Shown here piece after piece: positions 1 to 64,000 of a DNA stretch of 64,000 bases. The notes under the pieces were generated by a model. That model was not told where the DNA came from. It did no database searches and worked only from the letters and a program-made list of their open reading frames with translations. Source of the DNA: an uncultured Flavobacteriales bacterium (lineage in GTDB: Bacteria; Bacteroidota; Bacteroidia; Flavobacteriales; BACL11); assembly GCA_905181635.1 (NCBI GenBank), contig CAJIYM010000004.1, positions 78,264-142,263 on the forward strand. Direction: 5' to 3'. A program made the position numbers and the translations under genes. Positions within the stretch are counted from its first letter, which is position 1, and each line of letters starts with the position of its first letter.

Positions 1-588
1 TAAGCTTATCAAATACGAGTAAATAACTAATATATTATCAAATAATTCATATTGATAATATAATAATAAAAAAAATAAAACAGAAAATAACATCTTTGAT
101 GTTTGCTGAAAAAAAGCAAACTCCTTAATCATCTTGAGTCCTCTCAAAGTATTCTCATTAAGACAAATAATTGAAAAAAATGGTAAAATGAAAGCAACCA
201 ATCTAATTACACTACTCATCGAAGCATTATGCAATAAATTAAAAGCAATTAGATCAGAAAGATAAAAGAGTAGTACAGAGAAAAAAACAGAAATAATTAA
301 TAGTATTTTTACAGACGAAAAATAGATAAATTTAGCTTCCCCTAAATTTTCATTTGAAGCAGCAACAGATTTAAGTGCTAGTTTATCAATACCTAATCTA
401 GAAAAAATAGATGAGATATTTAATACTGCCAGAAACATTACATATTCTCCCCATGCGTCAGCTCCTAGATTTTTTGTAACTAACCATAATAAAAGATAAC
501 CAAATAAAGATCCTGATATTTTTAAGATGAAAGATGAAATACTCTTGCTAATAATCTCTTTATCAGAAAATAGTGAATTTATTTTCAA
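1..588 (-). CDS. Wzx-type (MOP superfamily) polysaccharide flippase, N-terminal part; gene runs off the left edge
   Basis: Absent from the ORF track because it has no stop inside the window. The reverse-strand frame is open from TTG 588..586 to position 1: (M)KINSLFSDKEIISKSISSFILKISGSLFGYLLLWLVTKNLGADAWGEYVMFLAVLNISSIFSRLGIDKLALKSVAAS... This is the usual N-terminal layout of polysaccharide-biosynthesis/Wzx flippases, with hydrophobic helices. It begins 12 nt after the stop of the upstream gene. Start codon uncertain. Confidence 0.6.
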   Translation of the reverse strand, partial: MKINSLFSDKEIISKSISSFILKISGSLFGYLLLWLVTKNLGADAWGEYVMFLAVLNISSIFSRLGIDKLALKSVAASNENLGEAKFIYFSSVKILLIISVFFSVLLFYLSDLIAFNLLHNASMSSVIRLVAFILPFFSIICLNENTLRGLKMIKEFAFFQQTSKMLFSVLFFLLLYYQYELFDNILVIYSYLISL

Positions 589-599
589 AATATTAATAA

Positions 600-1958
600 T
601 TATTCATCTAAAATAGATTTCAACTTAGTAGTTGAGATTCCCTTAGTTCTAGGAAAGTATACAACTTTACAAAATTTTTCTAATTCATCAAATTTTCCTT
701 CCCAGTCACTCCCCATTACAAAAACATCAACATTATTATCTTTAATATCATTAGCTTTCTGACCCCAACTATCTTCAGGAATCACTTTATCAACATAATC
801 TAACGATTCTAGCAACTCCTTTCTTTTCTGATAAGATAAAACAGAAGTCTTTCCTTTTAATTCATTAAAATCATCAGTTGAAATTCCAACTATTAGTTTG
901 TCACCCAGAAGACTAGCTCTTCTTAATATATCTAAATGACCATAATGTAATAGATCAAAAGTACCATAAGTTAAAATTGTTTTAAATTTAATATCTATAA
1001 GCTTATTAAACTCCAAAGAAAATATAGATGATTTACTATCGAAGAATGAATGTAATTTATTTAATAAAGGTAAATTATCTAAAATATGATTTAAAGGTAA
1101 ACTGTGAACTAAATTTACAGCATTTAAGCCTTCTAGTATTACAGAATTTGACTTATACTCTGAACTAAAAAAGCCTTTACCAATCAATAACCCCAAGGTT
1201 CTATTTCTACTCAAATCATTTAATGAAGTCATACATAAATCCCCAAAACCACAGGATAAAAACAAGGTATCATCAGCCCCTCCAAGTGATTTTAATAAAA
1301 TTCTAGTTTCCGAAAATGCTTTAGTCAAAATCATAAAACGTGTATTTGGTGAGTTATATTTTGCATCAACAACACCTAGAACCAATGCGTAAATATTTTT
1401 CAATACACTAAGTACTTCAACGCCTCTAATATCACTAGTACAATCTATGTGTAGAGAGGTGTTTTTAATAATTTTATTAATAACTTCATATTGGAGATTA
1501 GTTGAGTATCCTAAAGTCAATAGAGTATCAGCATGTTCCATTACCTCAACAGCAAATGAAGGCCCTTTAAGAGTTACAATATTCGTGATTCCTAACTTTT
1601 CTTGAATACACTCAACTACAGTTACTCCTTCGGAAAATAAGCCTTTTGACAAATTCACAAATAATGCCTCTTTATTAAAATAGGATTTAAGAACTAATAA
1701 ATTTTCAATTATAACATTAGATGGTAAAGCAATAAAAACAACATCCGATTTTTTAATTTCATTTTTATCTGAAGTAGCTGATAAAGATTTGGTTAAACGC
1801 TTATTTGGGAAACAGGATTTATTAGAGTGATAAGTGTTAATTTCATCAACTTTTTTCTGGCTTCTAGAAAACAAAACTACATTGTTTTCTGTATTTACTG
1901 AAAGCTCATTTGCTATTGCGGTTCCAAAGGCACCCCCTCCAAGTACTAAAATATTCAT
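600..1958 (-). CDS. Fusion protein: NAD(P)H-dependent glycerol-3-phosphate dehydrogenase (GpsA-like) + glycerol-3-phosphate cytidylyltransferase (TagD/TarD-like)
   Basis: N-terminal ~330 aa carry GGGAFGT, NLSKGL, GPSFAVEV, DIRGVEVLSVLKNIYALVLG and GFGDLCMTSLNDLSRNRTLG (GpsA pattern). C-terminal ~125 aa carry TYGTFDLLHYGHLDILRRA ... GSDWEGKF ... PRTKGISTT (HxGH and RTxGISTT cytidylyltransferase motifs). Single uninterrupted 452-aa ORF with ATG start. Confidence 0.85.
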   Translation of the reverse strand: MNILVLGGGAFGTAIANELSVNTENNVVLFSRSQKKVDEINTYHSNKSCFPNKRLTKSLSATSDKNEIKKSDVVFIALPSNVIIENLLVLKSYFNKEALFVNLSKGLFSEGVTVVECIQEKLGITNIVTLKGPSFAVEVMEHADTLLTLGYSTNLQYEVINKIIKNTSLHIDCTSDIRGVEVLSVLKNIYALVLGVVDAKYNSPNTRFMILTKAFSETRILLKSLGGADDTLFLSCGFGDLCMTSLNDLSRNRTLGLLIGKGFFSSEYKSNSVILEGLNAVNLVHSLPLNHILDNLPLLNKLHSFFDSKSSIFSLEFNKLIDIKFKTILTYGTFDLLHYGHLDILRRASLLGDKLIVGISTDDFNELKGKTSVLSYQKRKELLESLDYVDKVIPEDSWGQKANDIKDNNVDVFVMGSDWEGKFDELEKFCKVVYFPRTKGISTTKLKSILDE

Positions 1959-1977
1959 AAGGCAAATTTAGCAACTA

Positions 1978-3846
1978 TTATATCAATTCGGAAGTATAAC
2001 CATCAACATATTTCAACAGTAATTCCTTAACAATTACTTCATCTTGTTCTATTCTAGCTAATTTGATTACTTCAACACATGAAATCACATCTTCAAAAAA
2101 TAATTTAGATTCTCTTGCCTGCATAATTCTAGGATGTTCGGATTGGATAACATTATTCCCAATCAATAGTTCTTCAAATAATTTTTCCCCTGGACGTAAA
2201 CCTGTAAACTCAATATTTATATCTCCATCAGGATTTTCATTATCAATTGGAGTTAAACCACTTAAATGTATCATTTTATAAGCTAAATCAATAATCTTAA
2301 TAGGCTCACCCATATCCAAAACAAAAACATCTCCCCCTTTTGCCATTGCACCAGTTTGCAAAACTAATTGCACAGCCTCAGGAATTGTCATAAAATAACG
2401 AGAAATATTACGGTGAGTTACAGTTACCGGACCTCCATTCTTAATTTGTTTTCGGAATAGCGGCACAACTGAACCTGCAGAATCCAGCACATTGCCAAAC
2501 CTTACCATAGAGAAACAAGTACTACTCCTTTCAGAAAAAGCCTGCAAAACAAGTTCAGAAAAACGCTTTGACGCACCCATTACATTAGTTGGACGAACAG
2601 CCTTATCAGTAGAAACTAGCACCATACTATCTACATTTAACTCATCAGCAACTCTAGCTAAATTATAAGTTCCTATTATATTATTATATACTCCTGAAAT
2701 AATATTCATCTCAACCATAGGAACATGCTTATAAGCTGCAGCATGAAAAATTGTATTAATATTATGTTCGCTAATTATTTTCTTAAGCTGATAATAATTA
2801 GTTACAGTGCATAAAGATGGTATAACTTCAATATTTCTTAACATTGATGATAATTCCTGATGAATATTATATAAATTAAATTCAGAATTATCAATTAATA
2901 TAATCTTTTCAGGTGAAAGATTAATAATTTGTCTTGACAATTCAGAACCGATACTTCCACCAGCACCTGTAATTAAAATATTTTTCCCTTTTATATTTCT
3001 TTCAAGTAATTTTTGTTTAGGAGCAACTGGACTTCTACCTAAAATATCAGTAACTCCAACATGTCTAATGCTATCAATTGAAACTACACCATCAACTATA
3101 TTATCTATTGAAGGTAATACTTTAACTGCAATAGGGAATTTTGTAAGCTTCTTAAGTATTTGCCTCCTTTTTTTATGTGTTACTGAAGGCATTGCAAATA
3201 ACAAAACCTTGGCCGCTTTAATTTTAATTAATTCTTCGATTTTATCAAAAGGGAAAACCTCCAAGGAATTTAAAATAGTGCCTTGCCTTGATTTATCATC
3301 ATCAATAAATGCAATTGGCGCATAAACAGTGCTTTTCTTTAAATTCTCTAATATTTGTACACCAGCATTACCAGCACCATAAATTATAGTTTGTTTTCTA
3401 TCAATTACAAAGCTATTCCATGAATATAAATAACCTTTAAATAAAAACCTGGAGCTAATCACAAAAATATTTATAATAAACCAGAAAATGGGTAACACAG
3501 ACATTGGAAGTGATAGTTCAGTTTTTTCTGACAGTCTAAAAAACCATACGAAAAATCCGACTATTAGCAAAGATATTGTAGTCGCTTGAAAAGTGGTCGT
3601 GATTACTTTTATACCAATATATTGTAATACCGACCTGTAAAGACCTAGCCTAACAAATAATGGAATCATGAAGATAGGAATTAGTAAAAACATCCACCAT
3701 GATTCATAAAAATAACCCACCGGCCATGGATCGCCAATTCTTAAAACAAAGGCTAACCATATTGAAAATAGCAAAGTAATAACATCTACAAACATCATAA
3801 TAAATTGTTTGTAAATCCTCTCTAGATTTTGTAATCTAAGCTTCAT
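1978..3846 (-). CDS. Membrane-anchored nucleotide-sugar 4,6-dehydratase, CapD/PglF/WbpM family
   Basis: 622 aa. N-terminal TM helices, then GAGGSIGSEL Rossmann motif, AAAYKHVPMVE and VSTDKAVRPTNVMGASKR, typical of Polysacc_synt_2 dehydratases. Confidence 0.9.
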   Translation of the reverse strand: MKLRLQNLERIYKQFIMMFVDVITLLFSIWLAFVLRIGDPWPVGYFYESWWMFLLIPIFMIPLFVRLGLYRSVLQYIGIKVITTTFQATTISLLIVGFFVWFFRLSEKTELSLPMSVLPIFWFIINIFVISSRFLFKGYLYSWNSFVIDRKQTIIYGAGNAGVQILENLKKSTVYAPIAFIDDDKSRQGTILNSLEVFPFDKIEELIKIKAAKVLLFAMPSVTHKKRRQILKKLTKFPIAVKVLPSIDNIVDGVVSIDSIRHVGVTDILGRSPVAPKQKLLERNIKGKNILITGAGGSIGSELSRQIINLSPEKIILIDNSEFNLYNIHQELSSMLRNIEVIPSLCTVTNYYQLKKIISEHNINTIFHAAAYKHVPMVEMNIISGVYNNIIGTYNLARVADELNVDSMVLVSTDKAVRPTNVMGASKRFSELVLQAFSERSSTCFSMVRFGNVLDSAGSVVPLFRKQIKNGGPVTVTHRNISRYFMTIPEAVQLVLQTGAMAKGGDVFVLDMGEPIKIIDLAYKMIHLSGLTPIDNENPDGDINIEFTGLRPGEKLFEELLIGNNVIQSEHPRIMQARESKLFFEDVISCVEVIKLARIEQDEVIVKELLLKYVDGYTSELI

Positions 3847-4969
3847 ATAATTCCATTATCTTACTTACAACTCTTTTCAAATCTTCAATTGACATGTTAG
3901 TATCTGATGGCAAACATAACCCTCTATTAAATAAATCTTCCGAAACACCATTCAAATAAGATTTACATTCTTTAAAAACAGGCTGTAAATGCATTGGTTT
4001 CCAAAGTGGTCTGCTTTCAATATTATCTTTTTCCAAATGTAAACGCAACTGTTCTCTATCTATTGCTGAATTTTCAGATAAAAGAATAGTAGTTAACCAA
4101 AAATTAGAATAACTACCCTCGCTGTCCTCTAAAAAACTAATTCCTTTAACACAAGATAATTGCTCTTTGTAAAATGAGTTAATTGCTCTCTTTTGGAGTA
4201 TTCTTTCTTCTAAAACTTCTAATTGCCCAAGACCTATTGCTGCGCAAACATTACTCATTCTATAATTATATCCTATTTCAGAATGCTCATAATGAGGTTT
4301 ATCTTCTCGGGCCTGGGTAGCTAAAAATTTTGCTTTTTCAATCATAACAGCATCTTCACAAATCAAAGCTCCACCAACTGAAGTTGTGATGATTTTATTA
4401 CCGTTAAATGAAAAAACGCCAAAGGCCCCAAAGGTACCTAGAGGTTTATTTTTAAAAGTTGATCCAAGAGCCTCAGCAGCATCCTCAATGACAGCAATAT
4501 CATACTTCTGAGCAATTTTCATTATTTCATCCATTTTAGCAGGCATTCCATAAAGATGGACTAACATAATTGCCTTTGGCTTTTCATTATCCAGAATACA
4601 ATTCTCAATTGCTTTTTCTAGTAAGACTGGACACATATTCCAACTAACAATATCACTATCAATAAAGACAGGGTTTGCTCCTAAATATAAAATTGGGTTA
4701 GCTGATGCTGAAAAAGTAAATGAGGAACATAATACTATATCTCCTTTCTTTACACCTAATAAAATTAATGCTAAATGCAAAGAAGCAGTACCACTACTAA
4801 GCGCAGCCACCTCAAAACCAGCAGAAAGATTAGACAGTTTCATCTCAAACTTAGAAATATGAGGGCCAACAGGAGCAATCCAATTTGTATCAAAAGCATT
4901 ACCTACATGCTTCAGCTCATCACCACCCATGTTAGGAGAAGATAGCCATATTTTTTTCTTATTAGTCAA
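3836..4969 (-). CDS. DegT/DnrJ/EryC1/StrS-family PLP aminotransferase (PglE-like, nucleotide-4-keto-6-deoxy-sugar aminotransferase)
   Basis: KKKIWLSSPNMGGDELKHVGNAFDTNWIAPVGPHISKFE start pattern and SFNGNKIITTSVGGAL (PLP lysine). The ORF-track start at 5047 (TTG) would overlap the upstream gene by 77 nt. TTG at 4969..4967 gives MTNKKKIWLSSP..., directly after the upstream stop (4971..4973), and is the more likely start. Confidence 0.88.
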   Translation of the reverse strand: MTNKKKIWLSSPNMGGDELKHVGNAFDTNWIAPVGPHISKFEMKLSNLSAGFEVAALSSGTASLHLALILLGVKKGDIVLCSSFTFSASANPILYLGANPVFIDSDIVSWNMCPVLLEKAIENCILDNEKPKAIMLVHLYGMPAKMDEIMKIAQKYDIAVIEDAAEALGSTFKNKPLGTFGAFGVFSFNGNKIITTSVGGALICEDAVMIEKAKFLATQAREDKPHYEHSEIGYNYRMSNVCAAIGLGQLEVLEERILQKRAINSFYKEQLSCVKGISFLEDSEGSYSNFWLTTILLSENSAIDREQLRLHLEKDNIESRPLWKPMHLQPVFKECKSYLNGVSEDLFNRGLCLPSDTNMSIEDLKRVVSKIMELYEA

Positions 4970-4970
4970 A

Positions 4971-5558
4971 TCAATAACGAATTTTAAATATTGTGGCAAA
5001 TATAATTTTAATGTCAATCCAAAGGTTATTATTATAGTAATAATCAAGATTTAATCTAACTTTATCAGGGTAAATTTCTTCATCATTAAATTTAAGTGGA
5101 TTATCCTGTAGTGCTAAAATATCCTCTTCATTATAATATTTTAAGCTAGCAACTCCAGTAATACCAGGGCGTAACTCAAGTATTTTTCTATCTAAACCTT
5201 TTAAATTATCTGCATAACCACAAACATCAGGCCTAGGTCCAACAAAACTCATATCACCCATTAATACGTTCCATAACTCAGGAAGTTCATCTAATTTATA
5301 CTTTCGTAAAAAAACACCAATTTTTGTAATCCTTATATCATCTTTAACAGAAATAGTACTATTTGAAATTTGATCTACAATCATAGATCTAAATTTTACC
5401 ATTCGAAATATCTTACCGTTTTTACCTATTCTTTCTTGAATAAAAAAAACTGAACCTTCAGAACATATCTTAACTAAAAGAGATAAGATAATAAAAATAG
5501 GAGACAAAATTATTAGTCCAATTAATGATGTAATAAAATCAAATAGTCTTTTCATCAT
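4971..5558 (-). CDS. Small monotopic phosphoglycosyl transferase (bacterial sugar transferase, PglC/WbaP C-terminal-domain type), initiating enzyme
   Basis: 195 aa. MKRLFDFITSLIGLIILSPIFIILSLLV helix, KFRSM, FVGPRPDV, RPGITGVASL. Confidence 0.9.
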   Translation of the reverse strand: MMKRLFDFITSLIGLIILSPIFIILSLLVKICSEGSVFFIQERIGKNGKIFRMVKFRSMIVDQISNSTISVKDDIRITKIGVFLRKYKLDELPELWNVLMGDMSFVGPRPDVCGYADNLKGLDRKILELRPGITGVASLKYYNEEDILALQDNPLKFNDEEIYPDKVRLNLDYYYNNNLWIDIKIIFATIFKIRY

Positions 5559-6304
5559 ATTCGTTTTGTAACTGCATTAAAAGCATAATTTAAGAAACAC
5601 CAAATACTATAAAAAAAAGATAGCTTTTCAAATTGACGATATACTCTCCAAACGTCCTTTGCTGCATCCAATTTATCAGAAGTGTTAGAAGTTGAAACAA
5701 CCCTATAGTTTGCCAAATTTTCATTTAAACCATATGCATCAAACCCTCTTTTCATTATTAACAACCATAAGGCCATATCATGAGATGATCTAATACTTGG
5801 CATTTCAAAATCACCAACCTTTTCTTTATCAATAACAACCGTCAAACACCCAATAATGGTATTTTTAAGGTAATTTTTATAAGTCATCTTAAAAGGAGCC
5901 TTGATAACACCTATAATATCCAATCCATTTTCTGAAATGGATTGGTATGATGTATATGAAAATGCGATTTCATTTTTAATCATAAACGAGATTTGTTTAT
6001 CTAATTTTTGAGAATCCCAAGAATCATCCGAGTCTAAAAATGCTATATACTTTCCTTTAGCATTTAGAATCGCAACATTTCTAGCATTTGCAGCTCCAAT
6101 GTTATGATCCAAGAATATTACTTTGATTCGCTCATCCTTTTTATCAATTTTAAGAAGAAATTCTTTAGAATTATCACCTGAACAATCATCAACTATTAAT
6201 AACTCCCAATTACAATAAGATTGTAATAAAACAGAATTCACACACTCATCAATAAATTTTGAAGAATTAAAATAAGGAGTTATTATAGAAACCAAATCAC
6301 TCAT
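5555..6304 (-). CDS. Family-2 glycosyltransferase
   Basis: VSIITPYFNSSKFIDECVNSVLLQSYCNWELLIVDDCSGDNS and the FLDSDD (DxD) motif. Confidence 0.88.
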   Translation of the reverse strand: MSDLVSIITPYFNSSKFIDECVNSVLLQSYCNWELLIVDDCSGDNSKEFLLKIDKKDERIKVIFLDHNIGAANARNVAILNAKGKYIAFLDSDDSWDSQKLDKQISFMIKNEIAFSYTSYQSISENGLDIIGVIKAPFKMTYKNYLKNTIIGCLTVVIDKEKVGDFEMPSIRSSHDMALWLLIMKRGFDAYGLNENLANYRVVSTSNTSDKLDAAKDVWRVYRQFEKLSFFYSIWCFLNYAFNAVTKRI

Positions 6305-7092
6305 TAAAAACCAAATTTTCTTCTTAGAGTAAAAATGAAAAAATATCCAATTACAACATACAGTGGTGGGTCTAACTGAATAACTCTATTTATTAACTTT
6401 AAGTCACTGTCAATAAAATACTGTTTCCAATCTCCAATATTTCCCTTTCTAAATAATTTATGACTCTCAACACCCAACTCGGGATAATACTTATTACCTC
6501 CCTCTAATGCTACAGTCTTCATTTTACTTAATGAAGTATTTTCTTTAATCTTCAAAATTTCAGAAGTAGAAATTTTAGAAACACCTAGAATCAAACATAA
6601 TTTATTTACTGAATCAATGAAATCAGATTTTAACATCTCAAAAGAAAAAAATAAATTTGAATCAAAATTATTTTTGTACCTAGAATTGCATAAGCATATC
6701 TCATAAGCTTTAAATACACCAATAAATTTGAAATAACTATTAAAGCCTAACCCTTTATTCCTGTAATTATTGAAATGATGAAAATGTGATACTATTGCAT
6801 CTTTGACATTTCTAGTGATAAATATAAATCTAACATCAGTTGAATATTTTTCAATCATTACTTTATTACTAAAATAGTGAGCTTTAGTAATATAATTAAA
6901 CTTTTTAAAATCTTCATTCTTCAAAAAATTAGGTAGGTTATTTTCTAAAATTCTAGTTGGAGACTTAATATCCGGATTATAATTAATGGGAATTACATCA
7001 ATTTTAATGTCTTTAATTCTAAATATTTCTAATACAATCGCATGAATCCATGAAGAGCCAGACTTAAAAGTACCATTACAGATTACTAACAT
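6304..7092 (-). CDS. PAPS-dependent sulfotransferase (Sulfotransfer_1-like) with hydrophobic C-terminal tail
   Basis: 5'-PSB-like FKSGSSW near the N-terminus, 3'-PB-like RFIFITRNVKDAIVSHFHHF, and C-terminal FRKGNIGDWKQYF (RKGxxGDWKxxF signature). Last ~20 aa are hydrophobic (YVVIGYFFIFTL). Confidence 0.8.
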   Translation of the reverse strand: MLVICNGTFKSGSSWIHAIVLEIFRIKDIKIDVIPINYNPDIKSPTRILENNLPNFLKNEDFKKFNYITKAHYFSNKVMIEKYSTDVRFIFITRNVKDAIVSHFHHFNNYRNKGLGFNSYFKFIGVFKAYEICLCNSRYKNNFDSNLFFSFEMLKSDFIDSVNKLCLILGVSKISTSEILKIKENTSLSKMKTVALEGGNKYYPELGVESHKLFRKGNIGDWKQYFIDSDLKLINRVIQLDPPLYVVIGYFFIFTLRRKFGF

Positions 7093-7898
7093 AATAATTC
7101 GTTTTTACAATTTTTTCTAATTTTCTCTTGCAATAGAATTGAATTTATGTTTCTAAAAAAAGAAAAATTAAAAACTGACAAGAGATTTCGAAAAGGAAAC
7201 AGACAACTTACTAGTAAACCAAAAAAAGGTTGATATCTAACATGTAAATAGCAATATGCTTTGCGAAATTTAAATTTATGCATTAAGAAATTCTGAACAT
7301 TTGTTTGATGAGAAATGCATCTTGTGCCATCAGTAACGTATTTTAATTCTTTATCATTTAAATAATAATTATTCATAGTATAAAATAACGCATAAAACGG
7401 ATATTTCTTAGCATAAATTGGTAAAATCTTGATCGTTGAATAATCGCAACAATCATCAAAAACTCTATTTTGAGCAAAACCAATAAGAGAATTATTGTTG
7501 TAGACTCCCCAATAATCAAAAGAAGGGAGCAAATCAGCATTAAATTGCTTTAAACTTTTAATTTTATTTTTAGAGTTATAAAGCAAAGATGCTGTTTTAT
7601 AGATAACATATGAATTATTTAACATTTCATCAACACTAATCCTTCTAATTTCAAAATTCTTCAGACCTTTAAAAATTTGATTTCTAGTATTAGAACTATA
7701 GTCACTAAGATCCATCTTTCTGTCCAGAATCAAATACCAAAAATCCAATTTTTTATTGCAATCAAAATTTGTTACCCAGCGTGCAAGAAAAGCATTTCTT
7801 TTTTTTAGCTCCACACTTAGATTTTGAGTGAGAACTTCATCATGAGGTGCTTTTGCAGAAACTAATACTCCTTGATATTTTCTCCACTGACTAATCAT
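7086..7898 (-). CDS. Hypothetical protein; tentative GNAT/FemAB-like (Acetyltransf_6-type) acyl- or aminoacyl-transferase
   Basis: 270 aa, no TM segment. Weak by-eye resemblance only: NTRNQIFKGLKNFEIRRIS, SLIGFAQNRVF, FLMHKFKFRKA recall FemAB-like GNAT proteins found in glycan loci. Coupled by overlaps to both neighbours. Confidence 0.35.
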   Translation of the reverse strand: MISQWRKYQGVLVSAKAPHDEVLTQNLSVELKKRNAFLARWVTNFDCNKKLDFWYLILDRKMDLSDYSSNTRNQIFKGLKNFEIRRISVDEMLNNSYVIYKTASLLYNSKNKIKSLKQFNADLLPSFDYWGVYNNNSLIGFAQNRVFDDCCDYSTIKILPIYAKKYPFYALFYTMNNYYLNDKELKYVTDGTRCISHQTNVQNFLMHKFKFRKAYCYLHVRYQPFFGLLVSCLFPFRNLLSVFNFSFFRNINSILLQEKIRKNCKNELLC

Positions 7899-9081
7899 TA
7901 TTATTTCTATTTAATGTTAAAGGTAATTCAATTAGACTCATCGCCATAATTACAAAAAGCAATCTAGAATCATTTAAACTTCCACTAAAAAATGAATTAA
8001 TAACTAAATATAATTGCAAATAAAATAACAAAGGATAATAAGAATATACATGATCCTTGTATAAAAACATTTTTTTATAGTTATAAAATAAAATATAGAT
8101 AATTAAAAATAAAAATAGAATTCCAGAAAAAATACCTAATTCAGTAAAAACCTCTAAAACTAAATTATGCGGATATTCATGTTTTAATAAATGAGTAGGT
8201 TTAACTTTATTTATATAAGTCTGCCAATTACCTAATCCGACACCAAAAGGATAATGTATCACTAAATCTAAAGAACGAAGTGCAAATAAAGCACGCGCAT
8301 TTTTTGATCTATTATCTTTAGTTACTAATCTATCAATTTTACCAAAATCAATATGGGATGAACTTATACCTGAAAAAAAAGCAATTGAAAAAACGAGAGA
8401 AGAATACAGAAAAAATCGAAAAAATATGTTCTGAAAGTTAAGAACAAAATAAGCTAAAAAGGTGATTAATAAAGAAAAAATAGGCCCTCTACTTCCTGCA
8501 GCTAAAGATAGAAATAAGAAAAACAGCATTAGTAATAAACTTTTCTTATTAATCGCACCTTTATTTATAAAAAATAAGATGATAAAACCAACATTCATCC
8601 ATCTAGCAAATACAATTGGTCCACCTCCAAGAGCACTAATTCTGCCAGTAATAGTGACATCACCTGCAAATAAACCAATTAGGGAAAGCACAAAAATAAA
8701 AGCTAAAAGAATTTTAAAAAAAATTCTCACATCATGATATTTGAAAGTTTCAACAACAATAACAACCAAAGGAACAACAATTAAAATAAAATTAATATAT
8801 TTTAATAAGCCTAAATGTTCGTAATCAAAATATAAAAATAAAATTGGCGTTAAGATTATCACTATTAATAAGAAAGAATAAAGAAAACGTTTAGTAGAAT
8901 AAAATTTAATCTTTTTTATTGAAAAAAGTAGAGGAATAGAGAGAAGTAAAAAAGAGATACTTAAAATGAGTGAAAAATTTATTCCAAAAAACTCAAGTCG
9001 TTCATCGTATAATCTTCCTATAGCCAACATTGCACATGCTAATAATAAATATAGCCAAGAAAAAATATTTTTATATTTCAT
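7891..9081 (-). CDS. Wzy-like O-antigen/oligosaccharide repeat-unit polymerase (O-antigen ligase-like family) membrane protein
   Basis: 396 aa, about 10 TM helices, with SLAAGSRGPIFSLLITF resembling the Wzy_C core and a periplasmic loop before the last helices. Confidence 0.7.
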   Translation of the reverse strand: MKYKNIFSWLYLLLACAMLAIGRLYDERLEFFGINFSLILSISFLLLSIPLLFSIKKIKFYSTKRFLYSFLLIVIILTPILFLYFDYEHLGLLKYINFILIVVPLVVIVVETFKYHDVRIFFKILLAFIFVLSLIGLFAGDVTITGRISALGGGPIVFARWMNVGFIILFFINKGAINKKSLLLMLFFLFLSLAAGSRGPIFSLLITFLAYFVLNFQNIFFRFFLYSSLVFSIAFFSGISSSHIDFGKIDRLVTKDNRSKNARALFALRSLDLVIHYPFGVGLGNWQTYINKVKPTHLLKHEYPHNLVLEVFTELGIFSGILFLFLIIYILFYNYKKMFLYKDHVYSYYPLLFYLQLYLVINSFFSGSLNDSRLLFVIMAMSLIELPLTLNRNNND

Positions 9082-10342
9082 ATCTATAATATTTCACAAA
9101 AGCAATAACTGACAAAACAAAAGAAATAAAAGATAATGTGTAAATCATTACTAAAGAATTAAACCTTACTCCATGACTATTTAAATAGAAATAAATCAAT
9201 AATAGAAAAACAGAAAAAATAAATGGTCTAGCTAAATATTTACTTTCTTTATTAAGATATGATTGAGGTAAAGTAAAGTAAGGCTGAAATAATGCAGAAG
9301 CAATAAACATAAATATAAAACTCCAACACATATCGTTTATATAACTAGATGTCAATAATGTATCACTAGTTGAGAAAGCACCTCTTTCGAAAACAAAAGA
9401 TACAATTTCAAAACTAAATAAAGAAATAAAGAAGATGAAGAATCCACCTATTATAGCTGAAAGTAATGTTGAAAGTAAAATTATTTTATAATCTCTTCTA
9501 ACAGAAATTATTTTTAAAACTAACGTGTTAACATTCATTATAACAGCAGTTAAAAAAATGTTCAAAAATATTATTGCATAAGTATAGAATGCAATATTAT
9601 TACTCCCATCTGCTCCAGAAACGAATCTACCAGAAAACATTATAATATTTGCAAAATTACCCAATATCAATATTGAAAAATTTAAATCTTTCGTAGACAA
9701 ATTTGCCTTAACACCACCTTTATCTGCAATTAATGGTTTAATATAAACTAAAGCTAAAGTAATTGCTCCACTTAATCTACTAATAACAACACCTACTAAA
9801 CCAAATAATAGAGTAAGAGGATACAACAAAAGAGTTGACAAAGAAATATTTAAAGATGTAGCTACAGAATGTCTTTTAAAATTTCCCTTAGCCTGAATAA
9901 TAGTGAGAAAAATAGAATTAAAGAAATTTACACTCATAACGATACCTAAGAAAAATGATAACACAATATATATAACTATTCTATCAGGTTGAATATAAAA
10001 AATCAAGGGTAGCTGAATAAATTGACTAAATAGAAATAATTTAAAAGAAAAATATTTTGAAAAATCATATACATTAGAAATATCTAGTGTAGAATGACTT
10101 GCATACAATTTTGTAAATTTTGGCATAATATTAGCTTGCAAAGCATTACCAAGAGTAAATTGCGAGAAAAAGTCAGTAATAGTTTTAAGAAGCAAATAAT
10201 TCGCATACATAATATCTGATCCAAAGAAGAATGCTAATATAACTTCTCTTAAAAAACCAAAAGCCTTCTTTAATAGATTAGAAGAAAACATATAAATAAA
10301 GTCGGAAGTGGTTTTTAATAAAAGTATACTTTTAATAGACAT
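9071..10342 (-). CDS. MurJ/MviN-like MOP-superfamily flippase
   Basis: 423 aa polytopic. N-terminus NLLKKAFGFLREVILAFFFGSDIMYANYLLLKTITDFFSQFTLGNALQANIMPKF parallels the MurJ SRxxGxxRdxxxAxxFGa...F..afiP pattern. Confidence 0.65.
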   Translation of the reverse strand: MSIKSILLLKTTSDFIYMFSSNLLKKAFGFLREVILAFFFGSDIMYANYLLLKTITDFFSQFTLGNALQANIMPKFTKLYASHSTLDISNVYDFSKYFSFKLFLFSQFIQLPLIFYIQPDRIVIYIVLSFFLGIVMSVNFFNSIFLTIIQAKGNFKRHSVATSLNISLSTLLLYPLTLLFGLVGVVISRLSGAITLALVYIKPLIADKGGVKANLSTKDLNFSILILGNFANIIMFSGRFVSGADGSNNIAFYTYAIIFLNIFLTAVIMNVNTLVLKIISVRRDYKIILLSTLLSAIIGGFFIFFISLFSFEIVSFVFERGAFSTSDTLLTSSYINDMCWSFIFMFIASALFQPYFTLPQSYLNKESKYLARPFIFSVFLLLIYFYLNSHGVRFNSLVMIYTLSFISFVLSVIAFVKYYRYEI

Positions 10343-10347
10343 TTGAT

Positions 10348-10551
10348 CTATTCTTTAACTATTACTTGCAAATATTTAAAACTCTTGATTTCAAAAAAAT
10401 CAAAATTAAATTGATTTACTCCATCAATAAATAAATTTTCGATCATTTTAGATTGACAAACATCATCACAAAACAAATATTGGCCCATTTCTGCAAAATA
10501 AGCAGTAGCGACTAAGCCTACATAGCCTAAACCTATAACACCAAATTTCAT
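10348..10551 (-). pseudogene. ugd: Remnant of a UDP-glucose/nucleotide-sugar 6-dehydrogenase gene (N-terminal ~55 codons only)
   Basis: MKFGVIGLGYVGLVATAYFAEMG is the canonical N-terminal Rossmann motif of Ugd-type dehydrogenases (~390-450 aa). Here the frame ends after 67 aa and the next gene starts 6 nt later. Confidence 0.7.
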
Positions 10552-10552
10552 A

Positions 10553-11389
10553 TTAAGTAGTTTTTACTTCCTTCACTAATGCTACAAACAAACCAAAAAT
10601 AAAACTTAAAACAACACCTAAAATCCCTAAAACTAAAACATCATTTTCCTTCTGATTAACATTAGCAAAATTCTGCACAAAAGATAGGGGTTTAAGTAAT
10701 TCTGAATTTGTTTTAATTTCTTCCCTCATGTGCGATAAAGTAATTATCTCATTGCTTAACTTTCTATTTTCTCCACTAATAGTATTTTGAGATCCTAGAG
10801 CAAAACTATTCATATTAGTTTCAACTCTTATTTGATTTAGAACACTTATTTCATCATTAATATCACTAATTAATGATCCACTAGAAAGTATATATGATTT
10901 ATAATAGCTAGAAATGTATGGATTATTTTCAAAATAATATATTAAACCAGATTCAATATTTTTATTTTGCTTATTGCCATATGTAGTTAAAGAAATTTCA
11001 AATTTATTAAGTGCATAAAACTTCTCATTCATGTCTTGTTGATATAATTGTTCTGCAACAATTTTTTTAATAGTTGAAGCAACCTCTAAATTTAATCCCA
11101 AGGAAAAAGCTAATGATGAATAATCCTTATTATCAATATTAATTTGCAAATGATTGATTAAATCAATAGCTGTTCTTTGACTTAAATCTTCTACTTGATC
11201 TTGCCTTTCATATTCCGAAATACCAGACATACAAATAGCTTTTGTCTCATAATAAGGAGGTTTCAACTTTTGATAACCCACCACACTAATTAAACCAATC
11301 AACATAAAGATCAGTAATAAACTAACATTTCGCGAAATAAATTTCACAAAATTTGAAAACATCTCACTTAAATTTAATTCTTCTATCAT
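10553..11389 (-). CDS. Wzz-like polysaccharide chain-length determinant (PCP-type: N- and C-terminal TM helices flanking a coiled periplasmic region)
   Basis: 278 aa. TM helix at LLLIFMLIGLISVVGY, a second at VLVLGILGVVLSFIFGLFVALV, hydrophilic helical middle. First gene of the glycan operon. Confidence 0.5.
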   Translation of the reverse strand: MIEELNLSEMFSNFVKFISRNVSLLLIFMLIGLISVVGYQKLKPPYYETKAICMSGISEYERQDQVEDLSQRTAIDLINHLQINIDNKDYSSLAFSLGLNLEVASTIKKIVAEQLYQQDMNEKFYALNKFEISLTTYGNKQNKNIESGLIYYFENNPYISSYYKSYILSSGSLISDINDEISVLNQIRVETNMNSFALGSQNTISGENRKLSNEIITLSHMREEIKTNSELLKPLSFVQNFANVNQKENDVLVLGILGVVLSFIFGLFVALVKEVKTT

Positions 11390-11550
11390 TTTATATTTAT
11401 TTAAAGTTTACAACTGAAGCTATTATAAATTACTTTAACACCAAATTTACCTACACTATAGCTTATAAATTTATCATGTAAAACCTAAAACATCAAAAAA
11501 GAGCTATCTAAACTAACCGAAAATTGATATTATCAATCTACATACAAATT

Positions 11551-11572
11551 AAAAAAGCCCCAATGGGGCCTT
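11551..11572 (-). terminator. Rho-independent terminator downstream of gldN
   Basis: Minus-strand RNA reads GGCCCC-AUU-GGGGCU followed by UUUUUU, about 25 nt after the gldN stop. Confidence 0.6.
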
Positions 11573-11595
11573 TAATTATAAGTTATCTATTAATA

Positions 11596-12495
11596 TTAGT
11601 ATTCCCATAAGTCATGTTCAATATTAAAAATTTCTGTTTTAATTCTTTCTGCTTCTAACAAAGCATCAAGCCCAACCATATATTCGTTTACCTTTCTATC
11701 CATAACACTTGACTCCTTTGTAATAGTGCTACCGAACATTCTTTTCCAGAAAATATCATCATAGGTTCTTCTTTCAGCATTATTTTTAACTAAATTAAAA
11801 ACTTCCGCATTAATTAAAACCTTTCTAGCTTCTGGAAAATACACCCAAAATAATGGAGAAAAACTACCCGTAAGTCTTCCAGTAATTTCATCTTTATTTT
11901 CTTGTAGAGGGGCTAATCCAATAATTCTAACATCCATTACCGATCTCTGCTTATCAAAAAACCATTCTTCCTTAACTCTCCATTTTTTTACAGAATTCCT
12001 ATCAAATGGAATATTGATAAAAGTATCCTTTTGTGCAAATTCAATATCAACACCCTGTAATATCAGTTTTGAATCAGTTGTTTTACCCATCCTTTGTTCT
12101 GCTCCTCCTATTCCTTTTATCTCATCTTGAGACATTTCTTGTCTAAACTCATCATCATAAACAGCATTACCATAAGCCGTAATACTTCCCTCATTAATTG
12201 CAGCGTATATCACGTCAATTAAACTTTGTCTATCACCTGTTACAGCTGCTTCTGCTGACCCATTATTTTCTGGGTAATAGAAAGGATGATTAATTTTCTG
12301 ACGTAAATCAATTTCCCTCCATATCTTACGTGACCACATCACATCAGCTTCTCGTAAAGGAGTATACTGCTTTATAATCTTCTTCTGGTGCTTTACTTTT
12401 TTATAAACAGAGTTATCTTCTGGAGTTAAAACTTGTGCATTTGATGATATAGCACAAAAAACAATTGTTAATAGTGTTAAAATATATTTTTTCAT
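11596..12495 (-). CDS. gldN: Gliding motility / T9SS periplasmic ring protein GldN (PorN)
   Basis: 299 aa, signal peptide ending SSNAQ, last gene of the conserved gldK-L-M-N order. Contains the WSRKIWREIDLRQKINHPFYYP region typical of GldN. Confidence 0.85.
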   Translation of the reverse strand: MKKYILTLLTIVFCAISSNAQVLTPEDNSVYKKVKHQKKIIKQYTPLREADVMWSRKIWREIDLRQKINHPFYYPENNGSAEAAVTGDRQSLIDVIYAAINEGSITAYGNAVYDDEFRQEMSQDEIKGIGGAEQRMGKTTDSKLILQGVDIEFAQKDTFINIPFDRNSVKKWRVKEEWFFDKQRSVMDVRIIGLAPLQENKDEITGRLTGSFSPLFWVYFPEARKVLINAEVFNLVKNNAERRTYDDIFWKRMFGSTITKESSVMDRKVNEYMVGLDALLEAERIKTEIFNIEHDLWEY

Positions 12496-12504
12496 AATTT
12501 CTAT

Positions 12505-14220
12505 TTATTTAATTTCGATAACCAAATCATTAATATTAATTGGGGGTTCGTTAGAACCAATTAATTTTGCTTTAATCTTTGTAATTTGAATTTCATCTCC
12601 GGACTTAGAATTACTAATAACTCCTCTCATTTGTTTTGTGAAATTCATCCCTTTATTATTAGTTCTATCAACTTTTTCTCCTTGGTACTGTCCAGAAAGC
12701 TTAAATGATGTAACATAGTACTTCAATCCATCAAACACAAAATTATCCAAACTAGCAAGAATACCTCCTGAGGCCAATAAGGTAGCTCTGTCAATCCTTC
12801 CGTTTTTTATTCCAAGAACAAAGGGAGAGGGAGGTGGAGTTCTCATAACTCTAAAATCTATAGTACCCATCTTTGTTCTTTTTCCACTAACATTCACAAA
12901 AAGAGAAACTTTGGCCTTACCCACTTTAGTAGGATAGGCAGCCCACTGTCCTTTTACTTTGCTTGTAGCCCTAACTTTACCTCCACCAGTAAGCACTGCT
13001 GAAATCTCACCTGCACTATATCCTGGAACAGAAACCTGTAATGGATTTCCTCCATAAGAATCTAAACCTATGTACAAAACATTCATTTTTGTTGGAGAAA
13101 CAACAGCTGTTTTCGCAGCAACTAAGTACTCTCCCGAAAAAGGATAGTTTTTAGTTCCTCTGTCTGTTTTCATAGCAATTAAACCTCCCCACTTTTGGCT
13201 ACCTAACGAATTAGCTCTTCTAGCAAAAACACCTTTACCGTTAACTATTTTAACAGTTTCATAATCATCACCAATCATCTCAAAATTACCTCCGCCTAGC
13301 GAATCATATTCTCCGACATAAATGACAGGCGCTTGAGTAGTATCCTTTGCTGCAATAAATATTTGTGCTCTAAAAGAATCTCCTTTTAAGACAAAATTAG
13401 TGTTTGGAATTTGAATACCTTCAGCAGTAGTAAATTTCAATGAACCCGCATCAATATTTTCCCTTAACATATTAATTATGTCAGACTCAGTGTTTCTAAC
13501 ATCAGATTGCATTTTAGATAAAAGCGTTAATGCTCCAACAGAAGGCATATCATAAAAATTATACTCTTCCCATAACTGTTTTTTACCTTTTACATTTTTA
13601 TCATCATAATTACAGGTTTCACTTATTGATGTTATTAAAGATTCATTTCCTTCAGCAATATTGAGAAGTAAAATTTTATAAGCATTTAAATCATTTTTTA
13701 ATGATGTAGCAATATTATCTTTTCTTTTAGAGCTGTAAAATAAATCACCAGCAGCATGCCTATCATCCTTATTTACTAAAGCCCCAATACTCAATAACCT
13801 TTGCTTATCACTTAATAAATCCCAACCTAACACAATTGATTTTTCCTCAATTAAATCACCTTCATCATCTTTAATTTCACTTTCAGTTCCTAAATAAACT
13901 TTCTTATCTGCAGTTAAAACAAGATTATACTTCATTTCCTGCAAAAAAGCTACTAACTTATCTGCCTCATCTTTAACACTATAAGCTTGCTCTCTAAAAG
14001 GACCTGCCTTAACTGGATTCAACTCAGCAGCAGCATCAAAAGCAGAGTAAGTATCTCCATTTTTTGCATTAAAGTTTATAGTTGATCTAGTAATACCTTT
14101 ATTAACTTCAAAAAATGAATTTAATACTTCCTTAGACACATTTAATGCAAGTAGAGCAGTAAGCACTAAATACATCATGTTAATCATCTTTTGTCTTGGC
14201 GATATGTTACCTCCAGCCAT
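12505..14220 (-). CDS. gldM: Gliding motility / T9SS motor-associated protein GldM (PorM)
   Basis: N-terminus MAGGNISPRQKMINMMYLVLTALLALNVSKEVL is the hallmark GldM start. 571 aa. Confidence 0.92.
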   Translation of the reverse strand: MAGGNISPRQKMINMMYLVLTALLALNVSKEVLNSFFEVNKGITRSTINFNAKNGDTYSAFDAAAELNPVKAGPFREQAYSVKDEADKLVAFLQEMKYNLVLTADKKVYLGTESEIKDDEGDLIEEKSIVLGWDLLSDKQRLLSIGALVNKDDRHAAGDLFYSSKRKDNIATSLKNDLNAYKILLLNIAEGNESLITSISETCNYDDKNVKGKKQLWEEYNFYDMPSVGALTLLSKMQSDVRNTESDIINMLRENIDAGSLKFTTAEGIQIPNTNFVLKGDSFRAQIFIAAKDTTQAPVIYVGEYDSLGGGNFEMIGDDYETVKIVNGKGVFARRANSLGSQKWGGLIAMKTDRGTKNYPFSGEYLVAAKTAVVSPTKMNVLYIGLDSYGGNPLQVSVPGYSAGEISAVLTGGGKVRATSKVKGQWAAYPTKVGKAKVSLFVNVSGKRTKMGTIDFRVMRTPPPSPFVLGIKNGRIDRATLLASGGILASLDNFVFDGLKYYVTSFKLSGQYQGEKVDRTNNKGMNFTKQMRGVISNSKSGDEIQITKIKAKLIGSNEPPININDLVIEIK

Positions 14221-14253
14221 ATTATTTTATATTTTTTGAGAAATTAATAATAA

Positions 14254-14922
14254 TTATTTATTTGGATTCATTGCTGTTAGCATGTTTCCGTATACTTTAT
14301 TTAATTGCTCTAAATTATCAGCCAAACTACTTACTTGCTCTTGGAATCTCTTAGAATCATCTACTGAAGATTGTAAGTTTTGTAAAAATAAAGTTGTCGC
14401 CTCCATCTGATGATTAGAAGTTTGCAATTGTAATTCATACAAGGAATTTAAAGCATTCATGTTCTTTACTCCTTCTTGAATTTGCGAGTTATATTCTGAA
14501 ATCCCAGCAGCAGCGGTAACTGTTTCATTCAATTGTCTTGCAGAGTCCCCAAATGATCTTAAGCCCTCATTTAAGCTTTCTATCAATTCATTGTCAATTT
14601 TAGCTTTCGCTAAAGCATCATCTAATTGTTGAGCTGGACGCTTTGCAGCATTAGGATCTTCCATGTGAGCAAGCTCTGGATAAACTAATGACCAATCTGT
14701 TTCCACATGAGGTTTCTCGAAAGCGGAGAAAAAGAAAATAATAGCCTCAGTACTTAAGCCAAGAATTAACATAGTAGAGGCTCCTGGCAGATGCTCAATT
14801 TTAAACAATGCACCAATAATAACTAGAGCTGCACCCCAACCGTATAACTTTGGCATCAATGCTTTGTACCATTTTGCCTCTGTAATATTGCCTATTGATT
14901 CTGTAATATTCCCTAAACCCAT
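14254..14922 (-). CDS. gldL: Gliding motility / T9SS motor protein GldL (PorL)
   Basis: 222 aa. Two N-terminal TM helices (GWGAALVIIGALFKIEHLPGA, LILGLSTEAIIFFFSAFE) and a coiled C-terminal domain. Sits between gldK and gldM. Confidence 0.88.
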   Translation of the reverse strand: MGLGNITESIGNITEAKWYKALMPKLYGWGAALVIIGALFKIEHLPGASTMLILGLSTEAIIFFFSAFEKPHVETDWSLVYPELAHMEDPNAAKRPAQQLDDALAKAKIDNELIESLNEGLRSFGDSARQLNETVTAAAGISEYNSQIQEGVKNMNALNSLYELQLQTSNHQMEATTLFLQNLQSSVDDSKRFQEQVSSLADNLEQLNKVYGNMLTAMNPNK

Positions 14923-14961
14923 TTTTTAATTATTTAATTATTTAATATATATTTTTAAATT

Positions 14962-16272
14962 CTATTCAAAATCTTTTTTATCTCTCCCAAGGAAATCAAC
15001 TGCACATCTGAACCCAATATAACTTTTTGCAGTATCTTGATACTCAAAAGTTCTTGTACTTGTTTGTATAAAATAAGCTATATCTTTCCAAGAACCACCT
15101 CTTATAGATTTTCTTTTAAGTACAGAATTATCATCTTCACTTGCATTATAATGGTAATCCATATTCATATCATGAGAATATGATAAAGCAGATTCATCGT
15201 AAGCATTTGACGTCCATTCAGCAACATTACCAGCCATATCATATAGGCCAAAACCATTAGGGTTATATGAAGCTGTTTTAATTGTTTTAAGACCCCCATC
15301 AGCAACATAATTACCTCTTAATGGTTTAAAGTTAGCTAAAAAACATCCTTTAATATTACGAGTGTAAGGACCACCCCAGGGATAAGGGGAAAAGTCTAAG
15401 CCCCCTCTAGAAGCATATTCCCATTCAGATTCTGTAGGTAACCTAAATTCTGGCAATGCTGGCTGCTTAATCTTTCTTAAAAAAGAATTCATCATTTGAG
15501 ATCTCCATTTAGTAAACGCTGTAGCTTGTTTCCAATTAATTCCCACTACTGGATAGTCATCAAAAGCAGGGTGAAAGAAATAATTCTTAGTAAACGGATC
15601 ATTAAAAGAATAGGCATAATCGTGAATCCAAGTTAATGTATCAGGAAAGATAGAAACTTCAACATCAGATAAAAACTCACTTCTATCTCTCTTTCCTGTA
15701 GCATCACCTTCTCTTTTTGACTTACTTGAAGCTGCCTGCACATCTAAAACTTGATATTTATACACATATTTTCTTGTATCAAACTCTCGTGAACCATTCA
15801 ATCTCTCGTGCTCTGGCAAATACATCTCTTCTTCTAGAATTTCTCTAACCTCTTGATCATTCCATCTAATTTTAGTCTCCCAGTTAATTTTTGCTGGATC
15901 TAAAAAATTACCAAACCTATCCACCTCAATTAAATGACCTTCAATTCCAGCTTCACCTAAAATTATGTGTGCTAAAGAATCTCTAACCCAAGTTACAAAC
16001 TGACGATATTCATTGTTTGTAATTTCAGTTTCATCCATATAAAATGCTCCTACAGAAATAGTTTTTGAAGCTGTCACATTTGCAAAAGGGACATCTTGAT
16101 CAGAGGGACCCATATTAAAACTTCCCTGTGGAATAAAGACCATTCCGTAAGGATCAGTAGGATTCCAGATTTGTCTATTTTGCGTACCAATCAACTCACC
16201 GCTTCCTGAACTACCACAAGCACTTAGTAGTGCTACAATTGAACTTAATAATATTATTCTTTTCATATTCAT
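14962..16272 (-). CDS. gldK: Gliding motility / T9SS lipoprotein GldK (PorK), FGE-sulfatase (SUMF1) fold
   Basis: Lipobox LLSAC, then NVAEWT, RGGSWKD, GFRC motifs of the formylglycine-generating-enzyme fold. 436 aa. Confidence 0.92.
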   Translation of the reverse strand: MNMKRIILLSSIVALLSACGSSGSGELIGTQNRQIWNPTDPYGMVFIPQGSFNMGPSDQDVPFANVTASKTISVGAFYMDETEITNNEYRQFVTWVRDSLAHIILGEAGIEGHLIEVDRFGNFLDPAKINWETKIRWNDQEVREILEEEMYLPEHERLNGSREFDTRKYVYKYQVLDVQAASSKSKREGDATGKRDRSEFLSDVEVSIFPDTLTWIHDYAYSFNDPFTKNYFFHPAFDDYPVVGINWKQATAFTKWRSQMMNSFLRKIKQPALPEFRLPTESEWEYASRGGLDFSPYPWGGPYTRNIKGCFLANFKPLRGNYVADGGLKTIKTASYNPNGFGLYDMAGNVAEWTSNAYDESALSYSHDMNMDYHYNASEDDNSVLKRKSIRGGSWKDIAYFIQTSTRTFEYQDTAKSYIGFRCAVDFLGRDKKDFE

Positions 16273-16306
16273 ATTTATTTATCACTCTCGTGAGTTAAAT
16301 CTATTT

Positions 16307-17242
16307 TTAGAGGAATCTTGGATTTTTATATTTTGAAACCGCTTCGTTTGTTTTAATCTTAAAGTTATAACCCAACATAAATTCTATAGAATTTGTCATG
16401 GGATTAATTATTGTAACATCATATCCTAATCCAAATCTTAAATCTTCATTCACATTCATACCAGCTAATAAAATGATTCCTTCATCTAACCTATAGCTAA
16501 CGCCACCCCACAACTTGTTATTGTATATTACGTTTGTGTTAATATCCAATTGTGAAGTTGCTCCATCTGATTTTAGATATATTGATGGGTTTAATGAAAG
16601 AGTCGAATTAATCTCATAGTAATAGCCAGAAATTAAGAAATAGTGTCTTTTCAAATCTATAGTATTAATAGAACTACCCTCACTCCATTCTATAGTTGGC
16701 TCTGTCATGTGTGAAGAAGAAATTCCTATATAAACATCTTGAGTATTATAATAAACACCTGCTCCAATATCTAAACTCGATCCTTTAACATTAACTGTAG
16801 GTACTGCAGGATCATTATCAGTAGCTGGCTTTAATCGAGCACCATCTACCCCACTTTGATAAACCCCAACTGACATTCCCATACCAATTTGCCCAACGCC
16901 CAATTCAGTACGAAAAGCATAAGAAGCCTGCAATCCTAAATTGTTAAATTCAGCAATATTGTCATTAACAATATTTAAACCAACCCCCCCAAACAATGAT
17001 GGTAATTCCGCATCAACACTAAAATTTTGAGTAGAAGCAGCTGAACCTCCATTTTCACCAAAACCCATCCATTGAGATCTATGCAAAACAGAAGTAGAAA
17101 TATCCCCTCTACTTCCAGCAAAACCAGGGTTATTCGCCAACTTATTAAACATGTTTTGACTAAACTGCGGATCTATCTGTGCAGAAACAGTAATTACTGA
17201 AACAACACCTAAGATTAGTGTAAATATTTTCTTCATATTCAT
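16307..17242 (-). CDS. PorP/SprF-family T9SS outer-membrane beta-barrel protein
   Basis: Signal peptide ...VSAQ followed by IDPQFSQNMFNKLANNPGFAG (PorP/SprF N-terminal signature). Alternating beta-strand pattern, 311 aa. Confidence 0.85.
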   Translation of the reverse strand: MNMKKIFTLILGVVSVITVSAQIDPQFSQNMFNKLANNPGFAGSRGDISTSVLHRSQWMGFGENGGSAASTQNFSVDAELPSLFGGVGLNIVNDNIAEFNNLGLQASYAFRTELGVGQIGMGMSVGVYQSGVDGARLKPATDNDPAVPTVNVKGSSLDIGAGVYYNTQDVYIGISSSHMTEPTIEWSEGSSINTIDLKRHYFLISGYYYEINSTLSLNPSIYLKSDGATSQLDINTNVIYNNKLWGGVSYRLDEGIILLAGMNVNEDLRFGLGYDVTIINPMTNSIEFMLGYNFKIKTNEAVSKYKNPRFL

Positions 17243-17377
17243 TTTCCTATTGAAAATTTTTGCGCTAAAATAAACAAATTTTAATAAAGCATAACAATTA
17301 CTAATGACTATCTTATGTATTCAAGATAAAATAAAATCAGATTTAGACTCTAGTAATCTATTAATCAAGGTCTTTAA

Positions 17378-18538
17378 TTAAATAAACTTATTGTACGTTT
17401 TTAGCCATCGCTCAGGCACTTCACCCTGATTAGCAACCTCATAATCCCTGTAAGAACAAGCAACAAAATAATTTTGAAGCTGTTTTTCTCCTTCCTTGCT
17501 AAAAGGCACTCCCATCCACCATCTACCACTAGTTTGGCTTTTGTAAAATACAATTTCATTTTTTCCATCTTCAAAAGCAACTGTATATTTAATACAGTTT
17601 TTTAAATTAGGATTCAATTCTTGCCTTCTAATCTTGTATCCATCAATAAAATACCAAAGCATTTGAGCCATTAGCTGAGCAGTCTGATTACTCTCGTCTA
17701 ATTGCTGATTATACTCAAATAAACCAACCGCTGTTAGTTTGTCACTCACTCCAGCATAACGCATGATTTTACATGCTTCTTCCCCATTTAACCCATTAGG
17801 ACAACTATAGACATTAGCCTTAGCATAAGCATATTGAACTGACGAAATATCAAAACTTAAAAAATCTGTATTTCTCATTACTGGCTCTACTTCTTGAAAA
17901 TTAGCCTTTAAATCACCCAATCTAACGACGTCAAAATTCATACTTAGAAGCATTTCGGTAGCTGCGTTAGAAACAAAGTAAGATTGATATCCTAAATTAA
18001 CGTAATGAAAAAGATGACTTGGCTTATGACTCAGCATCTTTCCTAAATGAGAATATGAAGCTAAATTATCTTTTTCCATACCAATATCAAAACTATTATC
18101 AACTGAGGTAAGGGTAATATATTTTTCTAAAGAAGCATAAGCTTTATAAACAGCATAACTAACATCTTGTCCGCCACCAATAATAAAAGGAATAACACCA
18201 TCAGTCAATAGAGCACTACAAACATCCTGAATTAATTTAAATGATTCTTTACGAGTTGATAATAATTTCATTGTACCTAAATCAACTACTCTAGGTATTT
18301 TATGCTGATGCAACTGATAAAAATAAGATCTTATTTTACAATCATCTGAAATCGATTTATTTTTGGAACCTTCATATTCAGGGACATTAAAGATTGCAAT
18401 CTCTGCAAATTTTACTTCAGGGAATCGGCCTTCTGTATGAAAATCAATTAAACACCCCATTTGTGTAACACCCCAACTATCCTTTGAAGCATATACTTCA
18501 GTACTTAATGGTTTAAAATAGGAGTTCAACTCAATCAT
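17378..18538 (-). CDS. Arginase/formimidoylglutamase-fold protein, metal-ligand motifs apparently degenerate
   Basis: 386 aa. IIGGGQDVSYAVYKAY, SVDNSFDIG, FLSFDISSV and LFEYNQQLD sit where ureohydrolase motifs GGDH/GGGHE, DAHxD, SxDxD and E.nP..D are expected. Confidence 0.55.
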   Translation of the reverse strand: MIELNSYFKPLSTEVYASKDSWGVTQMGCLIDFHTEGRFPEVKFAEIAIFNVPEYEGSKNKSISDDCKIRSYFYQLHQHKIPRVVDLGTMKLLSTRKESFKLIQDVCSALLTDGVIPFIIGGGQDVSYAVYKAYASLEKYITLTSVDNSFDIGMEKDNLASYSHLGKMLSHKPSHLFHYVNLGYQSYFVSNAATEMLLSMNFDVVRLGDLKANFQEVEPVMRNTDFLSFDISSVQYAYAKANVYSCPNGLNGEEACKIMRYAGVSDKLTAVGLFEYNQQLDESNQTAQLMAQMLWYFIDGYKIRRQELNPNLKNCIKYTVAFEDGKNEIVFYKSQTSGRWWMGVPFSKEGEKQLQNYFVACSYRDYEVANQGEVPERWLKTYNKFI

Positions 18539-20874
18539 TATTTCTTTTTACCTCTCGATTTTTTCTCTGGTTGACTTTCCCAAAGAGCAATACATTCTTC
18601 TCTTTTCAAATCCTTAGGTTCAGTACCCTTAGGTATTTTAACATTTATCTTTTTACCTTTAGCAGGAGAAACTTGAATAAAAGGACCATACCTTCCATTC
18701 AGCACCTGGATTAAAGGATCTCCTTCAAAATTAGCAATTAACCTATCGTTATCAGCTTGAATTTTAATTTTAATCAATTCTATTGATCTTTCCAAGTCAA
18801 TAGTTAAAGGATCTTCTTCATCATCTTTTTTAATAGAAGTAAATTTACCATCATATCGTAAATACGGACCAAACCTTCCGACAGAAGCTACAATTTCTTT
18901 TCCGTCCCACTCACCAACTGTTCTTGGCAATTTAAATAAGTCCATTGCTTGGTCTAAAGTTATTGTCTGTATTGTTTGCCCTTTGATTAAAGATGCAAAC
19001 TTAGGTTTTGGAGCATTTTCATCCTCTTGCTTTTCACCCATCTGAACCATAGGGCCAAATGGACCAATGCGAGCAAATACTTTTTCACCATTTACCGGAT
19101 CATTACCTAGCTCCCTTTCACCAGAAGCCTTTCCTACATTACCTATTACATCTTCTACTTTAGCATGAAATTCCCCGTAAAAAGATGCTATCATTTCATT
19201 CCAAACTTTTCTACCTTCAGCTATCTCATCAAACTCAGTCTCAACTGAAGCTGTAAAGCTGTACTCCATTACTTCCGAGAAATGTTCAACTAAAAAATCA
19301 GTAACTACAATTCCCACATCAGTTGGGAATAATTTTTTATTCTCAGCACCAGTAATTGAAGTGTTTTCAGATTTCGCAAGAATACCATCTTTTAATTCTA
19401 TTATCTGAGATATTCGCTCGAATCCATCTCTATTTTCTTTTTCAATATACCCTCTTTTTTGTATAGTAGTAATTGTAGCTGCATATGTTGAAGGCCTTCC
19501 TATGCCTAACTCTTCCATCTTTTTTACTAAACTTGCCTCTGCATATCTTGCTGGTGGACGAGAGAATTGTTGAGAAGCAATTGCTTCAGATAAACCTAAA
19601 GCTTCTCCTACCTGAAGTTTAGGTAACATTCCTTTTTGCTCTTCATTTTCATCATCTTTTCCCTCCAAATAAACCTTCATAAAACCTTCAAAAGTCATTA
19701 CTTCTCCTTTTGCAACAAACTGCTCTGTTGTATTTGAAATACTGATTTTTACTATAGTTCTGTCAAACTGAGCATCAGCCATTTGAGAAGATATTGTTCT
19801 TTTCCAAATCAAATCATACAACCTTTGATGCGAACTATCACCATCTACTGTTTTACTATTCATATAGGATGGGCGGATTGCCTCATGAGCTTCTTGCGCT
19901 CCCTTTGCCTTACTTGTATAAACTCTTCTTTGAGCAAAATCCTGACCATAAAGATTAGTGATTTCTAATTCGGCTGCAGCTAAAGCATCCTGAGATAAAT
20001 TAACACTATCTGTTCTCATGTAAGTTATTTTACCTGCTTCATATAATTTTTGAGCAACCATCATAGTTTGATTTACAGAAAACCCTAGTTTCCTAGAAGC
20101 CTCTTGCTGTAACGTAGAAGTAGTAAATGGTGCGGTAGGTGACTTTTTTGCAGGTTTTTGCTCTAATGATTCTACTGAGAAAGTAGCATCCTTACATTTT
20201 TCCATAAATGAATATGCATCTTCATTAATCTTAAATCTCTGCGGTAATTCCGATCTAACTATTTTACCATCATTATTGACAAAAAAAGCAACTACTTTGT
20301 AAGATGAAACAGGCGTAAAATTAGTAATCTCGCTTTCACGCTCAACAATTAAACGCACAGCTACTGACTGCACCCTACCTGCAGACAATCCCTGCTTTAC
20401 CTTTCTCCAAAGCACAGGAGAAAGCTCAAATCCTACTAACCTATCTAATACACGTCTAGCTTGTTGCGCATTCACTAAATTAACATCTAAGACTCTAGGG
20501 TTTTCAACTGCCTTAGTGATTGCTTTCTTTGTAATCTCATGAAAAACAATTCTTTTAGTAGAAGAAGCATCTAAATTTAACGCTTCAGTTAAGTGCCAAG
20601 CAATTGCCTCTCCTTCACGATCCTCATCCGTAGCTAGCCACACTGTCTCTGCTTTCTTAGCCACACTCTTGAGATGACTAACTACTTTAGTTTTATCCTC
20701 TGATATCACATAATTGGGCTGAAAACCATTTTCAATATCAATAGCCATCCCTCCCTTTTTAGGCAAGTCTCTTATGTGACCAATACTTGACTCAACAACA
20801 AAGTCTTTACCCAAAAAACCTTGTATTATCTTTTTCTTAGCAGGTGATTCTACAATCACTAAATTTTTAGCCAT
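18538..20874 (-). CDS. topA: DNA topoisomerase I
   Basis: MAKNLVIVESPAKKK...GHIRDL Toprim start, active-site region ITYMRTDS, C-terminal GRFGPY/GRYGPF repeats. 778 aa. Confidence 0.95.
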   Translation of the reverse strand: MAKNLVIVESPAKKKIIQGFLGKDFVVESSIGHIRDLPKKGGMAIDIENGFQPNYVISEDKTKVVSHLKSVAKKAETVWLATDEDREGEAIAWHLTEALNLDASSTKRIVFHEITKKAITKAVENPRVLDVNLVNAQQARRVLDRLVGFELSPVLWRKVKQGLSAGRVQSVAVRLIVERESEITNFTPVSSYKVVAFFVNNDGKIVRSELPQRFKINEDAYSFMEKCKDATFSVESLEQKPAKKSPTAPFTTSTLQQEASRKLGFSVNQTMMVAQKLYEAGKITYMRTDSVNLSQDALAAAELEITNLYGQDFAQRRVYTSKAKGAQEAHEAIRPSYMNSKTVDGDSSHQRLYDLIWKRTISSQMADAQFDRTIVKISISNTTEQFVAKGEVMTFEGFMKVYLEGKDDENEEQKGMLPKLQVGEALGLSEAIASQQFSRPPARYAEASLVKKMEELGIGRPSTYAATITTIQKRGYIEKENRDGFERISQIIELKDGILAKSENTSITGAENKKLFPTDVGIVVTDFLVEHFSEVMEYSFTASVETEFDEIAEGRKVWNEMIASFYGEFHAKVEDVIGNVGKASGERELGNDPVNGEKVFARIGPFGPMVQMGEKQEDENAPKPKFASLIKGQTIQTITLDQAMDLFKLPRTVGEWDGKEIVASVGRFGPYLRYDGKFTSIKKDDEEDPLTIDLERSIELIKIKIQADNDRLIANFEGDPLIQVLNGRYGPFIQVSPAKGKKINVKIPKGTEPKDLKREECIALWESQPEKKSRGKKK

Positions 20875-21009
20875 AAATTGTTTTTATATATTGTTTGCAA
20901 ATTAAAGAAACTTTTTTTGAATAAAACAAATCGAAAAAACTTGGCAGTTTCCATTATATTATTTATAATATAAGTAAAATAAAGTACTGCCACATTGTCA
21001 GTTTTTTAG

Positions 21010-21017
21010 TATTTTTG
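21010..21017 (+). promoter_or_regulatory. Candidate Bacteroidota -7 promoter box (TAnnTTTG) for miaB
   Basis: TATTTTTG, 18 nt upstream of the miaB ATG. No convincing -33 TTTG at the standard spacing. Confidence 0.3.
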
Positions 21018-21034
21018 CATTTCAAAACACAATA

Positions 21035-22480
21035 ATGAACATAGAAAAGTTGTTAGAAAAAAAGGTAGATGAAAAAAAGCAGGGGCAAGTTTTACAGCTA
21101 TCTGGAAGTGAAAAAAAAAGTCGTAAAATGTATATTGAAAGCTACGGTTGTCAAATGAATTTTTCAGATAGCGAAATTGTAGCCTCTATACTTGCTAATG
21201 AAGGATTCACAACAACAAAGGAAATAATAGAAGCTGATTTAGTATTTGTAAATACTTGTTCAATTAGAGAAAAAGCTGAACTCACTGTTCGTAAACGATT
21301 AGAGTTCTATAATTCAATAAAAAGAGATAAAAACCCAGGAATGTTAGTCGGAGTGCTAGGTTGTATGGCAGAACGCTTGAAAGAACAATTCTTAGAGGAA
21401 GAGAAATTAGTTGATATAGTGGTTGGCCCTGATTCTTACAGAGATTTACCTAACCTCATTGCCAAAGTAGAAAACGGAAAAAAAGCAATAAATGTCTTTT
21501 TATCACTAGAAGAAACATATGCTGATATCAGCCCAGTAAGGCTAGGGGGAAATGGCGTTACTGCATTTGTATCGATAACTAGAGGTTGTGATAACATGTG
21601 TACCTTTTGTGTGGTTCCTTACACTAGAGGAAGAGAAAGAAGTAGGGACCCAAAAAGCATAATAAAAGAGTGTCAAGATTTGTTTAATAATGGCTACAGA
21701 GAAGTAACCTTACTAGGTCAAAATGTTGATTCTTACTTATGGTTTGGAGGTGGTGCTAAAAAAGATTTTAAGAACGCAAGTAAACAAGAAAAAGAAAATA
21801 GTTTAAATTTTGCAGATTTACTTAATGAGGTAGCCCAAATAAATCCTAGATTAAGAATTCGTTTTTCTACTTCTAACCCACAAGATATGGGAGTAGAAGT
21901 AATTGATACTATGTCAAAACATACTAATATTTGTGATCACATACATCTGCCTGTTCAATCTGGAAGTTCACGTATATTAAAACTAATGAATAGAGGGTAT
22001 GATAGAAAAAAATATTTTGAATTAATCGATGAGATAAAGCGAAGGATACCTGATTGTGCAATATCAATGGATATGATAATTGGATTCTGTTCAGAAACAG
22101 AGGAAGATCATAAGAAAACACTTTCTTTAATGGATTATGTATGCTATGATTTTGGATATATGTATAAATATTCTGTGAGGCCAAATACTCCTGCTTCAAG
22201 AATGGAAGACAATGTTCCTCAAGAATTAAAACAAAAAAGATTAGCTGAAATAATTCAACATCAACAATCACATTCATTATTTCACATGCAAAAGAAATTA
22301 GGAAAAACTTTTGAAGTTTTAATAGAGGGAGATTCAAAAAAATCAAAAAAACATTTTTACGGAAGAACAACTCATAATTCATCAGTAATATTTGAAAAAG
22401 GAAATCATAAACTAGGGGATTATGTAATGGTAAAAATTGAAGATTGTACATCAGCAACTCTAAAAGGTAAAGTTATTTAA
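21035..22480 (+). CDS. miaB: tRNA-2-methylthio-N6-dimethylallyladenosine synthase
   Basis: [15 protein letters not shown] (UPF0004 cysteine), radical-SAM [12 protein letters not shown]-terminal TRAM domain. 481 aa. Confidence 0.93.
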
Positions 22481-22482
22481 AT

Positions 22483-23655
22483 ATGAATAATCAACAAGCA
22501 AAACAAAGATTTGGGATTATTGGGAACTGCTCAAAACTAGCAAGAGCAATTGATATAGCATTGCAAGTTGCTCCTACTGACATTTCAGTTTTGGTGGTAG
22601 GAGAAAGCGGAACTGGAAAAGAAAATATTCCAAAAATAATTCATCAGAATAGCAAAAGAAAGCATGCTCCATATATTGCTGTAAATTGTGGAGCTATTCC
22701 TGAAGGAACAATTGATAGTGAATTATTTGGACACGAGAAAGGTTCTTTTACAGGAGCACACGATAGTCGTAAAGGATATTTTGAAGCCGCAAATGGAGGG
22801 ACTATATTCTTAGATGAGGTGGGAGAACTGCCTATGGCGTCACAAGCAAGATTATTAAGAGTGCTGGAGAATGGAGAAATTATTAAAGTTGGATCTTCTA
22901 AAGCTCATCAAACTGATGTCAGAATTATTGCAGCAACTAATGTAAATATATCGGAAGCCGTTAAGCAAGGGAAATTTAGAGAGGATTTATATTACAGACT
23001 TAACACCATTAGCATACAATTACCTCCATTACGAAAAAGAGGTGGAGATATTTACTTATTATTTAGAAAATTTGCTGCTGATTTTGCTGACCAATACAAT
23101 ACGCCTCCAATACGACTTACTGATGATGCTGTAGAAATACTCAATGATTATAATTGGCCTGGGAACATTAGACAATTACGTAATTTTGTAGCTCAACTTT
23201 CAGTAATTGAAAAAGAAAGAATGATAACAGCTTATAAATTGAAAGAACAATTACCTAAGATTTCCACTAATGGTTTAGTTAAGTTTGAGGATAAAAACAA
23301 AGCCGATTTATCAGAAAGAGAAATCCTTTACAAAGTGCTTTTTGATATGAAAAGGGATTTAACAGAACTAAAAAAGATTACTTTTGACTTGATTCAGAAA
23401 CAAGGAAACAATGAAGTAATACAAACAGCAAACTCATCCTTATTTAAGGAAAAAGATGACACTAGCATACTGATAAATCAGAACAATAGAGCAGGTTTGA
23501 TTGAAGTTGAAGAATCTTTATCATTGTTTGAACAAGAAAAAAGATTGATTGAGAAGTCCTTATTAAAATACAAAGGAAAACGAAAAGATGCTGCTGCTGA
23601 ACTTGGAATTTCAGAAAGAACTTTATACAGAAAACTGAAAGAATTCGGATTATAA
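22483..23655 (+). CDS. Sigma-54-dependent transcriptional activator (bEBP) consisting only of AAA+ and Fis-type HTH domains
   Basis: Walker A GESGTGKE about 40 aa from the N-terminus, ELFGHEKGSFTGA (GAFTGA variant), Walker B IFLDEVGEL, C-terminal AAAELGISERTLYRKLKEFGL. No receiver/GAF/PAS domain. Confidence 0.88.
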   Translation: MNNQQAKQRFGIIGNCSKLARAIDIALQVAPTDISVLVVGESGTGKENIPKIIHQNSKRKHAPYIAVNCGAIPEGTIDSELFGHEKGSFTGAHDSRKGYFEAANGGTIFLDEVGELPMASQARLLRVLENGEIIKVGSSKAHQTDVRIIAATNVNISEAVKQGKFREDLYYRLNTISIQLPPLRKRGGDIYLLFRKFAADFADQYNTPPIRLTDDAVEILNDYNWPGNIRQLRNFVAQLSVIEKERMITAYKLKEQLPKISTNGLVKFEDKNKADLSEREILYKVLFDMKRDLTELKKITFDLIQKQGNNEVIQTANSSLFKEKDDTSILINQNNRAGLIEVEESLSLFEQEKRLIEKSLLKYKGKRKDAAAELGISERTLYRKLKEFGL

Positions 23656-24149
23656 TGAAATTAATTTTTACCATTCTACTTAGCATATCTTTAAGTTCAT
23701 GTGGAATCTATTCATTTACGGGCGCATCAATACCAACTGAAGCTAAAACAATATCGGTAAACTATTTTAAGAACAAAGCAGCTACAGTGCAACCTGCATT
23801 AAGTCAAGTTTTTACCGAAAAGTTAAAAGATATGTTTCTAGAGCAAACTAATTTAAGCATAAGTGAAAATGAAGGTGACTTAATTTTTAGCGGATTCATA
23901 AGTAAATATCAGATAAAACCAATGGCAATAAAGGCCAATGAAACAGCTGATAAAAATAGATTAATTATTGCTGTAAGAGTAACTTATAATAATAGTTTAG
24001 ACTCCGAAAATAACTTTGAACACACCTTTAGTAGATATCGTGATTATGTTAGTACACAAAATATTTCGGATATTGAAAACACTCTAATTGAAGAGATAAC
24101 CAATGAAATAGTAGAGGATGTTTTCAACAAAGCATTTGTAAATTGGTAA
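23655..24149 (+). CDS. lptE: LptE-like lipoprotein
   Basis: 164 aa, lipobox LSSCGIYSFTG. Conserved position between the bEBP gene and secG in flavobacterial genomes, as I recall. Confidence 0.6.
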   Translation: MKLIFTILLSISLSSCGIYSFTGASIPTEAKTISVNYFKNKAATVQPALSQVFTEKLKDMFLEQTNLSISENEGDLIFSGFISKYQIKPMAIKANETADKNRLIIAVRVTYNNSLDSENNFEHTFSRYRDYVSTQNISDIENTLIEEITNEIVEDVFNKAFVNW

Positions 24150-24802
24150 TGGATAATTTAACAAAACATATTCAAAATCTACAACAAATATCTAGTAAGG
24201 ACGTGATTGAACTAGATTGCCTATTACAAGAATTTCCATACTATCAAACTGCCCAATTACTAATAACCAAAGGACTTTTAAATACGGATAGCATACGATA
24301 TAACCGACAATTAAAAAAAGCTGCTGCTTATGCTATTGATAGAAAACAGCTTTTTAAACTCATCATCTTAAAAAAAGCTGAGAAGACAACTATTTCGGAA
24401 ATAAGCAAAAATACAGAAGATAGTTTAGCAATGGGTCAACCTTTAGCATTTAATAATAAAGAAGAGTATTCCTTTTCGGAATGGTTAGCCGTATCTAAAG
24501 TTGAGAAAATAGATAGAACACCTAAACCAAACACAAAACAACTAATTGATAATTTTATTGGTAAAAAAATAAGCATTAGCAAACCTAAAAAGACTGATTT
24601 CTTTAAACCCATTAATGTAGCAAAGGAAAGTTTAATTGAAAATGAGAGCATAGTGACTCCCACTTTAGCTAAAGTTTACTTGGAACAAGGCTATTATGAT
24701 AAGGCAATTTCAGCTTACACAAAATTATGTTTGAAATATCCAGAAAAAAATAGTTTATTTGCAAACCAAATTAAATTGATCAATAAATTAAAAGAAAAAT
24801 AA
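24149..24802 (+). CDS. Hypothetical protein with C-terminal TPR-like helix pair
   Basis: ATG at 24149 overlaps the lptE-like stop (TAATG); the ORF-track TTG at 24143 is less likely. C-terminal YLEQGYYDKAISAYTKLCLKYPEKN resembles a TPR unit. Confidence 0.5.
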   Translation: MDNLTKHIQNLQQISSKDVIELDCLLQEFPYYQTAQLLITKGLLNTDSIRYNRQLKKAAAYAIDRKQLFKLIILKKAEKTTISEISKNTEDSLAMGQPLAFNNKEEYSFSEWLAVSKVEKIDRTPKPNTKQLIDNFIGKKISISKPKKTDFFKPINVAKESLIENESIVTPTLAKVYLEQGYYDKAISAYTKLCLKYPEKNSLFANQIKLINKLKEK

Positions 24803-24803
24803 A

Positions 24804-25127
24804 ATGTACACGATTTTCGCAATCCTTATCATCATAACATCTATCTTATTAGTATTAGTTGTATTAGTTCAAAACCCTAAAGGTGGAGGATTATCCTCAT
24901 CATTTGGTGGAGGTGGTGGAAATCAAATTATGGGCGCTAAAAAAACAACTGATTTTTTAGAAAAAGCAACTTGGACTTTAGCAGTCGCATTAATTTCTTT
25001 AAGCTTATTATCTAACTTTGCTATCCCAAGAGAAAGCTCTGAAGATAATGTTGAAATAAAAGCACAAGAGCAAATTGACAATGCTGTAATCCCAAATTTA
25101 CCTACCAACCCTACACAAGCAAAGTAA
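24804..25127 (+). CDS. secG: Preprotein translocase subunit SecG
   Basis: 107 aa. ILLVLVVLVQNPKGGGLSSSFGGGG followed by a second TM helix. Confidence 0.88.
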   Translation: MYTIFAILIIITSILLVLVVLVQNPKGGGLSSSFGGGGGNQIMGAKKTTDFLEKATWTLAVALISLSLLSNFAIPRESSEDNVEIKAQEQIDNAVIPNLPTNPTQAK

Positions 25128-25251
25128 ATTAGCACTAAATATTTAGATTTAATAAGGTATTCAATATTCTATCCAAATGAGGTGTTTAAATAAAACTAAA
25201 CACTTATCATATAGTCTGCCAAAATTTTATTTATTTTGGCACATTATACTT

Positions 25252-25267
25252 TGGCACACTTTGTGCA
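25252..25267 (+). promoter_or_regulatory. Candidate sigma-54 (-24/-12) promoter element upstream of groES
   Basis: TGGCACACTTTGTGCA, i.e. TGGCAC-N5-gTGCA. The GG and GC doublets have the canonical spacing and the element ends 38 nt before the groES ATG. It also overlaps a GCACA-ctt-TGTGC palindrome and a TTTGGCACA direct repeat. Confidence 0.35.
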
Positions 25268-25304
25268 ATTGGTATTACTATAAACAACTAATAAAACTAT
25301 AAAT

Positions 25305-25586
25305 ATGTCAAAAATAAATATCATCCCTCTTGCTGACAGAGTAATTGTGAAGCAAGCATCAGCAGAAACCACTACTGTTTCAGGAATTATAATACCAGAC
25401 ACTGCACAAGAAAAACCACAAAAAGGAAGGGTGATCTCTTGTGGAAAAGGAACTAAAGACAATCCTATTACTGTGAAATCTGGCGACACTGTAATGTATG
25501 GAAAATATGCAGGAACTGAATTAAAACATGAAGGAGAGGATTATCTTATTATGAGAGAATCAGACATTTTAGCAATCATAAAATAA
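25305..25586 (+). CDS. groES: Co-chaperonin GroES
   Basis: [11 protein letters not shown]...[15 protein letters not shown]...[13 protein letters not shown]. Confidence 0.97.
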
Positions 25587-25592
25587 AACAAC

Positions 25593-27221
25593 ATGGCAAA
25601 GAATATAATATTTAATACAGAATCAAGAGACGCATTAAAAAGAGGGGTAGACGCCTTAGCTAATGCTGTAAAGGTAACTTTAGGTCCAAAAGGAAGAAAT
25701 GTAGTAATCGGAAAAAGTTTTGGAGGACCTATCATCACAAAAGATGGAGTTACTGTAGCAAAAGAAATTGAATTAGAAGATATAGTAGAAAATATGGGAG
25801 CTCAGATGGTTAAAGAAGTAGCTTCAAACACCAATGACTTAGCAGGAGATGGAACAACAACTGCAACAGTGCTTGCACAAGCAATAATTACTTCAGGTTT
25901 AAAGAATGTAGCTGCTGGCGCCAATCCTATGGATGTCAAAAGAGGGATAGATAAGGCTGTAAAAGTGTTGATTACGGATATTAAAAATCAATCACAAGCA
26001 GTAGGAAATTCCTATGATAAAATAGAACAAATAGCAAGTATCTCAGCTAATAATGACAATGTAATTGGCTCTTTAATTACTGAAGCAATGAAGAAAGTAA
26101 AGACAGAAGGAGTTATTACCGTTGAAGAGGCAAAGGGAACTGAAACTCATGTTGAAGTTGTAGAAGGAATGCAATTTGATAGAGGATATTTATCACCTTA
26201 TTTCATTACAGATGCCGAAAAGATGGAGGCAAATATGGAGAATCCATTTGTACTTATCTATGATAAAAAGATATCAGCAATGAAAGACTTATTACCTATA
26301 CTTGAACAAACTGCAAAAGCAGGAAGGCCATTGGTAATTATTGCTGAAGATGTAGATGGAGAAGCACTATCAACATTGGTAGTAAATAAAATAAGAGGCG
26401 CCTTGAAAGTGTCTGCTGTTAAAGCACCAGGGTTTGGTGACAGAAGAAAAGCAATGCTTGAGGATATTGCCATACTTACTAATGGAACAGTAGTTTCAGA
26501 AGAAAGAGGATTTAAATTAGAAAGTACTAATTTAGAAATGCTTGGTACTGCTGAGAAAATTACGATTAATAAAGACAATACTACTCTAGTAAATGGCGCT
26601 GGAGACTCTAATTCTATTAAAGCAAGAATCAACCAGATAAAAGCACAGATAGAAAGTAGCACATCAGACTATGATAAAGAAAAACTACAAGAAAGATTAG
26701 CTAAATTAGCAGGTGGAGTTGCTGTCTTATATGTTGGCGCACCTACCGAAGTAGAAATGAAGGAAAAGAAAGATAGAGTAGACGATGCATTAGCTGCTAC
26801 TAGAGCAGCAGTGGAGGAAGGAATAGTTCCTGGAGGAGGTGTTGCTATTGTAAGAGCAACTGATAAATTGACTAAACTAAAAGGAGATAACGATGATGAG
26901 CAAACAGGAATAAACATTATTACCCGAGCTGCTGAAGAACCACTTAGACAAATAGTTGAAAATGCAGGACTAGAAGGAAGTGTAATTGTTGCAAAGGTGC
27001 GTGAGGGAAAAGAAGATTTTGGTTTTAATGCCAAAACTGAAGTATATGAAAAACTCTACAAAGCAGGAGTTATTGACCCAGCAAAAGTAGTTAGAGTGGC
27101 ACTAGAAAATGCAGCCTCAGTTGCAGGAATGTTACTTACTACAGAATGTGTCATTGCTGAAATAAAAGAAGATGTCCCTGCTATTCCTCCAATGGGAGGT
27201 GGAATGCCTGGAATGATGTAA
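25593..27221 (+). CDS. groEL: Chaperonin GroEL
   Basis: [12 protein letters not shown], 542 aa, C-terminal GGGMPGMM. Confidence 0.98.
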
Positions 27222-27235
27222 TATTAATTGTAAAA

Positions 27236-27266
27236 AAGAATCCCCACCAATATGGTAGGGATTCTT
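27236..27266. terminator. Hairpin between convergent groEL and ftsZ units
   Basis: AAGAATCCC / GGGATTCTT 9-bp stem with inner ACC/GGT pairs. It sits 14 nt after the groEL stop. An A6 run on the plus side gives a U6 tail only for the minus-strand (ftsZ-side) transcript. Confidence 0.6.
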
Positions 27267-27351
27267 ATTCATCCTTAATAACAAAATCATTATAGACCAG
27301 CAATAAAAGATTAAAAATTAGACAGATAATAATGTTATATCTTTATGTTAG

Positions 27352-27435
27352 TTAGATATTTTCCTTAACAAGAAGATAAGCGTAATTAAAGATTGTAAAT
27401 ATTGAAAGTGTAATTAAAAAAATAATCTTTAGCAT
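27352..27435 (-). CDS. Candidate 27-aa hydrophobic peptide downstream of ftsZ
   Basis: ATG..TAA frame MLKIIFLITLSIFTIFNYAYLLVKENI, lying between the ftsZ stop (27475) and the hairpin at 27236..27266. Too short for the ORF track; no independent support. Confidence 0.2.
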   Translation of the reverse strand: MLKIIFLITLSIFTIFNYAYLLVKENI

Positions 27436-27474
27436 TATCGATTTATTTTCAACCAAAAGTCTAATTACATTTCT

Positions 27475-29127
27475 TTAATCTACATTATCATGCAAAAAAG
27501 AATTATTTTGTTTCAACTCGGTAGAATTATTTTTCCCATCGCTTAAAGTATAGGTTGATATCTCATTTTCAGCTGAATGAGAATTTTCCTCTAACTCTAT
27601 CTGATTGCGTTTATAAGCCGGAATATCTTCCAAATTTGTTAAGCCAGAAGGTGTACGCAACTGCTGAGAAATAGCCCTTAATCTACTTTCACGCTCTCTT
27701 GCTTCAACTTTCATATTATCTGTGTTAACCTTAGGAATGCTTTCCATAGTTTTTAATGTCTCTAAATCAGCATCTTCCTCGTCACCCATTTCTAAAACAA
27801 TGGTTTTCATTTCTACCTTGGTTTCTTGATTCAAAATAGAACTAATTACTTGCTCAGGATTTTCTTCTTCAACATCAATATTCAATTCAAAAACTATCTT
27901 ATTTTCTTCCGCAATTTCAGCTGTATTTTCAATAGATTCAGGTGTTTCAAAATTCATTAATTCATCAGTTGGAGCAATATATTCTTCTTCTTCCAAATCT
28001 AAAATGTGCTGAGGACTGTTATTTAAAGATAAATCTAGATTAGGATCAATAGTTAATGACGACTCAATCTTATCATTGATTTGAACACCCACTTTTTCTT
28101 GATCTTCATCCAAACCAACAATAGTTGTTACTTTCGGCTTTCTTTTTTCCTCAAAACCTGTAGCCACAACAGTTACACTTACAGCAGAACCTAATTCAGG
28201 ATCAATACCAATTCCCTCAATAATATTCACATTGCGACCAGCTGCCTCTTGTATTTTATTTTTAATTTTAAATAGCTCTGACATTTTAATTTCGTCATCC
28301 CCATTTCCAGTTACTATTTTCAATAATACTTGCTGTGCACCAGTAATATCGTTATCATTTAAAAGAGGTGAATCTAAAGCTCCAATTACAGCTTCAATAG
28401 CTCTGTTTTCTCCTTCAGCAATAGCTTGTCCCATTACAGCTGTACCGCTATTTTCTAGCACTTTACGAGCATCATTTAAGTCAATATTAACTAATAAATG
28501 TTGAGAAATCACCTCAGCAATTCCTTTTGTAGCTGTATTTAACACCTCATTTGCTTTTCCAAAAGCTTGAGTAAAAGTTAGATCGCCATATACTTCAATC
28601 AATTTATCATTATTAATGATTAATAAAGTATCAACATACTTTTTTAATTCTGCTAAACCATCTTCAGCATATTGCTTACGATAACCTCCTTCTGTAGAAA
28701 ATGGATTCGTAACAACACCAACAGTCAGGATTCCTTTTTCACGTGCAATTTCAGCAATTACAGGTGCAGCACCAGTACCAGTACCACCACCCATACCTGC
28801 AGTCAAAAATAACATTTTAGTATTGGAATCTAATAGTTCAGTAATTCTATCAGCACTTTCTTCAGCTGCTTCTCTCCCTACTTGAGGATTAGAACCCGCC
28901 CCTAAACCTTCCGTTAAGCTAGCTCCTAACTGAATTTTAATTGGCACCGGACTTGCTTCAAGAGCTTGTGCGTCTGTGTTGCAAATTACAAAATCTACAC
29001 CTTTAATCCCATGTTCAAACATGTAATTCACAGCGTTACTCCCTCCTCCTCCAATACCCATCACTTTAATTTGTGAAGATTGGTTTTTTGGCATTTGGAA
29101 ATCCATTCCTAAGTCAATTGCACTCAT
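27475..29127 (-). CDS. ftsZ: Cell division protein FtsZ (long disordered acidic linker and C-terminal extension)
   Basis: GIGGGGSNAVN, GMGGGTGTGAAP tubulin signature. 550 aa. Confidence 0.97.
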   Translation of the reverse strand: MSAIDLGMDFQMPKNQSSQIKVMGIGGGGSNAVNYMFEHGIKGVDFVICNTDAQALEASPVPIKIQLGASLTEGLGAGSNPQVGREAAEESADRITELLDSNTKMLFLTAGMGGGTGTGAAPVIAEIAREKGILTVGVVTNPFSTEGGYRKQYAEDGLAELKKYVDTLLIINNDKLIEVYGDLTFTQAFGKANEVLNTATKGIAEVISQHLLVNIDLNDARKVLENSGTAVMGQAIAEGENRAIEAVIGALDSPLLNDNDITGAQQVLLKIVTGNGDDEIKMSELFKIKNKIQEAAGRNVNIIEGIGIDPELGSAVSVTVVATGFEEKRKPKVTTIVGLDEDQEKVGVQINDKIESSLTIDPNLDLSLNNSPQHILDLEEEEYIAPTDELMNFETPESIENTAEIAEENKIVFELNIDVEEENPEQVISSILNQETKVEMKTIVLEMGDEEDADLETLKTMESIPKVNTDNMKVEARERESRLRAISQQLRTPSGLTNLEDIPAYKRNQIELEENSHSAENEISTYTLSDGKNNSTELKQNNSFLHDNVD

Positions 29128-29153
29128 AATTTTTTTTTAAATTTATTAATTTA

Positions 29154-30479
29154 TTAATCTATATTTTCTTCAGTAAACCATCCTGTAAACTTATCCATCA
29201 ATGTCGGCTCAACATTTCTATCTCCATCTGATAGCACCTCATCTATCTCTTTATTTTCATCATGATTAATATTGGTTGATCTTTTCGATGGAACTTTAGT
29301 GTATTCCGCATGCTCAAAGCCCTTCATCACTAAGCCTACTCCAGTAGCATACATTGGACTAACAACAGTATCCTTTGACTCGCTCCCTAAATGTTCATTA
29401 GGATAACCAATGCGAGTTTCCTTTCCGGTAACAAAAGCAACTAACTGCTTTAAGTTTCTTATTTGTGCACCACCTCCAGTAATTACTATTCCTGTCATTA
29501 ATTTATTTTCATAACCAGAAACTTTAATCTGATGGTATACCAAATCAATAATCTCCTTGTAACGAGCACCTATAATCTCTGATAAGTTCTTTACCGCTAT
29601 TTCCTTTGGCTCTCTTCCTCTTAAACCCGGAATGGAAACCATTACATTTTCCTGATCCTCTGTGTACATTGCTGAACCAAATTTTACTTTCAGCAACTCA
29701 GCCTGCTTTTCTAAAATAGACAATCCCGTTTTAATATCCTTAGTAATTACATTTCCACCAAAAGGAATGACGGCAGTATGACGAATAATATTATCTAAAA
29801 AAATAGCAACATCTGTTGTTCCTCCTCCAATATCTACCAAAGCAACTCCTTCTCTTAACTCATCATCATCCAAAGTAGCAACTGCCGAAGCAAAAGGTTC
29901 TAGCACTAATTCTTTAGGGGTTAATCCAGCTTTTTCCACACACCTTATTATGTTACGCACAGCACCAACTTGAGCTGTAATCACATGAAAATTAGCCTCT
30001 AATTTTACACCAGCCATACCTTTAGGATCTTGTATTCCATCTTCTCCGTCCACAGTGTATTCTTGAGGAATAACATGAATGACCTCCTCACCTGGAATGG
30101 TAATTAGCTTAAACATATTAGATTTTAACTTATCAATATCAGCTTTATCAATCTCGATCTCTATATTATCTCTAACCAATTCCCCTCTATGCTGTAAGCT
30201 TTTTATATGCTGTCCAGCAATACCAACAAAAACCTCATCAATATCTATACCTGATTTTTTCTTTGCCTCACTAATTGCCTCCTTTATTGAATCAACAGTT
30301 TTATCAATATTAGCTACAATTCCTCTAGCTACTCCGTTAGAAACAGCTCTACCAGTGCCTAATATTTCTAATTTTTCATATTTATTTTTCCTACCAATCA
30401 TCACAGATATTTTGGTGGTACCAATATCAAGACCAACCATGTATTCCCCTGTACTTATATGTTGATTACTTTCTTCCAT
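29154..30479 (-). CDS. ftsA: Cell division protein FtsA
   Basis: VGLDIGTTKISVMIG, DIGGGTTDVAIF actin-fold motifs. 441 aa. Confidence 0.95.
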   Translation of the reverse strand: MEESNQHISTGEYMVGLDIGTTKISVMIGRKNKYEKLEILGTGRAVSNGVARGIVANIDKTVDSIKEAISEAKKKSGIDIDEVFVGIAGQHIKSLQHRGELVRDNIEIEIDKADIDKLKSNMFKLITIPGEEVIHVIPQEYTVDGEDGIQDPKGMAGVKLEANFHVITAQVGAVRNIIRCVEKAGLTPKELVLEPFASAVATLDDDELREGVALVDIGGGTTDVAIFLDNIIRHTAVIPFGGNVITKDIKTGLSILEKQAELLKVKFGSAMYTEDQENVMVSIPGLRGREPKEIAVKNLSEIIGARYKEIIDLVYHQIKVSGYENKLMTGIVITGGGAQIRNLKQLVAFVTGKETRIGYPNEHLGSESKDTVVSPMYATGVGLVMKGFEHAEYTKVPSKRSTNINHDENKEIDEVLSDGDRNVEPTLMDKFTGWFTEENID

Positions 30480-30482
30480 TTC

Positions 30483-31202
30483 TTATTTTTTTGTACAAAC
30501 AATTTGGTTATTATATGCTAAACTAATCTCACTATAGGTTTGCCAACCTTTAACAGGCATTGCTTGTTTGTAAAACTGATATAATTTTTCTAATTTTTTA
30601 TTTACATCTGTAAGTTTTCCAAAATGTATTCTCTGATTTCCTACCCTAGGTATAATAATTACTTCCTTGTTGCTAAAATGTACCTGAGTGAATTGTGATT
30701 TCCAGAATTTATCCTTATTTATTCTTTCTACAAAATTGAAAATACTAGAATGATACGACTCATTTACATCTCCAGTCACAACCAAAACTCTCGGCGTATA
30801 CTCACTTGATAAAGGCATTTTTATTCCATGCTCATCTAAGTAATAATCATTAATATCTGTTTTAATACGAAGTACCGCCTTTCTTTGCTGTAAGATGATG
30901 TTTACCATACCCTCTTGATTACTAAATACTTCTGAGCTTTTAACGGCAGGATGTTGCAAAAAAGCTATCTCTAATTCGTTCAAATAAAAATCTGAAAGAG
31001 CAACACTGTCAAAATAGAAATCATGTTGTTCAATATATTTTAATGCAATCTGCTCAGTCATAAATTTATCTTCTGAGAATTCAATATCTATTTGATTTAA
31101 GAAAACCATTTGCTTATTTTGCTTTTGATTCGTAAACACCAAAACAATAACCATCAAAGACAATAGCATTCCCCATTTTAATATTTGCCATACCTTTTTC
31201 AT
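30483..31202 (-). CDS. ftsQ: Cell division protein FtsQ (single TM + POTRA)
   Basis: 239 aa, N-terminal TM helix WGMLLSLMVIVLVF. Position between murC and ftsA. Confidence 0.75.
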   Translation of the reverse strand: MKKVWQILKWGMLLSLMVIVLVFTNQKQNKQMVFLNQIDIEFSEDKFMTEQIALKYIEQHDFYFDSVALSDFYLNELEIAFLQHPAVKSSEVFSNQEGMVNIILQQRKAVLRIKTDINDYYLDEHGIKMPLSSEYTPRVLVVTGDVNESYHSSIFNFVERINKDKFWKSQFTQVHFSNKEVIIIPRVGNQRIHFGKLTDVNKKLEKLYQFYKQAMPVKGWQTYSEISLAYNNQIVCTKK

Positions 31203-32607
31203 TAATTAAGCAAATGTTTTATAGGTTGCGCCAAAGTTCCAATGTCACCAGCTCCTAGTGTAATCAAAACATCTAAATTCTTCTCTTCCAATATTTTTAA
31301 TAACATCCTGTTTACTACATGTTTCTTTTTTTGGACTAGTACACAAACCCAACAACATTCTAGAATTTACCCCCTCAATTGGCAATTCTCTTGCAGGGTA
31401 TATATCTAACACAATAAGCTGATCGGCTAGTGACAAAGAAACTGCAAACTCTTGTGCAAAGTCCTTGGTGCGTGAAAATAAATGTGGTTGGAATACTACA
31501 GTAATCTCTCGATCAGGAAATAAAAGTTTTGCTGCATTTATTGTGGCACTTACTTCTTGAGGATGATGTGCGTAATCATCAACATAAGCTAATTCCTCTG
31601 CGTATTGATATGAACATCAAATCTTCTATTTACTGCCTTTAAAAGTGTCTAATCCCCTTTCAATATCTTCACAAGAAAGTCCTAAATAACAGGCAACTGC
31701 TGAAGCAGCAACTGCATTACTAACATTGTGTATTCCTGGTAAAATAAATGATAATCCTTCTTGCTTTTTTTCATATGTCATTCCTGGCATAATATCCATA
31801 GCTGTCAAATCAAAAACCATTTTACCTTCTTTCACTTTTATATTTTCAGCTGAATAATCCGCTTTATTTACTGCTGAATAAGTAAGCTTCATACCCTTGA
31901 TCAGGAGTCGGAAAATCAATCGTTATAGAATCCTCCAACAATAATAATCCATTAGGTTTTATTTGAGATGCAAACTGCTTAAATGCATTATGTAAATCTT
32001 GTTTATCCTTATAAACATCCAAATGATCAGCATCCACAGAAGTGATAATCGCTACATCAGGTTGTAATTGCAAAAAAGACTTATCGTATTCATCTGCTTC
32101 CACAATAAGGATATTTCCTTTTTCAGCTAACAACAAATTTGTATTATAATTTTTACTTATACCTCCTAAAAAGGCAGTAGATTGCTTGCCTGCATGATTC
32201 AAAACATGAGCCAAAATTGCTGAAGTTGTTGTTTTACCATGTGTCCCCGCGACAGCAATAGTAAAAGATTCTTTGCTTATCATTCCTAAAACCTCAGCTC
32301 TTTTGTGTAACTTAAATCCTTTATCCTTAAAATAATTTAACACTACATTTTCCTCAGAAATTGCAGGAGTATAAATAACTAAAATTTCATTAAAAGTAGC
32401 TTCTTGTATGTATTGGGGTATATTTTCTATTGCGTCATTGTAATGAATTTTAATTCCTTCACTTTCCAGTTCATTACATAAATTTGATTGCACTTTGTCA
32501 TAACCACAAACCTGTTTTCCCTTAGCATTAAAATAGCGTGCTAAAGCACTCATTCCAATACCTCCAACACCAATTAGGTAAATATGTTTGTATAAATCTA
32601 TGTTCAT
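31202..32607 (-). pseudogene. murC: UDP-N-acetylmuramate--L-alanine ligase, reading frame broken at about 4 points
   Basis: Colinear MurC homology spread over several frames. 32607..31864: IGVGGIGMSALA, AGTHGKTTT, ADHLDVY. 31919..31626: GIHNVSNAVAA. A segment that includes VNRRFD. The frame running ~31605..31245: [16 protein letters not shown] ... [13 protein letters not shown], continuous with DIYPARE. A final frame [25 protein letters not shown] ending at TAA 31204..31202, which overlaps the ftsQ ATG. Confidence 0.85.
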
Positions 32608-33710
32608 TTTATTAAACCCAATGCAATTTCTGCTATCCTATCTGCTGCATCTTTCACAGCTAATTTTTTAATATTATTACTTAACTTTTCTTGCTTACTA
32701 CTATCTGATAATAATTCCAGTAGCATTAGTACAAGTTTACGGCTTGCATCCCTATCCTTAACAAGTAAAGCCGCATTCTTATTAACCAATGATTGTGCAT
32801 TTTTATACTGATGATTTTCGGACACATTAGGAGAAGGAATTAAGATAATTGGCTTACCTACACAACACAATTCTGAAATAGCAATTGCTCCTGCACGCGA
32901 AACAATAACATCAGCAGCAGCATAAGCTAAATCCATATCTTTTATAAAAGTATACGCCTGAATTCCAGGTCACACCAACCTTATTAGTAATTTCTTTAGC
33001 TTGATCCTGAAAAGAATTTCCTGTTTGCCAAATTAAATTTACGTTAGCAGTTTTGAAATCAGCATATTTTGCTAGCAATAGCATTGTTTATTGCTACGTG
33101 CACCCAAACTACCACCTACAACCAAAACAGTTGGCTTTGAAACATCTATATTAAATAGCTTTCTACCTTCCTCAACTTTCGTATCAAAACTTAAAATATC
33201 TATCACGGATAGGGTTACCTGTAATAATCAATTTTTCATTTCCAAAAAATCTCTCCATATTATCGTAAGCTACACAGACTTTTTGAACATATTTTGCTAA
33301 AATTTTATTGGTAATTCCTGGATAAGAATTTTGTTCTTGAATAAGTGAAGGCACCCCATTATTAGCAGCTGCAAAAAGTAAAGGACCACTAGCATAACCA
33401 CCAGTTCCAATTGCTAAATCAGGTTTAAATTGTTTAATAATTTTTCTTGCTTTTAGCAAACTACTTACAACCTTAAAAGGAAATAATAAATTACGCTCTA
33501 CTCAAGTTTCTTTGCAAGCCCACTAATCCAAAGTCCAACAATTTTATATCCTGCTGCTGGAATTTTTTCCATTTCCATTCTATCCTCAGCACCAACAAAT
33601 AGAAACTCTACTTTATCTACTTTTTTTTCTATTGCTTTAGCAATTGCTATTGCAGGGAAGATATGTCCTCCTGTACCACCTCCACTAATGATTACTTTAA
33701 ACTTTTTCAT
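32604..33710 (-). pseudogene. murG: Undecaprenyldiphospho-muramoylpentapeptide beta-N-acetylglucosaminyltransferase, reading frame broken at about 6 points
   Basis: [24 protein letters not shown] (start 33710). Then LLFPFKVVSSLLKARKIIKQFKPDLAIGTGGYASGP..ITGNPIR. Then DILSFDTKVEEGRKLFNIDVSKPTVLVVGGSLGARS, INNAIASKI, ADFKTANVNLIWQTGN and PGIQAYTFIKDMDLAYAAADVIVSRAGA...NHQYKNA, each in a different frame. The stop overlaps the murC ATG (ATGA). Confidence 0.85.
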
Positions 33711-34827
33711 ACTTTCTATCTGTTGCATCTCTGCTTACACTCAATACTATCCCAATTGCAATACACGAAAATACAATTGAGGTTCCTCCCATACTTATCA
33801 GCGGTAGGGTTTGCCCAGTAACTGGCAATACTTCTACCGAAACTAACATATTTATTAAGGCTTGAAAAACTAAAGAAAACATTAAACCTGTAGTTAACAA
33901 ACTACCAAATACACTCTCCACTCTTAATGCAATCCTTATAGCTCTAAACATTAAAATCAAATAAAACAACAACGCTAACACACCTCCAAATAAGCCATAT
34001 TCCTCTATAATAATTGCATAAATAAAATCGGAAGATGAATAAGGTAAAATATTTCTTTGTGTACTTTTTCCTGGGCCCAAGCCTGTCATCCCTCCATTTT
34101 GTATAGCTACCAATGCTTGTGTTTGCTGAAAATCTTTGCTTTGCTCATCTCCCTCAGCATCAACAAAAAAACTATCAATACGACTTACCCAAGTAGCGGA
34201 CCTTGGCATAATTTTTGTCCCTAAAGGAGTAAATTTAGCAGTCGCATAAATAGTAAGTGCTCCTACAAAAGCAAAACCTATAATCGCCGCAATAAATTTA
34301 ATACGAATTTTTCCAACAAACATCAGTACCAACCCATTAATAAACACCAATGCTGCTGTAGAAAAATTATTTGGTAAAATTAAAATACAAACCAAAAGTA
34401 AAGGCCCTAGAACATACCAAAATAATTCCTTAAAATCATGTAGATAATCCCTTTGCTTACTAATCTGTCTTGCCATATAAACCAGTATTGCCAACTTAGC
34501 TATATCTGAAGGCTGAAATTGTTGACCAGCAATTTGCAACCACCTTGACGCTCCGTTAACACTTACTCCTATAAGTAAAACTAACACCAGTAAAAACAAG
34601 CTAAATAGAAATCCTAACTGTCCTAATTTTGAAAAATACTTAAACTTGATTTTATGCACAACATACATAGCAAATAATCCAAGTAATAATTTAGAAATAT
34701 GACTAAATAAAAAATGCCAACCAGCAGTACTGTATACTACTAATATAGAAGACAAAGACAAAGCAAGAACCACCCCCCAAATTGTTCTATCTCCCTCTAA
34801 ATTGATATTTTTAATCCAAGAGCTCAT
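33697..34827 (-). CDS. ftsW: Peptidoglycan glycosyltransferase FtsW (SEDS family)
   Basis: 376 aa polytopic. [17 protein letters not shown] and [21 protein letters not shown] motifs. dcw position. Confidence 0.9.
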
Positions 34828-36147
34828 TTACAGATTACGAACTTGTTTTTTAAACTGCAAACCTCTATCTTCATAATTAGTAAATAAATCGAAACTAGCA
34901 CATGCTGGCGACAACAAAACAACATCCTGCTTATCAGCTAATGCATAAGATTGATTTACAGCCTCCTGCATGCTTGAAGCCTGAACAATGATTTCTACTT
35001 TGCCTTTGAAAGCTTCAATAATATTTTCATTACTTTCTCCTAAACAAATAATTGCCTTAACCTTTTTATCAACCATTTCAGTTAACTCAGCATAGTCATT
35101 ACCTTTATCTACTCCACCAACGATCCAAACAACTTTTTTAGTCATACTTTCAAGAGCATACCAACAGGCATTTACATTAGTTGCTTTAGAATCATTAATA
35201 AAATCAATACCATGTACAGTAAGGACATACTCTAATCTGTGTTCAATATTTTGGAAATCAATCATTGCTTGACGGATAACCGTATCCTTTACTTCAAAAA
35301 CTCTTGCCGCCATTGCAGCTGCCATTGAGTTAAAAATATTGTGCTGGCCTTTTAGGGCTAGTTCTTGCATGGTCATAGTATTATTATTTAAATTAATTGT
35401 TATTTGATTGTTGTTGTAAAATCCACCTTCTATTTGTTTGTTTTTTAATGAAATTGGAACTTTTTTTGCTTTAGATGTAAGAGACTCCATCATTGCATCA
35501 TCTGCATTATAAATTAGTACATCTTGCTTAGTTTGATTTTTGGTAATCCTGAATTTTGATTCTGCATAATTTTCCAGTTTATAATTATATCTATCCAAAT
35601 GATCAGCAGTAATATTTAGTAATACAGCAACTTCACTTCTGAATTCCTTAATGCCATCCAACTGGAAACTACTCAATTCCAAAATGATATAATCATAATC
35701 ACGTTCAGCTAAAGAAAATGCAAACCCAACACCTATATTTCCTGCTACTAGCACATCATAGCCTGCACTTTTCAGCACATGCCCTAGAAGTAAAGAAGTT
35801 GTAGTTTTTCCGTTACTTCCAGTAATAGCCGCGATTTTTGCTTTAGTATATCTAAAAGCAAATTCAATTTCAGATATTACTGAAATCTCTTTTGCAATTA
35901 ATTGCTGAATCAATTCTACATTATCAGGAATTCCAGGACTTTTAATAACCTCATCCGCACTTAAAATCCTTGCTGGTGTATGCTTTTTTTCCTCCCACTC
36001 AATCTCATTATATAAAAGAACTGCTTTATTTTCATCTGTGATTATTCCCTTATCCGAAACAAAAACATTAAATCCTTTCTTCTTTGCTAAAACAGCCGTA
36101 CCAACTCCACTAATTCCTGCGCCTAGTACGACTATTCTTCTTACCAT
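34828..36147 (-). CDS. murD: UDP-N-acetylmuramoylalanine--D-glutamate ligase
   Basis: [16 protein letters not shown] start at 36147 (TAATG overlap with the mraY stop); the ORF-track start at 36204 is an upstream extension. ITGSNGKTTT. Confidence 0.92.
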   Translation of the reverse strand: MVRRIVVLGAGISGVGTAVLAKKKGFNVFVSDKGIITDENKAVLLYNEIEWEEKKHTPARILSADEVIKSPGIPDNVELIQQLIAKEISVISEIEFAFRYTKAKIAAITGSNGKTTTSLLLGHVLKSAGYDVLVAGNIGVGFAFSLAERDYDYIILELSSFQLDGIKEFRSEVAVLLNITADHLDRYNYKLENYAESKFRITKNQTKQDVLIYNADDAMMESLTSKAKKVPISLKNKQIEGGFYNNNQITINLNNNTMTMQELALKGQHNIFNSMAAAMAARVFEVKDTVIRQAMIDFQNIEHRLEYVLTVHGIDFINDSKATNVNACWYALESMTKKVVWIVGGVDKGNDYAELTEMVDKKVKAIICLGESNENIIEAFKGKVEIIVQASSMQEAVNQSYALADKQDVVLLSPACASFDLFTNYEDRGLQFKKQVRNL

Positions 36148-37361
36148 TACCTTAGTTTTAAAGTAACTATTGTTATAACCGCCAACATGATTCCAATAAT
36201 CCAAAACCTTGTAACAATTTTACTCTCATGCATTCCTAATTTCTGATAATGATGATGCAATGGTGCCATCTTAAAGACACGCTTTCCAACACCATATTTC
36301 TTTTTTGTGTATTTGAAATAACCTACTTGTAGCATTACTGATACATTTTCAATCAAAAATATCCCACACAAAATAGGGATTAGTAATTCTTTACGAATTA
36401 GGATAGCAACAACCGCAATGATACCTCCTAAAGCCAAAGAACCCGTATCACCCATAAATACTTGTGCTGGATAAGAATTATACCACATAAATCCAACACA
36501 AGCTCCTACAAAAGCAGACATATAAATCACCAATTCTCCTGTATTGGGAATATACATTATATTAAGATAATCGGCAGCAATTATATTACCAGACACATAG
36601 GAAAATAAGGCAAGTGTAGCACCAATAATTGCTGAAGTCCCTGTCGCTAAGCCATCTAAGCCATCCGTCATGTTTGCTCCATTGGAAACTGCAGTTACAA
36701 TAATTACCACTATCAGAATAAAGAATATCCAAGCAGAATCTTTTGCAGAATCTCCTATCCAAGAAGTTAGGTCTTGATAGTCAAATTCATTATTCTTAAA
36801 GAAAGGAGTTGTTGTTTTTGAAGATTTCTGAGCTAAATCAACCGAACCAATCATTTCAGTTTCTGTGAATAATTTAACATCCTCTTTCACCACAATATCA
36901 GTATGAAAAACCATTACCAAACCAACAATTAAACCAATACCTACTTGTCCTAAAACCTTAAACCTACCAGCAAGACCTTCTTTGTCTTTTTTATACACCT
37001 TGATATAGTCATCAATAAAACCAATTGCCCCTAGCCAAAGTGTAGAAATAATCATAATAATGATATAAATATTATCCAATTTTGTAAATAAAAGGGTAGG
37101 AATAAGAATAGCTGCCAATATGATTAGACCACCCATAGTTGGCGTTCCTTTTTTGCTTTCCTCACCTGCTAAACCCAATTCTCTTACTTGTTCTCCAATC
37201 TGTTTATTACGGATTATATTGATAATCTTACCCCCAAAAACTAAAGAAACTATAAGGGAGGTGATAATTGCCATTGCTGCACGAAATGAAATATACTGAA
37301 ACAGTCCTGCTCCAGGAAAATCATAAGTATTTTGTAAGTATTCGAATAAATAGTATAGCAT
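36147..37361 (-). CDS. mraY: Phospho-N-acetylmuramoyl-pentapeptide transferase
   Basis: [34 protein letters not shown]. 404 aa. Confidence 0.96.
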
Positions 37362-38821
37362 TATTGTTTAATTATATTTAATGATTGTTTAAGTTCCTCT
37401 AAATCGTCAAATGGAAATTTTTCACCATTAATTTCTTGATATTTTTCGTGTCCTTTTCCTGCCACCAATACAATATCATTTGCATTAGCTAGACGGCAAG
37501 CTGTTTTTATGGCTTGTTTCCTATCAATAATTACCAATACTTTTTTCTTTTGTACAGGATCAAGTTCTTGCATCATATCTTCAATAATTGCATCAGGATT
37601 CTCACTTCTTGGATTATCGGAAGTAAGGATAACTTGGTTGCTTAAATTACAAGCGACAGCCGCCATTAATAGACGTTTAGTTTTATCTCTATCGCCACCA
37701 CAACCTACTACCGTTATCAACTGCTCAGCGTTTGCTCTAATATTATTAACACTAGTAAGTACATTTTTAAGCGCGTCATCTGTATGCGCATAATCAACTA
37801 TTGCCGTAATTTTTTCTTCTGATTGTAAGTATTGAAATCTTCCTTCAGGTGATGTAAGCATACTCAAGCCTGTAAGTACTTCATGGTCTTCAAAAGCAAA
37901 CTGATTAGCAACTGCATAAACTGAAAGCAAATTGTAGGCATTAAAATCTCCTATCAATTTCACCCAAATATCCACCTTATTTATATTTAACAACATTCCC
38001 TCAAACTGATTTTCGAGCACCCTACATTTATAGTCCGAAACCGATTTTAATGAATAAGTACATTTTTGAGCTTTAGTCCCTTCTAGCATTTTCATACCAT
38101 TTTTATCATCTTTATTTGTAAGTACAAAAGCTGATTTTGGCAAAAGGTCAAAAAATGATTTTTTCACATCTCTGTATTCAGAAAAGCTATTGTGATAGTC
38201 CAAATGATCCTGAGTAAGATTGGTAAAAACACCACCAGTAAAGCTTATTCCTGAAATTCTACCTTGGGAAATAGCATGAGAACTTACTTCCATAAAACAA
38301 TACTCACAGCCTTGAGCAATCATCTCATTTAATAAAAAATTAATTTGCAAAGCATCAGGAGTAGTATGAGTAGATGGAATAATTTTATCTATAATTTTAT
38401 TATGAATAGTGGAGAGCATTCCAACCTTTACATTCATTATAGAAAAAAGTTGTGTTAACAAACTCACAATAGTTGTTTTCCCATTTGTACCTGTTACCCC
38501 TACTAGTTTTATTTTTTCAGAAGGGTTATCGTAAAAATTAGCAGCTATAATTCCCAAAGCAATATTGGAGTCCTCCACCTTAACATAGGTAATATTATCA
38601 TCCAATTTTAGAGGCATATCCTCCAACACAATAACTTTAGCACCTGCATTTATAGTTTGTGAGATATAAGTATGTCCATCTGACTGAGTTCCTTTTAAGG
38701 CAACAAACAAAGAAGTTGCTTTCACTTTTCTTGAATCAAAAGCAATATCTACCAACTCAACATTAGTAGTCCCAATAATTTTTACAAAACTTACTTTATA
38801 TAATAGTTCCTGTAAATTCAT
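37361..38821 (-). CDS. murE: UDP-N-acetylmuramoyl-L-alanyl-D-glutamate--2,6-diaminopimelate ligase
   Basis: [10 protein letters not shown] and the [10 protein letters not shown] (DNPR, meso-DAP-type) motif. 486 aa. Confidence 0.94.
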
Positions 38822-40911
38822 TAGGCCAATTCTAATTTAATAACACTTCCTTTAAAAAACTTTTTTCCTTTTGAAATTGATTGAGATTTAACTGCACCAC
38901 TTCCCTTTATTTTAACAATTAGTCCATACGATTCCAGCAAGTAAATAGCATCTTGAAGTCCCATTCCTCTTAAATCAGGCATATTGCCATTTCTCAAATC
39001 TCTTTCTACTTTTCTAACCTCCAATGACACCTCTTTTTTTGTAGTACTAGCAACCATCCATAGATCATCCGTCACTATTCTATTTATATCAAAATTTGCT
39101 AAAACATTATTTGCATCCTGAGTATGCCCTTGCTTCACTTTAGGTAAATTTACTAGTATATCTGATTGCTGCAGAGCCTTATGAATACTCATATCAGAAG
39201 CATATACCTTGTCAGCCAACTTCTTAAATATTGGAGCCGCAACAGAGCCACCATAATGTCCATTTTCTCTTGGATTATTTATCACAACTATACAAGAGTA
39301 CCTTGGATTGTCAGCAGGAAAGAAGCCAGCAAAAGAAGCTTGATATTCCTTTTCTTCCCCCTTACCTCTATTATTAAAATTAATTACTGTAGTACCCGTT
39401 TTACCAGCAATTAGGTAATTACTTGTTCTGATATTTTTAGCTGTTCCTTCTTCTACAACACCAATTAGTAAAGGTATTACTGTTTTAATTGTAGATCTTG
39501 AACAGATTGCAGGATTTATTACTTGAGTATTATGCTTTTTAATTATTTTTCCGTCACGACTAATAGCTGATGTAAAAATTGGCTTCACCATTTTCCCTTG
39601 ATTCGCAATGGCATTGTAAAAAGTAAGCATATGTATTGGAGTCAACTGCATTTCATATCCTATCGACATCCAGGGCAGTGTTACACCTGACCATCCTCCC
39701 TTGTTTGCAATAGGAGATTTTAAATTATTAGGAAAAGGTAGTTCCAATTCCAAAGCAGTACTTAAACCCATCTTATAAATCCTATCAGTAAATGCGTTAG
39801 GATTACTTTTATAGTTATCAAAAATGATACGAGAAATACCAACATTGGAGGAGTTTATAAATGCATTTTTAATTGTAATATTATCATATAAACCTAATTT
39901 AGAATCCATCATCACTCTATCATAGAAAGAAAACTTTCCACCATGAGTTCTAACAGAATCTTCAACTTTAAAAAATCCATCTTCTAATCCTGCAATTACA
40001 GAAGCTAACTTAAATGTTGAACCTGGAGAAACATGCTTTGCCATAGCGTAATTAAAGCTTTCTCTCACGCTACCATCTGCTTGTTTTTTAAGATTAGCTA
40101 TCACTTTCACTTTACCAGTTTTAACCTCCATCAACACTACACAACCCCAGTCTGCATTATTATTAATCAGTGTGTTTTCCAATGCTTTTTCTGCTACATC
40201 TTGCATATCCGTATTAATAGTTGTGACCACATCATTACCTGCTCTAGGTAATCTATTACCTTCTGCATCTTGTGGTACCCAAATTCCTTTTGCAATTTTT
40301 CTTTTAAGATGTACTCCATCAATACCTGAAAGAGTTTGATTAAACGCCCTTTCTATTCCCACAGGGTTAACACCTCTTAACACTCCAACAGTCCTTTGGG
40401 CTAGCAAACCAAATGGTTTTTCTCTATTAGGCCTTTGCTCAGCAATTAATCCTCCTTTATTTTGTCCCAAATATAGAATTGGCATTTTCTTTAAGGCATT
40501 TAGCTCATTATGAGTTACCTTATTTTGTAATAAAATATATTTATTTTTTTTAGTGTCTTTTGAACTTCTTAAAAACAATTCATATTCTTCATTAGTTTTG
40601 TCTTTAAATAAATCAGCTAACAAAACAGAAAGCTCAACAACATTCGTATTAAATAACTCCTTATTCATTACACTCATATCCAAATGCACATCATAAAGCG
40701 GCATAGAAATTGCCAGCAAAGCACCATCATCAGCAATAATATTTCCTCTAGGGGCTTCAACTTTAAAATATCTTGGCTGACTAGCTGTATTAATTGCTTC
40801 ACTAAACTGCTGAACTTTTACTATTTGAGCAACTACACCAATTGCAATAAACACTATAACAATATACAGTACCGTTATTCTATTATTAGTATTTTTTACT
40901 TTCTTAATCAT
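38821..40911 (-). CDS. ftsI: Penicillin-binding protein 3 / FtsI transpeptidase with C-terminal PASTA domain
   Basis: N-terminal TM helix, SPGSTFK (SxxK), SSN, KTGT motifs, and a C-terminal PDLRGMGLQDAIYLLESYGLIVKIKGSG PASTA-like domain. 696 aa. Confidence 0.92.
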   Translation of the reverse strand: MIKKVKNTNNRITVLYIVIVFIAIGVVAQIVKVQQFSEAINTASQPRYFKVEAPRGNIIADDGALLAISMPLYDVHLDMSVMNKELFNTNVVELSVLLADLFKDKTNEEYELFLRSSKDTKKNKYILLQNKVTHNELNALKKMPILYLGQNKGGLIAEQRPNREKPFGLLAQRTVGVLRGVNPVGIERAFNQTLSGIDGVHLKRKIAKGIWVPQDAEGNRLPRAGNDVVTTINTDMQDVAEKALENTLINNNADWGCVVLMEVKTGKVKVIANLKKQADGSVRESFNYAMAKHVSPGSTFKLASVIAGLEDGFFKVEDSVRTHGGKFSFYDRVMMDSKLGLYDNITIKNAFINSSNVGISRIIFDNYKSNPNAFTDRIYKMGLSTALELELPFPNNLKSPIANKGGWSGVTLPWMSIGYEMQLTPIHMLTFYNAIANQGKMVKPIFTSAISRDGKIIKKHNTQVINPAICSRSTIKTVIPLLIGVVEEGTAKNIRTSNYLIAGKTGTTVINFNNRGKGEEKEYQASFAGFFPADNPRYSCIVVINNPRENGHYGGSVAAPIFKKLADKVYASDMSIHKALQQSDILVNLPKVKQGHTQDANNVLANFDINRIVTDDLWMVASTTKKEVSLEVRKVERDLRNGNMPDLRGMGLQDAIYLLESYGLIVKIKGSGAVKSQSISKGKKFFKGSVIKLELA

Positions 40912-41236
40912 TTATTACTTTAATAATAACTGGCGGAGTTAAAGATGTTACTAGGCCCTTATCTGCAACAATATGCTCTATAGCAGTCCTTCTATACATA
41001 CTCATCAAGTCTGACTTTGTAGTAATATAGACTAACCGCAAATCAGCGACCTCTCTTTCTAAAGAGATAGATTCTTTTAGTAAGTGCTCTGCACGAAAAG
41101 AAATTCTAATATTTAACAATACTAACAACACAATAAACAACAAAAACGGAATGTATTTTTGGTTTCCCTGATCGGCAATAAACTCTCCTCTCAATATAGA
41201 CAGTAATGAACTTGTATTTTCTTTGACAACACTCAT
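40904..41236 (-). CDS. ftsL: FtsL-like cell division protein
   Basis: 110 aa, single TM helix (IPFLLFIVLLVLLNI) followed by a coiled segment. Position between rsmH and ftsI. Confidence 0.7.
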   Translation of the reverse strand: MSVVKENTSSLLSILRGEFIADQGNQKYIPFLLFIVLLVLLNIRISFRAEHLLKESISLEREVADLRLVYITTKSDLMSMYRRTAIEHIVADKGLVTSLTPPVIIKVIND

Positions 41237-42142
41237 TTATTCTTTTTCGGCTATTCTTAATTTCGCACTTCTAGCTCTATTATTTTCAGTTATCTGTTCT
41301 TTACTTGCTACTATTACTTTTCGAGTAATTTCTTTTAAATCTTTAATCGGATTTCCGAAAAAATCTTTTTCTAAAACTCCTTCAATATTCCCTTTTTTCA
41401 TTAAGTTTTTAACCATTCTATCTTCTAATGAGTGATATGATATTACAACTAAACGACCGCCCACATTCAGCATATCTACAGCATCTAAAAGCATCTCCTG
41501 TAAAGCCTTCATCTCATCATTCACTTCAATACGGATAGCTTGAAAAATACGCGCCAAAAACTGATTTCTATTTTTCTCAGGAACCATATGCCCTACCACA
41601 TCAATTAATTGTTTGGTAGTAACAATAATTTCAATTTCTCTTGCGATTACAATAGCTTTTGCAATAGCTCTTGAATTTCTGAGTTCACCATATTTAAATA
41701 AGATGTTAGCTAAATCCTGCTGAACATATTCATTCACCACCTGTTTTGCTGACAAAGGAGAACTTGTATTCATTCTCATATCCAATTCTCCATCAAAGCG
41801 AATAGAGAAACCTCTTTCCGAAATATCAAACTGATGAGAAGAAACACCTAAATCAGCCAATAAACCATCAATTTTTCGCACTCCCTCCATTCTTAAAAAA
41901 TTTTTTAAATGTCTGAAATTGGCATTTATTAGCTTAAAATCATCTTCAAATAAAGCGTTTTCTTGAGCATTTTTATCTTGATCAAAAGCATACAGCCTTC
42001 CTCCAACAAGTTTTTTTAGAATCAATTTAGAATGTCCACCGCCGCCAAAAGTAACATCAACATAAATTCCTGCAGGCTTAATGTTTAACCCTTCAATACA
42101 TTCGTTTAATAATACTGGATTATGATATTCCATCTGTCTCAT
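41237..42142 (-). CDS. rsmH: 16S rRNA (cytosine1402-N4)-methyltransferase
   Basis: YHNPVLLNECIEGL, DVTFGGGGHS, DLGVSSHQFD. The start could also be the ATG at 42133 (MEYHNPVLL). Confidence 0.94.
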   Translation of the reverse strand: MRQMEYHNPVLLNECIEGLNIKPAGIYVDVTFGGGGHSKLILKKLVGGRLYAFDQDKNAQENALFEDDFKLINANFRHLKNFLRMEGVRKIDGLLADLGVSSHQFDISERGFSIRFDGELDMRMNTSSPLSAKQVVNEYVQQDLANILFKYGELRNSRAIAKAIVIAREIEIIVTTKQLIDVVGHMVPEKNRNQFLARIFQAIRIEVNDEMKALQEMLLDAVDMLNVGGRLVVISYHSLEDRMVKNLMKKGNIEGVLEKDFFGNPIKDLKEITRKVIVASKEQITENNRARSAKLRIAEKE

Positions 42143-42596
42143 TTTGAGGCTGATTACCCATCACATCCTCAGCAAGATCACCAAAATCCACCAAGGTCTC
42201 GGCTACAGAATCCTCATACTTATCTTTATCCCAAATCTCAATCATATTTACAGAAGATGACAATACCAATTCCTTATGCAAATCAGCAAAACCAAACAAA
42301 TCTTTAGGAATTAAAAATCGACCAGCGCCATCAACTTCCACAACCTTCAAACCCGACATATACGATCTTATAAAATCATTATTCTTTTTAACAAATCGAT
42401 TTAACTTATTTACCTGAGCAACCATTTTTTCCCATTCTGACATGGGGTGTATTTCCAGACATTTATTGAATACTGATCTTTTAATCACAAACCCATCTCC
42501 TAATACATTTTTCAATTGCTTTTTCAGGGCAGCAGGAAACATAACACGCCCTTTGGCGTCCGCTTTACATTCGTATGTCCCTATAACATTTATCAA
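42120..42596 (-). CDS. mraZ: Transcriptional regulator MraZ
   Basis: IGTYECKADAKGRVMFPAALKKQL and a second DGAGRFLIPKDL SpoVT-AbrB repeat. TTG start as listed in the ORF track. Confidence 0.92.
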   Translation of the reverse strand: MINVIGTYECKADAKGRVMFPAALKKQLKNVLGDGFVIKRSVFNKCLEIHPMSEWEKMVAQVNKLNRFVKKNNDFIRSYMSGLKVVEVDGAGRFLIPKDLFGFADLHKELVLSSSVNMIEIWDKDKYEDSVAETLVDFGDLAEDVMGNQPQNETDGIS

Positions 42597-42637
42597 TTTA
42601 ATTTACTTTGAATCTGGGTGCTAATATAGCCATAAAT

Positions 42638-42683
42638 CCCACTTTATCCCACTATATACCACTTTGTTGATAACTTAACCCAC
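42638..42683 (-). promoter_or_regulatory. Candidate MraZ operator: phased GTGG(G/T) direct repeats upstream of mraZ
   Basis: Plus strand shows CCCAC at 42638, 42648 and 42679, and ACCAC at 42658. On the mraZ strand this reads GTGGG-N16-GTGGT-N5-GTGGG-N5-GTGGG, with exact 10-bp phasing for three copies, 42-87 nt upstream of the start codon. Confidence 0.65.
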
Positions 42684-42768
42684 TAAATACAATTTCTAGT
42701 GTATTTCACTCCTGTTATTGTGATTAAGAAATATTTTCGTTTCTTTGTAAATTAAAATCAGAACTTAT

Positions 42769-43521
42769 ATGGTTAAGAAGGAAGGTAAATTCAAATGGCT
42801 TGAAGAAGGAGAAGGAGGAAGGCCTATCATACTATTACATGGTTTAATGGGTGGAGTTGAAAACTTTGGCGAAATGGTTGATTTCATCTCTGAAGAATAT
42901 AAAGTTTATGGCTTGGACTTGAAACTTTTTGAAGGAAGTATACTTAAGGTTTCTGTAAAATCATTAAGCGATTACCTATACGAATTTATGAATCATCTTG
43001 AACTTTCATCAGCAATATTGCTTGGAAATTCAATGGGAGGGCATATTGCCCTTATCTTTTCCAAAGAACACCCTGATATGGTAGACGGGATGGTACTAAC
43101 AGGTAGTTCAGGGTTATACGAAAGTGCAATGGGAGATTCATTTCCAAGAAGAGGAGATAAAGACTATATAAGAACAAAAACGGAAGAAGTATTTTACAAT
43201 CCCACAGTAGCAACTGATGAATTAGTTGACAGAGTATTTGAAATTGCAAATAATCGAGTCTCTATACTAAGACTATTAGGATATGCCAAATCAGCAATAA
43301 GACATAATATGGCAGAGGACTTACCAAAATTTAAGATGCCTGTTTGTTTAATTTGGGGAGAGCACGATAAAGTAACCCCTCCTAATGTTGCTAATGAGTT
43401 TCATAAATTATTACCAAATTCCGAACTACATTGGATACCACTATGTGGACATGCCGCTATGTGGGAGCACCCTGAAGAATTCAGTAAAATTGTACTGAAA
43501 TTCTTAAGCAATAAATTTTAA
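42769..43521 (+). CDS. Alpha/beta-fold hydrolase
   Basis: ILLHGLMGG oxyanion region, GNSMGG nucleophile elbow, C-terminal CGHAAMWEHP. Confidence 0.85.
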   Translation: MVKKEGKFKWLEEGEGGRPIILLHGLMGGVENFGEMVDFISEEYKVYGLDLKLFEGSILKVSVKSLSDYLYEFMNHLELSSAILLGNSMGGHIALIFSKEHPDMVDGMVLTGSSGLYESAMGDSFPRRGDKDYIRTKTEEVFYNPTVATDELVDRVFEIANNRVSILRLLGYAKSAIRHNMAEDLPKFKMPVCLIWGEHDKVTPPNVANEFHKLLPNSELHWIPLCGHAAMWEHPEEFSKIVLKFLSNKF

Positions 43522-43527
43522 ACAATC

Positions 43528-44136
43528 ATGAAAATCAAAACTGCTAAGTTTGTAATTAGTAATACTGATTACAAAACATGTCCTGCGCCCAAAATGGCAG
43601 AATACGCTTTTATTGGAAGATCTAATGTTGGAAAATCTTCTTTAATAAATGCTTTAGTAAACCATAAAAATCTAGCTAAAACTTCCGGAAGACCAGGAAA
43701 AACTCAGCTAATCAATCATTTTATTATCAATAATGAATGGTATTTAGTGGATTTACCAGGATTTGGGTACGCAAAAGTTCCAAAAGCAATACGAGCAGAA
43801 TTTCATGATATGATAAGCGAATATTTACTTAATAGAACTAATCTAATGTGTCTATTTGTATTAATTGACTCTAGACATAAACCTCAAACGATTGACCAGG
43901 AATTTATGCATTGGCTAGCTGAAAAAAGCATTCCTTTTATAATGATATTTACAAAATCTGATAAATTAGGAAAAGTAGAGCTTGCTAAAAATATTGAATC
44001 TTATAAAGTTGAAATGAAAAAGACCTGGCAGGAATTACCGAAGATGTTCGTTACCTCAGCTGAAAAGAGAACAGGAACAACTGAAATTGCTAATTTGATT
44101 GAAAGCCTGAACCCTCAGTTTAAGGAGATTATTTAG
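43528..44136 (+). CDS. engB: Ribosome biogenesis GTP-binding protein YsxC/EngB
   Basis: GRSNVGKSSLINAL (G1), DLPGFGYA (G3), TKSDK (G4). 202 aa. Confidence 0.92.
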   Translation: MKIKTAKFVISNTDYKTCPAPKMAEYAFIGRSNVGKSSLINALVNHKNLAKTSGRPGKTQLINHFIINNEWYLVDLPGFGYAKVPKAIRAEFHDMISEYLLNRTNLMCLFVLIDSRHKPQTIDQEFMHWLAEKSIPFIMIFTKSDKLGKVELAKNIESYKVEMKKTWQELPKMFVTSAEKRTGTTEIANLIESLNPQFKEII

Positions 44137-44458
44137 CTCCTTTTATTTTTGTTTCTTCCGCAAAAAACTCACAATAATCACGCAGAGCACCTGCCAATTT
44201 ATCATGTCCTGTTGCACGTTCCAAAGTAGAAGCCATACCAATCATAGTCTGATGATACATAATAAACATTTCATTAACAGGCATATCCTGAGTCCAAAGA
44301 TCAATACGCAAAGTTTCTTTAGTTTTAGCCGCCCAAGCAGACACCATTATAGCCTTTATGTCTTTCTCACTTGCAGCAGCATCACTTGCGTGCATTTCAA
44401 TATTTTTAGGTAAATTATTATCGTCTAACTCGATTTCAAATTTTAAAGTCTGTTTCAT
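44129..44458 (-). CDS. gldC: Gliding motility-associated protein GldC
   Basis: 109 aa. KAIMVSAWAAKTKETLRIDLWTQDMPVNEM and ALRDYCEFFAEE match the GldC pattern as I remember it. Immediately downstream of gldB. Confidence 0.8.
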   Translation of the reverse strand: MKQTLKFEIELDDNNLPKNIEMHASDAAASEKDIKAIMVSAWAAKTKETLRIDLWTQDMPVNEMFIMYHQTMIGMASTLERATGHDKLAGALRDYCEFFAEETKIKGAK

Positions 44459-44462
44459 TTCT

Positions 44463-45443
44463 CTATTTTGTAGGTTTATATTTTGATTGCTGCAAAAACT
44501 TTCGTGAGTCTGTCAAATACATCAGCTCCTCAACATCAATTCTATTATTCTCCATATACTCATTTACCATTTTATAACCAATATAGTAAGCAACCCTTCC
44601 AGGTGCTTCAGCAGGCATTCCTTTAGCGAAAGGAGCATAATCAATAAAAGTTCTGTATTTCTGCTCATCCTTAGAAAACAATAAATCCTCATTTACAATA
44701 TACTGCCAAATACTTGCCTCATTTTCTACTACCCAATTCATTTGCTCAATTGTAAAACGAAATTTATTCTCAATAAGTAGTTCAGGCAACATTTTATCGA
44801 TACAATACATAATCTTACCTTTATAGATCAGCTGAGAAAGCAAATCCCTACCATCTAAATATTGTTGAAAATACTCATTTAACCAAACCTCCATTACGTT
44901 GGAGGAAATAAACTTCTTTTGTTTTTGAAAACGCAAATACTGAGGACTACCTAGCAACTGATAATACTTACTATTTTCACCTAAAAAATTTTCCAGACCG
45001 ATAGCAATATTATCATCATAAGTAACTACACCATAGTTAAATCCACCAAAAAAAGTAGTTATTTCAGGAATAGGATAAGATGGGAAATAATCAGAAAACT
45101 GCCAAAAAGCAAATTCCAATTCTTTTTCGAAAGCTGTAAAATCAGCAAATAAAATAGTAACACTATCATAAGCCTCCCTCATATCTTTATGGTGAGTAAA
45201 ATCAAGTAGTTCTTGTAAATACTGCTTATTAGTTAAATTGCCTTTTTGCATTATTTGAGAAGAAAATACTTCATTAAATGTTCCAAAATTCTTTTCTAAT
45301 TCTACAGAAATATTATCAATATTTTCCTCATTAATTAAAAACAAAGCTCGGTCAAATCTATTTATTTTAAGATCCAGCTTTTCCCTGTTAGTTGTACAAG
45401 AAAGTAATACTAAAATTACCAGAAAGAAGACTATTCGATTCAT
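44463..45443 (-). CDS. gldB: Gliding motility lipoprotein GldB
   Basis: MNRIVFFLVILVLLSC lipoprotein signal from the ATG at 45443; the ORF-track start at 45482 adds 13 non-signal residues. Size and the gldB-gldC pairing with divergent nadE fit flavobacterial synteny. Confidence 0.8.
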   Translation of the reverse strand: MNRIVFFLVILVLLSCTTNREKLDLKINRFDRALFLINEENIDNISVELEKNFGTFNEVFSSQIMQKGNLTNKQYLQELLDFTHHKDMREAYDSVTILFADFTAFEKELEFAFWQFSDYFPSYPIPEITTFFGGFNYGVVTYDDNIAIGLENFLGENSKYYQLLGSPQYLRFQKQKKFISSNVMEVWLNEYFQQYLDGRDLLSQLIYKGKIMYCIDKMLPELLIENKFRFTIEQMNWVVENEASIWQYIVNEDLLFSKDEQKYRTFIDYAPFAKGMPAEAPGRVAYYIGYKMVNEYMENNRIDVEELMYLTDSRKFLQQSKYKPTK

Positions 45444-45467
45444 CTGGCAAATTAAGAAGTTTTCTTT

Positions 45468-45475
45468 TACATTTG
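45468..45475 (+). promoter_or_regulatory. Candidate Bacteroidota -7 box (TAnnTTTG) for nadE
   Basis: TACATTTG ends 8 nt before the nadE ATG, within the 40-bp gldB/nadE divergent spacer. Confidence 0.3.
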
Positions 45476-45483
45476 CAAACATT

Positions 45484-46257
45484 ATGCAAACTACAGCAAT
45501 AATAAATTATATTAGACACTGGCTAAAAGCTTATGTTAAGAGTTCAGCAGTAAAAGGTTTTGTAATTGGGATATCAGGTGGTATTGACTCAGCAGTTACA
45601 TCAACAATTGCAGCCAAAACAGGATTGCCTTTGCTTTGTTTAGAAATGCCTATACATCAAAATAAAATACAAGCAGAAAGAGGTTTAAAGCATATCGCTT
45701 GGTTAAAAGAAAGTTTTGACAATGTTAGCACTATAGAATTACAATTATCTTCAGTTTTTGATAGTTTCTGTAGTGAACTACCTAAAAATGAAATTCAAAA
45801 TGAACTAGCTTTAGTAAACACCCGAGCAAGATTAAGAATGACTACTCTTTATTATTTCGCGCAAAGCAACCACTCGCTTGTATTAGGAACAGGCAATAAA
45901 GTAGAGGATTTTGGCATTGGCTTCTTTACAAAATATGGTGATGGAGGAGTTGATATTAGTCCTATTGCTGATTTATTAAAAACAGAAATATTTGCAATTG
46001 GGAAAGTTTTAGGCATAAATAATGAAATCTTAACAGCAGCCCCAACAGACGGACTTTGGGGAGATAATAAAACTGATGAAGAACAAATAGGCGCAAGCTA
46101 CCCTGAATTAGAATGGGCAATGGCATTTAATGAGGATACTGATTCCCTATCGAAAAGAGAGAAACAAGTACTCCAAATTTACACCAAACTCAACAGAGAA
46201 AACAAGCACAAAATGAACGCTATACCCATTTGCAAAATTCCAAAAAATCTTAAGTAA
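45484..46257 (+). CDS. nadE: NH3-dependent NAD+ synthetase
   Basis: GISGGIDSAV PP-loop. 257 aa. Confidence 0.92.
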   Translation: MQTTAIINYIRHWLKAYVKSSAVKGFVIGISGGIDSAVTSTIAAKTGLPLLCLEMPIHQNKIQAERGLKHIAWLKESFDNVSTIELQLSSVFDSFCSELPKNEIQNELALVNTRARLRMTTLYYFAQSNHSLVLGTGNKVEDFGIGFFTKYGDGGVDISPIADLLKTEIFAIGKVLGINNEILTAAPTDGLWGDNKTDEEQIGASYPELEWAMAFNEDTDSLSKREKQVLQIYTKLNRENKHKMNAIPICKIPKNLK

Positions 46258-46302
46258 TTAATTTTATTAACTTAGCAAATTACTAATCAAAAAAATAAAA
46301 TT

Positions 46303-46569
46303 ATGGGAAATATTGAAAAACCATTAACTTGGGTACTTGTTGTTGTTTCATTAGGTTTATTGTTTATAGCAAATTATAAAAATTTAGATTTAGGATTTGA
46401 AAACGGTATTTATGACATCTCTATAAACGAGAGCGAAGTAGGCATAAAAACTGGTAATCCGCCAGAAGATATTAACCTAAATATAGATAGCATAGTAGAT
46501 GCAGTACTTGAAAATATTGACATGGAATTAGGAACAGATACTCTAATTAAAATTAACTCAGCAGACTAA
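46303..46569 (+). CDS. Hypothetical small membrane-anchored acidic protein
   Basis: 88 aa. One TM helix (LTWVLVVVSLGLLFIA), then a D/E/N-rich tail. No family recognised. Confidence 0.4.
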   Translation: MGNIEKPLTWVLVVVSLGLLFIANYKNLDLGFENGIYDISINESEVGIKTGNPPEDINLNIDSIVDAVLENIDMELGTDTLIKINSAD

Positions 46570-46605
46570 GTGAAAGCAAGATAAATCCTTATTTATAAAA
46601 CAAAT

Positions 46606-46640
46606 AAAAACCCATTCCTTTAGATTGGGTTTTTTATTTT
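46606..46640. terminator. Bidirectional hairpin terminator between convergent genes
   Basis: AAAAACCCA / TGGGTTTTT stem with an 11-nt loop, A-run before and T-run after. The 3' arm overlaps the lnt stop. Confidence 0.55.
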
Positions 46641-48214
46641 CTCAATCTCCCTTTCACAAACGCAATTATGAGTAGCATAGCGGATACAAAAACAGATAAT
46701 CTACCAATATAATCACCAAAAATACTGTAAAAAGTAATTTCATTATTAAGTAAAACCTTAGTATTAATACAGACAGCTTCATCCCATTTTGTACTTTCAA
46801 TCACATTACCATAAGGAGCAATAACACCTGATATTCCTGTATTAGCTGAACGAACAACCATCTTCCTTTGCTCAATAGCCCTAAGCCTTGCATAATCAAA
46901 ATGCTGCTTATAGCCTGCAGTATTTTTCCACCATCCATCATTAGTAATAATCACAATTAAGTTAGTATTTGCTTTTTGCAAATCACCATAAATACTTTCA
47001 TAACAAATAAGTGGCTGTATGCTTATTTCATTAACTTCAAGTTGACTAACTTTATTTTCAGTTCCTAAAGAGCCAGAAGTACCACCTAAATCCAACATTA
47101 AACCAGCCAATTTATCCAAAATCTTTGGGAAAGGAGTTTTTTCAGCTCCAGGAACTAACTTTGTTTTATGATACACTTGCACCTGTCCAGAATCAGGAAT
47201 AAAAACAGCAGAGTTATAGGCGTCATAAAAGATCTGCTCATTTCTAAGTTGGCGAGCAGTTACGGTTTTTTGCTCTCCATAAACAAACATTTTATAGCTT
47301 GAAGCTCCTACTAAAATATTCAAATTAGGAAATTGTTCTTGCAATTTCCTAAACGCTCTTACACTATAAGCTGCTTCCAATTTATTTTCCCAAATCCCCT
47401 CTTGCAATGCTGTTTCAGGACCAATTAAAAGCTGCGTATTCTGAGTTAATCTTGTTTTTGCTAAAACAATAAAATCAGTCAATTGCTGTTCGTAACCCAT
47501 ATTGAATTTATCAATATAAGGATCAATATTAGGCTGTACAATTACAATTTCATGTGTACCCTTTTCAGTTGTCAAAACCTTATTTTTTTCCAAATAAAAA
47601 GAAAATAATATAGGAAGTGTTACCGCAAGAAAAGTAAAAATCCATTTTCGTTTTCCTGACTTAACAGCCCAAGCTAACTTATCAAAGAAACCAGAATAGA
47701 CGCATTTTCTCCAAGCTTTAAATATTAAAACATTAACTAACAACACCCAAAGCGAACCACCCAAAACACCAGTATATTCATACCACTGAACAATACCAGG
47801 TACATTAGCGAAAACATTTCCAAGCGTTAGCCATGGCCATGACAAATCCCAATTAAGGTGTAGGTATTCAAAAGACAACCAGCAAACTATAAACGCCACA
47901 TAACCCAATCTTGGCTTTGTTGCCTTTTTAATTATATGAAAAATATAAAAAGTAAAAGCCATTAATAAAGAATTAAGCAAGAAAGCAAAAACAGAACCAA
48001 TAGCTGTAGCATGCCATACCCAATAAGTTGTAAATAGATTAAAAATAAGGAAAGAAAGATATCCATACCAAAAAACAGATTTTCCTTTTTCTGACCTCTC
48101 TTCTAACATTAATAAGGGAACAAAAGCAAAAAAGATAAGTGGAAAAACTCCGATTGAAGGCCAAGAAAATGCCAATAGTAATCCGCTGGATAATGCTGCA
48201 AGTAGTTTTTTCAT
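46634..48214 (-). CDS. lnt: Apolipoprotein N-acyltransferase
   Basis: N-terminal polytopic domain plus a CN-hydrolase domain (ICYESIY with catalytic Cys). MKKLLAALSSGLLLAFSWP start at 48214; an alternative ATG lies at 48235. Confidence 0.85.
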   Translation of the reverse strand: MKKLLAALSSGLLLAFSWPSIGVFPLIFFAFVPLLMLEERSEKGKSVFWYGYLSFLIFNLFTTYWVWHATAIGSVFAFLLNSLLMAFTFYIFHIIKKATKPRLGYVAFIVCWLSFEYLHLNWDLSWPWLTLGNVFANVPGIVQWYEYTGVLGGSLWVLLVNVLIFKAWRKCVYSGFFDKLAWAVKSGKRKWIFTFLAVTLPILFSFYLEKNKVLTTEKGTHEIVIVQPNIDPYIDKFNMGYEQQLTDFIVLAKTRLTQNTQLLIGPETALQEGIWENKLEAAYSVRAFRKLQEQFPNLNILVGASSYKMFVYGEQKTVTARQLRNEQIFYDAYNSAVFIPDSGQVQVYHKTKLVPGAEKTPFPKILDKLAGLMLDLGGTSGSLGTENKVSQLEVNEISIQPLICYESIYGDLQKANTNLIVIITNDGWWKNTAGYKQHFDYARLRAIEQRKMVVRSANTGISGVIAPYGNVIESTKWDEAVCINTKVLLNNEITFYSIFGDYIGRLSVFVSAMLLIIAFVKGRLRK

Positions 48215-48247
48215 AATGGTTACAAATATTATCATATTTTTGCTGAT

Positions 48248-48967
48248 ATGAATGCAATCAAAAGAAATATCCCAAATATAATTACCCTTACTAATTTAAG
48301 CTGTGGGCTATTGTCCATTGTTTTTGCTTTTCAAGGAAATTTAAAACTAGCTGCACTTTGTATTTTTTCCGGTGCTTTTTTTGATTTTTTTGATGGATTA
48401 GTAGCCCGACTTTTAAAAGTAAACGGAGAGCTAGGAAAACAATTGGATTCAATGGCTGACATGGTTACTTTTGGGGTAGCACCTGCTTTTATTCTTTTTC
48501 ATTTCATGTACGAATTAAGCCACGGAATAACTTTCAGAAATGCAACTAATGAAAGCCTATTTTTTCCAGAATTATTTGCCTTATTGATTCCCATATTTTC
48601 AGCCTACCGTTTAGCCAACTTTAATATCGATACTAAACAAACCACTTCCTTTATTGGCTTACCTACTCCAGCACTCGCTATTTTTGTTGCATCATTTCCA
48701 CTTATTGATTTCAATCAATTTCCAATTTTTATAAACCTACAATTACTAACAATTATTTCAGTGATTTTACCATTACTACTTGTTGTTAAAATCCCTTTAT
48801 TTTCTCTTAAATACAGTAAAAATGAAGGTCTCAATACTAGGTTAAATATATTTAGAATAGTATTAATTTTAAGTTCAGCAGTATTATTCTTTGTTTTTCA
48901 GTTTGCTGCTATCCCTTTTATTGTAATTTTGTATCTGATTTTATCAATATTAAATAATATACTATAA
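48248..48967 (+). CDS. pssA: CDP-alcohol phosphatidyltransferase, probable phosphatidylserine synthase
   Basis: DFFDGLVARLLKVNGELGKQLDSMADMV (DGx2ARx8Gx3Dx3D motif). 239 aa, polytopic. Confidence 0.75.
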   Translation: MNAIKRNIPNIITLTNLSCGLLSIVFAFQGNLKLAALCIFSGAFFDFFDGLVARLLKVNGELGKQLDSMADMVTFGVAPAFILFHFMYELSHGITFRNATNESLFFPELFALLIPIFSAYRLANFNIDTKQTTSFIGLPTPALAIFVASFPLIDFNQFPIFINLQLLTIISVILPLLLVVKIPLFSLKYSKNEGLNTRLNIFRIVLILSSAVLFFVFQFAAIPFIVILYLILSILNNIL

Positions 48968-48969
48968 TT

Positions 48970-49221
48970 ATGAAGTTCAGAGCCGAAATAGATGTAATGC
49001 CACTTAAATCATTGTTAGATCCACAAGGAAAAGCAGTTAGTGCTAGCATGGGAAATGTTGGTTTAGCAGAAATCAAAAATGTAAGAATTGGCAAACACAT
49101 TACATTAGAAATAGAGGCTGCAAGCAAAGAAGTTGCTTCTGAAAAAGCAGAACAAGCTTGCAAAAAAATGCTTTGCAATCAAATCATGGAATCATTTGAA
49201 TTCACACTAATTCAGCTTTAG
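48970..49221 (+). CDS. purS: Phosphoribosylformylglycinamidine synthase subunit PurS
   Basis: 83 aa. LLDPQGKAV... pattern of PurS. Confidence 0.85.
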   Translation: MKFRAEIDVMPLKSLLDPQGKAVSASMGNVGLAEIKNVRIGKHITLEIEAASKEVASEKAEQACKKMLCNQIMESFEFTLIQL

Positions 49222-49276
49222 TTATTTGCAGATCAAAACTCTATTGTCTTAAATCTTATAGAGTAGCGAATTAGCC

Positions 49277-50002
49277 TTATCTTCTAAGCTCAAAGTTTTT
49301 ACCCAAGTATACTTTTCTTACCTGCTCATCTTCTGCTAATTCTTCAGCAGTACCTTGTTTTAGGATATTACCCTCAAACAATAAGTAAGCTCTATCAGTA
49401 ATTTTCAAAGTTTCATGTACATTATGATCTGTAATTAATATCCCTATATTTTTATCTTTAAGCTTCGCAACAATTTGCTGAATATCCTCAACCGCAATAG
49501 GATCAACTCCTGCAAAAGGCTCGTCCAACAAAATAAAATTTGGGTTAGTAGCCAAGGCTCTTGCAATTTCAGTTCTTCTTCTCTCACCTCCAGAAAGCAA
49601 ATCACCCATATTCTTACGTACATTCTGTAAACTAAATTCATCTAACAAAGATTCACATTTTTCGATCTGTTCTTTTTTGGATAATTTTGTCATTTCAAGC
49701 ACAGAAAGGATATTATCCTCAACTGACATTTTTCTAAATACTGATGCCTCCTGAGCTAAATATCCCACCCCCAACTGAGCACGCTTGTACATTGGTAATT
49801 TGGTGATATCAGAATCATCTAAATAAACAGCTCCTTCATTAGGCTTAATCAATCCGACCATCATATAAAAAGAAGTAGTTTTTCCTGCGCCATTAGGCCC
49901 TAAAAGCCCAACAATTTCACCCTGTTTTACCTCTACAGAAACACCCTTAACTACAGCTCTTTTCCCATAATACTTTATAATGTTTTCTGCTCTTAAAATC
50001 AT
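49277..50002 (-). CDS. lptB: LPS export ABC transporter ATP-binding protein
   Basis: [29 protein letters not shown]. 241 aa. Confidence 0.88.
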
Positions 50003-50811
50003 GCTTTTTTATTTTCTTGATTTCTAATTACTCTAGCTGAAATTTTAATACTTAGCTCATACAATATGATTAGCGGAAATGACACTAAAATTTGTGATGT
50101 AATATCAGGAGGGGTGATTACTGCTGATAGAACAAGAGTAACAACCATAGCATGTTTACGATAAATTCGCATAAAATCAGGGGTTAAAAAACCTATTTTT
50201 GTTAAAAAATACACCAAAATTGGTAATTCAAAAATAATGCCGTTCGCTAAGCTAACTGTAGTAACTGTAGAAATAAATGATGTTAAACTAATCTGATTAG
50301 CAACTGTGCTACTTACCTGATATGAACCTAAAAAATTAACTGAAAGTGGCGCAATTACGTAATAGCCAAATAACACTCCAAAAGCGAACAATATTGAACT
50401 AAAAAATACTACTCCTCTTGCTAGTTTTGTTTCCGAATTGTACAGTGCTGGACTTATAAAGCGCCATAATTCCCAAAAAACATATGGGAAAGCAACAATA
50501 AATCCTGCAAAAATAGAAGTGGTTATATGAGTTGAAAACTGACCACTCATACTAATATTCATTAAAGTAAAGGGGGAGTCTTCCATACAAAGAGTATCCT
50601 TAAATCCCAAAAAGTTGGAGATAGTACATAAAGCTCTATAAGTAGGGAAGTCAGGCCTTTTAGGTCCTAAAAGAATTATATCAAAAACAATCTCTTTATA
50701 AATAAAAGCAATAACAGCAAAAAAAAGAACTGCTCCTGCCGAACGAATAAGGTGCCACCTAAAAATTTCCAGATGATCTAAGAATGACATTTCCTTTTCT
50801 TGCTCTTCCAT
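49999..50811 (-). CDS. tatC: Twin-arginine translocase subunit TatC
   Basis: [17 protein letters not shown] start, six TM helices, 270 aa. Confidence 0.9.
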
Positions 50812-51776
50812 TAAACTACTCCTTCTTTTATAATTTCATGAATATGTACGATACCAACATAATTAGCTTTATCCATTACTATCATTTGACTAATATTATT
50901 TTGCTCCATAAGCTGTAAGACATCATAAGCCAGAGTGTTTATATCAACTGTTTTAGGCTTAAGACACATAATATCATTAGCTTTAAAAGTAGAAAAAGAA
51001 TCTCCATTTCCCAACATTCTTCTCAAATCACCATCTGTAATAATACCTTTTAACATGTTATTTTCAAATACTGCTGTAGCTCCTAGTCGTTTTTTAGAAA
51101 TCTCAATTATTACCTCATTAATAGTTGCATCTACATTAACAGATGGTTTACTATTTTCATTTAGTATATCTGCTAATTTCAAAAACAATCTTTTCCCTAA
51201 TGTTCCTCCAGGATGAAAACGAGCAAAATCTTTATCGGTAAAATTATTACAAGCTAGTAAAGTAACCGCTAAAGCATCTCCCATAACTAATTGTGCCGTA
51301 GTTGATGTAGTTGGAGCTAAATTATTAGGGCAAGCTTCTTTTTCCACGCTAGCATTTAAAGCAAAGTCTGATTCTCTAGCTAGAAAAGAATTCATATTGC
51401 CCGTAAGCCCAACTATGGGGTTACCCATATTTTTAATAATAGGTAAAATAGTTTTTATTTCAGCTGTATTTCCACTTTTAGAGATACACAATACAATATC
51501 TCCTTTTTGGACATTCCCTAAATCGCCATGAACAGCATCTGCAGCATGTAAAAATATAGCTGGTTGTCCAGTCGAATTAAAAGTAGCCACCATTTTGTTT
51601 GCAATATTTGCACTCTTACCAATTCCCGCAACAATTAAACGACCTTTGGATTTCATAATCAGCTCAATAACAGCAACAAAATCATCGTTGATGCTGTTTT
51701 CTAAATTCTTAATTGAATTTGCTTCTAAAGCAACTGTATCTTTTGCAATTCTTTTTATTTCAGTTGAAGATTTCAT
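50811..51776 (-). CDS. kdsD: Arabinose-5-phosphate isomerase (KdsD/KpsF; SIS + tandem CBS)
   Basis: GRLIVAGIGKSANIA, ISKSGNTAE, C-terminal CBS pair. 321 aa. Confidence 0.9.
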   Translation of the reverse strand: MKSSTEIKRIAKDTVALEANSIKNLENSINDDFVAVIELIMKSKGRLIVAGIGKSANIANKMVATFNSTGQPAIFLHAADAVHGDLGNVQKGDIVLCISKSGNTAEIKTILPIIKNMGNPIVGLTGNMNSFLARESDFALNASVEKEACPNNLAPTTSTTAQLVMGDALAVTLLACNNFTDKDFARFHPGGTLGKRLFLKLADILNENSKPSVNVDATINEVIIEISKKRLGATAVFENNMLKGIITDGDLRRMLGNGDSFSTFKANDIMCLKPKTVDINTLAYDVLQLMEQNNISQMIVMDKANYVGIVHIHEIIKEGVV

Positions 51777-51838
51777 AAAAATAAAGTAGTATATTCGTTC
51801 TCAAAAACAAGAACAAAAGTATTACTTTTATATTAAGA

Positions 51839-54022
51839 ATGAGCATTTCTAAAGAAACACTAAACAAAAACCTAAAAAGCATATTCGGCTTCAATAGCTT
51901 TAGAGCAGACCAAGCGGATATAATACTCAATCTACTAGAAGGAAAAGACAGTATGGTAATAATGCCAACAGGTGGAGGGAAGTCCATGTGTTATCAATTA
52001 CCAGCATTAATATCGGACGGTTGTGCAATTGTGGTATCACCACTTATTGCGTTAATGAAAAATCAAGTAGATGTGTTAAGAGGGCACTATCAGAATGATA
52101 GTATTGCTCATGTACTCAATTCATCATTAACAAAAACACAAACCAACCAGGTCAAGGAAGATATAAAGTCTGGAAAAACAAAATTATTATATGTTGCTCC
52201 TGAATCCTTAGTTAAAACTGAAAATACAGAATTTTTTAGATCAGTTAAAATTTCATTTTATGCTATTGATGAAGCACATTGCATTTCAGAGTGGGGACAT
52301 GATTTTAGACCAGAATACCGTAAACTAAAAAAAATCATCGACAATATAGGAACAGCTCCTGTAATTGCACTTACAGCTACTGCAACACCTAAAGTAAGGC
52401 AAGATATAATGAAGAACCTCAAGATAAATGACGGAAAACTATATCTTGATTCATTCAATAGAAGTAATCTTTTTTATGAAATACGTCCTAAAAAAGATGT
52501 TGCAAAACAAATCATACAATATATAAGTACGCGAAAAGGAGAGTCGGGAATCGTATACTGCCTTAGCAGAAAAAAAGTGGAAGAAATAGCAGAAACTCTT
52601 CAGATAAATGGAATAAAAGCATTGCCTTATCATGCAGGATTAGAAGCCAAAAAGAGAGTAGCACATCAAGAGGCCTTTTTAATGGATGATTGTGATGTTA
52701 TAGTGGCAACTATTGCTTTTGGGATGGGAATTGATAAACCAGACATCAGATATGTAGTACACCATGATATACCTAAAAGCTTAGAAGGATATTACCAAGA
52801 AACTGGGCGTGCAGGCAGAGATGGCGGGAAAGGAGATTTAATTACTTTCTATGATTACAAGGATATTGAAAAATTAGAAAAATTTCTTCAAGGAAAACCA
52901 GTTGCTGAACAAGAGGTTGGTAGATTACTAATAATGGAAACCATTGCTTTTTCCGAAACCTCCATGTGTAGAAGAAAGTACTTACTTCACTATTTTGGTG
53001 AAGAATTTGATGCAGTTAAATGCGATAATATGTGCGACAACTGTAAGGATCCTAAAGAAAAAACAGAAGGAAAAAAATATGTAAAACTCTTACTTGAAGG
53101 GGTATTTGCCTGCCGCGAACGCTTCAAGCCAAAAGAAATGGCCAGTATTATGATAGGCGATAGCAATTCGCTTATCAAACAACATATGTCGCAGATTGAA
53201 CATGTATTTGGTTCAGGAAAAGATAAATCAATAGGGTTTTGGCATTCAATAATAAGGCAGGTATATGTAAAACAACTACTTACTAAAGAAATTGAAAGCT
53301 ATGGTACACTTAAAATTACTAAAGCAGGCAAAGATTATATCAAAAATCCATATAGTTTTGAAATAACTGAAGATCATGACTATGATAACATGAATGTTTC
53401 TGATAGCAGCCAACAAAAAGGAATAGCAATAGACCAGGTACTTTTCAATATACTTAAAGATTTAAGAAAAAAAGTAGGTAAAGAAATAGGCCTCCCTCCT
53501 GCTATATTATTTATGGAACCTTCTTTAATTGATATGGCTAATCAATACCCAATAACAATCGAAGAAATGGCCCAAGTACAAGGTGTGGGACAAGGTAAGG
53601 CAAAAAAATATGGTCAAGATTTCATTAATGCAATCAAGGAATATGTAGATGAGAACGAAATTGATCGCCCACAAGATATTGTTGTTAGAACAGTAGCCAA
53701 TACAAAATCAAACAAAATATACATCATACAATCGCTAGATAAAAAACTATGGATTGATGACATTGCAAAAGGAAAAGGACTTAACCGTGTTGAACTCCTT
53801 AACGAGATGGAAGAGATAGTTGAGAAAGGAACTCGCCTTAACTTAGATCACATCATACTAGATATGATGGAATCAGATGAGCGTGAGGATATTCATGATT
53901 TTTTTAAAGACACAAAGGAATTCTCTTTTGATGAGGCTAGAATTGAGTTTGATGAAGATGAATTTAATGATGACGAGATTCGCCTATTAAGGATTGACTT
54001 CATTTCAAAAGTAGCAAATTAA
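51839..54022 (+). CDS. recQ: ATP-dependent DNA helicase RecQ
   Basis: FRADQADII, MPTGGGKS, DEAHCISEWGHDFRP, RQC cysteine cluster CDNMCDNC, C-terminal HRDC. 727 aa. Confidence 0.95.
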   Translation: MSISKETLNKNLKSIFGFNSFRADQADIILNLLEGKDSMVIMPTGGGKSMCYQLPALISDGCAIVVSPLIALMKNQVDVLRGHYQNDSIAHVLNSSLTKTQTNQVKEDIKSGKTKLLYVAPESLVKTENTEFFRSVKISFYAIDEAHCISEWGHDFRPEYRKLKKIIDNIGTAPVIALTATATPKVRQDIMKNLKINDGKLYLDSFNRSNLFYEIRPKKDVAKQIIQYISTRKGESGIVYCLSRKKVEEIAETLQINGIKALPYHAGLEAKKRVAHQEAFLMDDCDVIVATIAFGMGIDKPDIRYVVHHDIPKSLEGYYQETGRAGRDGGKGDLITFYDYKDIEKLEKFLQGKPVAEQEVGRLLIMETIAFSETSMCRRKYLLHYFGEEFDAVKCDNMCDNCKDPKEKTEGKKYVKLLLEGVFACRERFKPKEMASIMIGDSNSLIKQHMSQIEHVFGSGKDKSIGFWHSIIRQVYVKQLLTKEIESYGTLKITKAGKDYIKNPYSFEITEDHDYDNMNVSDSSQQKGIAIDQVLFNILKDLRKKVGKEIGLPPAILFMEPSLIDMANQYPITIEEMAQVQGVGQGKAKKYGQDFINAIKEYVDENEIDRPQDIVVRTVANTKSNKIYIIQSLDKKLWIDDIAKGKGLNRVELLNEMEEIVEKGTRLNLDHIILDMMESDEREDIHDFFKDTKEFSFDEARIEFDEDEFNDDEIRLLRIDFISKVAN

Positions 54023-54537
54023 TGAATACACTTATTTTATCCAGCTCATTATCCGAAAACTCACGCTCCTATTTATTATGCAAAGCAGTAGAACAAGAGT
54101 TAATCTCAAAAGGAAACAAAATCACTTTTTTTGATGCAAAAGAAATTCCTATGCAACCCTTCCATAGAGAAATAAGTAAGGAGATGAAGGCACTTACCGA
54201 GAAAATTGCAAAAGTGGACAACATTATAATAGGAATGGGTGTACATTGCTATAGCATTAATGATTCTTTGAAAATTTTACTAGAAGGTTGTTTTGGAAAA
54301 GCAACAGGAAAATTTTTCGGCATACTATGTGCTGCAGGAGGTGAAAGAAGCTACCTTGTAACGCAACACCTTACTCAAATCTGTATGAATGAATGGCGTA
54401 TGATGCAGTTGCCGAGAATTGTTTATGCTACAGGTAAAGATTTTACAGAAAACACCATTACATCCAAAGAAGTATTTGAAAGAATTGAGCTCTTTTCAGA
54501 AGAATTCCATACAATAGGAAATAAATTACTAGCCTAA
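54022..54537 (+). CDS. NAD(P)H-dependent FMN reductase-like flavodoxin-fold oxidoreductase
   Basis: 171 aa. LILSSSLSENSRS phosphate-binding start typical of the FMN_red family. Confidence 0.6.
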   Translation: MNTLILSSSLSENSRSYLLCKAVEQELISKGNKITFFDAKEIPMQPFHREISKEMKALTEKIAKVDNIIIGMGVHCYSINDSLKILLEGCFGKATGKFFGILCAAGGERSYLVTQHLTQICMNEWRMMQLPRIVYATGKDFTENTITSKEVFERIELFSEEFHTIGNKLLA

Positions 54538-54540
54538 TTA

Positions 54541-55704
54541 TTAATAGCTAGATAAGCCATTAGTCCCATACCCACTTTCAAGGAAGATCTCATCAATATT
54601 GAAACGAGAAGTGTGCAAACCATGAATAATACCTTTACTCTTATTAGCCGTACCTAAACGGTAAAAACAAGAAGGAACCTGGTGAGAATAATACGAAAAA
54701 TCCTCTGCTGTCATTCTTACAGGTAAATTAATTACATTTTCTGCTCCCATATATTCTTTTGCAAAAAGAATAGACTTTTTAGTTACTTCATCATCATTCA
54801 CTAAACACGGATAACCCTTTCGAATATCAAAATCAATTATCAAATTATAAGTCTCCGCAATAGAGTTAGCTATTACCAGCATTTTCTCATGAGTATTAAC
54901 TCTAAAATATTCATCCATTGCTCGCAAAGTCCCTTTGAGCTTTACCTGCTCAGGAATAATATTAGTTGAGCCTAAACCTTCAATAAATCCGATTGCCAAA
55001 ACACAAGGTCTATCTTTCTCTTTCTTAGAAAATTCATCTAGTTCAGTGATTAACTTTGCAGCTGCAAGTAAGGGACTATTATAATTTTCGGGTAATGCAG
55101 CATGCCCTCCTTTTCCTTTAATTGTAATATGCAACTCATCAGTTGATGCCATATATTTTCCTGGTCGGAAACCAACTTTTCCCACTTCTAAATCAGGAAA
55201 TACATGTTGCCCAAGCATTTTTTCTATCTTAGGGTTTTCAAGTACGCCCTCTTTTATCATTTGTTGTGCTCCACCAGGAAGCATCTCCTCTGCAGGCTGA
55301 AAAATATATTTTATACTCCCCTCCCATTCTGTTTTTAAAGTATTTAAAATATTGACAGCACCCAACAAAGATGCCGTATGTGCGTCATGACCGCAGGCGT
55401 GCATTACCCCATTATTTACTGAACAATAATCAACTTCATTTTCTTCAATAATAGGTAAAGCATCAAAATCGGCACGCAAAGCAATTGTTTTCGAATTAGG
55501 ATTATTTCCTTTAAGCAATACTATAATTCCAGTATCGGCTATATCCTCAGTAAAAGGGATATTCCAACCACTAAGTACAGACTTAATATAAGATGAAGTT
55601 TTATGCTCCTTAAAAGATAGTTCAGGGTTTTTGTGAAGATGTCTCCTAATAGATACCACTTCATCAAAAATACTTTCAGCTAGTTGTTTTATTTTAGTTA
55701 TCAT
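54541..55704 (-). CDS. M20/M25/M40-family amidohydrolase (N-acyl-amino-acid amidohydrolase type)
   Basis: RRHLHKNPELSFKEHKTS, MHACGHDAHTA, FQPAEE. 387 aa. Confidence 0.88.
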   Translation of the reverse strand: MITKIKQLAESIFDEVVSIRRHLHKNPELSFKEHKTSSYIKSVLSGWNIPFTEDIADTGIIVLLKGNNPNSKTIALRADFDALPIIEENEVDYCSVNNGVMHACGHDAHTASLLGAVNILNTLKTEWEGSIKYIFQPAEEMLPGGAQQMIKEGVLENPKIEKMLGQHVFPDLEVGKVGFRPGKYMASTDELHITIKGKGGHAALPENYNSPLLAAAKLITELDEFSKKEKDRPCVLAIGFIEGLGSTNIIPEQVKLKGTLRAMDEYFRVNTHEKMLVIANSIAETYNLIIDFDIRKGYPCLVNDDEVTKKSILFAKEYMGAENVINLPVRMTAEDFSYYSHQVPSCFYRLGTANKSKGIIHGLHTSRFNIDEIFLESGYGTNGLSSY

Positions 55705-56069
55705 TTTAAAGAAATAAGTTTAATAGCCCCAATTAACATGATAACACCAAAAATACGCCTTACCACTTGAGGAGGTAAACTAAGAGAAAGCTTAGACCCT
55801 AAATACCCTCCAATAACAAAAGTAAAGGCAATGATAATAGCATATTCCCACTTTACAAATCCTTCCTTGTAATAGTTAATAGCAGCCAAAATACCAATAG
55901 GTGGCAACATAGCAAAAAGAGCTGTTCCCTGCGCTTGATGCTGAGTTAAACCCAAAAAGATAATCAATAGAGGTATCATTAAAATACCGCCACCAACTCC
56001 TACTAAACCGCTAAGAATTCCGGCTAGCAAACCAATAAGAATCAGAATTATAAAAGTAGAAACACTCAT
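55701..56069 (-). CDS. Half-size (4-TM) TauE/SafE (TSUP) family membrane protein
   Basis: 122 aa. LLAGILSGLVGVGGGILMIPLLI signature, four predicted helices. Confidence 0.7.
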   Translation of the reverse strand: MSVSTFIILILIGLLAGILSGLVGVGGGILMIPLLIIFLGLTQHQAQGTALFAMLPPIGILAAINYYKEGFVKWEYAIIIAFTFVIGGYLGSKLSLSLPPQVVRRIFGVIMLIGAIKLISLK

Positions 56070-56182
56070 ACTACAAATTTAAAAAGGAAAAATAGGTACA
56101 GACAAAAGAAGACGTATAGTTTTAACACACTAATTAACATATCTTTGTCAAAATAAAGATAATAAAAAATAAAAAAAGAGCA

Positions 56183-56821
56183 ATGAAAGTTAAATCCTTC
56201 ACATTCAATCCTTTTCAAGAAAATACTTATGTGGTATATGATGATACTAAGGAGTGTCTCATTATAGACCCAGGATGTTATAGCGAAAAAGAGAGAACAG
56301 AATTAAGGAGATTTATATACAATGAAGACTTAAGGCCAGTAAAACTGATTAATACTCATTGTCATATTGATCACATTCTTGGTAATAAATTCGCAAGTGA
56401 GCTTTGGAATTTAGAACTCTTTATTCATAAAGAAGACTTACCATTACTTGAAAATGCAGGCAACATTAGTAAAATGTATGGACTGGAGGATTATGAAGGA
56501 TCACCTTCACCAAAACATTTTTTAATTCAAGGTGATACACTAAGTTTTGGTGAGAGTAGTTTCAATATACTCTTTACTCCTGGACATGCTCCTGGACATA
56601 TTTGTCTGCATAGCCAAGAAAATAACTTATTGATCGCTGGAGATGTTATTTTTAAAAGAAGTATTGGACGTACTGATTTACCAGGAGGAGATCATAATAA
56701 GCTTATTAACAGCATCACAACACAGATTTTTCCCCTACCAAATAAAACACAAGTATTTTGCGGACACGGACCAAGCACAACAATAGGGTACGAAAAGGAA
56801 TTTAATCCTTTTTTGCAGTAA
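56183..56821 (+). CDS. MBL-fold metallo-hydrolase (glyoxalase II-like)
   Basis: NTHCHIDHILG (HxHxDH), TPGHAPGH, CGHGP. 212 aa. A TATCTTTG (-7 type) box lies at 56140..56147. Confidence 0.88.
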   Translation: MKVKSFTFNPFQENTYVVYDDTKECLIIDPGCYSEKERTELRRFIYNEDLRPVKLINTHCHIDHILGNKFASELWNLELFIHKEDLPLLENAGNISKMYGLEDYEGSPSPKHFLIQGDTLSFGESSFNILFTPGHAPGHICLHSQENNLLIAGDVIFKRSIGRTDLPGGDHNKLINSITTQIFPLPNKTQVFCGHGPSTTIGYEKEFNPFLQ

Positions 56822-56833
56822 ATTGAAAAAAGA

Positions 56834-57931
56834 CTAGGATTCGCTAATAATCTCAACATCAGTAACAAATTGTTTTATTTGCTGTTCATCTTCTTTTTTA
56901 CAAACAAGTAAGACCCCTTTACTTTCAACAATAATATAGCCATTTAATCCTTGTAGCACTACTTGCTTTTCTTTTGGCACATTCACAATATTATCTGAAG
57001 AATCATATAACATCACATTATCTCCAAGTACAGCATTCTTATTTTTATCTAAATCTAGATGCGTATACAGCGAACCCCAAGTACCTAAATCACTCCAACC
57101 AAAGCTAGCTGGATAAACATATACTTTATCTGATTTTTCCATAATTCCATAATCAATAGAAATGTTTTTACAGCCAGGAAAAACTCTATCAATATATCCT
57201 TCTTCTTTTTCAGTATTATATATAGTCTTACCGTCTTCAAAAACAGTGTAAATATCATTTAAATGCTTCCGGTACGCCAATGTAATTGACTTAGCACTCC
57301 AGACAAACATACCAGAATTCCATAGAAAATCACCGCTATCTAAAAAATTAAGTGCTAATTCTTGATCTGGTTTTTCCGTAAAAGTTTTCACTTTTCTCAC
57401 TTTTTTATGACTAACCAAACCCTCTTCAGTAAACTGAATATACCCATAACCTGTATCTGGTCTGCTTGGCTTAATTCCAATAGTTAACAAAATATCATTA
57501 TTCGCACTTAGATCCAAGCAATCATTCACAACACGTACGAATTCATCTTCCTTTGTAATGATGTGGTCAGAAGCTGCAATAATCATATTTGCATTAGAAT
57601 TTTCACTCTGAATTTTGAATGCTGCATAAGCTACACAAGGCGCGGTATTACGCATTGCTGGTTCACATAAAATATTTTTTTCAACTAAATCAGATAATTG
57701 TTCCTTACATAGGGTTTTGTAATTCTTGTTAGTAACAATAATAATATTTTCTATGGGACATATTTTTTTTAATCGTCTAAATGTTTGCTGAATTAAAGTT
57801 TCTCCTGTTCCTAATATATCCAAAAATTGTTTTGGTAAACTTGCCCTACTCATTGGCCAAAAACGAGAACCAATCCCGCCAGCCATAATTACTGCATAAT
57901 TGTTCTTATTCATTTTCATATTTTTTTTCAA
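56834..57931 (-). CDS. Mannose-1-phosphate guanylyltransferase
   Basis: AVIMAGGIGSRFWPMSRASLPKQF. 365 aa. An alternative start lies a few codons downstream. Confidence 0.88.
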   Translation of the reverse strand: MKKNMKMNKNNYAVIMAGGIGSRFWPMSRASLPKQFLDILGTGETLIQQTFRRLKKICPIENIIIVTNKNYKTLCKEQLSDLVEKNILCEPAMRNTAPCVAYAAFKIQSENSNANMIIAASDHIITKEDEFVRVVNDCLDLSANNDILLTIGIKPSRPDTGYGYIQFTEEGLVSHKKVRKVKTFTEKPDQELALNFLDSGDFLWNSGMFVWSAKSITLAYRKHLNDIYTVFEDGKTIYNTEKEEGYIDRVFPGCKNISIDYGIMEKSDKVYVYPASFGWSDLGTWGSLYTHLDLDKNKNAVLGDNVMLYDSSDNIVNVPKEKQVVLQGLNGYIIVESKGVLLVCKKEDEQQIKQFVTDVEIISES

Positions 57932-57970
57932 TTATTTAATGCTAAAATACAACAAAATAAATTTGTTTAA

Positions 57971-58549
57971 TTAAACCTTACTAACTTCTGCTAGAGGATG
58001 AAATAAGTAAATTTTATTTGTGACTTTCTGAGTGCAAATAAATCTTTTTCTTAATTTTTTTCCCTTTTTAAATTCCTTACCATTACTAGCAATAAAGTTA
58101 TCTCCCTCCAAAATATCAGTAATTGTTATCCCTTTTACTTTGTTATATTTTCTTAACACTGTAGAAAGTCTAACATCCGTTAAAGTTGAAGCTTTAGGGT
58201 TTAGTAAATATAAGCTCAAAACTTTATTGATATCTTCAGGAAAGATGTGAAGAAAATTGAATAACATAGCCTTAAAAGTTATTTTCCATTCTAGCCCATG
58301 AGGCAATACTTTATTACTATGTTTTGCATAAACAAAAGCATGAGCCAGTTCATGAGTTAATGTAATTAGAAAAGAATAAGGATTTAAGTTATTATTAACA
58401 CTAATATATAACCTACCCTTGCGTGCACTAAAGTCTCCTAATTTTGTTCTCCTTGGACTCACAATCATTAAATCAATGCATAATTCATCAATCCAAGCCT
58501 GTAAAGTTAATCTGCTTTCTGAAGGGACAAATGAGTGAAAAGTATTCAT
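57971..58549 (-). CDS. SprT-like zinc-metalloprotease-domain protein
   Basis: THELAHAFV HExxH motif in a SprT-like context. 192 aa. Confidence 0.7.
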   Translation of the reverse strand: MNTFHSFVPSESRLTLQAWIDELCIDLMIVSPRRTKLGDFSARKGRLYISVNNNLNPYSFLITLTHELAHAFVYAKHSNKVLPHGLEWKITFKAMLFNFLHIFPEDINKVLSLYLLNPKASTLTDVRLSTVLRKYNKVKGITITDILEGDNFIASNGKEFKKGKKLRKRFICTQKVTNKIYLFHPLAEVSKV

Positions 58550-58593
58550 TAACTTAATAATTCTCTAGATATTTTAATGAACATACACATGAC

Positions 58594-59700
58594 TTAAATT
58601 CCTAATGCTAAAGCTAAGTAACCTACAACTAAAGCAACTACTAATCCAAATCCAGAAACAATAAATCCATCTTTTCTATTTTCTGCAAGTAAGGGAAAGA
58701 TTCCATCTCCACTCGTTGCTATAGCTGCTGCAATTAATGCTGATATAGGGAAATTAGGAATTGTAATAAAGGCTACAACTACAGCGATTACTCCCCCGCA
58801 TCCAGGTGTTACTCCTATTAAAGCTGCTAATAATATAACAACGTATGCTGATGATGTCATCCATATATCAAATGTCTCTGCACCCACAAGTATATCAATA
58901 ATATAGTTAGCAATAAATAAACCAATAAAAACGTATGTAACTACCATAGCAACATCTAATATCGCATGTAGTATACTCGATTTGATAGTGTTATTGAAGG
59001 AATAGCAATCATGGTTTTTGTAAATAAAAATACTTACACAATAATAAACTACACATGTAGAAGTAAGTAATACTGAAACCCAAAAAGTTAGAATTGAAAT
59101 GGAATCAATACTTCCACCCCATAAGGCCATAATAGAGCCTGGAGCTAAAAATATAGCCATTACTATAATAGCATAAAAACCCAGATTTTCAATAAACATG
59201 GCTGATAAGGTATTTTGCTTTATTTGAAGTTTTTGATCACCTATATGTTTTACCTGACTATTTTCAGAAACGGCTCTAAATCCTAAAATATCAAATAAAT
59301 AGCCAAAAACTATTCCTGCAATGAATCCAAAGATTGTAATTATTACATATGCTTTTAAGTTACCTGCAACATCAGCCTCATTGGAAGCGCCTAATAAGAC
59401 AAATGACCCTTCACCCAAGGTGCTAATGAAAGTAGCAAATAAACCCCCAAAGGATATTTTTTTATTTTTATATAATGACGCTACAACAATTGTTGCACCG
59501 CACCCAGGGATTGCTCCTAAAAAAGAGCCAATAATAGGGTGTGCCCACTTAGGACCAATCTGACTATCTACATTATCATGCCTTTTTTTAGTTGCAAAAC
59601 TAATTAGGGAGAAACCAATGATTGATAATGACACATACCCTCCTATTGCACCTGCTGATTCAAGATTATCTAAAATAAATGAGTAAAAATTAAATTCCAT
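58594..59700 (-). CDS. Polytopic permease with duplicated PGCG motif (putative 10-TM metal/metalloid exporter type)
   Basis: 368 aa, about 10 TM helices, with AIPGCGATIVVA in the first half and VTPGCGGVIAVV in the second. Family assignment from memory only. Confidence 0.4.
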   Translation of the reverse strand: MEFNFYSFILDNLESAGAIGGYVSLSIIGFSLISFATKKRHDNVDSQIGPKWAHPIIGSFLGAIPGCGATIVVASLYKNKKISFGGLFATFISTLGEGSFVLLGASNEADVAGNLKAYVIITIFGFIAGIVFGYLFDILGFRAVSENSQVKHIGDQKLQIKQNTLSAMFIENLGFYAIIVMAIFLAPGSIMALWGGSIDSISILTFWVSVLLTSTCVVYYCVSIFIYKNHDCYSFNNTIKSSILHAILDVAMVVTYVFIGLFIANYIIDILVGAETFDIWMTSSAYVVILLAALIGVTPGCGGVIAVVVAFITIPNFPISALIAAAIATSGDGIFPLLAENRKDGFIVSGFGLVVALVVGYLALALGI

Positions 59701-59776
59701 ATTTATATATACATTCTAGCTAAAGCGCGCAAATATAAATTATTTGAACTCAATCTTAAAAAATTAATTGCAAATA

Positions 59777-59911
59777 TTATTTCTGATAAGTTTGTATTGA
59801 CGAGAAATTTGGACAAGTATTACAACCATTTTTTTTAGAAATACCACAAGCGGTAAAAACAAGTAATGTGAAAATGAAAAAAAGATGATATTTTTGTATT
59901 TTTATAATCAT
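59777..59911 (-). CDS. Candidate 44-aa lipoprotein
   Basis: MIIKIQKYHLFFIFTLLVFTACGISKKNGCNTCPNFSSIQTYQK: hydrophobic h-region plus FTAC lipobox, mature part with CxxC. ATG..TAA. Below the ORF-track size cut-off. Confidence 0.35.
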   Translation of the reverse strand: MIIKIQKYHLFFIFTLLVFTACGISKKNGCNTCPNFSSIQTYQK

Positions 59912-59947
59912 ATGCAAATCTAAATAAATTACTTAATTTTAGCCGAT

Positions 59948-60688
59948 ATGATAAAACTACTTCATCATCTAGGACTATACTTCATTATGATGAAGAAAGT
60001 CATAAACAAGCCAGAAAATTGGGGTGTTTTCAGAAGACAGTTGGCATTAGAAATGGAGAAAGTTGGACTTAACTCAGTAGTTATAGTAATAATTCTTTCA
60101 TTTTTTGTCGGTGCTGTTGTAAGCATACAAACCTCTATTAACATGGATAATCCTTTGCTACCTTCTTATTTAGTAGGATTAGCGAGTAGAGATTCTTTGA
60201 TTTTAGAATTTTCTCCAACCATGATCTCGTTAATATTGGCAGGCAAAGTGGGGTCAAGTATTGCCTCTGAGTTAGGAAGTATGAGGGTAACTGAACAAAT
60301 TGATGCACTAGAAATAATGGGAATTAATTCTGCTAACTTTCTAATCTTACCAAAAGTTATTGCAGCGGTATTCTTTTTTCCATTCCTTATAATCATCAGT
60401 ATGGGGGTTGGTATGCTTGGTGCTTGGGTAGGCGGACTTTCAGCTAATATAACAACAGCTGATTTCATGTTTGGACTAAAATATGAATTTACTCCTTTCT
60501 ACATTAAATATGCAATTATAAAAACTATATTCTTTGCATTTATAATATCTACAGTATCTGCATATTTTGGCTACCACACTAAAGGTGGCGCAATAGCTGT
60601 TGGGAAAGCAAGTACTGCTGCTGTTGTAGCTAGTAGTATACTCATACTACTATTCAATTACATATTAACCGATATTATTTTATCATGA
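59948..60688 (+). CDS. mlaE: MlaE-family ABC transporter permease
   Basis: LGLYFIMMKKVINKPENWGVFRRQL start, EQIDALEIMGIN motif. 246 aa. Confidence 0.88.
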   Translation: MIKLLHHLGLYFIMMKKVINKPENWGVFRRQLALEMEKVGLNSVVIVIILSFFVGAVVSIQTSINMDNPLLPSYLVGLASRDSLILEFSPTMISLILAGKVGSSIASELGSMRVTEQIDALEIMGINSANFLILPKVIAAVFFFPFLIIISMGVGMLGAWVGGLSANITTADFMFGLKYEFTPFYIKYAIIKTIFFAFIISTVSAYFGYHTKGGAIAVGKASTAAVVASSILILLFNYILTDIILS

Positions 60689-61434
60689 TAGAAATAAAAA
60701 AAATTGAAAAATATTTTGGAAATAATCATGTATTAAAAAATGTATCCTTTCTTTTTGAAAGAGGTAAAACAAACCTAATAATAGGAGAGAGTGGATCTGG
60801 AAAAACAACTCTAATAAAAATATTAATTGGATTACACAAAATAGATAGTGGAAATATCCTATTTGATGGGGTAGATTTTAATGCTATAAAAATAAAAAAT
60901 CAAAGAAAGTTAAGACAAGAAATTGGCATGCTATTTCAAGGAGGTGCTCTTTACGATTACATGAGTGTTGAAGAAAATATTATGTTTCCGCTAAATATGT
61001 TTACAAAAAAAACAGAGATAGAAAAAATAGAACGTGTAAACTTCTGTCTTAAGAAAGTTAAATTAGAAGGGAAAAATGAGTTAATGCCCTCTGAACTAAG
61101 CGGGGGGATGACAAAAAGAGTTGCTATTGCTAGAGCAATAGTAATGCAACCCAGATACTTGTTGTGCGACGAACCGAACTCAGGTCTTGATCCAAAAACA
61201 GCTATTATAATTGACAAACTTATACAAGAAATTACTAAGGAATATAACATCACAACTATTGTTAATACTCATGACATGAACTCTGTAATGGAAATTGGCG
61301 AAAATATCACTTTTATCAACAAAGGTGAGATATGGTGGAAAGGAAATAAAGATGAGCTACTTAATTCAAACAATACAGAATTAAATGATTTTGTTTTTGC
61401 TTCAGAACTTTTTAAAAGATTAAAAAAATCGTAA
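60685..61434 (+). CDS. mlaF: MlaF-family ABC transporter ATP-binding protein
   Basis: GESGSGKTT, LSGGMTKRVAIARA, LLCDEPNSGLDP. 249 aa. Confidence 0.88.
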   Translation: MIEIKKIEKYFGNNHVLKNVSFLFERGKTNLIIGESGSGKTTLIKILIGLHKIDSGNILFDGVDFNAIKIKNQRKLRQEIGMLFQGGALYDYMSVEENIMFPLNMFTKKTEIEKIERVNFCLKKVKLEGKNELMPSELSGGMTKRVAIARAIVMQPRYLLCDEPNSGLDPKTAIIIDKLIQEITKEYNITTIVNTHDMNSVMEIGENITFINKGEIWWKGNKDELLNSNNTELNDFVFASELFKRLKKS

Positions 61435-62186
61435 TGAAGAATGTGAGAGCTAAAAAACACTTAGGACAGCATTTCTTAAATGATAAACAAATAGCTTATA
61501 ATATAACTGATTTATTAAGTGAAGGAACAAAAAATGTAGTAGAAATAGGTCCAGGTATGGGGGTACTTACTCAGTTTTTAGTAAAAAGAGATTTTACTAC
61601 AGAAGTAGTAGAAATTGATACAGAAAGTGTTTTCTATCTAAGACTGAATTACCCTACACTAAGTGTATATGAAGGAGATTTTTTACAAATTCAGTTAATA
61701 GAAAAATACCCATATCAATTTTCCTTGATTGGGAATTTCCCTTATAATATTTCTTCACAAATATTGTTTAAAGCTTTTGAAAACAGAGACCAAATTCCAG
61801 AGTTAATTGGCATGTTTCAAAAGGAAGTAGCAGAAAGAATTGTTTGTAAAAGAGGAAAGAAAAGAGGAATCCTATCTGTTTTCTTGCAAGCATTTTATGA
61901 CATTGAATATTGCTTCACAGTGAATGAAGATGTATTTACTCCACCGCCAAAAGTAAAATCAGGAGTTATAAAATTAGTTAGAAATAACAGAAAAGATCTC
62001 TCTGTTGACGAACAAAAATTTAAAAGAGTAGTAAAGACAGGTTTTAATCAAAGAAGAAAAACATTAAGAAATGCACTAAAACCTTTTAATTTAATAAATG
62101 AAGGTGAAATAGAACATTTACTTCAATTACGAGCTGAACAATTATCAGTTGACGATTTTATAAAACTAACCAATCATGTCGGATAG
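61434..62186 (+). CDS. rsmA: 16S rRNA (adenine1518/1519-N6)-dimethyltransferase
   Basis: KKHLGQHFLND, EIGPGMGVLT, GNFPYNISS. 250 aa. Confidence 0.94.
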   Translation: MKNVRAKKHLGQHFLNDKQIAYNITDLLSEGTKNVVEIGPGMGVLTQFLVKRDFTTEVVEIDTESVFYLRLNYPTLSVYEGDFLQIQLIEKYPYQFSLIGNFPYNISSQILFKAFENRDQIPELIGMFQKEVAERIVCKRGKKRGILSVFLQAFYDIEYCFTVNEDVFTPPPKVKSGVIKLVRNNRKDLSVDEQKFKRVVKTGFNQRRKTLRNALKPFNLINEGEIEHLLQLRAEQLSVDDFIKLTNHVG

Positions 62187-63528
62187 AATAGCAATAAATA
62201 GTTTCTATATTGAGCAAATAGCTAGTCTTATTGAAGTAAATAATTTTACTGAATTAAATTTAATTATTGCTGACTTACACATTGCTGACATAGCAGAAAT
62301 CATTGAAGATCTATCCATAGAGAATGCGCATTTTTTATTCAACCTAATTGAAGAAGGAAAATCAGCCTCCGTACTAGTTGAACTTGAAGACGATACTAGA
62401 GAAGAAATTCTATCTGATTTAACGGCAAAAGAAATTGCAGATAGAGTAATTGATAATTTAGAGTCAGATGATGCAGCAGATGTAATTGGGGAATTATCAG
62501 AAAACAAAAAAGAAGAAGTACTAGCGCTGATTGAGGATACTGAACGTGCAAGTGATATTAGTGACTTGTTAACTTATGCTGATGATACTGCTGGTGGATT
62601 AATGGCTAAAGAATTGATTAAAGTAAATGAAAACTGGACTACAATACAATGTCTTAAAGAAATGCGTAAACAGGCTGAGGAAGTAAAAGACGTTTACACA
62701 ATATATGTTGTTGATGATAAAGATAAATTACTCGGAATTTTATCATTAAGAAAATTATTACTAATTGAAAGAGATACAGCAATAAAAAATATTATTTTTA
62801 AAGAAATTATATCCATAAGAGTAACTGAGAATAATGAATATGTTGCAAATATAATGAATAAATATAACCTTATTACGATACCAGTAGTAGATGATTTTAA
62901 CCGATTGATTGGCAGAATTACTATTGATGATGTAATGGATGTAGTTAAAGATGAAGCTGAAAAAGATTACCAAATGGCATCTGGTATTTCGGAAGATGTA
63001 GAAAGTAGCGATACGGCTTGGGAGCTCACAAGAGCACGATTACCATGGCTACTTATTGGAATGATTGGAGGATTATTAGGAGCAAAAGTAATTGGAATTT
63101 TTGATTTAAGTGGCGATAATTTTGAATTAGCTTTTTTTATTCCACTCATTGCAGCAATGGGAGGAAATGTTGGCGTTCAATCAGCTGCAATAGTAGTGCA
63201 AGGTTTAGCAAATGATTCCTTAAAAATGGAAAATATATTTCAAAAATTAGTTAAAGAATTAGGTGTTGGACTTCTAAATGGAATTATCTGCTCAATCATT
63301 ATTCTTGTTGCTGCCTTTAGCTTAGGCTATAGCTTAGCATTGAGCCTTACGGTAAGCATCTCATTATTTGCAGTAATTGTTTTTGCAGCTGTTTTCGGAA
63401 CATTTATACCCTTAACTTTGGAAAAGTACAATATTGACCCAGCCTTAGCAACCGGTCCTTTTATCACAACAGTAAATGATGTTTTGGGTTTATTCATCTA
63501 TTTTATGATTGGACAAGCCATCCTATAA
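62176..63528 (+). CDS. mgtE: Magnesium transporter MgtE
   Basis: N-domain, tandem CBS, TM domain with GGNVGVQSAAIVVQG and PFITTVNDVLG. 450 aa. Confidence 0.94.
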   Translation: MSDRIAINSFYIEQIASLIEVNNFTELNLIIADLHIADIAEIIEDLSIENAHFLFNLIEEGKSASVLVELEDDTREEILSDLTAKEIADRVIDNLESDDAADVIGELSENKKEEVLALIEDTERASDISDLLTYADDTAGGLMAKELIKVNENWTTIQCLKEMRKQAEEVKDVYTIYVVDDKDKLLGILSLRKLLLIERDTAIKNIIFKEIISIRVTENNEYVANIMNKYNLITIPVVDDFNRLIGRITIDDVMDVVKDEAEKDYQMASGISEDVESSDTAWELTRARLPWLLIGMIGGLLGAKVIGIFDLSGDNFELAFFIPLIAAMGGNVGVQSAAIVVQGLANDSLKMENIFQKLVKELGVGLLNGIICSIIILVAAFSLGYSLALSLTVSISLFAVIVFAAVFGTFIPLTLEKYNIDPALATGPFITTVNDVLGLFIYFMIGQAIL

Positions 63529-63529
63529 T

Positions 63530-64000
63530 ATGAAGATTCTTTTTATTGATACTGTCCATCCTTTACTAAAACAAGAATTAGAAAAAGAAAATCATATTTG
63601 CGATTCAGCTTACAATAAAAGCAAAACTGAAATTCAGCAAATTATCAGTAATTATCAAGGGATAATTATCAGAAGTAGATTCAAAATTGACAAGCAATTT
63701 ATTGATTGTGGTAGCAACTTAAAATTCATAGCCCGAGCTGGTAGTGGGTTGGAAAATATTGATGTAGAATATGCTGAAAATAAAAATATCCATTGTTATA
63801 ATGCAGCTGAAGGCAATCGACAAGCAGTAGCCGAACACGCATTAGGCATGTTACTTTCCTTATTTAATAATTTAAATAATGCTGACCAAGAAGTTAGAGA
63901 AGGAAAATGGGAGCGAGAAAGAAATAGAGGCATAGAACTTGCTGGAAAAACAGTTGGAATAATTGGTTATGGAAATAATGGATCAGCCTTTGCAGAAGTA
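63530..64000 (+). CDS. D-isomer-specific 2-hydroxyacid dehydrogenase (phosphoglycerate dehydrogenase-like), N-terminal part; runs off the right edge
   Basis: ATG at 63530, frame open to the window end: MKILFIDTVHP...LKFIARAGSGLENIDV...NRQAVAEHALGMLL...GKTVGIIGYGNNGSAFAE (NAD GxGxxG). Confidence 0.8.
   Translation, partial: MKILFIDTVHPLLKQELEKENHICDSAYNKSKTEIQQIISNYQGIIIRSRFKIDKQFIDCGSNLKFIARAGSGLENIDVEYAENKNIHCYNAAEGNRQAVAEHALGMLLSLFNNLNNADQEVREGKWERERNRGIELAGKTVGIIGYGNNGSAFAEV

Follow-up and report, generated by a model that had tools for sequence, protein, structure and literature searches.

A contig-merging pipeline that can yield a merged sequence of the kind described here is on record for Arctic Tara MAGs. 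In that published pipeline, contigs from co-assembly were pooled, and Geneious or CAP3 then re-assembled each bin, with 95% identity required in the overlaps; it is given here as a documented route to such merges, and not as the demonstrated source of the present sequence. Microdiversity and fragmentation were covered by Sereika et al. (2022), and tandem-allele insertions are absent from their discussion. In pseudogenes, the expected indel spectrum has deletions at least as frequent as insertions, often located in repeats.

Within the window (the whole stretch of DNA analysed, 64 kb), ten frame shifts were found in two adjoining genes of the minus strand, murG (33728-32604) and murC (32607-31202), and all neighbouring genes were intact. 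All features given below are on the minus strand. Judged from comparison with natural relatives, these shifts are very probably a consensus artefact that blends two co-occurring strains and not the mark of pseudogenes, and in the living organism both genes are almost certainly intact.

Through stop-to-stop ORF mapping, 31202-33728 was resolved into nine ORF fragments, and ftsQ (30483-31202), ftsW (33697-34827), murD, mraY, murE and ftsI were each found as a single long ORF. An earlier sequence-only reading had placed about ten frameshifts in murC and murG and in no other housekeeping gene, and this was confirmed, with no further fragmented gene in the map of the 64 kb. Nine of its frame-switch positions agreed with ours within about 6 nt; the remaining one, placed at 31280, was off by 25 nt, the event lying at 31305-31307. 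The two gene junctions were as it had described them, ATGA for murG stop and murC start and TAATG for murC stop and ftsQ start.

In the profile search, the fragments matched only the murC model TIGR01082 (NCBIfam MurC, UDP-N-acetylmuramate--L-alanine ligase; curated cut-off 335.1 bits) or the murG model TIGR01133 (NCBIfam MurG, lipid II N-acetylglucosaminyltransferase; curated cut-off 250.25 bits), in colinear order and each below the cut-off. As encoded, the MurC fragments reached 206.6, 38.6 and 20.7 bits and the MurG fragments 96.9, 91.1, 48.6 and 16.7 bits. When 11 nt were removed, a MurG of 372 aa (366 aa if the start is the ATG at 33710) and a MurC of 466 aa were obtained without internal stop. 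The repaired MurC scored 397.3 bits over profile positions 1-447 of 449, and the repaired MurG 320 bits over positions 4-352 of 353, both above the cut-offs. No second copy of murC or murG was found within the 64-kb window, the only other match being the paralogue murD. In the gene-position index there was no exact-protein record for the window's FtsW, its MurE or its 247-aa MurC fragment; the protein collection does contain the MurC fragment, from a single contig of 342,824 bp.

The events were placed on nucleotide alignments in which the set of natural relatives was enlarged from 7 to 27 and finally to about 60. All ten were insertions, nine of one base and one of two bases (11 nt in total), and the window contained no deletion column in the alignment. 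As the sequence-only reading had also stated, the correct frames held no nonsense codons or large deletions. None of the ten insertions was detected in the roughly 60 natural relatives, and among themselves these relatives showed no frame-disrupting indel. Over 11.6 kb, the short-read contig L082 shared 99.65% identity with the window, and its only 5 gap bases were the four murC events; its mismatches numbered 34 in 864 inside murC and 2 in 10,719 outside. Contigs L087 and L088 gave the same pattern, the three being 99.6-99.7% identical. Contig L089 had no mismatch over 35087-37468, and its only indels were the six murG insertions. These four contigs and L081 lacked all ten insertions, and an intact MurC of 466 aa was the norm in its 233-member protein cluster. 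L171, another long contig, which comes from a neighbouring ENA analysis, carried a union-type +1 insertion of its own that splits murC.

These comparisons bear directly on a genuine and very recent pseudogenisation of murC and murG, tolerated through paralogues elsewhere or through a wall-less or host-dependent lifestyle; tolerance through paralogues had been the alternative offered by the sequence-only reading. The deposited sequence does carry ten frame disruptions, and our search for second copies covered the 64-kb window. However, the disruptions were absent from independent samples of the lineage, including contigs 99.6-99.7% identical in the flanks, and the spectrum of 11 nt inserted with none deleted, and none in a homopolymer longer than 2, was not mutational. 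Relaxed selection was not seen either: there were no nonsense codons and no private substitutions, and murD, mraY, murE, ftsW and ftsI, the neighbours, were intact. Ten independent indels arising while a 10.7-kb flank gained 2 substitutions is not credible, and every inserted base was the allele of another haplotype, as shown below. We therefore regard inactivation as highly improbable.

The composition of each insertion was read against the natural alleles. Six single-base insertions were located in murG. At 33517..33521, with the event itself placed at about 33519-33521, the window reads GGGCTTG, the union of GGGCT-G (L089) and GG-CTTG (L002/L171), and at 33497..33498 it reads TAGAGCG, the union of TAG-ACG (L081/L171) and TA-AGCG or TAG-GCG (L089/L002). 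At 33200..33202 GATAGATA unites GATA-ATA (L089) with GA-AGATA (L002-type). The alleles A (L081/L171) and G (L089) stand in tandem in GTAGCAAT at 33094..33095, as do T (L089) and G (L001/L171-type) in ATATGCTG at 33063..33064, and at 32969..32971 GTGACCTGG is the union of GTGAC-TGG (L081) and GT-ACCTGG (L089). The four murC events add 5 nt. At 31893..31896 the window has GGGTATG, with the alleles T (L082) and A (L081/L171) in tandem, and at 31633..31635 GGCAGTAAA unites GGCA-TAAA (L082) with GG-AGTAAA (L171/L001). The +2 event at 31598..31602, AATACGCAGAGGAATT, is the union of AATA-G-AGAGGATTT (L082) and AATACGCAG--GAATT (L005/L102-type), where L171 has ACTCAAGAA. The last, ACAGGATGTT at 31305..31307, unites AAAG-ATGTT (L082) with ACAGGA-GTT (L171/L001). 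Examples of union strings spanning insertions are AAAGGCAGTAAATAG, ACAGGATGTTATT and GTGTGACCTGGAA.

In 10 of 10 events the inserted base was the one that the other parent has in the neighbouring alignment column (null 0.047, P about 5e-14). When alleles were drawn from 27 natural haplotypes instead, nine events matched (null 0.18, P=1.6e-6), and under a strict two-haplotype k-mer test seven did so, against a null of 13-18%. The event at 32969 could not be generated exactly from L089 and L171 and requires an L081-like second parent. A dynamic-programming test, asking for the local window string to be generable from two parents, was passed by 9 of 10 events, but the null rate was 0.41, as every insertion that extends a homopolymer satisfies the test trivially, and it was dropped for significance.

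Eight to nine of the ten events sit at pairs of adjacent parental SNPs. Such pairs numbered 14 in the murC zone, 13 in the murG zone and 7 in the ftsW/murD zone; those compatible with a shift numbered 5, 6 and 1, and the insertion events 4, 6 and 0, respectively. The frameshifts are confined to murG and murC because most adjacent-base differences between the haplotypes fall there, and not because of gene function; ftsW stays in frame because few adjacent parental differences occur in it. No event falls in the 5′ half of murC, since the haplotypes hardly differ there: this near-invariant core (32066..32599) varies barely among the sampled haplotypes and holds no insertion, and the short-read contigs L082 and L089 stop at its opposite edges.

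None of the ten events lay in a homopolymer longer than 2, and no slippery motif common to the ten sites was found. Programmed recoding, in which +1/-1 ribosomal frameshifting or transcriptional slippage would restore the frame and leave both genes functional as encoded, would fit the full-length colinear homology across frames and the lack of stops in the correct frames. But the shift sites have neither motif nor homopolymer, occur in no relative, near-identical strains included, and are fully accounted for by parental SNPs. To our knowledge, ten recoding sites in two housekeeping genes would be unprecedented in bacteria, and the chance of this reading is negligible.

The insertions belong to a larger blended block (31283..35086, 3.8 kb), which spans the 3′ end of murD (34828..35086, in frame), ftsW (full length, in frame, about a 60:40 mixture), murG and most of murC. 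In this block the sites are a roughly 50:50 mix of two natural haplotypes from public data, which are about 9% apart: parent 1 (L082/L089), matching the window flanks, and parent 2 (L171). Together they accounted for 264 of 268 informative sites (138 parent-1-only, 126 parent-2-only, 4 neither), and natural controls left 5-77 sites unexplained. The edges were sharp. On the higher-numbered flank, from 36609 to 35095, 110 consecutive sites were parent 1; from 35086 to 31283 both parents were mixed; and from 31268 to 30402, 96 consecutive sites were again parent 1. The intact ftsQ (30483..31202) was pure parent 1, and over 20 independent contigs from marine metagenomes encode an identical FtsQ protein. 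The sequence-only reading had favoured a patch of about 2.3 kb, low in quality or misassembled; misassembly holds, as a blend of two haplotypes, and the extent is 3.8 kb, including ftsW and the murD 3′ end. The segment 37469-38145 in murE was also looked at as a candidate second blended block, and a good second parent was absent among the sampled haplotypes.

No base private to the window was found in murG, murC, ftsW or ftsQ, the count being 0 in 2,527 sites, and about 4% of the sites in the patch differed from the contig of the same strain. Some long-read chemistries are typically biased towards insertions, and a random low-quality patch (unpolished long reads, low-coverage Sanger or 454, or poor gap filling), whose errors happened to be indels, would agree with this bias and with the limitation of the errors to one patch. 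Against this, the patch has no private base despite the difference of about 4%; the two natural haplotypes named above account for its substitutions, and its insertions avoid homopolymers longer than 2 and coincide with parental SNPs far above the expectation for random insertions. A homopolymer or long-read error model was accordingly rejected, and with it the "low-quality" part of the earlier claim, taken as random error. We consider a random patch very unlikely.

Switching between the parents was dense. In the murC zone (about 0.8 kb), comparison of L082 with L091 gave 70 informative sites split 37:33, with no site matching neither; the parent of origin switched 33 times, in places from one nucleotide to the next. 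The murG zone was split 41:35, with 2 sites matching neither. Natural haplotypes put through the identical analysis left 5-51 and 14-77 sites unexplained. Runs of parent 2 were somewhat blocky at short range, so the mixing was not strictly independent per site. The length profile of exact matches (MEM) was also tried as evidence of artificial mosaicism and does not discriminate alone, because any allele 3% from its nearest sampled haplotype gives short matches.

This density also bears on a real mosaic allele, made through homologous recombination and heteroduplex repair with an L171-like donor, in which the frameshifts would be biological at donor/recipient junctions. The block resembles an import in its sharp edges and in the roughly 9% divergence of the donor, and recombinational mosaicism is common in this population: measured against L089 and L090, divergence fell into blocks of 0% and of about 3-5%. 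But nothing comparable to about 33 switches in 70 sites occurred in the natural haplotypes, and we know of no described repair-tract mosaic nearly as dense, nor of any repair mechanism that writes two alleles in tandem. The product would, in addition, inactivate two essential genes. This reading is as improbable as inactivation of the genes. That two haplotypes share identical flanks may well be due to a plain import that segregates in the population; such an import belongs to the artefact explanation and does not compete with it. Fainter still is the prospect that the insertions are real on single molecules, a polar marine flavobacterium with two diverged ftsW-murG-murC copies, e.g. a transient merodiploid after DNA uptake, having produced the mosaic, tandem double alleles included, through dense template switching and so inactivated murC and murG.

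Returning to the blended consensus, the observations are best explained by an alignment-based consensus taken over 31283-35086 from the two natural haplotypes, haplotype 1 being the contig's own strain (L082, L089) and haplotype 2 being L171-like. At ordinary SNP columns, either allele would be taken nearly at random, giving a fine mosaic of natural alleles. Where differences are adjacent or clustered, the aligner would open a pair of gaps instead of mismatches, and a consensus retaining the base in both gap columns would write both alleles in tandem, adding one base (two in one case) and shifting the frame. Candidate steps are the merging of overlapping contigs, polishing against a read pileup, or a consensus called from long reads. 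A deterministic two-sequence tie-break by base identity was excluded, as chosen and rejected bases were symmetric (A/G 10:11, C/T 9:9). The two haplotypes may have piled up in this block alone through a short bridging contig from another strain; alternatively, a 3.8-kb recombinant allele may segregate within the strain, from which identical flanks may well follow. A bridging contig was sought in ERZ1699362 via the MurC and MurG protein clusters and was not found there; the cluster search yielded 11 further intact natural haplotypes. A literature search on the ERZ accessions gave no hits.

The biological weight of the locus is small, since normal copies of both genes are almost certainly present in the organism, and the matter is one of data hygiene. 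In this genome, murC and murG, both essential for peptidoglycan, would be reported by annotation pipelines as pseudogenes or gene fragments, which would depress apparent genome completeness and could pass for cell-wall loss. The intact-looking ftsW and murD 3′ end within the block encode chimeric proteins, which probably exist in no cell. The signature is a simple diagnostic by which reference sequences reveal collapsed-strain consensus errors in MAGs, with three parts: insertion-only frameshifts, inserts that each equal a population allele of the next column, and a block with sharp limits in which the alleles of two parents are unlinked.

Compared with known systems, programmed frameshifting and slippage (prfB, dnaX, and poly-A slippage in endosymbionts) share with the window a frame change inside a conserved gene, but the sites of the window have no slippery sequence, homopolymer or conservation. 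Pseudogenes of genome-reducing bacteria (Mycobacterium leprae, Sodalis and recent endosymbionts) likewise show several frame disruptions in a colinear, recognisable gene; the window differs in that it is insertion-only, its inserts are neighbouring population alleles, nonsense and private substitutions are absent, and near-identical strains and the surrounding pathway genes are intact. Recombination mosaics (the pbp genes of Streptococcus and Neisseria, and Helicobacter imports with interspersed recipient segments) resemble it in the kb-scale, sharp-edged block and a donor about 9% divergent, whereas in the window the parents switch every few bases and not every few hundred, with tandem double alleles, and such fine switching is absent from the natural haplotypes of this population. 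The collapsed-strain MAG consensus, as when contigs of different co-assemblies are merged by overlap in bin re-assembly with CAP3, Geneious or minimus2, differs in that a simple two-sequence tie-break rule is excluded for the window and the bridging contig was not recovered from ERZ1699362; like the window, it merges two co-occurring haplotypes, and the two share natural alleles only, unlinked parent switches, pure flanks and indels at aligner gaps.

The window has a G+C content of about 32%, and its minus strand carries a Bacteroidota-type dcw cluster in the ORF map. ftsZ (27475-29127), ftsA (29154-30479), ftsQ (30483-31202) and ftsW (33697-34827) are each a single long ORF, as are murD, mraY, murE and ftsI of the same strand, and the murG-murC interval (31202-33728) is split into nine ORF fragments. 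These fragments matched only the murC (TIGR01082) and murG (TIGR01133) models, in colinear order and each below the curated cut-off, and no other gene was found fragmented when ORFs were mapped from stop to stop over the whole 64 kb; the observation of a broken murC and murG made in an earlier sequence-only reading is therefore real. The coupled junctions that it described, ATGA and TAATG, are also present. No second copy of murC or murG was found within the window. Removal of 11 inserted bases gave a 372-aa MurG (320 bits, curated TIGR01133 cut-off 250.25) and a 466-aa MurC (397.3 bits, curated TIGR01082 cut-off 335.1), both 95-97% identical to natural proteins and both free of internal stops, in agreement with the earlier remark that the correct frames hold no nonsense codons.

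For the first alignment panel, seven close relatives were taken from a genome collection; all seven are marine Cryomorphaceae/Flavobacteriales MAGs of 80-95% DNA identity, with murG and murC intact. Against these relatives the window showed ten events, every one an insertion on its side; nine add a single base and one adds two. They map at about 33521, 33497, 33202, 33094, 33064 and 32969 in murG and at about 31893-6, 31633-5, 31598-9 and 31305 in murC (minus strand); the seven relatives had no indels among themselves in the aligned murG/murC. No insertion site (0/10) had a homopolymer longer than 2. Programmed recoding is contradicted, for the ten sites share no motif and the shift sites are absent in the relatives.

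More than 20 independent marine metagenome contigs, some from Tara polar stations and others from different sites, encode the exact FtsQ protein of the window. L082, a contig of the window's own strain (ERZ1699362), matches the window across 11.6 kb at 99.65% identity; it has 2 mismatches in 10,719 positions outside murC and 34 in 864 in the murC part, and its gap bases are five only, namely the four murC events; L087 and L088 showed the same pattern. L089, located via the exact MraY protein and coming from the same sample as L082, has no mismatch with window 35087-37468, and the six murG insertions account for all of its indels. Both genes were intact in about 30 further metagenome haplotypes and 11 more, and in a protein cluster with 233 members, full-length MurC of 466 aa is usual. 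Thus the alignment to closest relatives that had been proposed as a check found the ten insertions to be peculiar to the window.

Besides these events, the only indels against near-identical contigs are natural strain-level variation: a 7-nt indel with several 1-2-nt indels in the groES-secG intergenic region (25135-25268) and a GAA indel of 3 nt in the ftsZ-ftsA spacer (29132). At 24385-24401, in a 219-aa ORF (24143-24802) adjoining lptE, a +1 and a -1 indel that compensate each other over 16 nt were seen against haplotypes L081 and L084; the protein is poorly conserved, and ambiguous alignment is the probable cause. In the 3' part of murG, a 27-nt in-frame gap (32750-32776), relative to the window and the remaining haplotypes, in at least one natural haplotype of the panel of at least 88% identity is ordinary length variation.

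By inspection, at each insertion event the window reads as the shortest common supersequence of a pair of natural haplotypes that differ there. L082 GGCA-TAAA and GG-AGTAAA of L171, a 105-kb contig of ERZ1699694, are joined as GGCAGTAAA in the window, and L082 AAAG-ATGTT and L171 ACAGGA-GTT as ACAGGATGTT. In a strict k-mer test, two distinct deletion variants were observed at 7 of the 10 events, compared with 13-18% for simulated random insertions. The inserted base was the alternative allele of the adjacent column in 9/10 events among 27 natural haplotypes (null 0.18, P = 1.6e-6), and with only the two identified parents all ten inserted bases matched (null 0.047, P = 5e-14).

The extra substitutions are alleles that occur in nature, interleaved from site to site. 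We found no bases private to the window in ftsW, murG, murC or ftsQ, every base there being matched, in the aligned column, by at least one natural haplotype; therefore the excess divergence of roughly 4% from the contig of the same strain does not stem from random error. This, together with the non-random placement of the insertions, contradicts random low-quality sequence. In murC, where the window departs from its own clade it has an allele belonging to a different clade, and the neighbouring sites have the own-clade allele. At 70 sites informative between L082 and another haplotype, L091 (31283-32055), the window matches L082 at 37 and L091 at 33 with no third allele, and switches parent 33 times, in places from one nucleotide to the next; below 31268, an unbroken run of 92 sites is of L082 type. 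The best haplotype pair in murG gave 41:35 with 2 unexplained. Natural haplotypes in the identical analysis left 5-51 (murC) and 14-77 (murG) sites unexplained, so the window is an outlier, a near-perfect blend of two parents. The switching density and the tandem alleles contradict a biological recombination mosaic.

A truncated 247-aa MurC fragment is on record for the source contig alone (342,824 bp), and L171 was reached through its protein cluster. L171 was set as parent 2, and parent 1 was made up of L089 from 32600 upwards and L082 from 32065 downwards. Of the 268 informative sites in 31283-35086, this pair accounted for 264 (138 parent-1-only, 126 parent-2-only, 4 neither). The parent-of-origin string has 110 consecutive parent-1 sites from 36609 to 35095, mixed parents from 35086 to 31283 and 96 consecutive parent-1 sites from 31268 to 30402. 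The anomaly is therefore a sharply bounded 3.8-kb block; an anomalous patch had been rightly suspected, but its size of about 2.3 kb was too small. The block also takes in ftsW and the murD 3' end (33697-35086), which are in frame yet inside it, so that the proteins they encode are chimeras in which alleles of two strains are combined. No exact match to the window's FtsW protein is on record in the gene index.

Eight or nine of the ten events lie at adjacent-base parental differences, where a gapped alignment would compete with consecutive mismatches. The murC zone has 14 adjacent parental SNP pairs (5 shift-compatible, 4 insertion events), the murG zone 13 (6 and 6) and the ftsW/murD zone 7 (1 and 0). 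No events occur in the murC 5' half and murG 3' end, because these stretches are nearly uniform among the sampled haplotypes, with 0-4 differences per 100 bp. The gene-specific pattern is thus set by where the two haplotypes differ, not by gene function. Real pseudogenisation, the recent inactivation offered earlier as an alternative, is contradicted by the insertion-only spectrum, the ten of ten allele matches, the lack of private or nonsense changes and the intact murC/murG in strains with two differing bases across the 10.7-kb flank. Region 31283-35086 is almost certainly a collapsed-haplotype consensus artefact and not a real biological feature, with the ten frameshifts as its visible symptom; the misassembly first preferred is so upheld and made specific. 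The block may serve as a warning case, and its signature as a diagnostic in the quality control of MAGs.

Two other regions were observed. After 2.4 kb of perfect identity (35087-37468), murE 37469-38145 is about 5.5% divergent from L089, and haplotype L090 diverges from the window starting at 37397. No clean second parent was found among the sampled haplotypes (at least 13 'neither' sites), and there is no recorded protein identical to the window's MurE; the segment may be natural recombinational divergence or another, indel-free blended block. Within window 1-11000, G+C falls to 0.25-0.26 at about 6-11 kb, compared with about 0.32-0.34 in the remainder, and AT skew is strongly positive at 8-10 kb. 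This may be a gene island that was acquired horizontally or is of polysaccharide type.

L171 itself (4745-4760 of ERZ1699694 contig_2005, window ~31855) carries one +1 insertion of its own, by which murC is broken into 253 + 204 aa. The sequence there, GATTACTTCAGC, corresponds to GATTA-TTCAGC in L001 and GATTAC-TCAGC in L003, both natural; it has two alleles in tandem, and therefore the union-type artefact recurs in that data set. Short-read contigs of this population usually break off within murC: nine of ten metagenome contigs with identical FtsQ end inside it (31374, 31860, 31993, 32003, 32065, 32243), which suggests an assembly-graph tangle from co-occurring strains at the locus in many samples. 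L082 stops at 32065 and L089, of the same sample, at 32600, one on each side of a near-invariant core. These ends and the L171 insertion are consistent with two co-occurring haplotypes at the locus. Alternatively, the two-haplotype pile-up could come from a recombinant allele of 3.8 kb that segregates in the strain, and if so this would account for the sharp block edges.

As for the step that produced the collapsed consensus, to our knowledge a de Bruijn graph assembler cannot output strings occurring in no read; the union strings would therefore point to an alignment-based consensus, through contig overlap merging, pileup polishing or long-read consensus. A simple base-identity tie-break was excluded as the consensus rule. 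A hypothetical bridging contig was not recovered by searching through MurC/MurG protein clusters (ERZ1699362). In a published Arctic Tara MAG pipeline, contigs were pooled from several co-assemblies and bins were re-assembled with Geneious or CAP3 at an overlap identity cut-off of 95%. Bin re-assembly of this type is a documented route to strain merges, and for the window it would be a candidate route.
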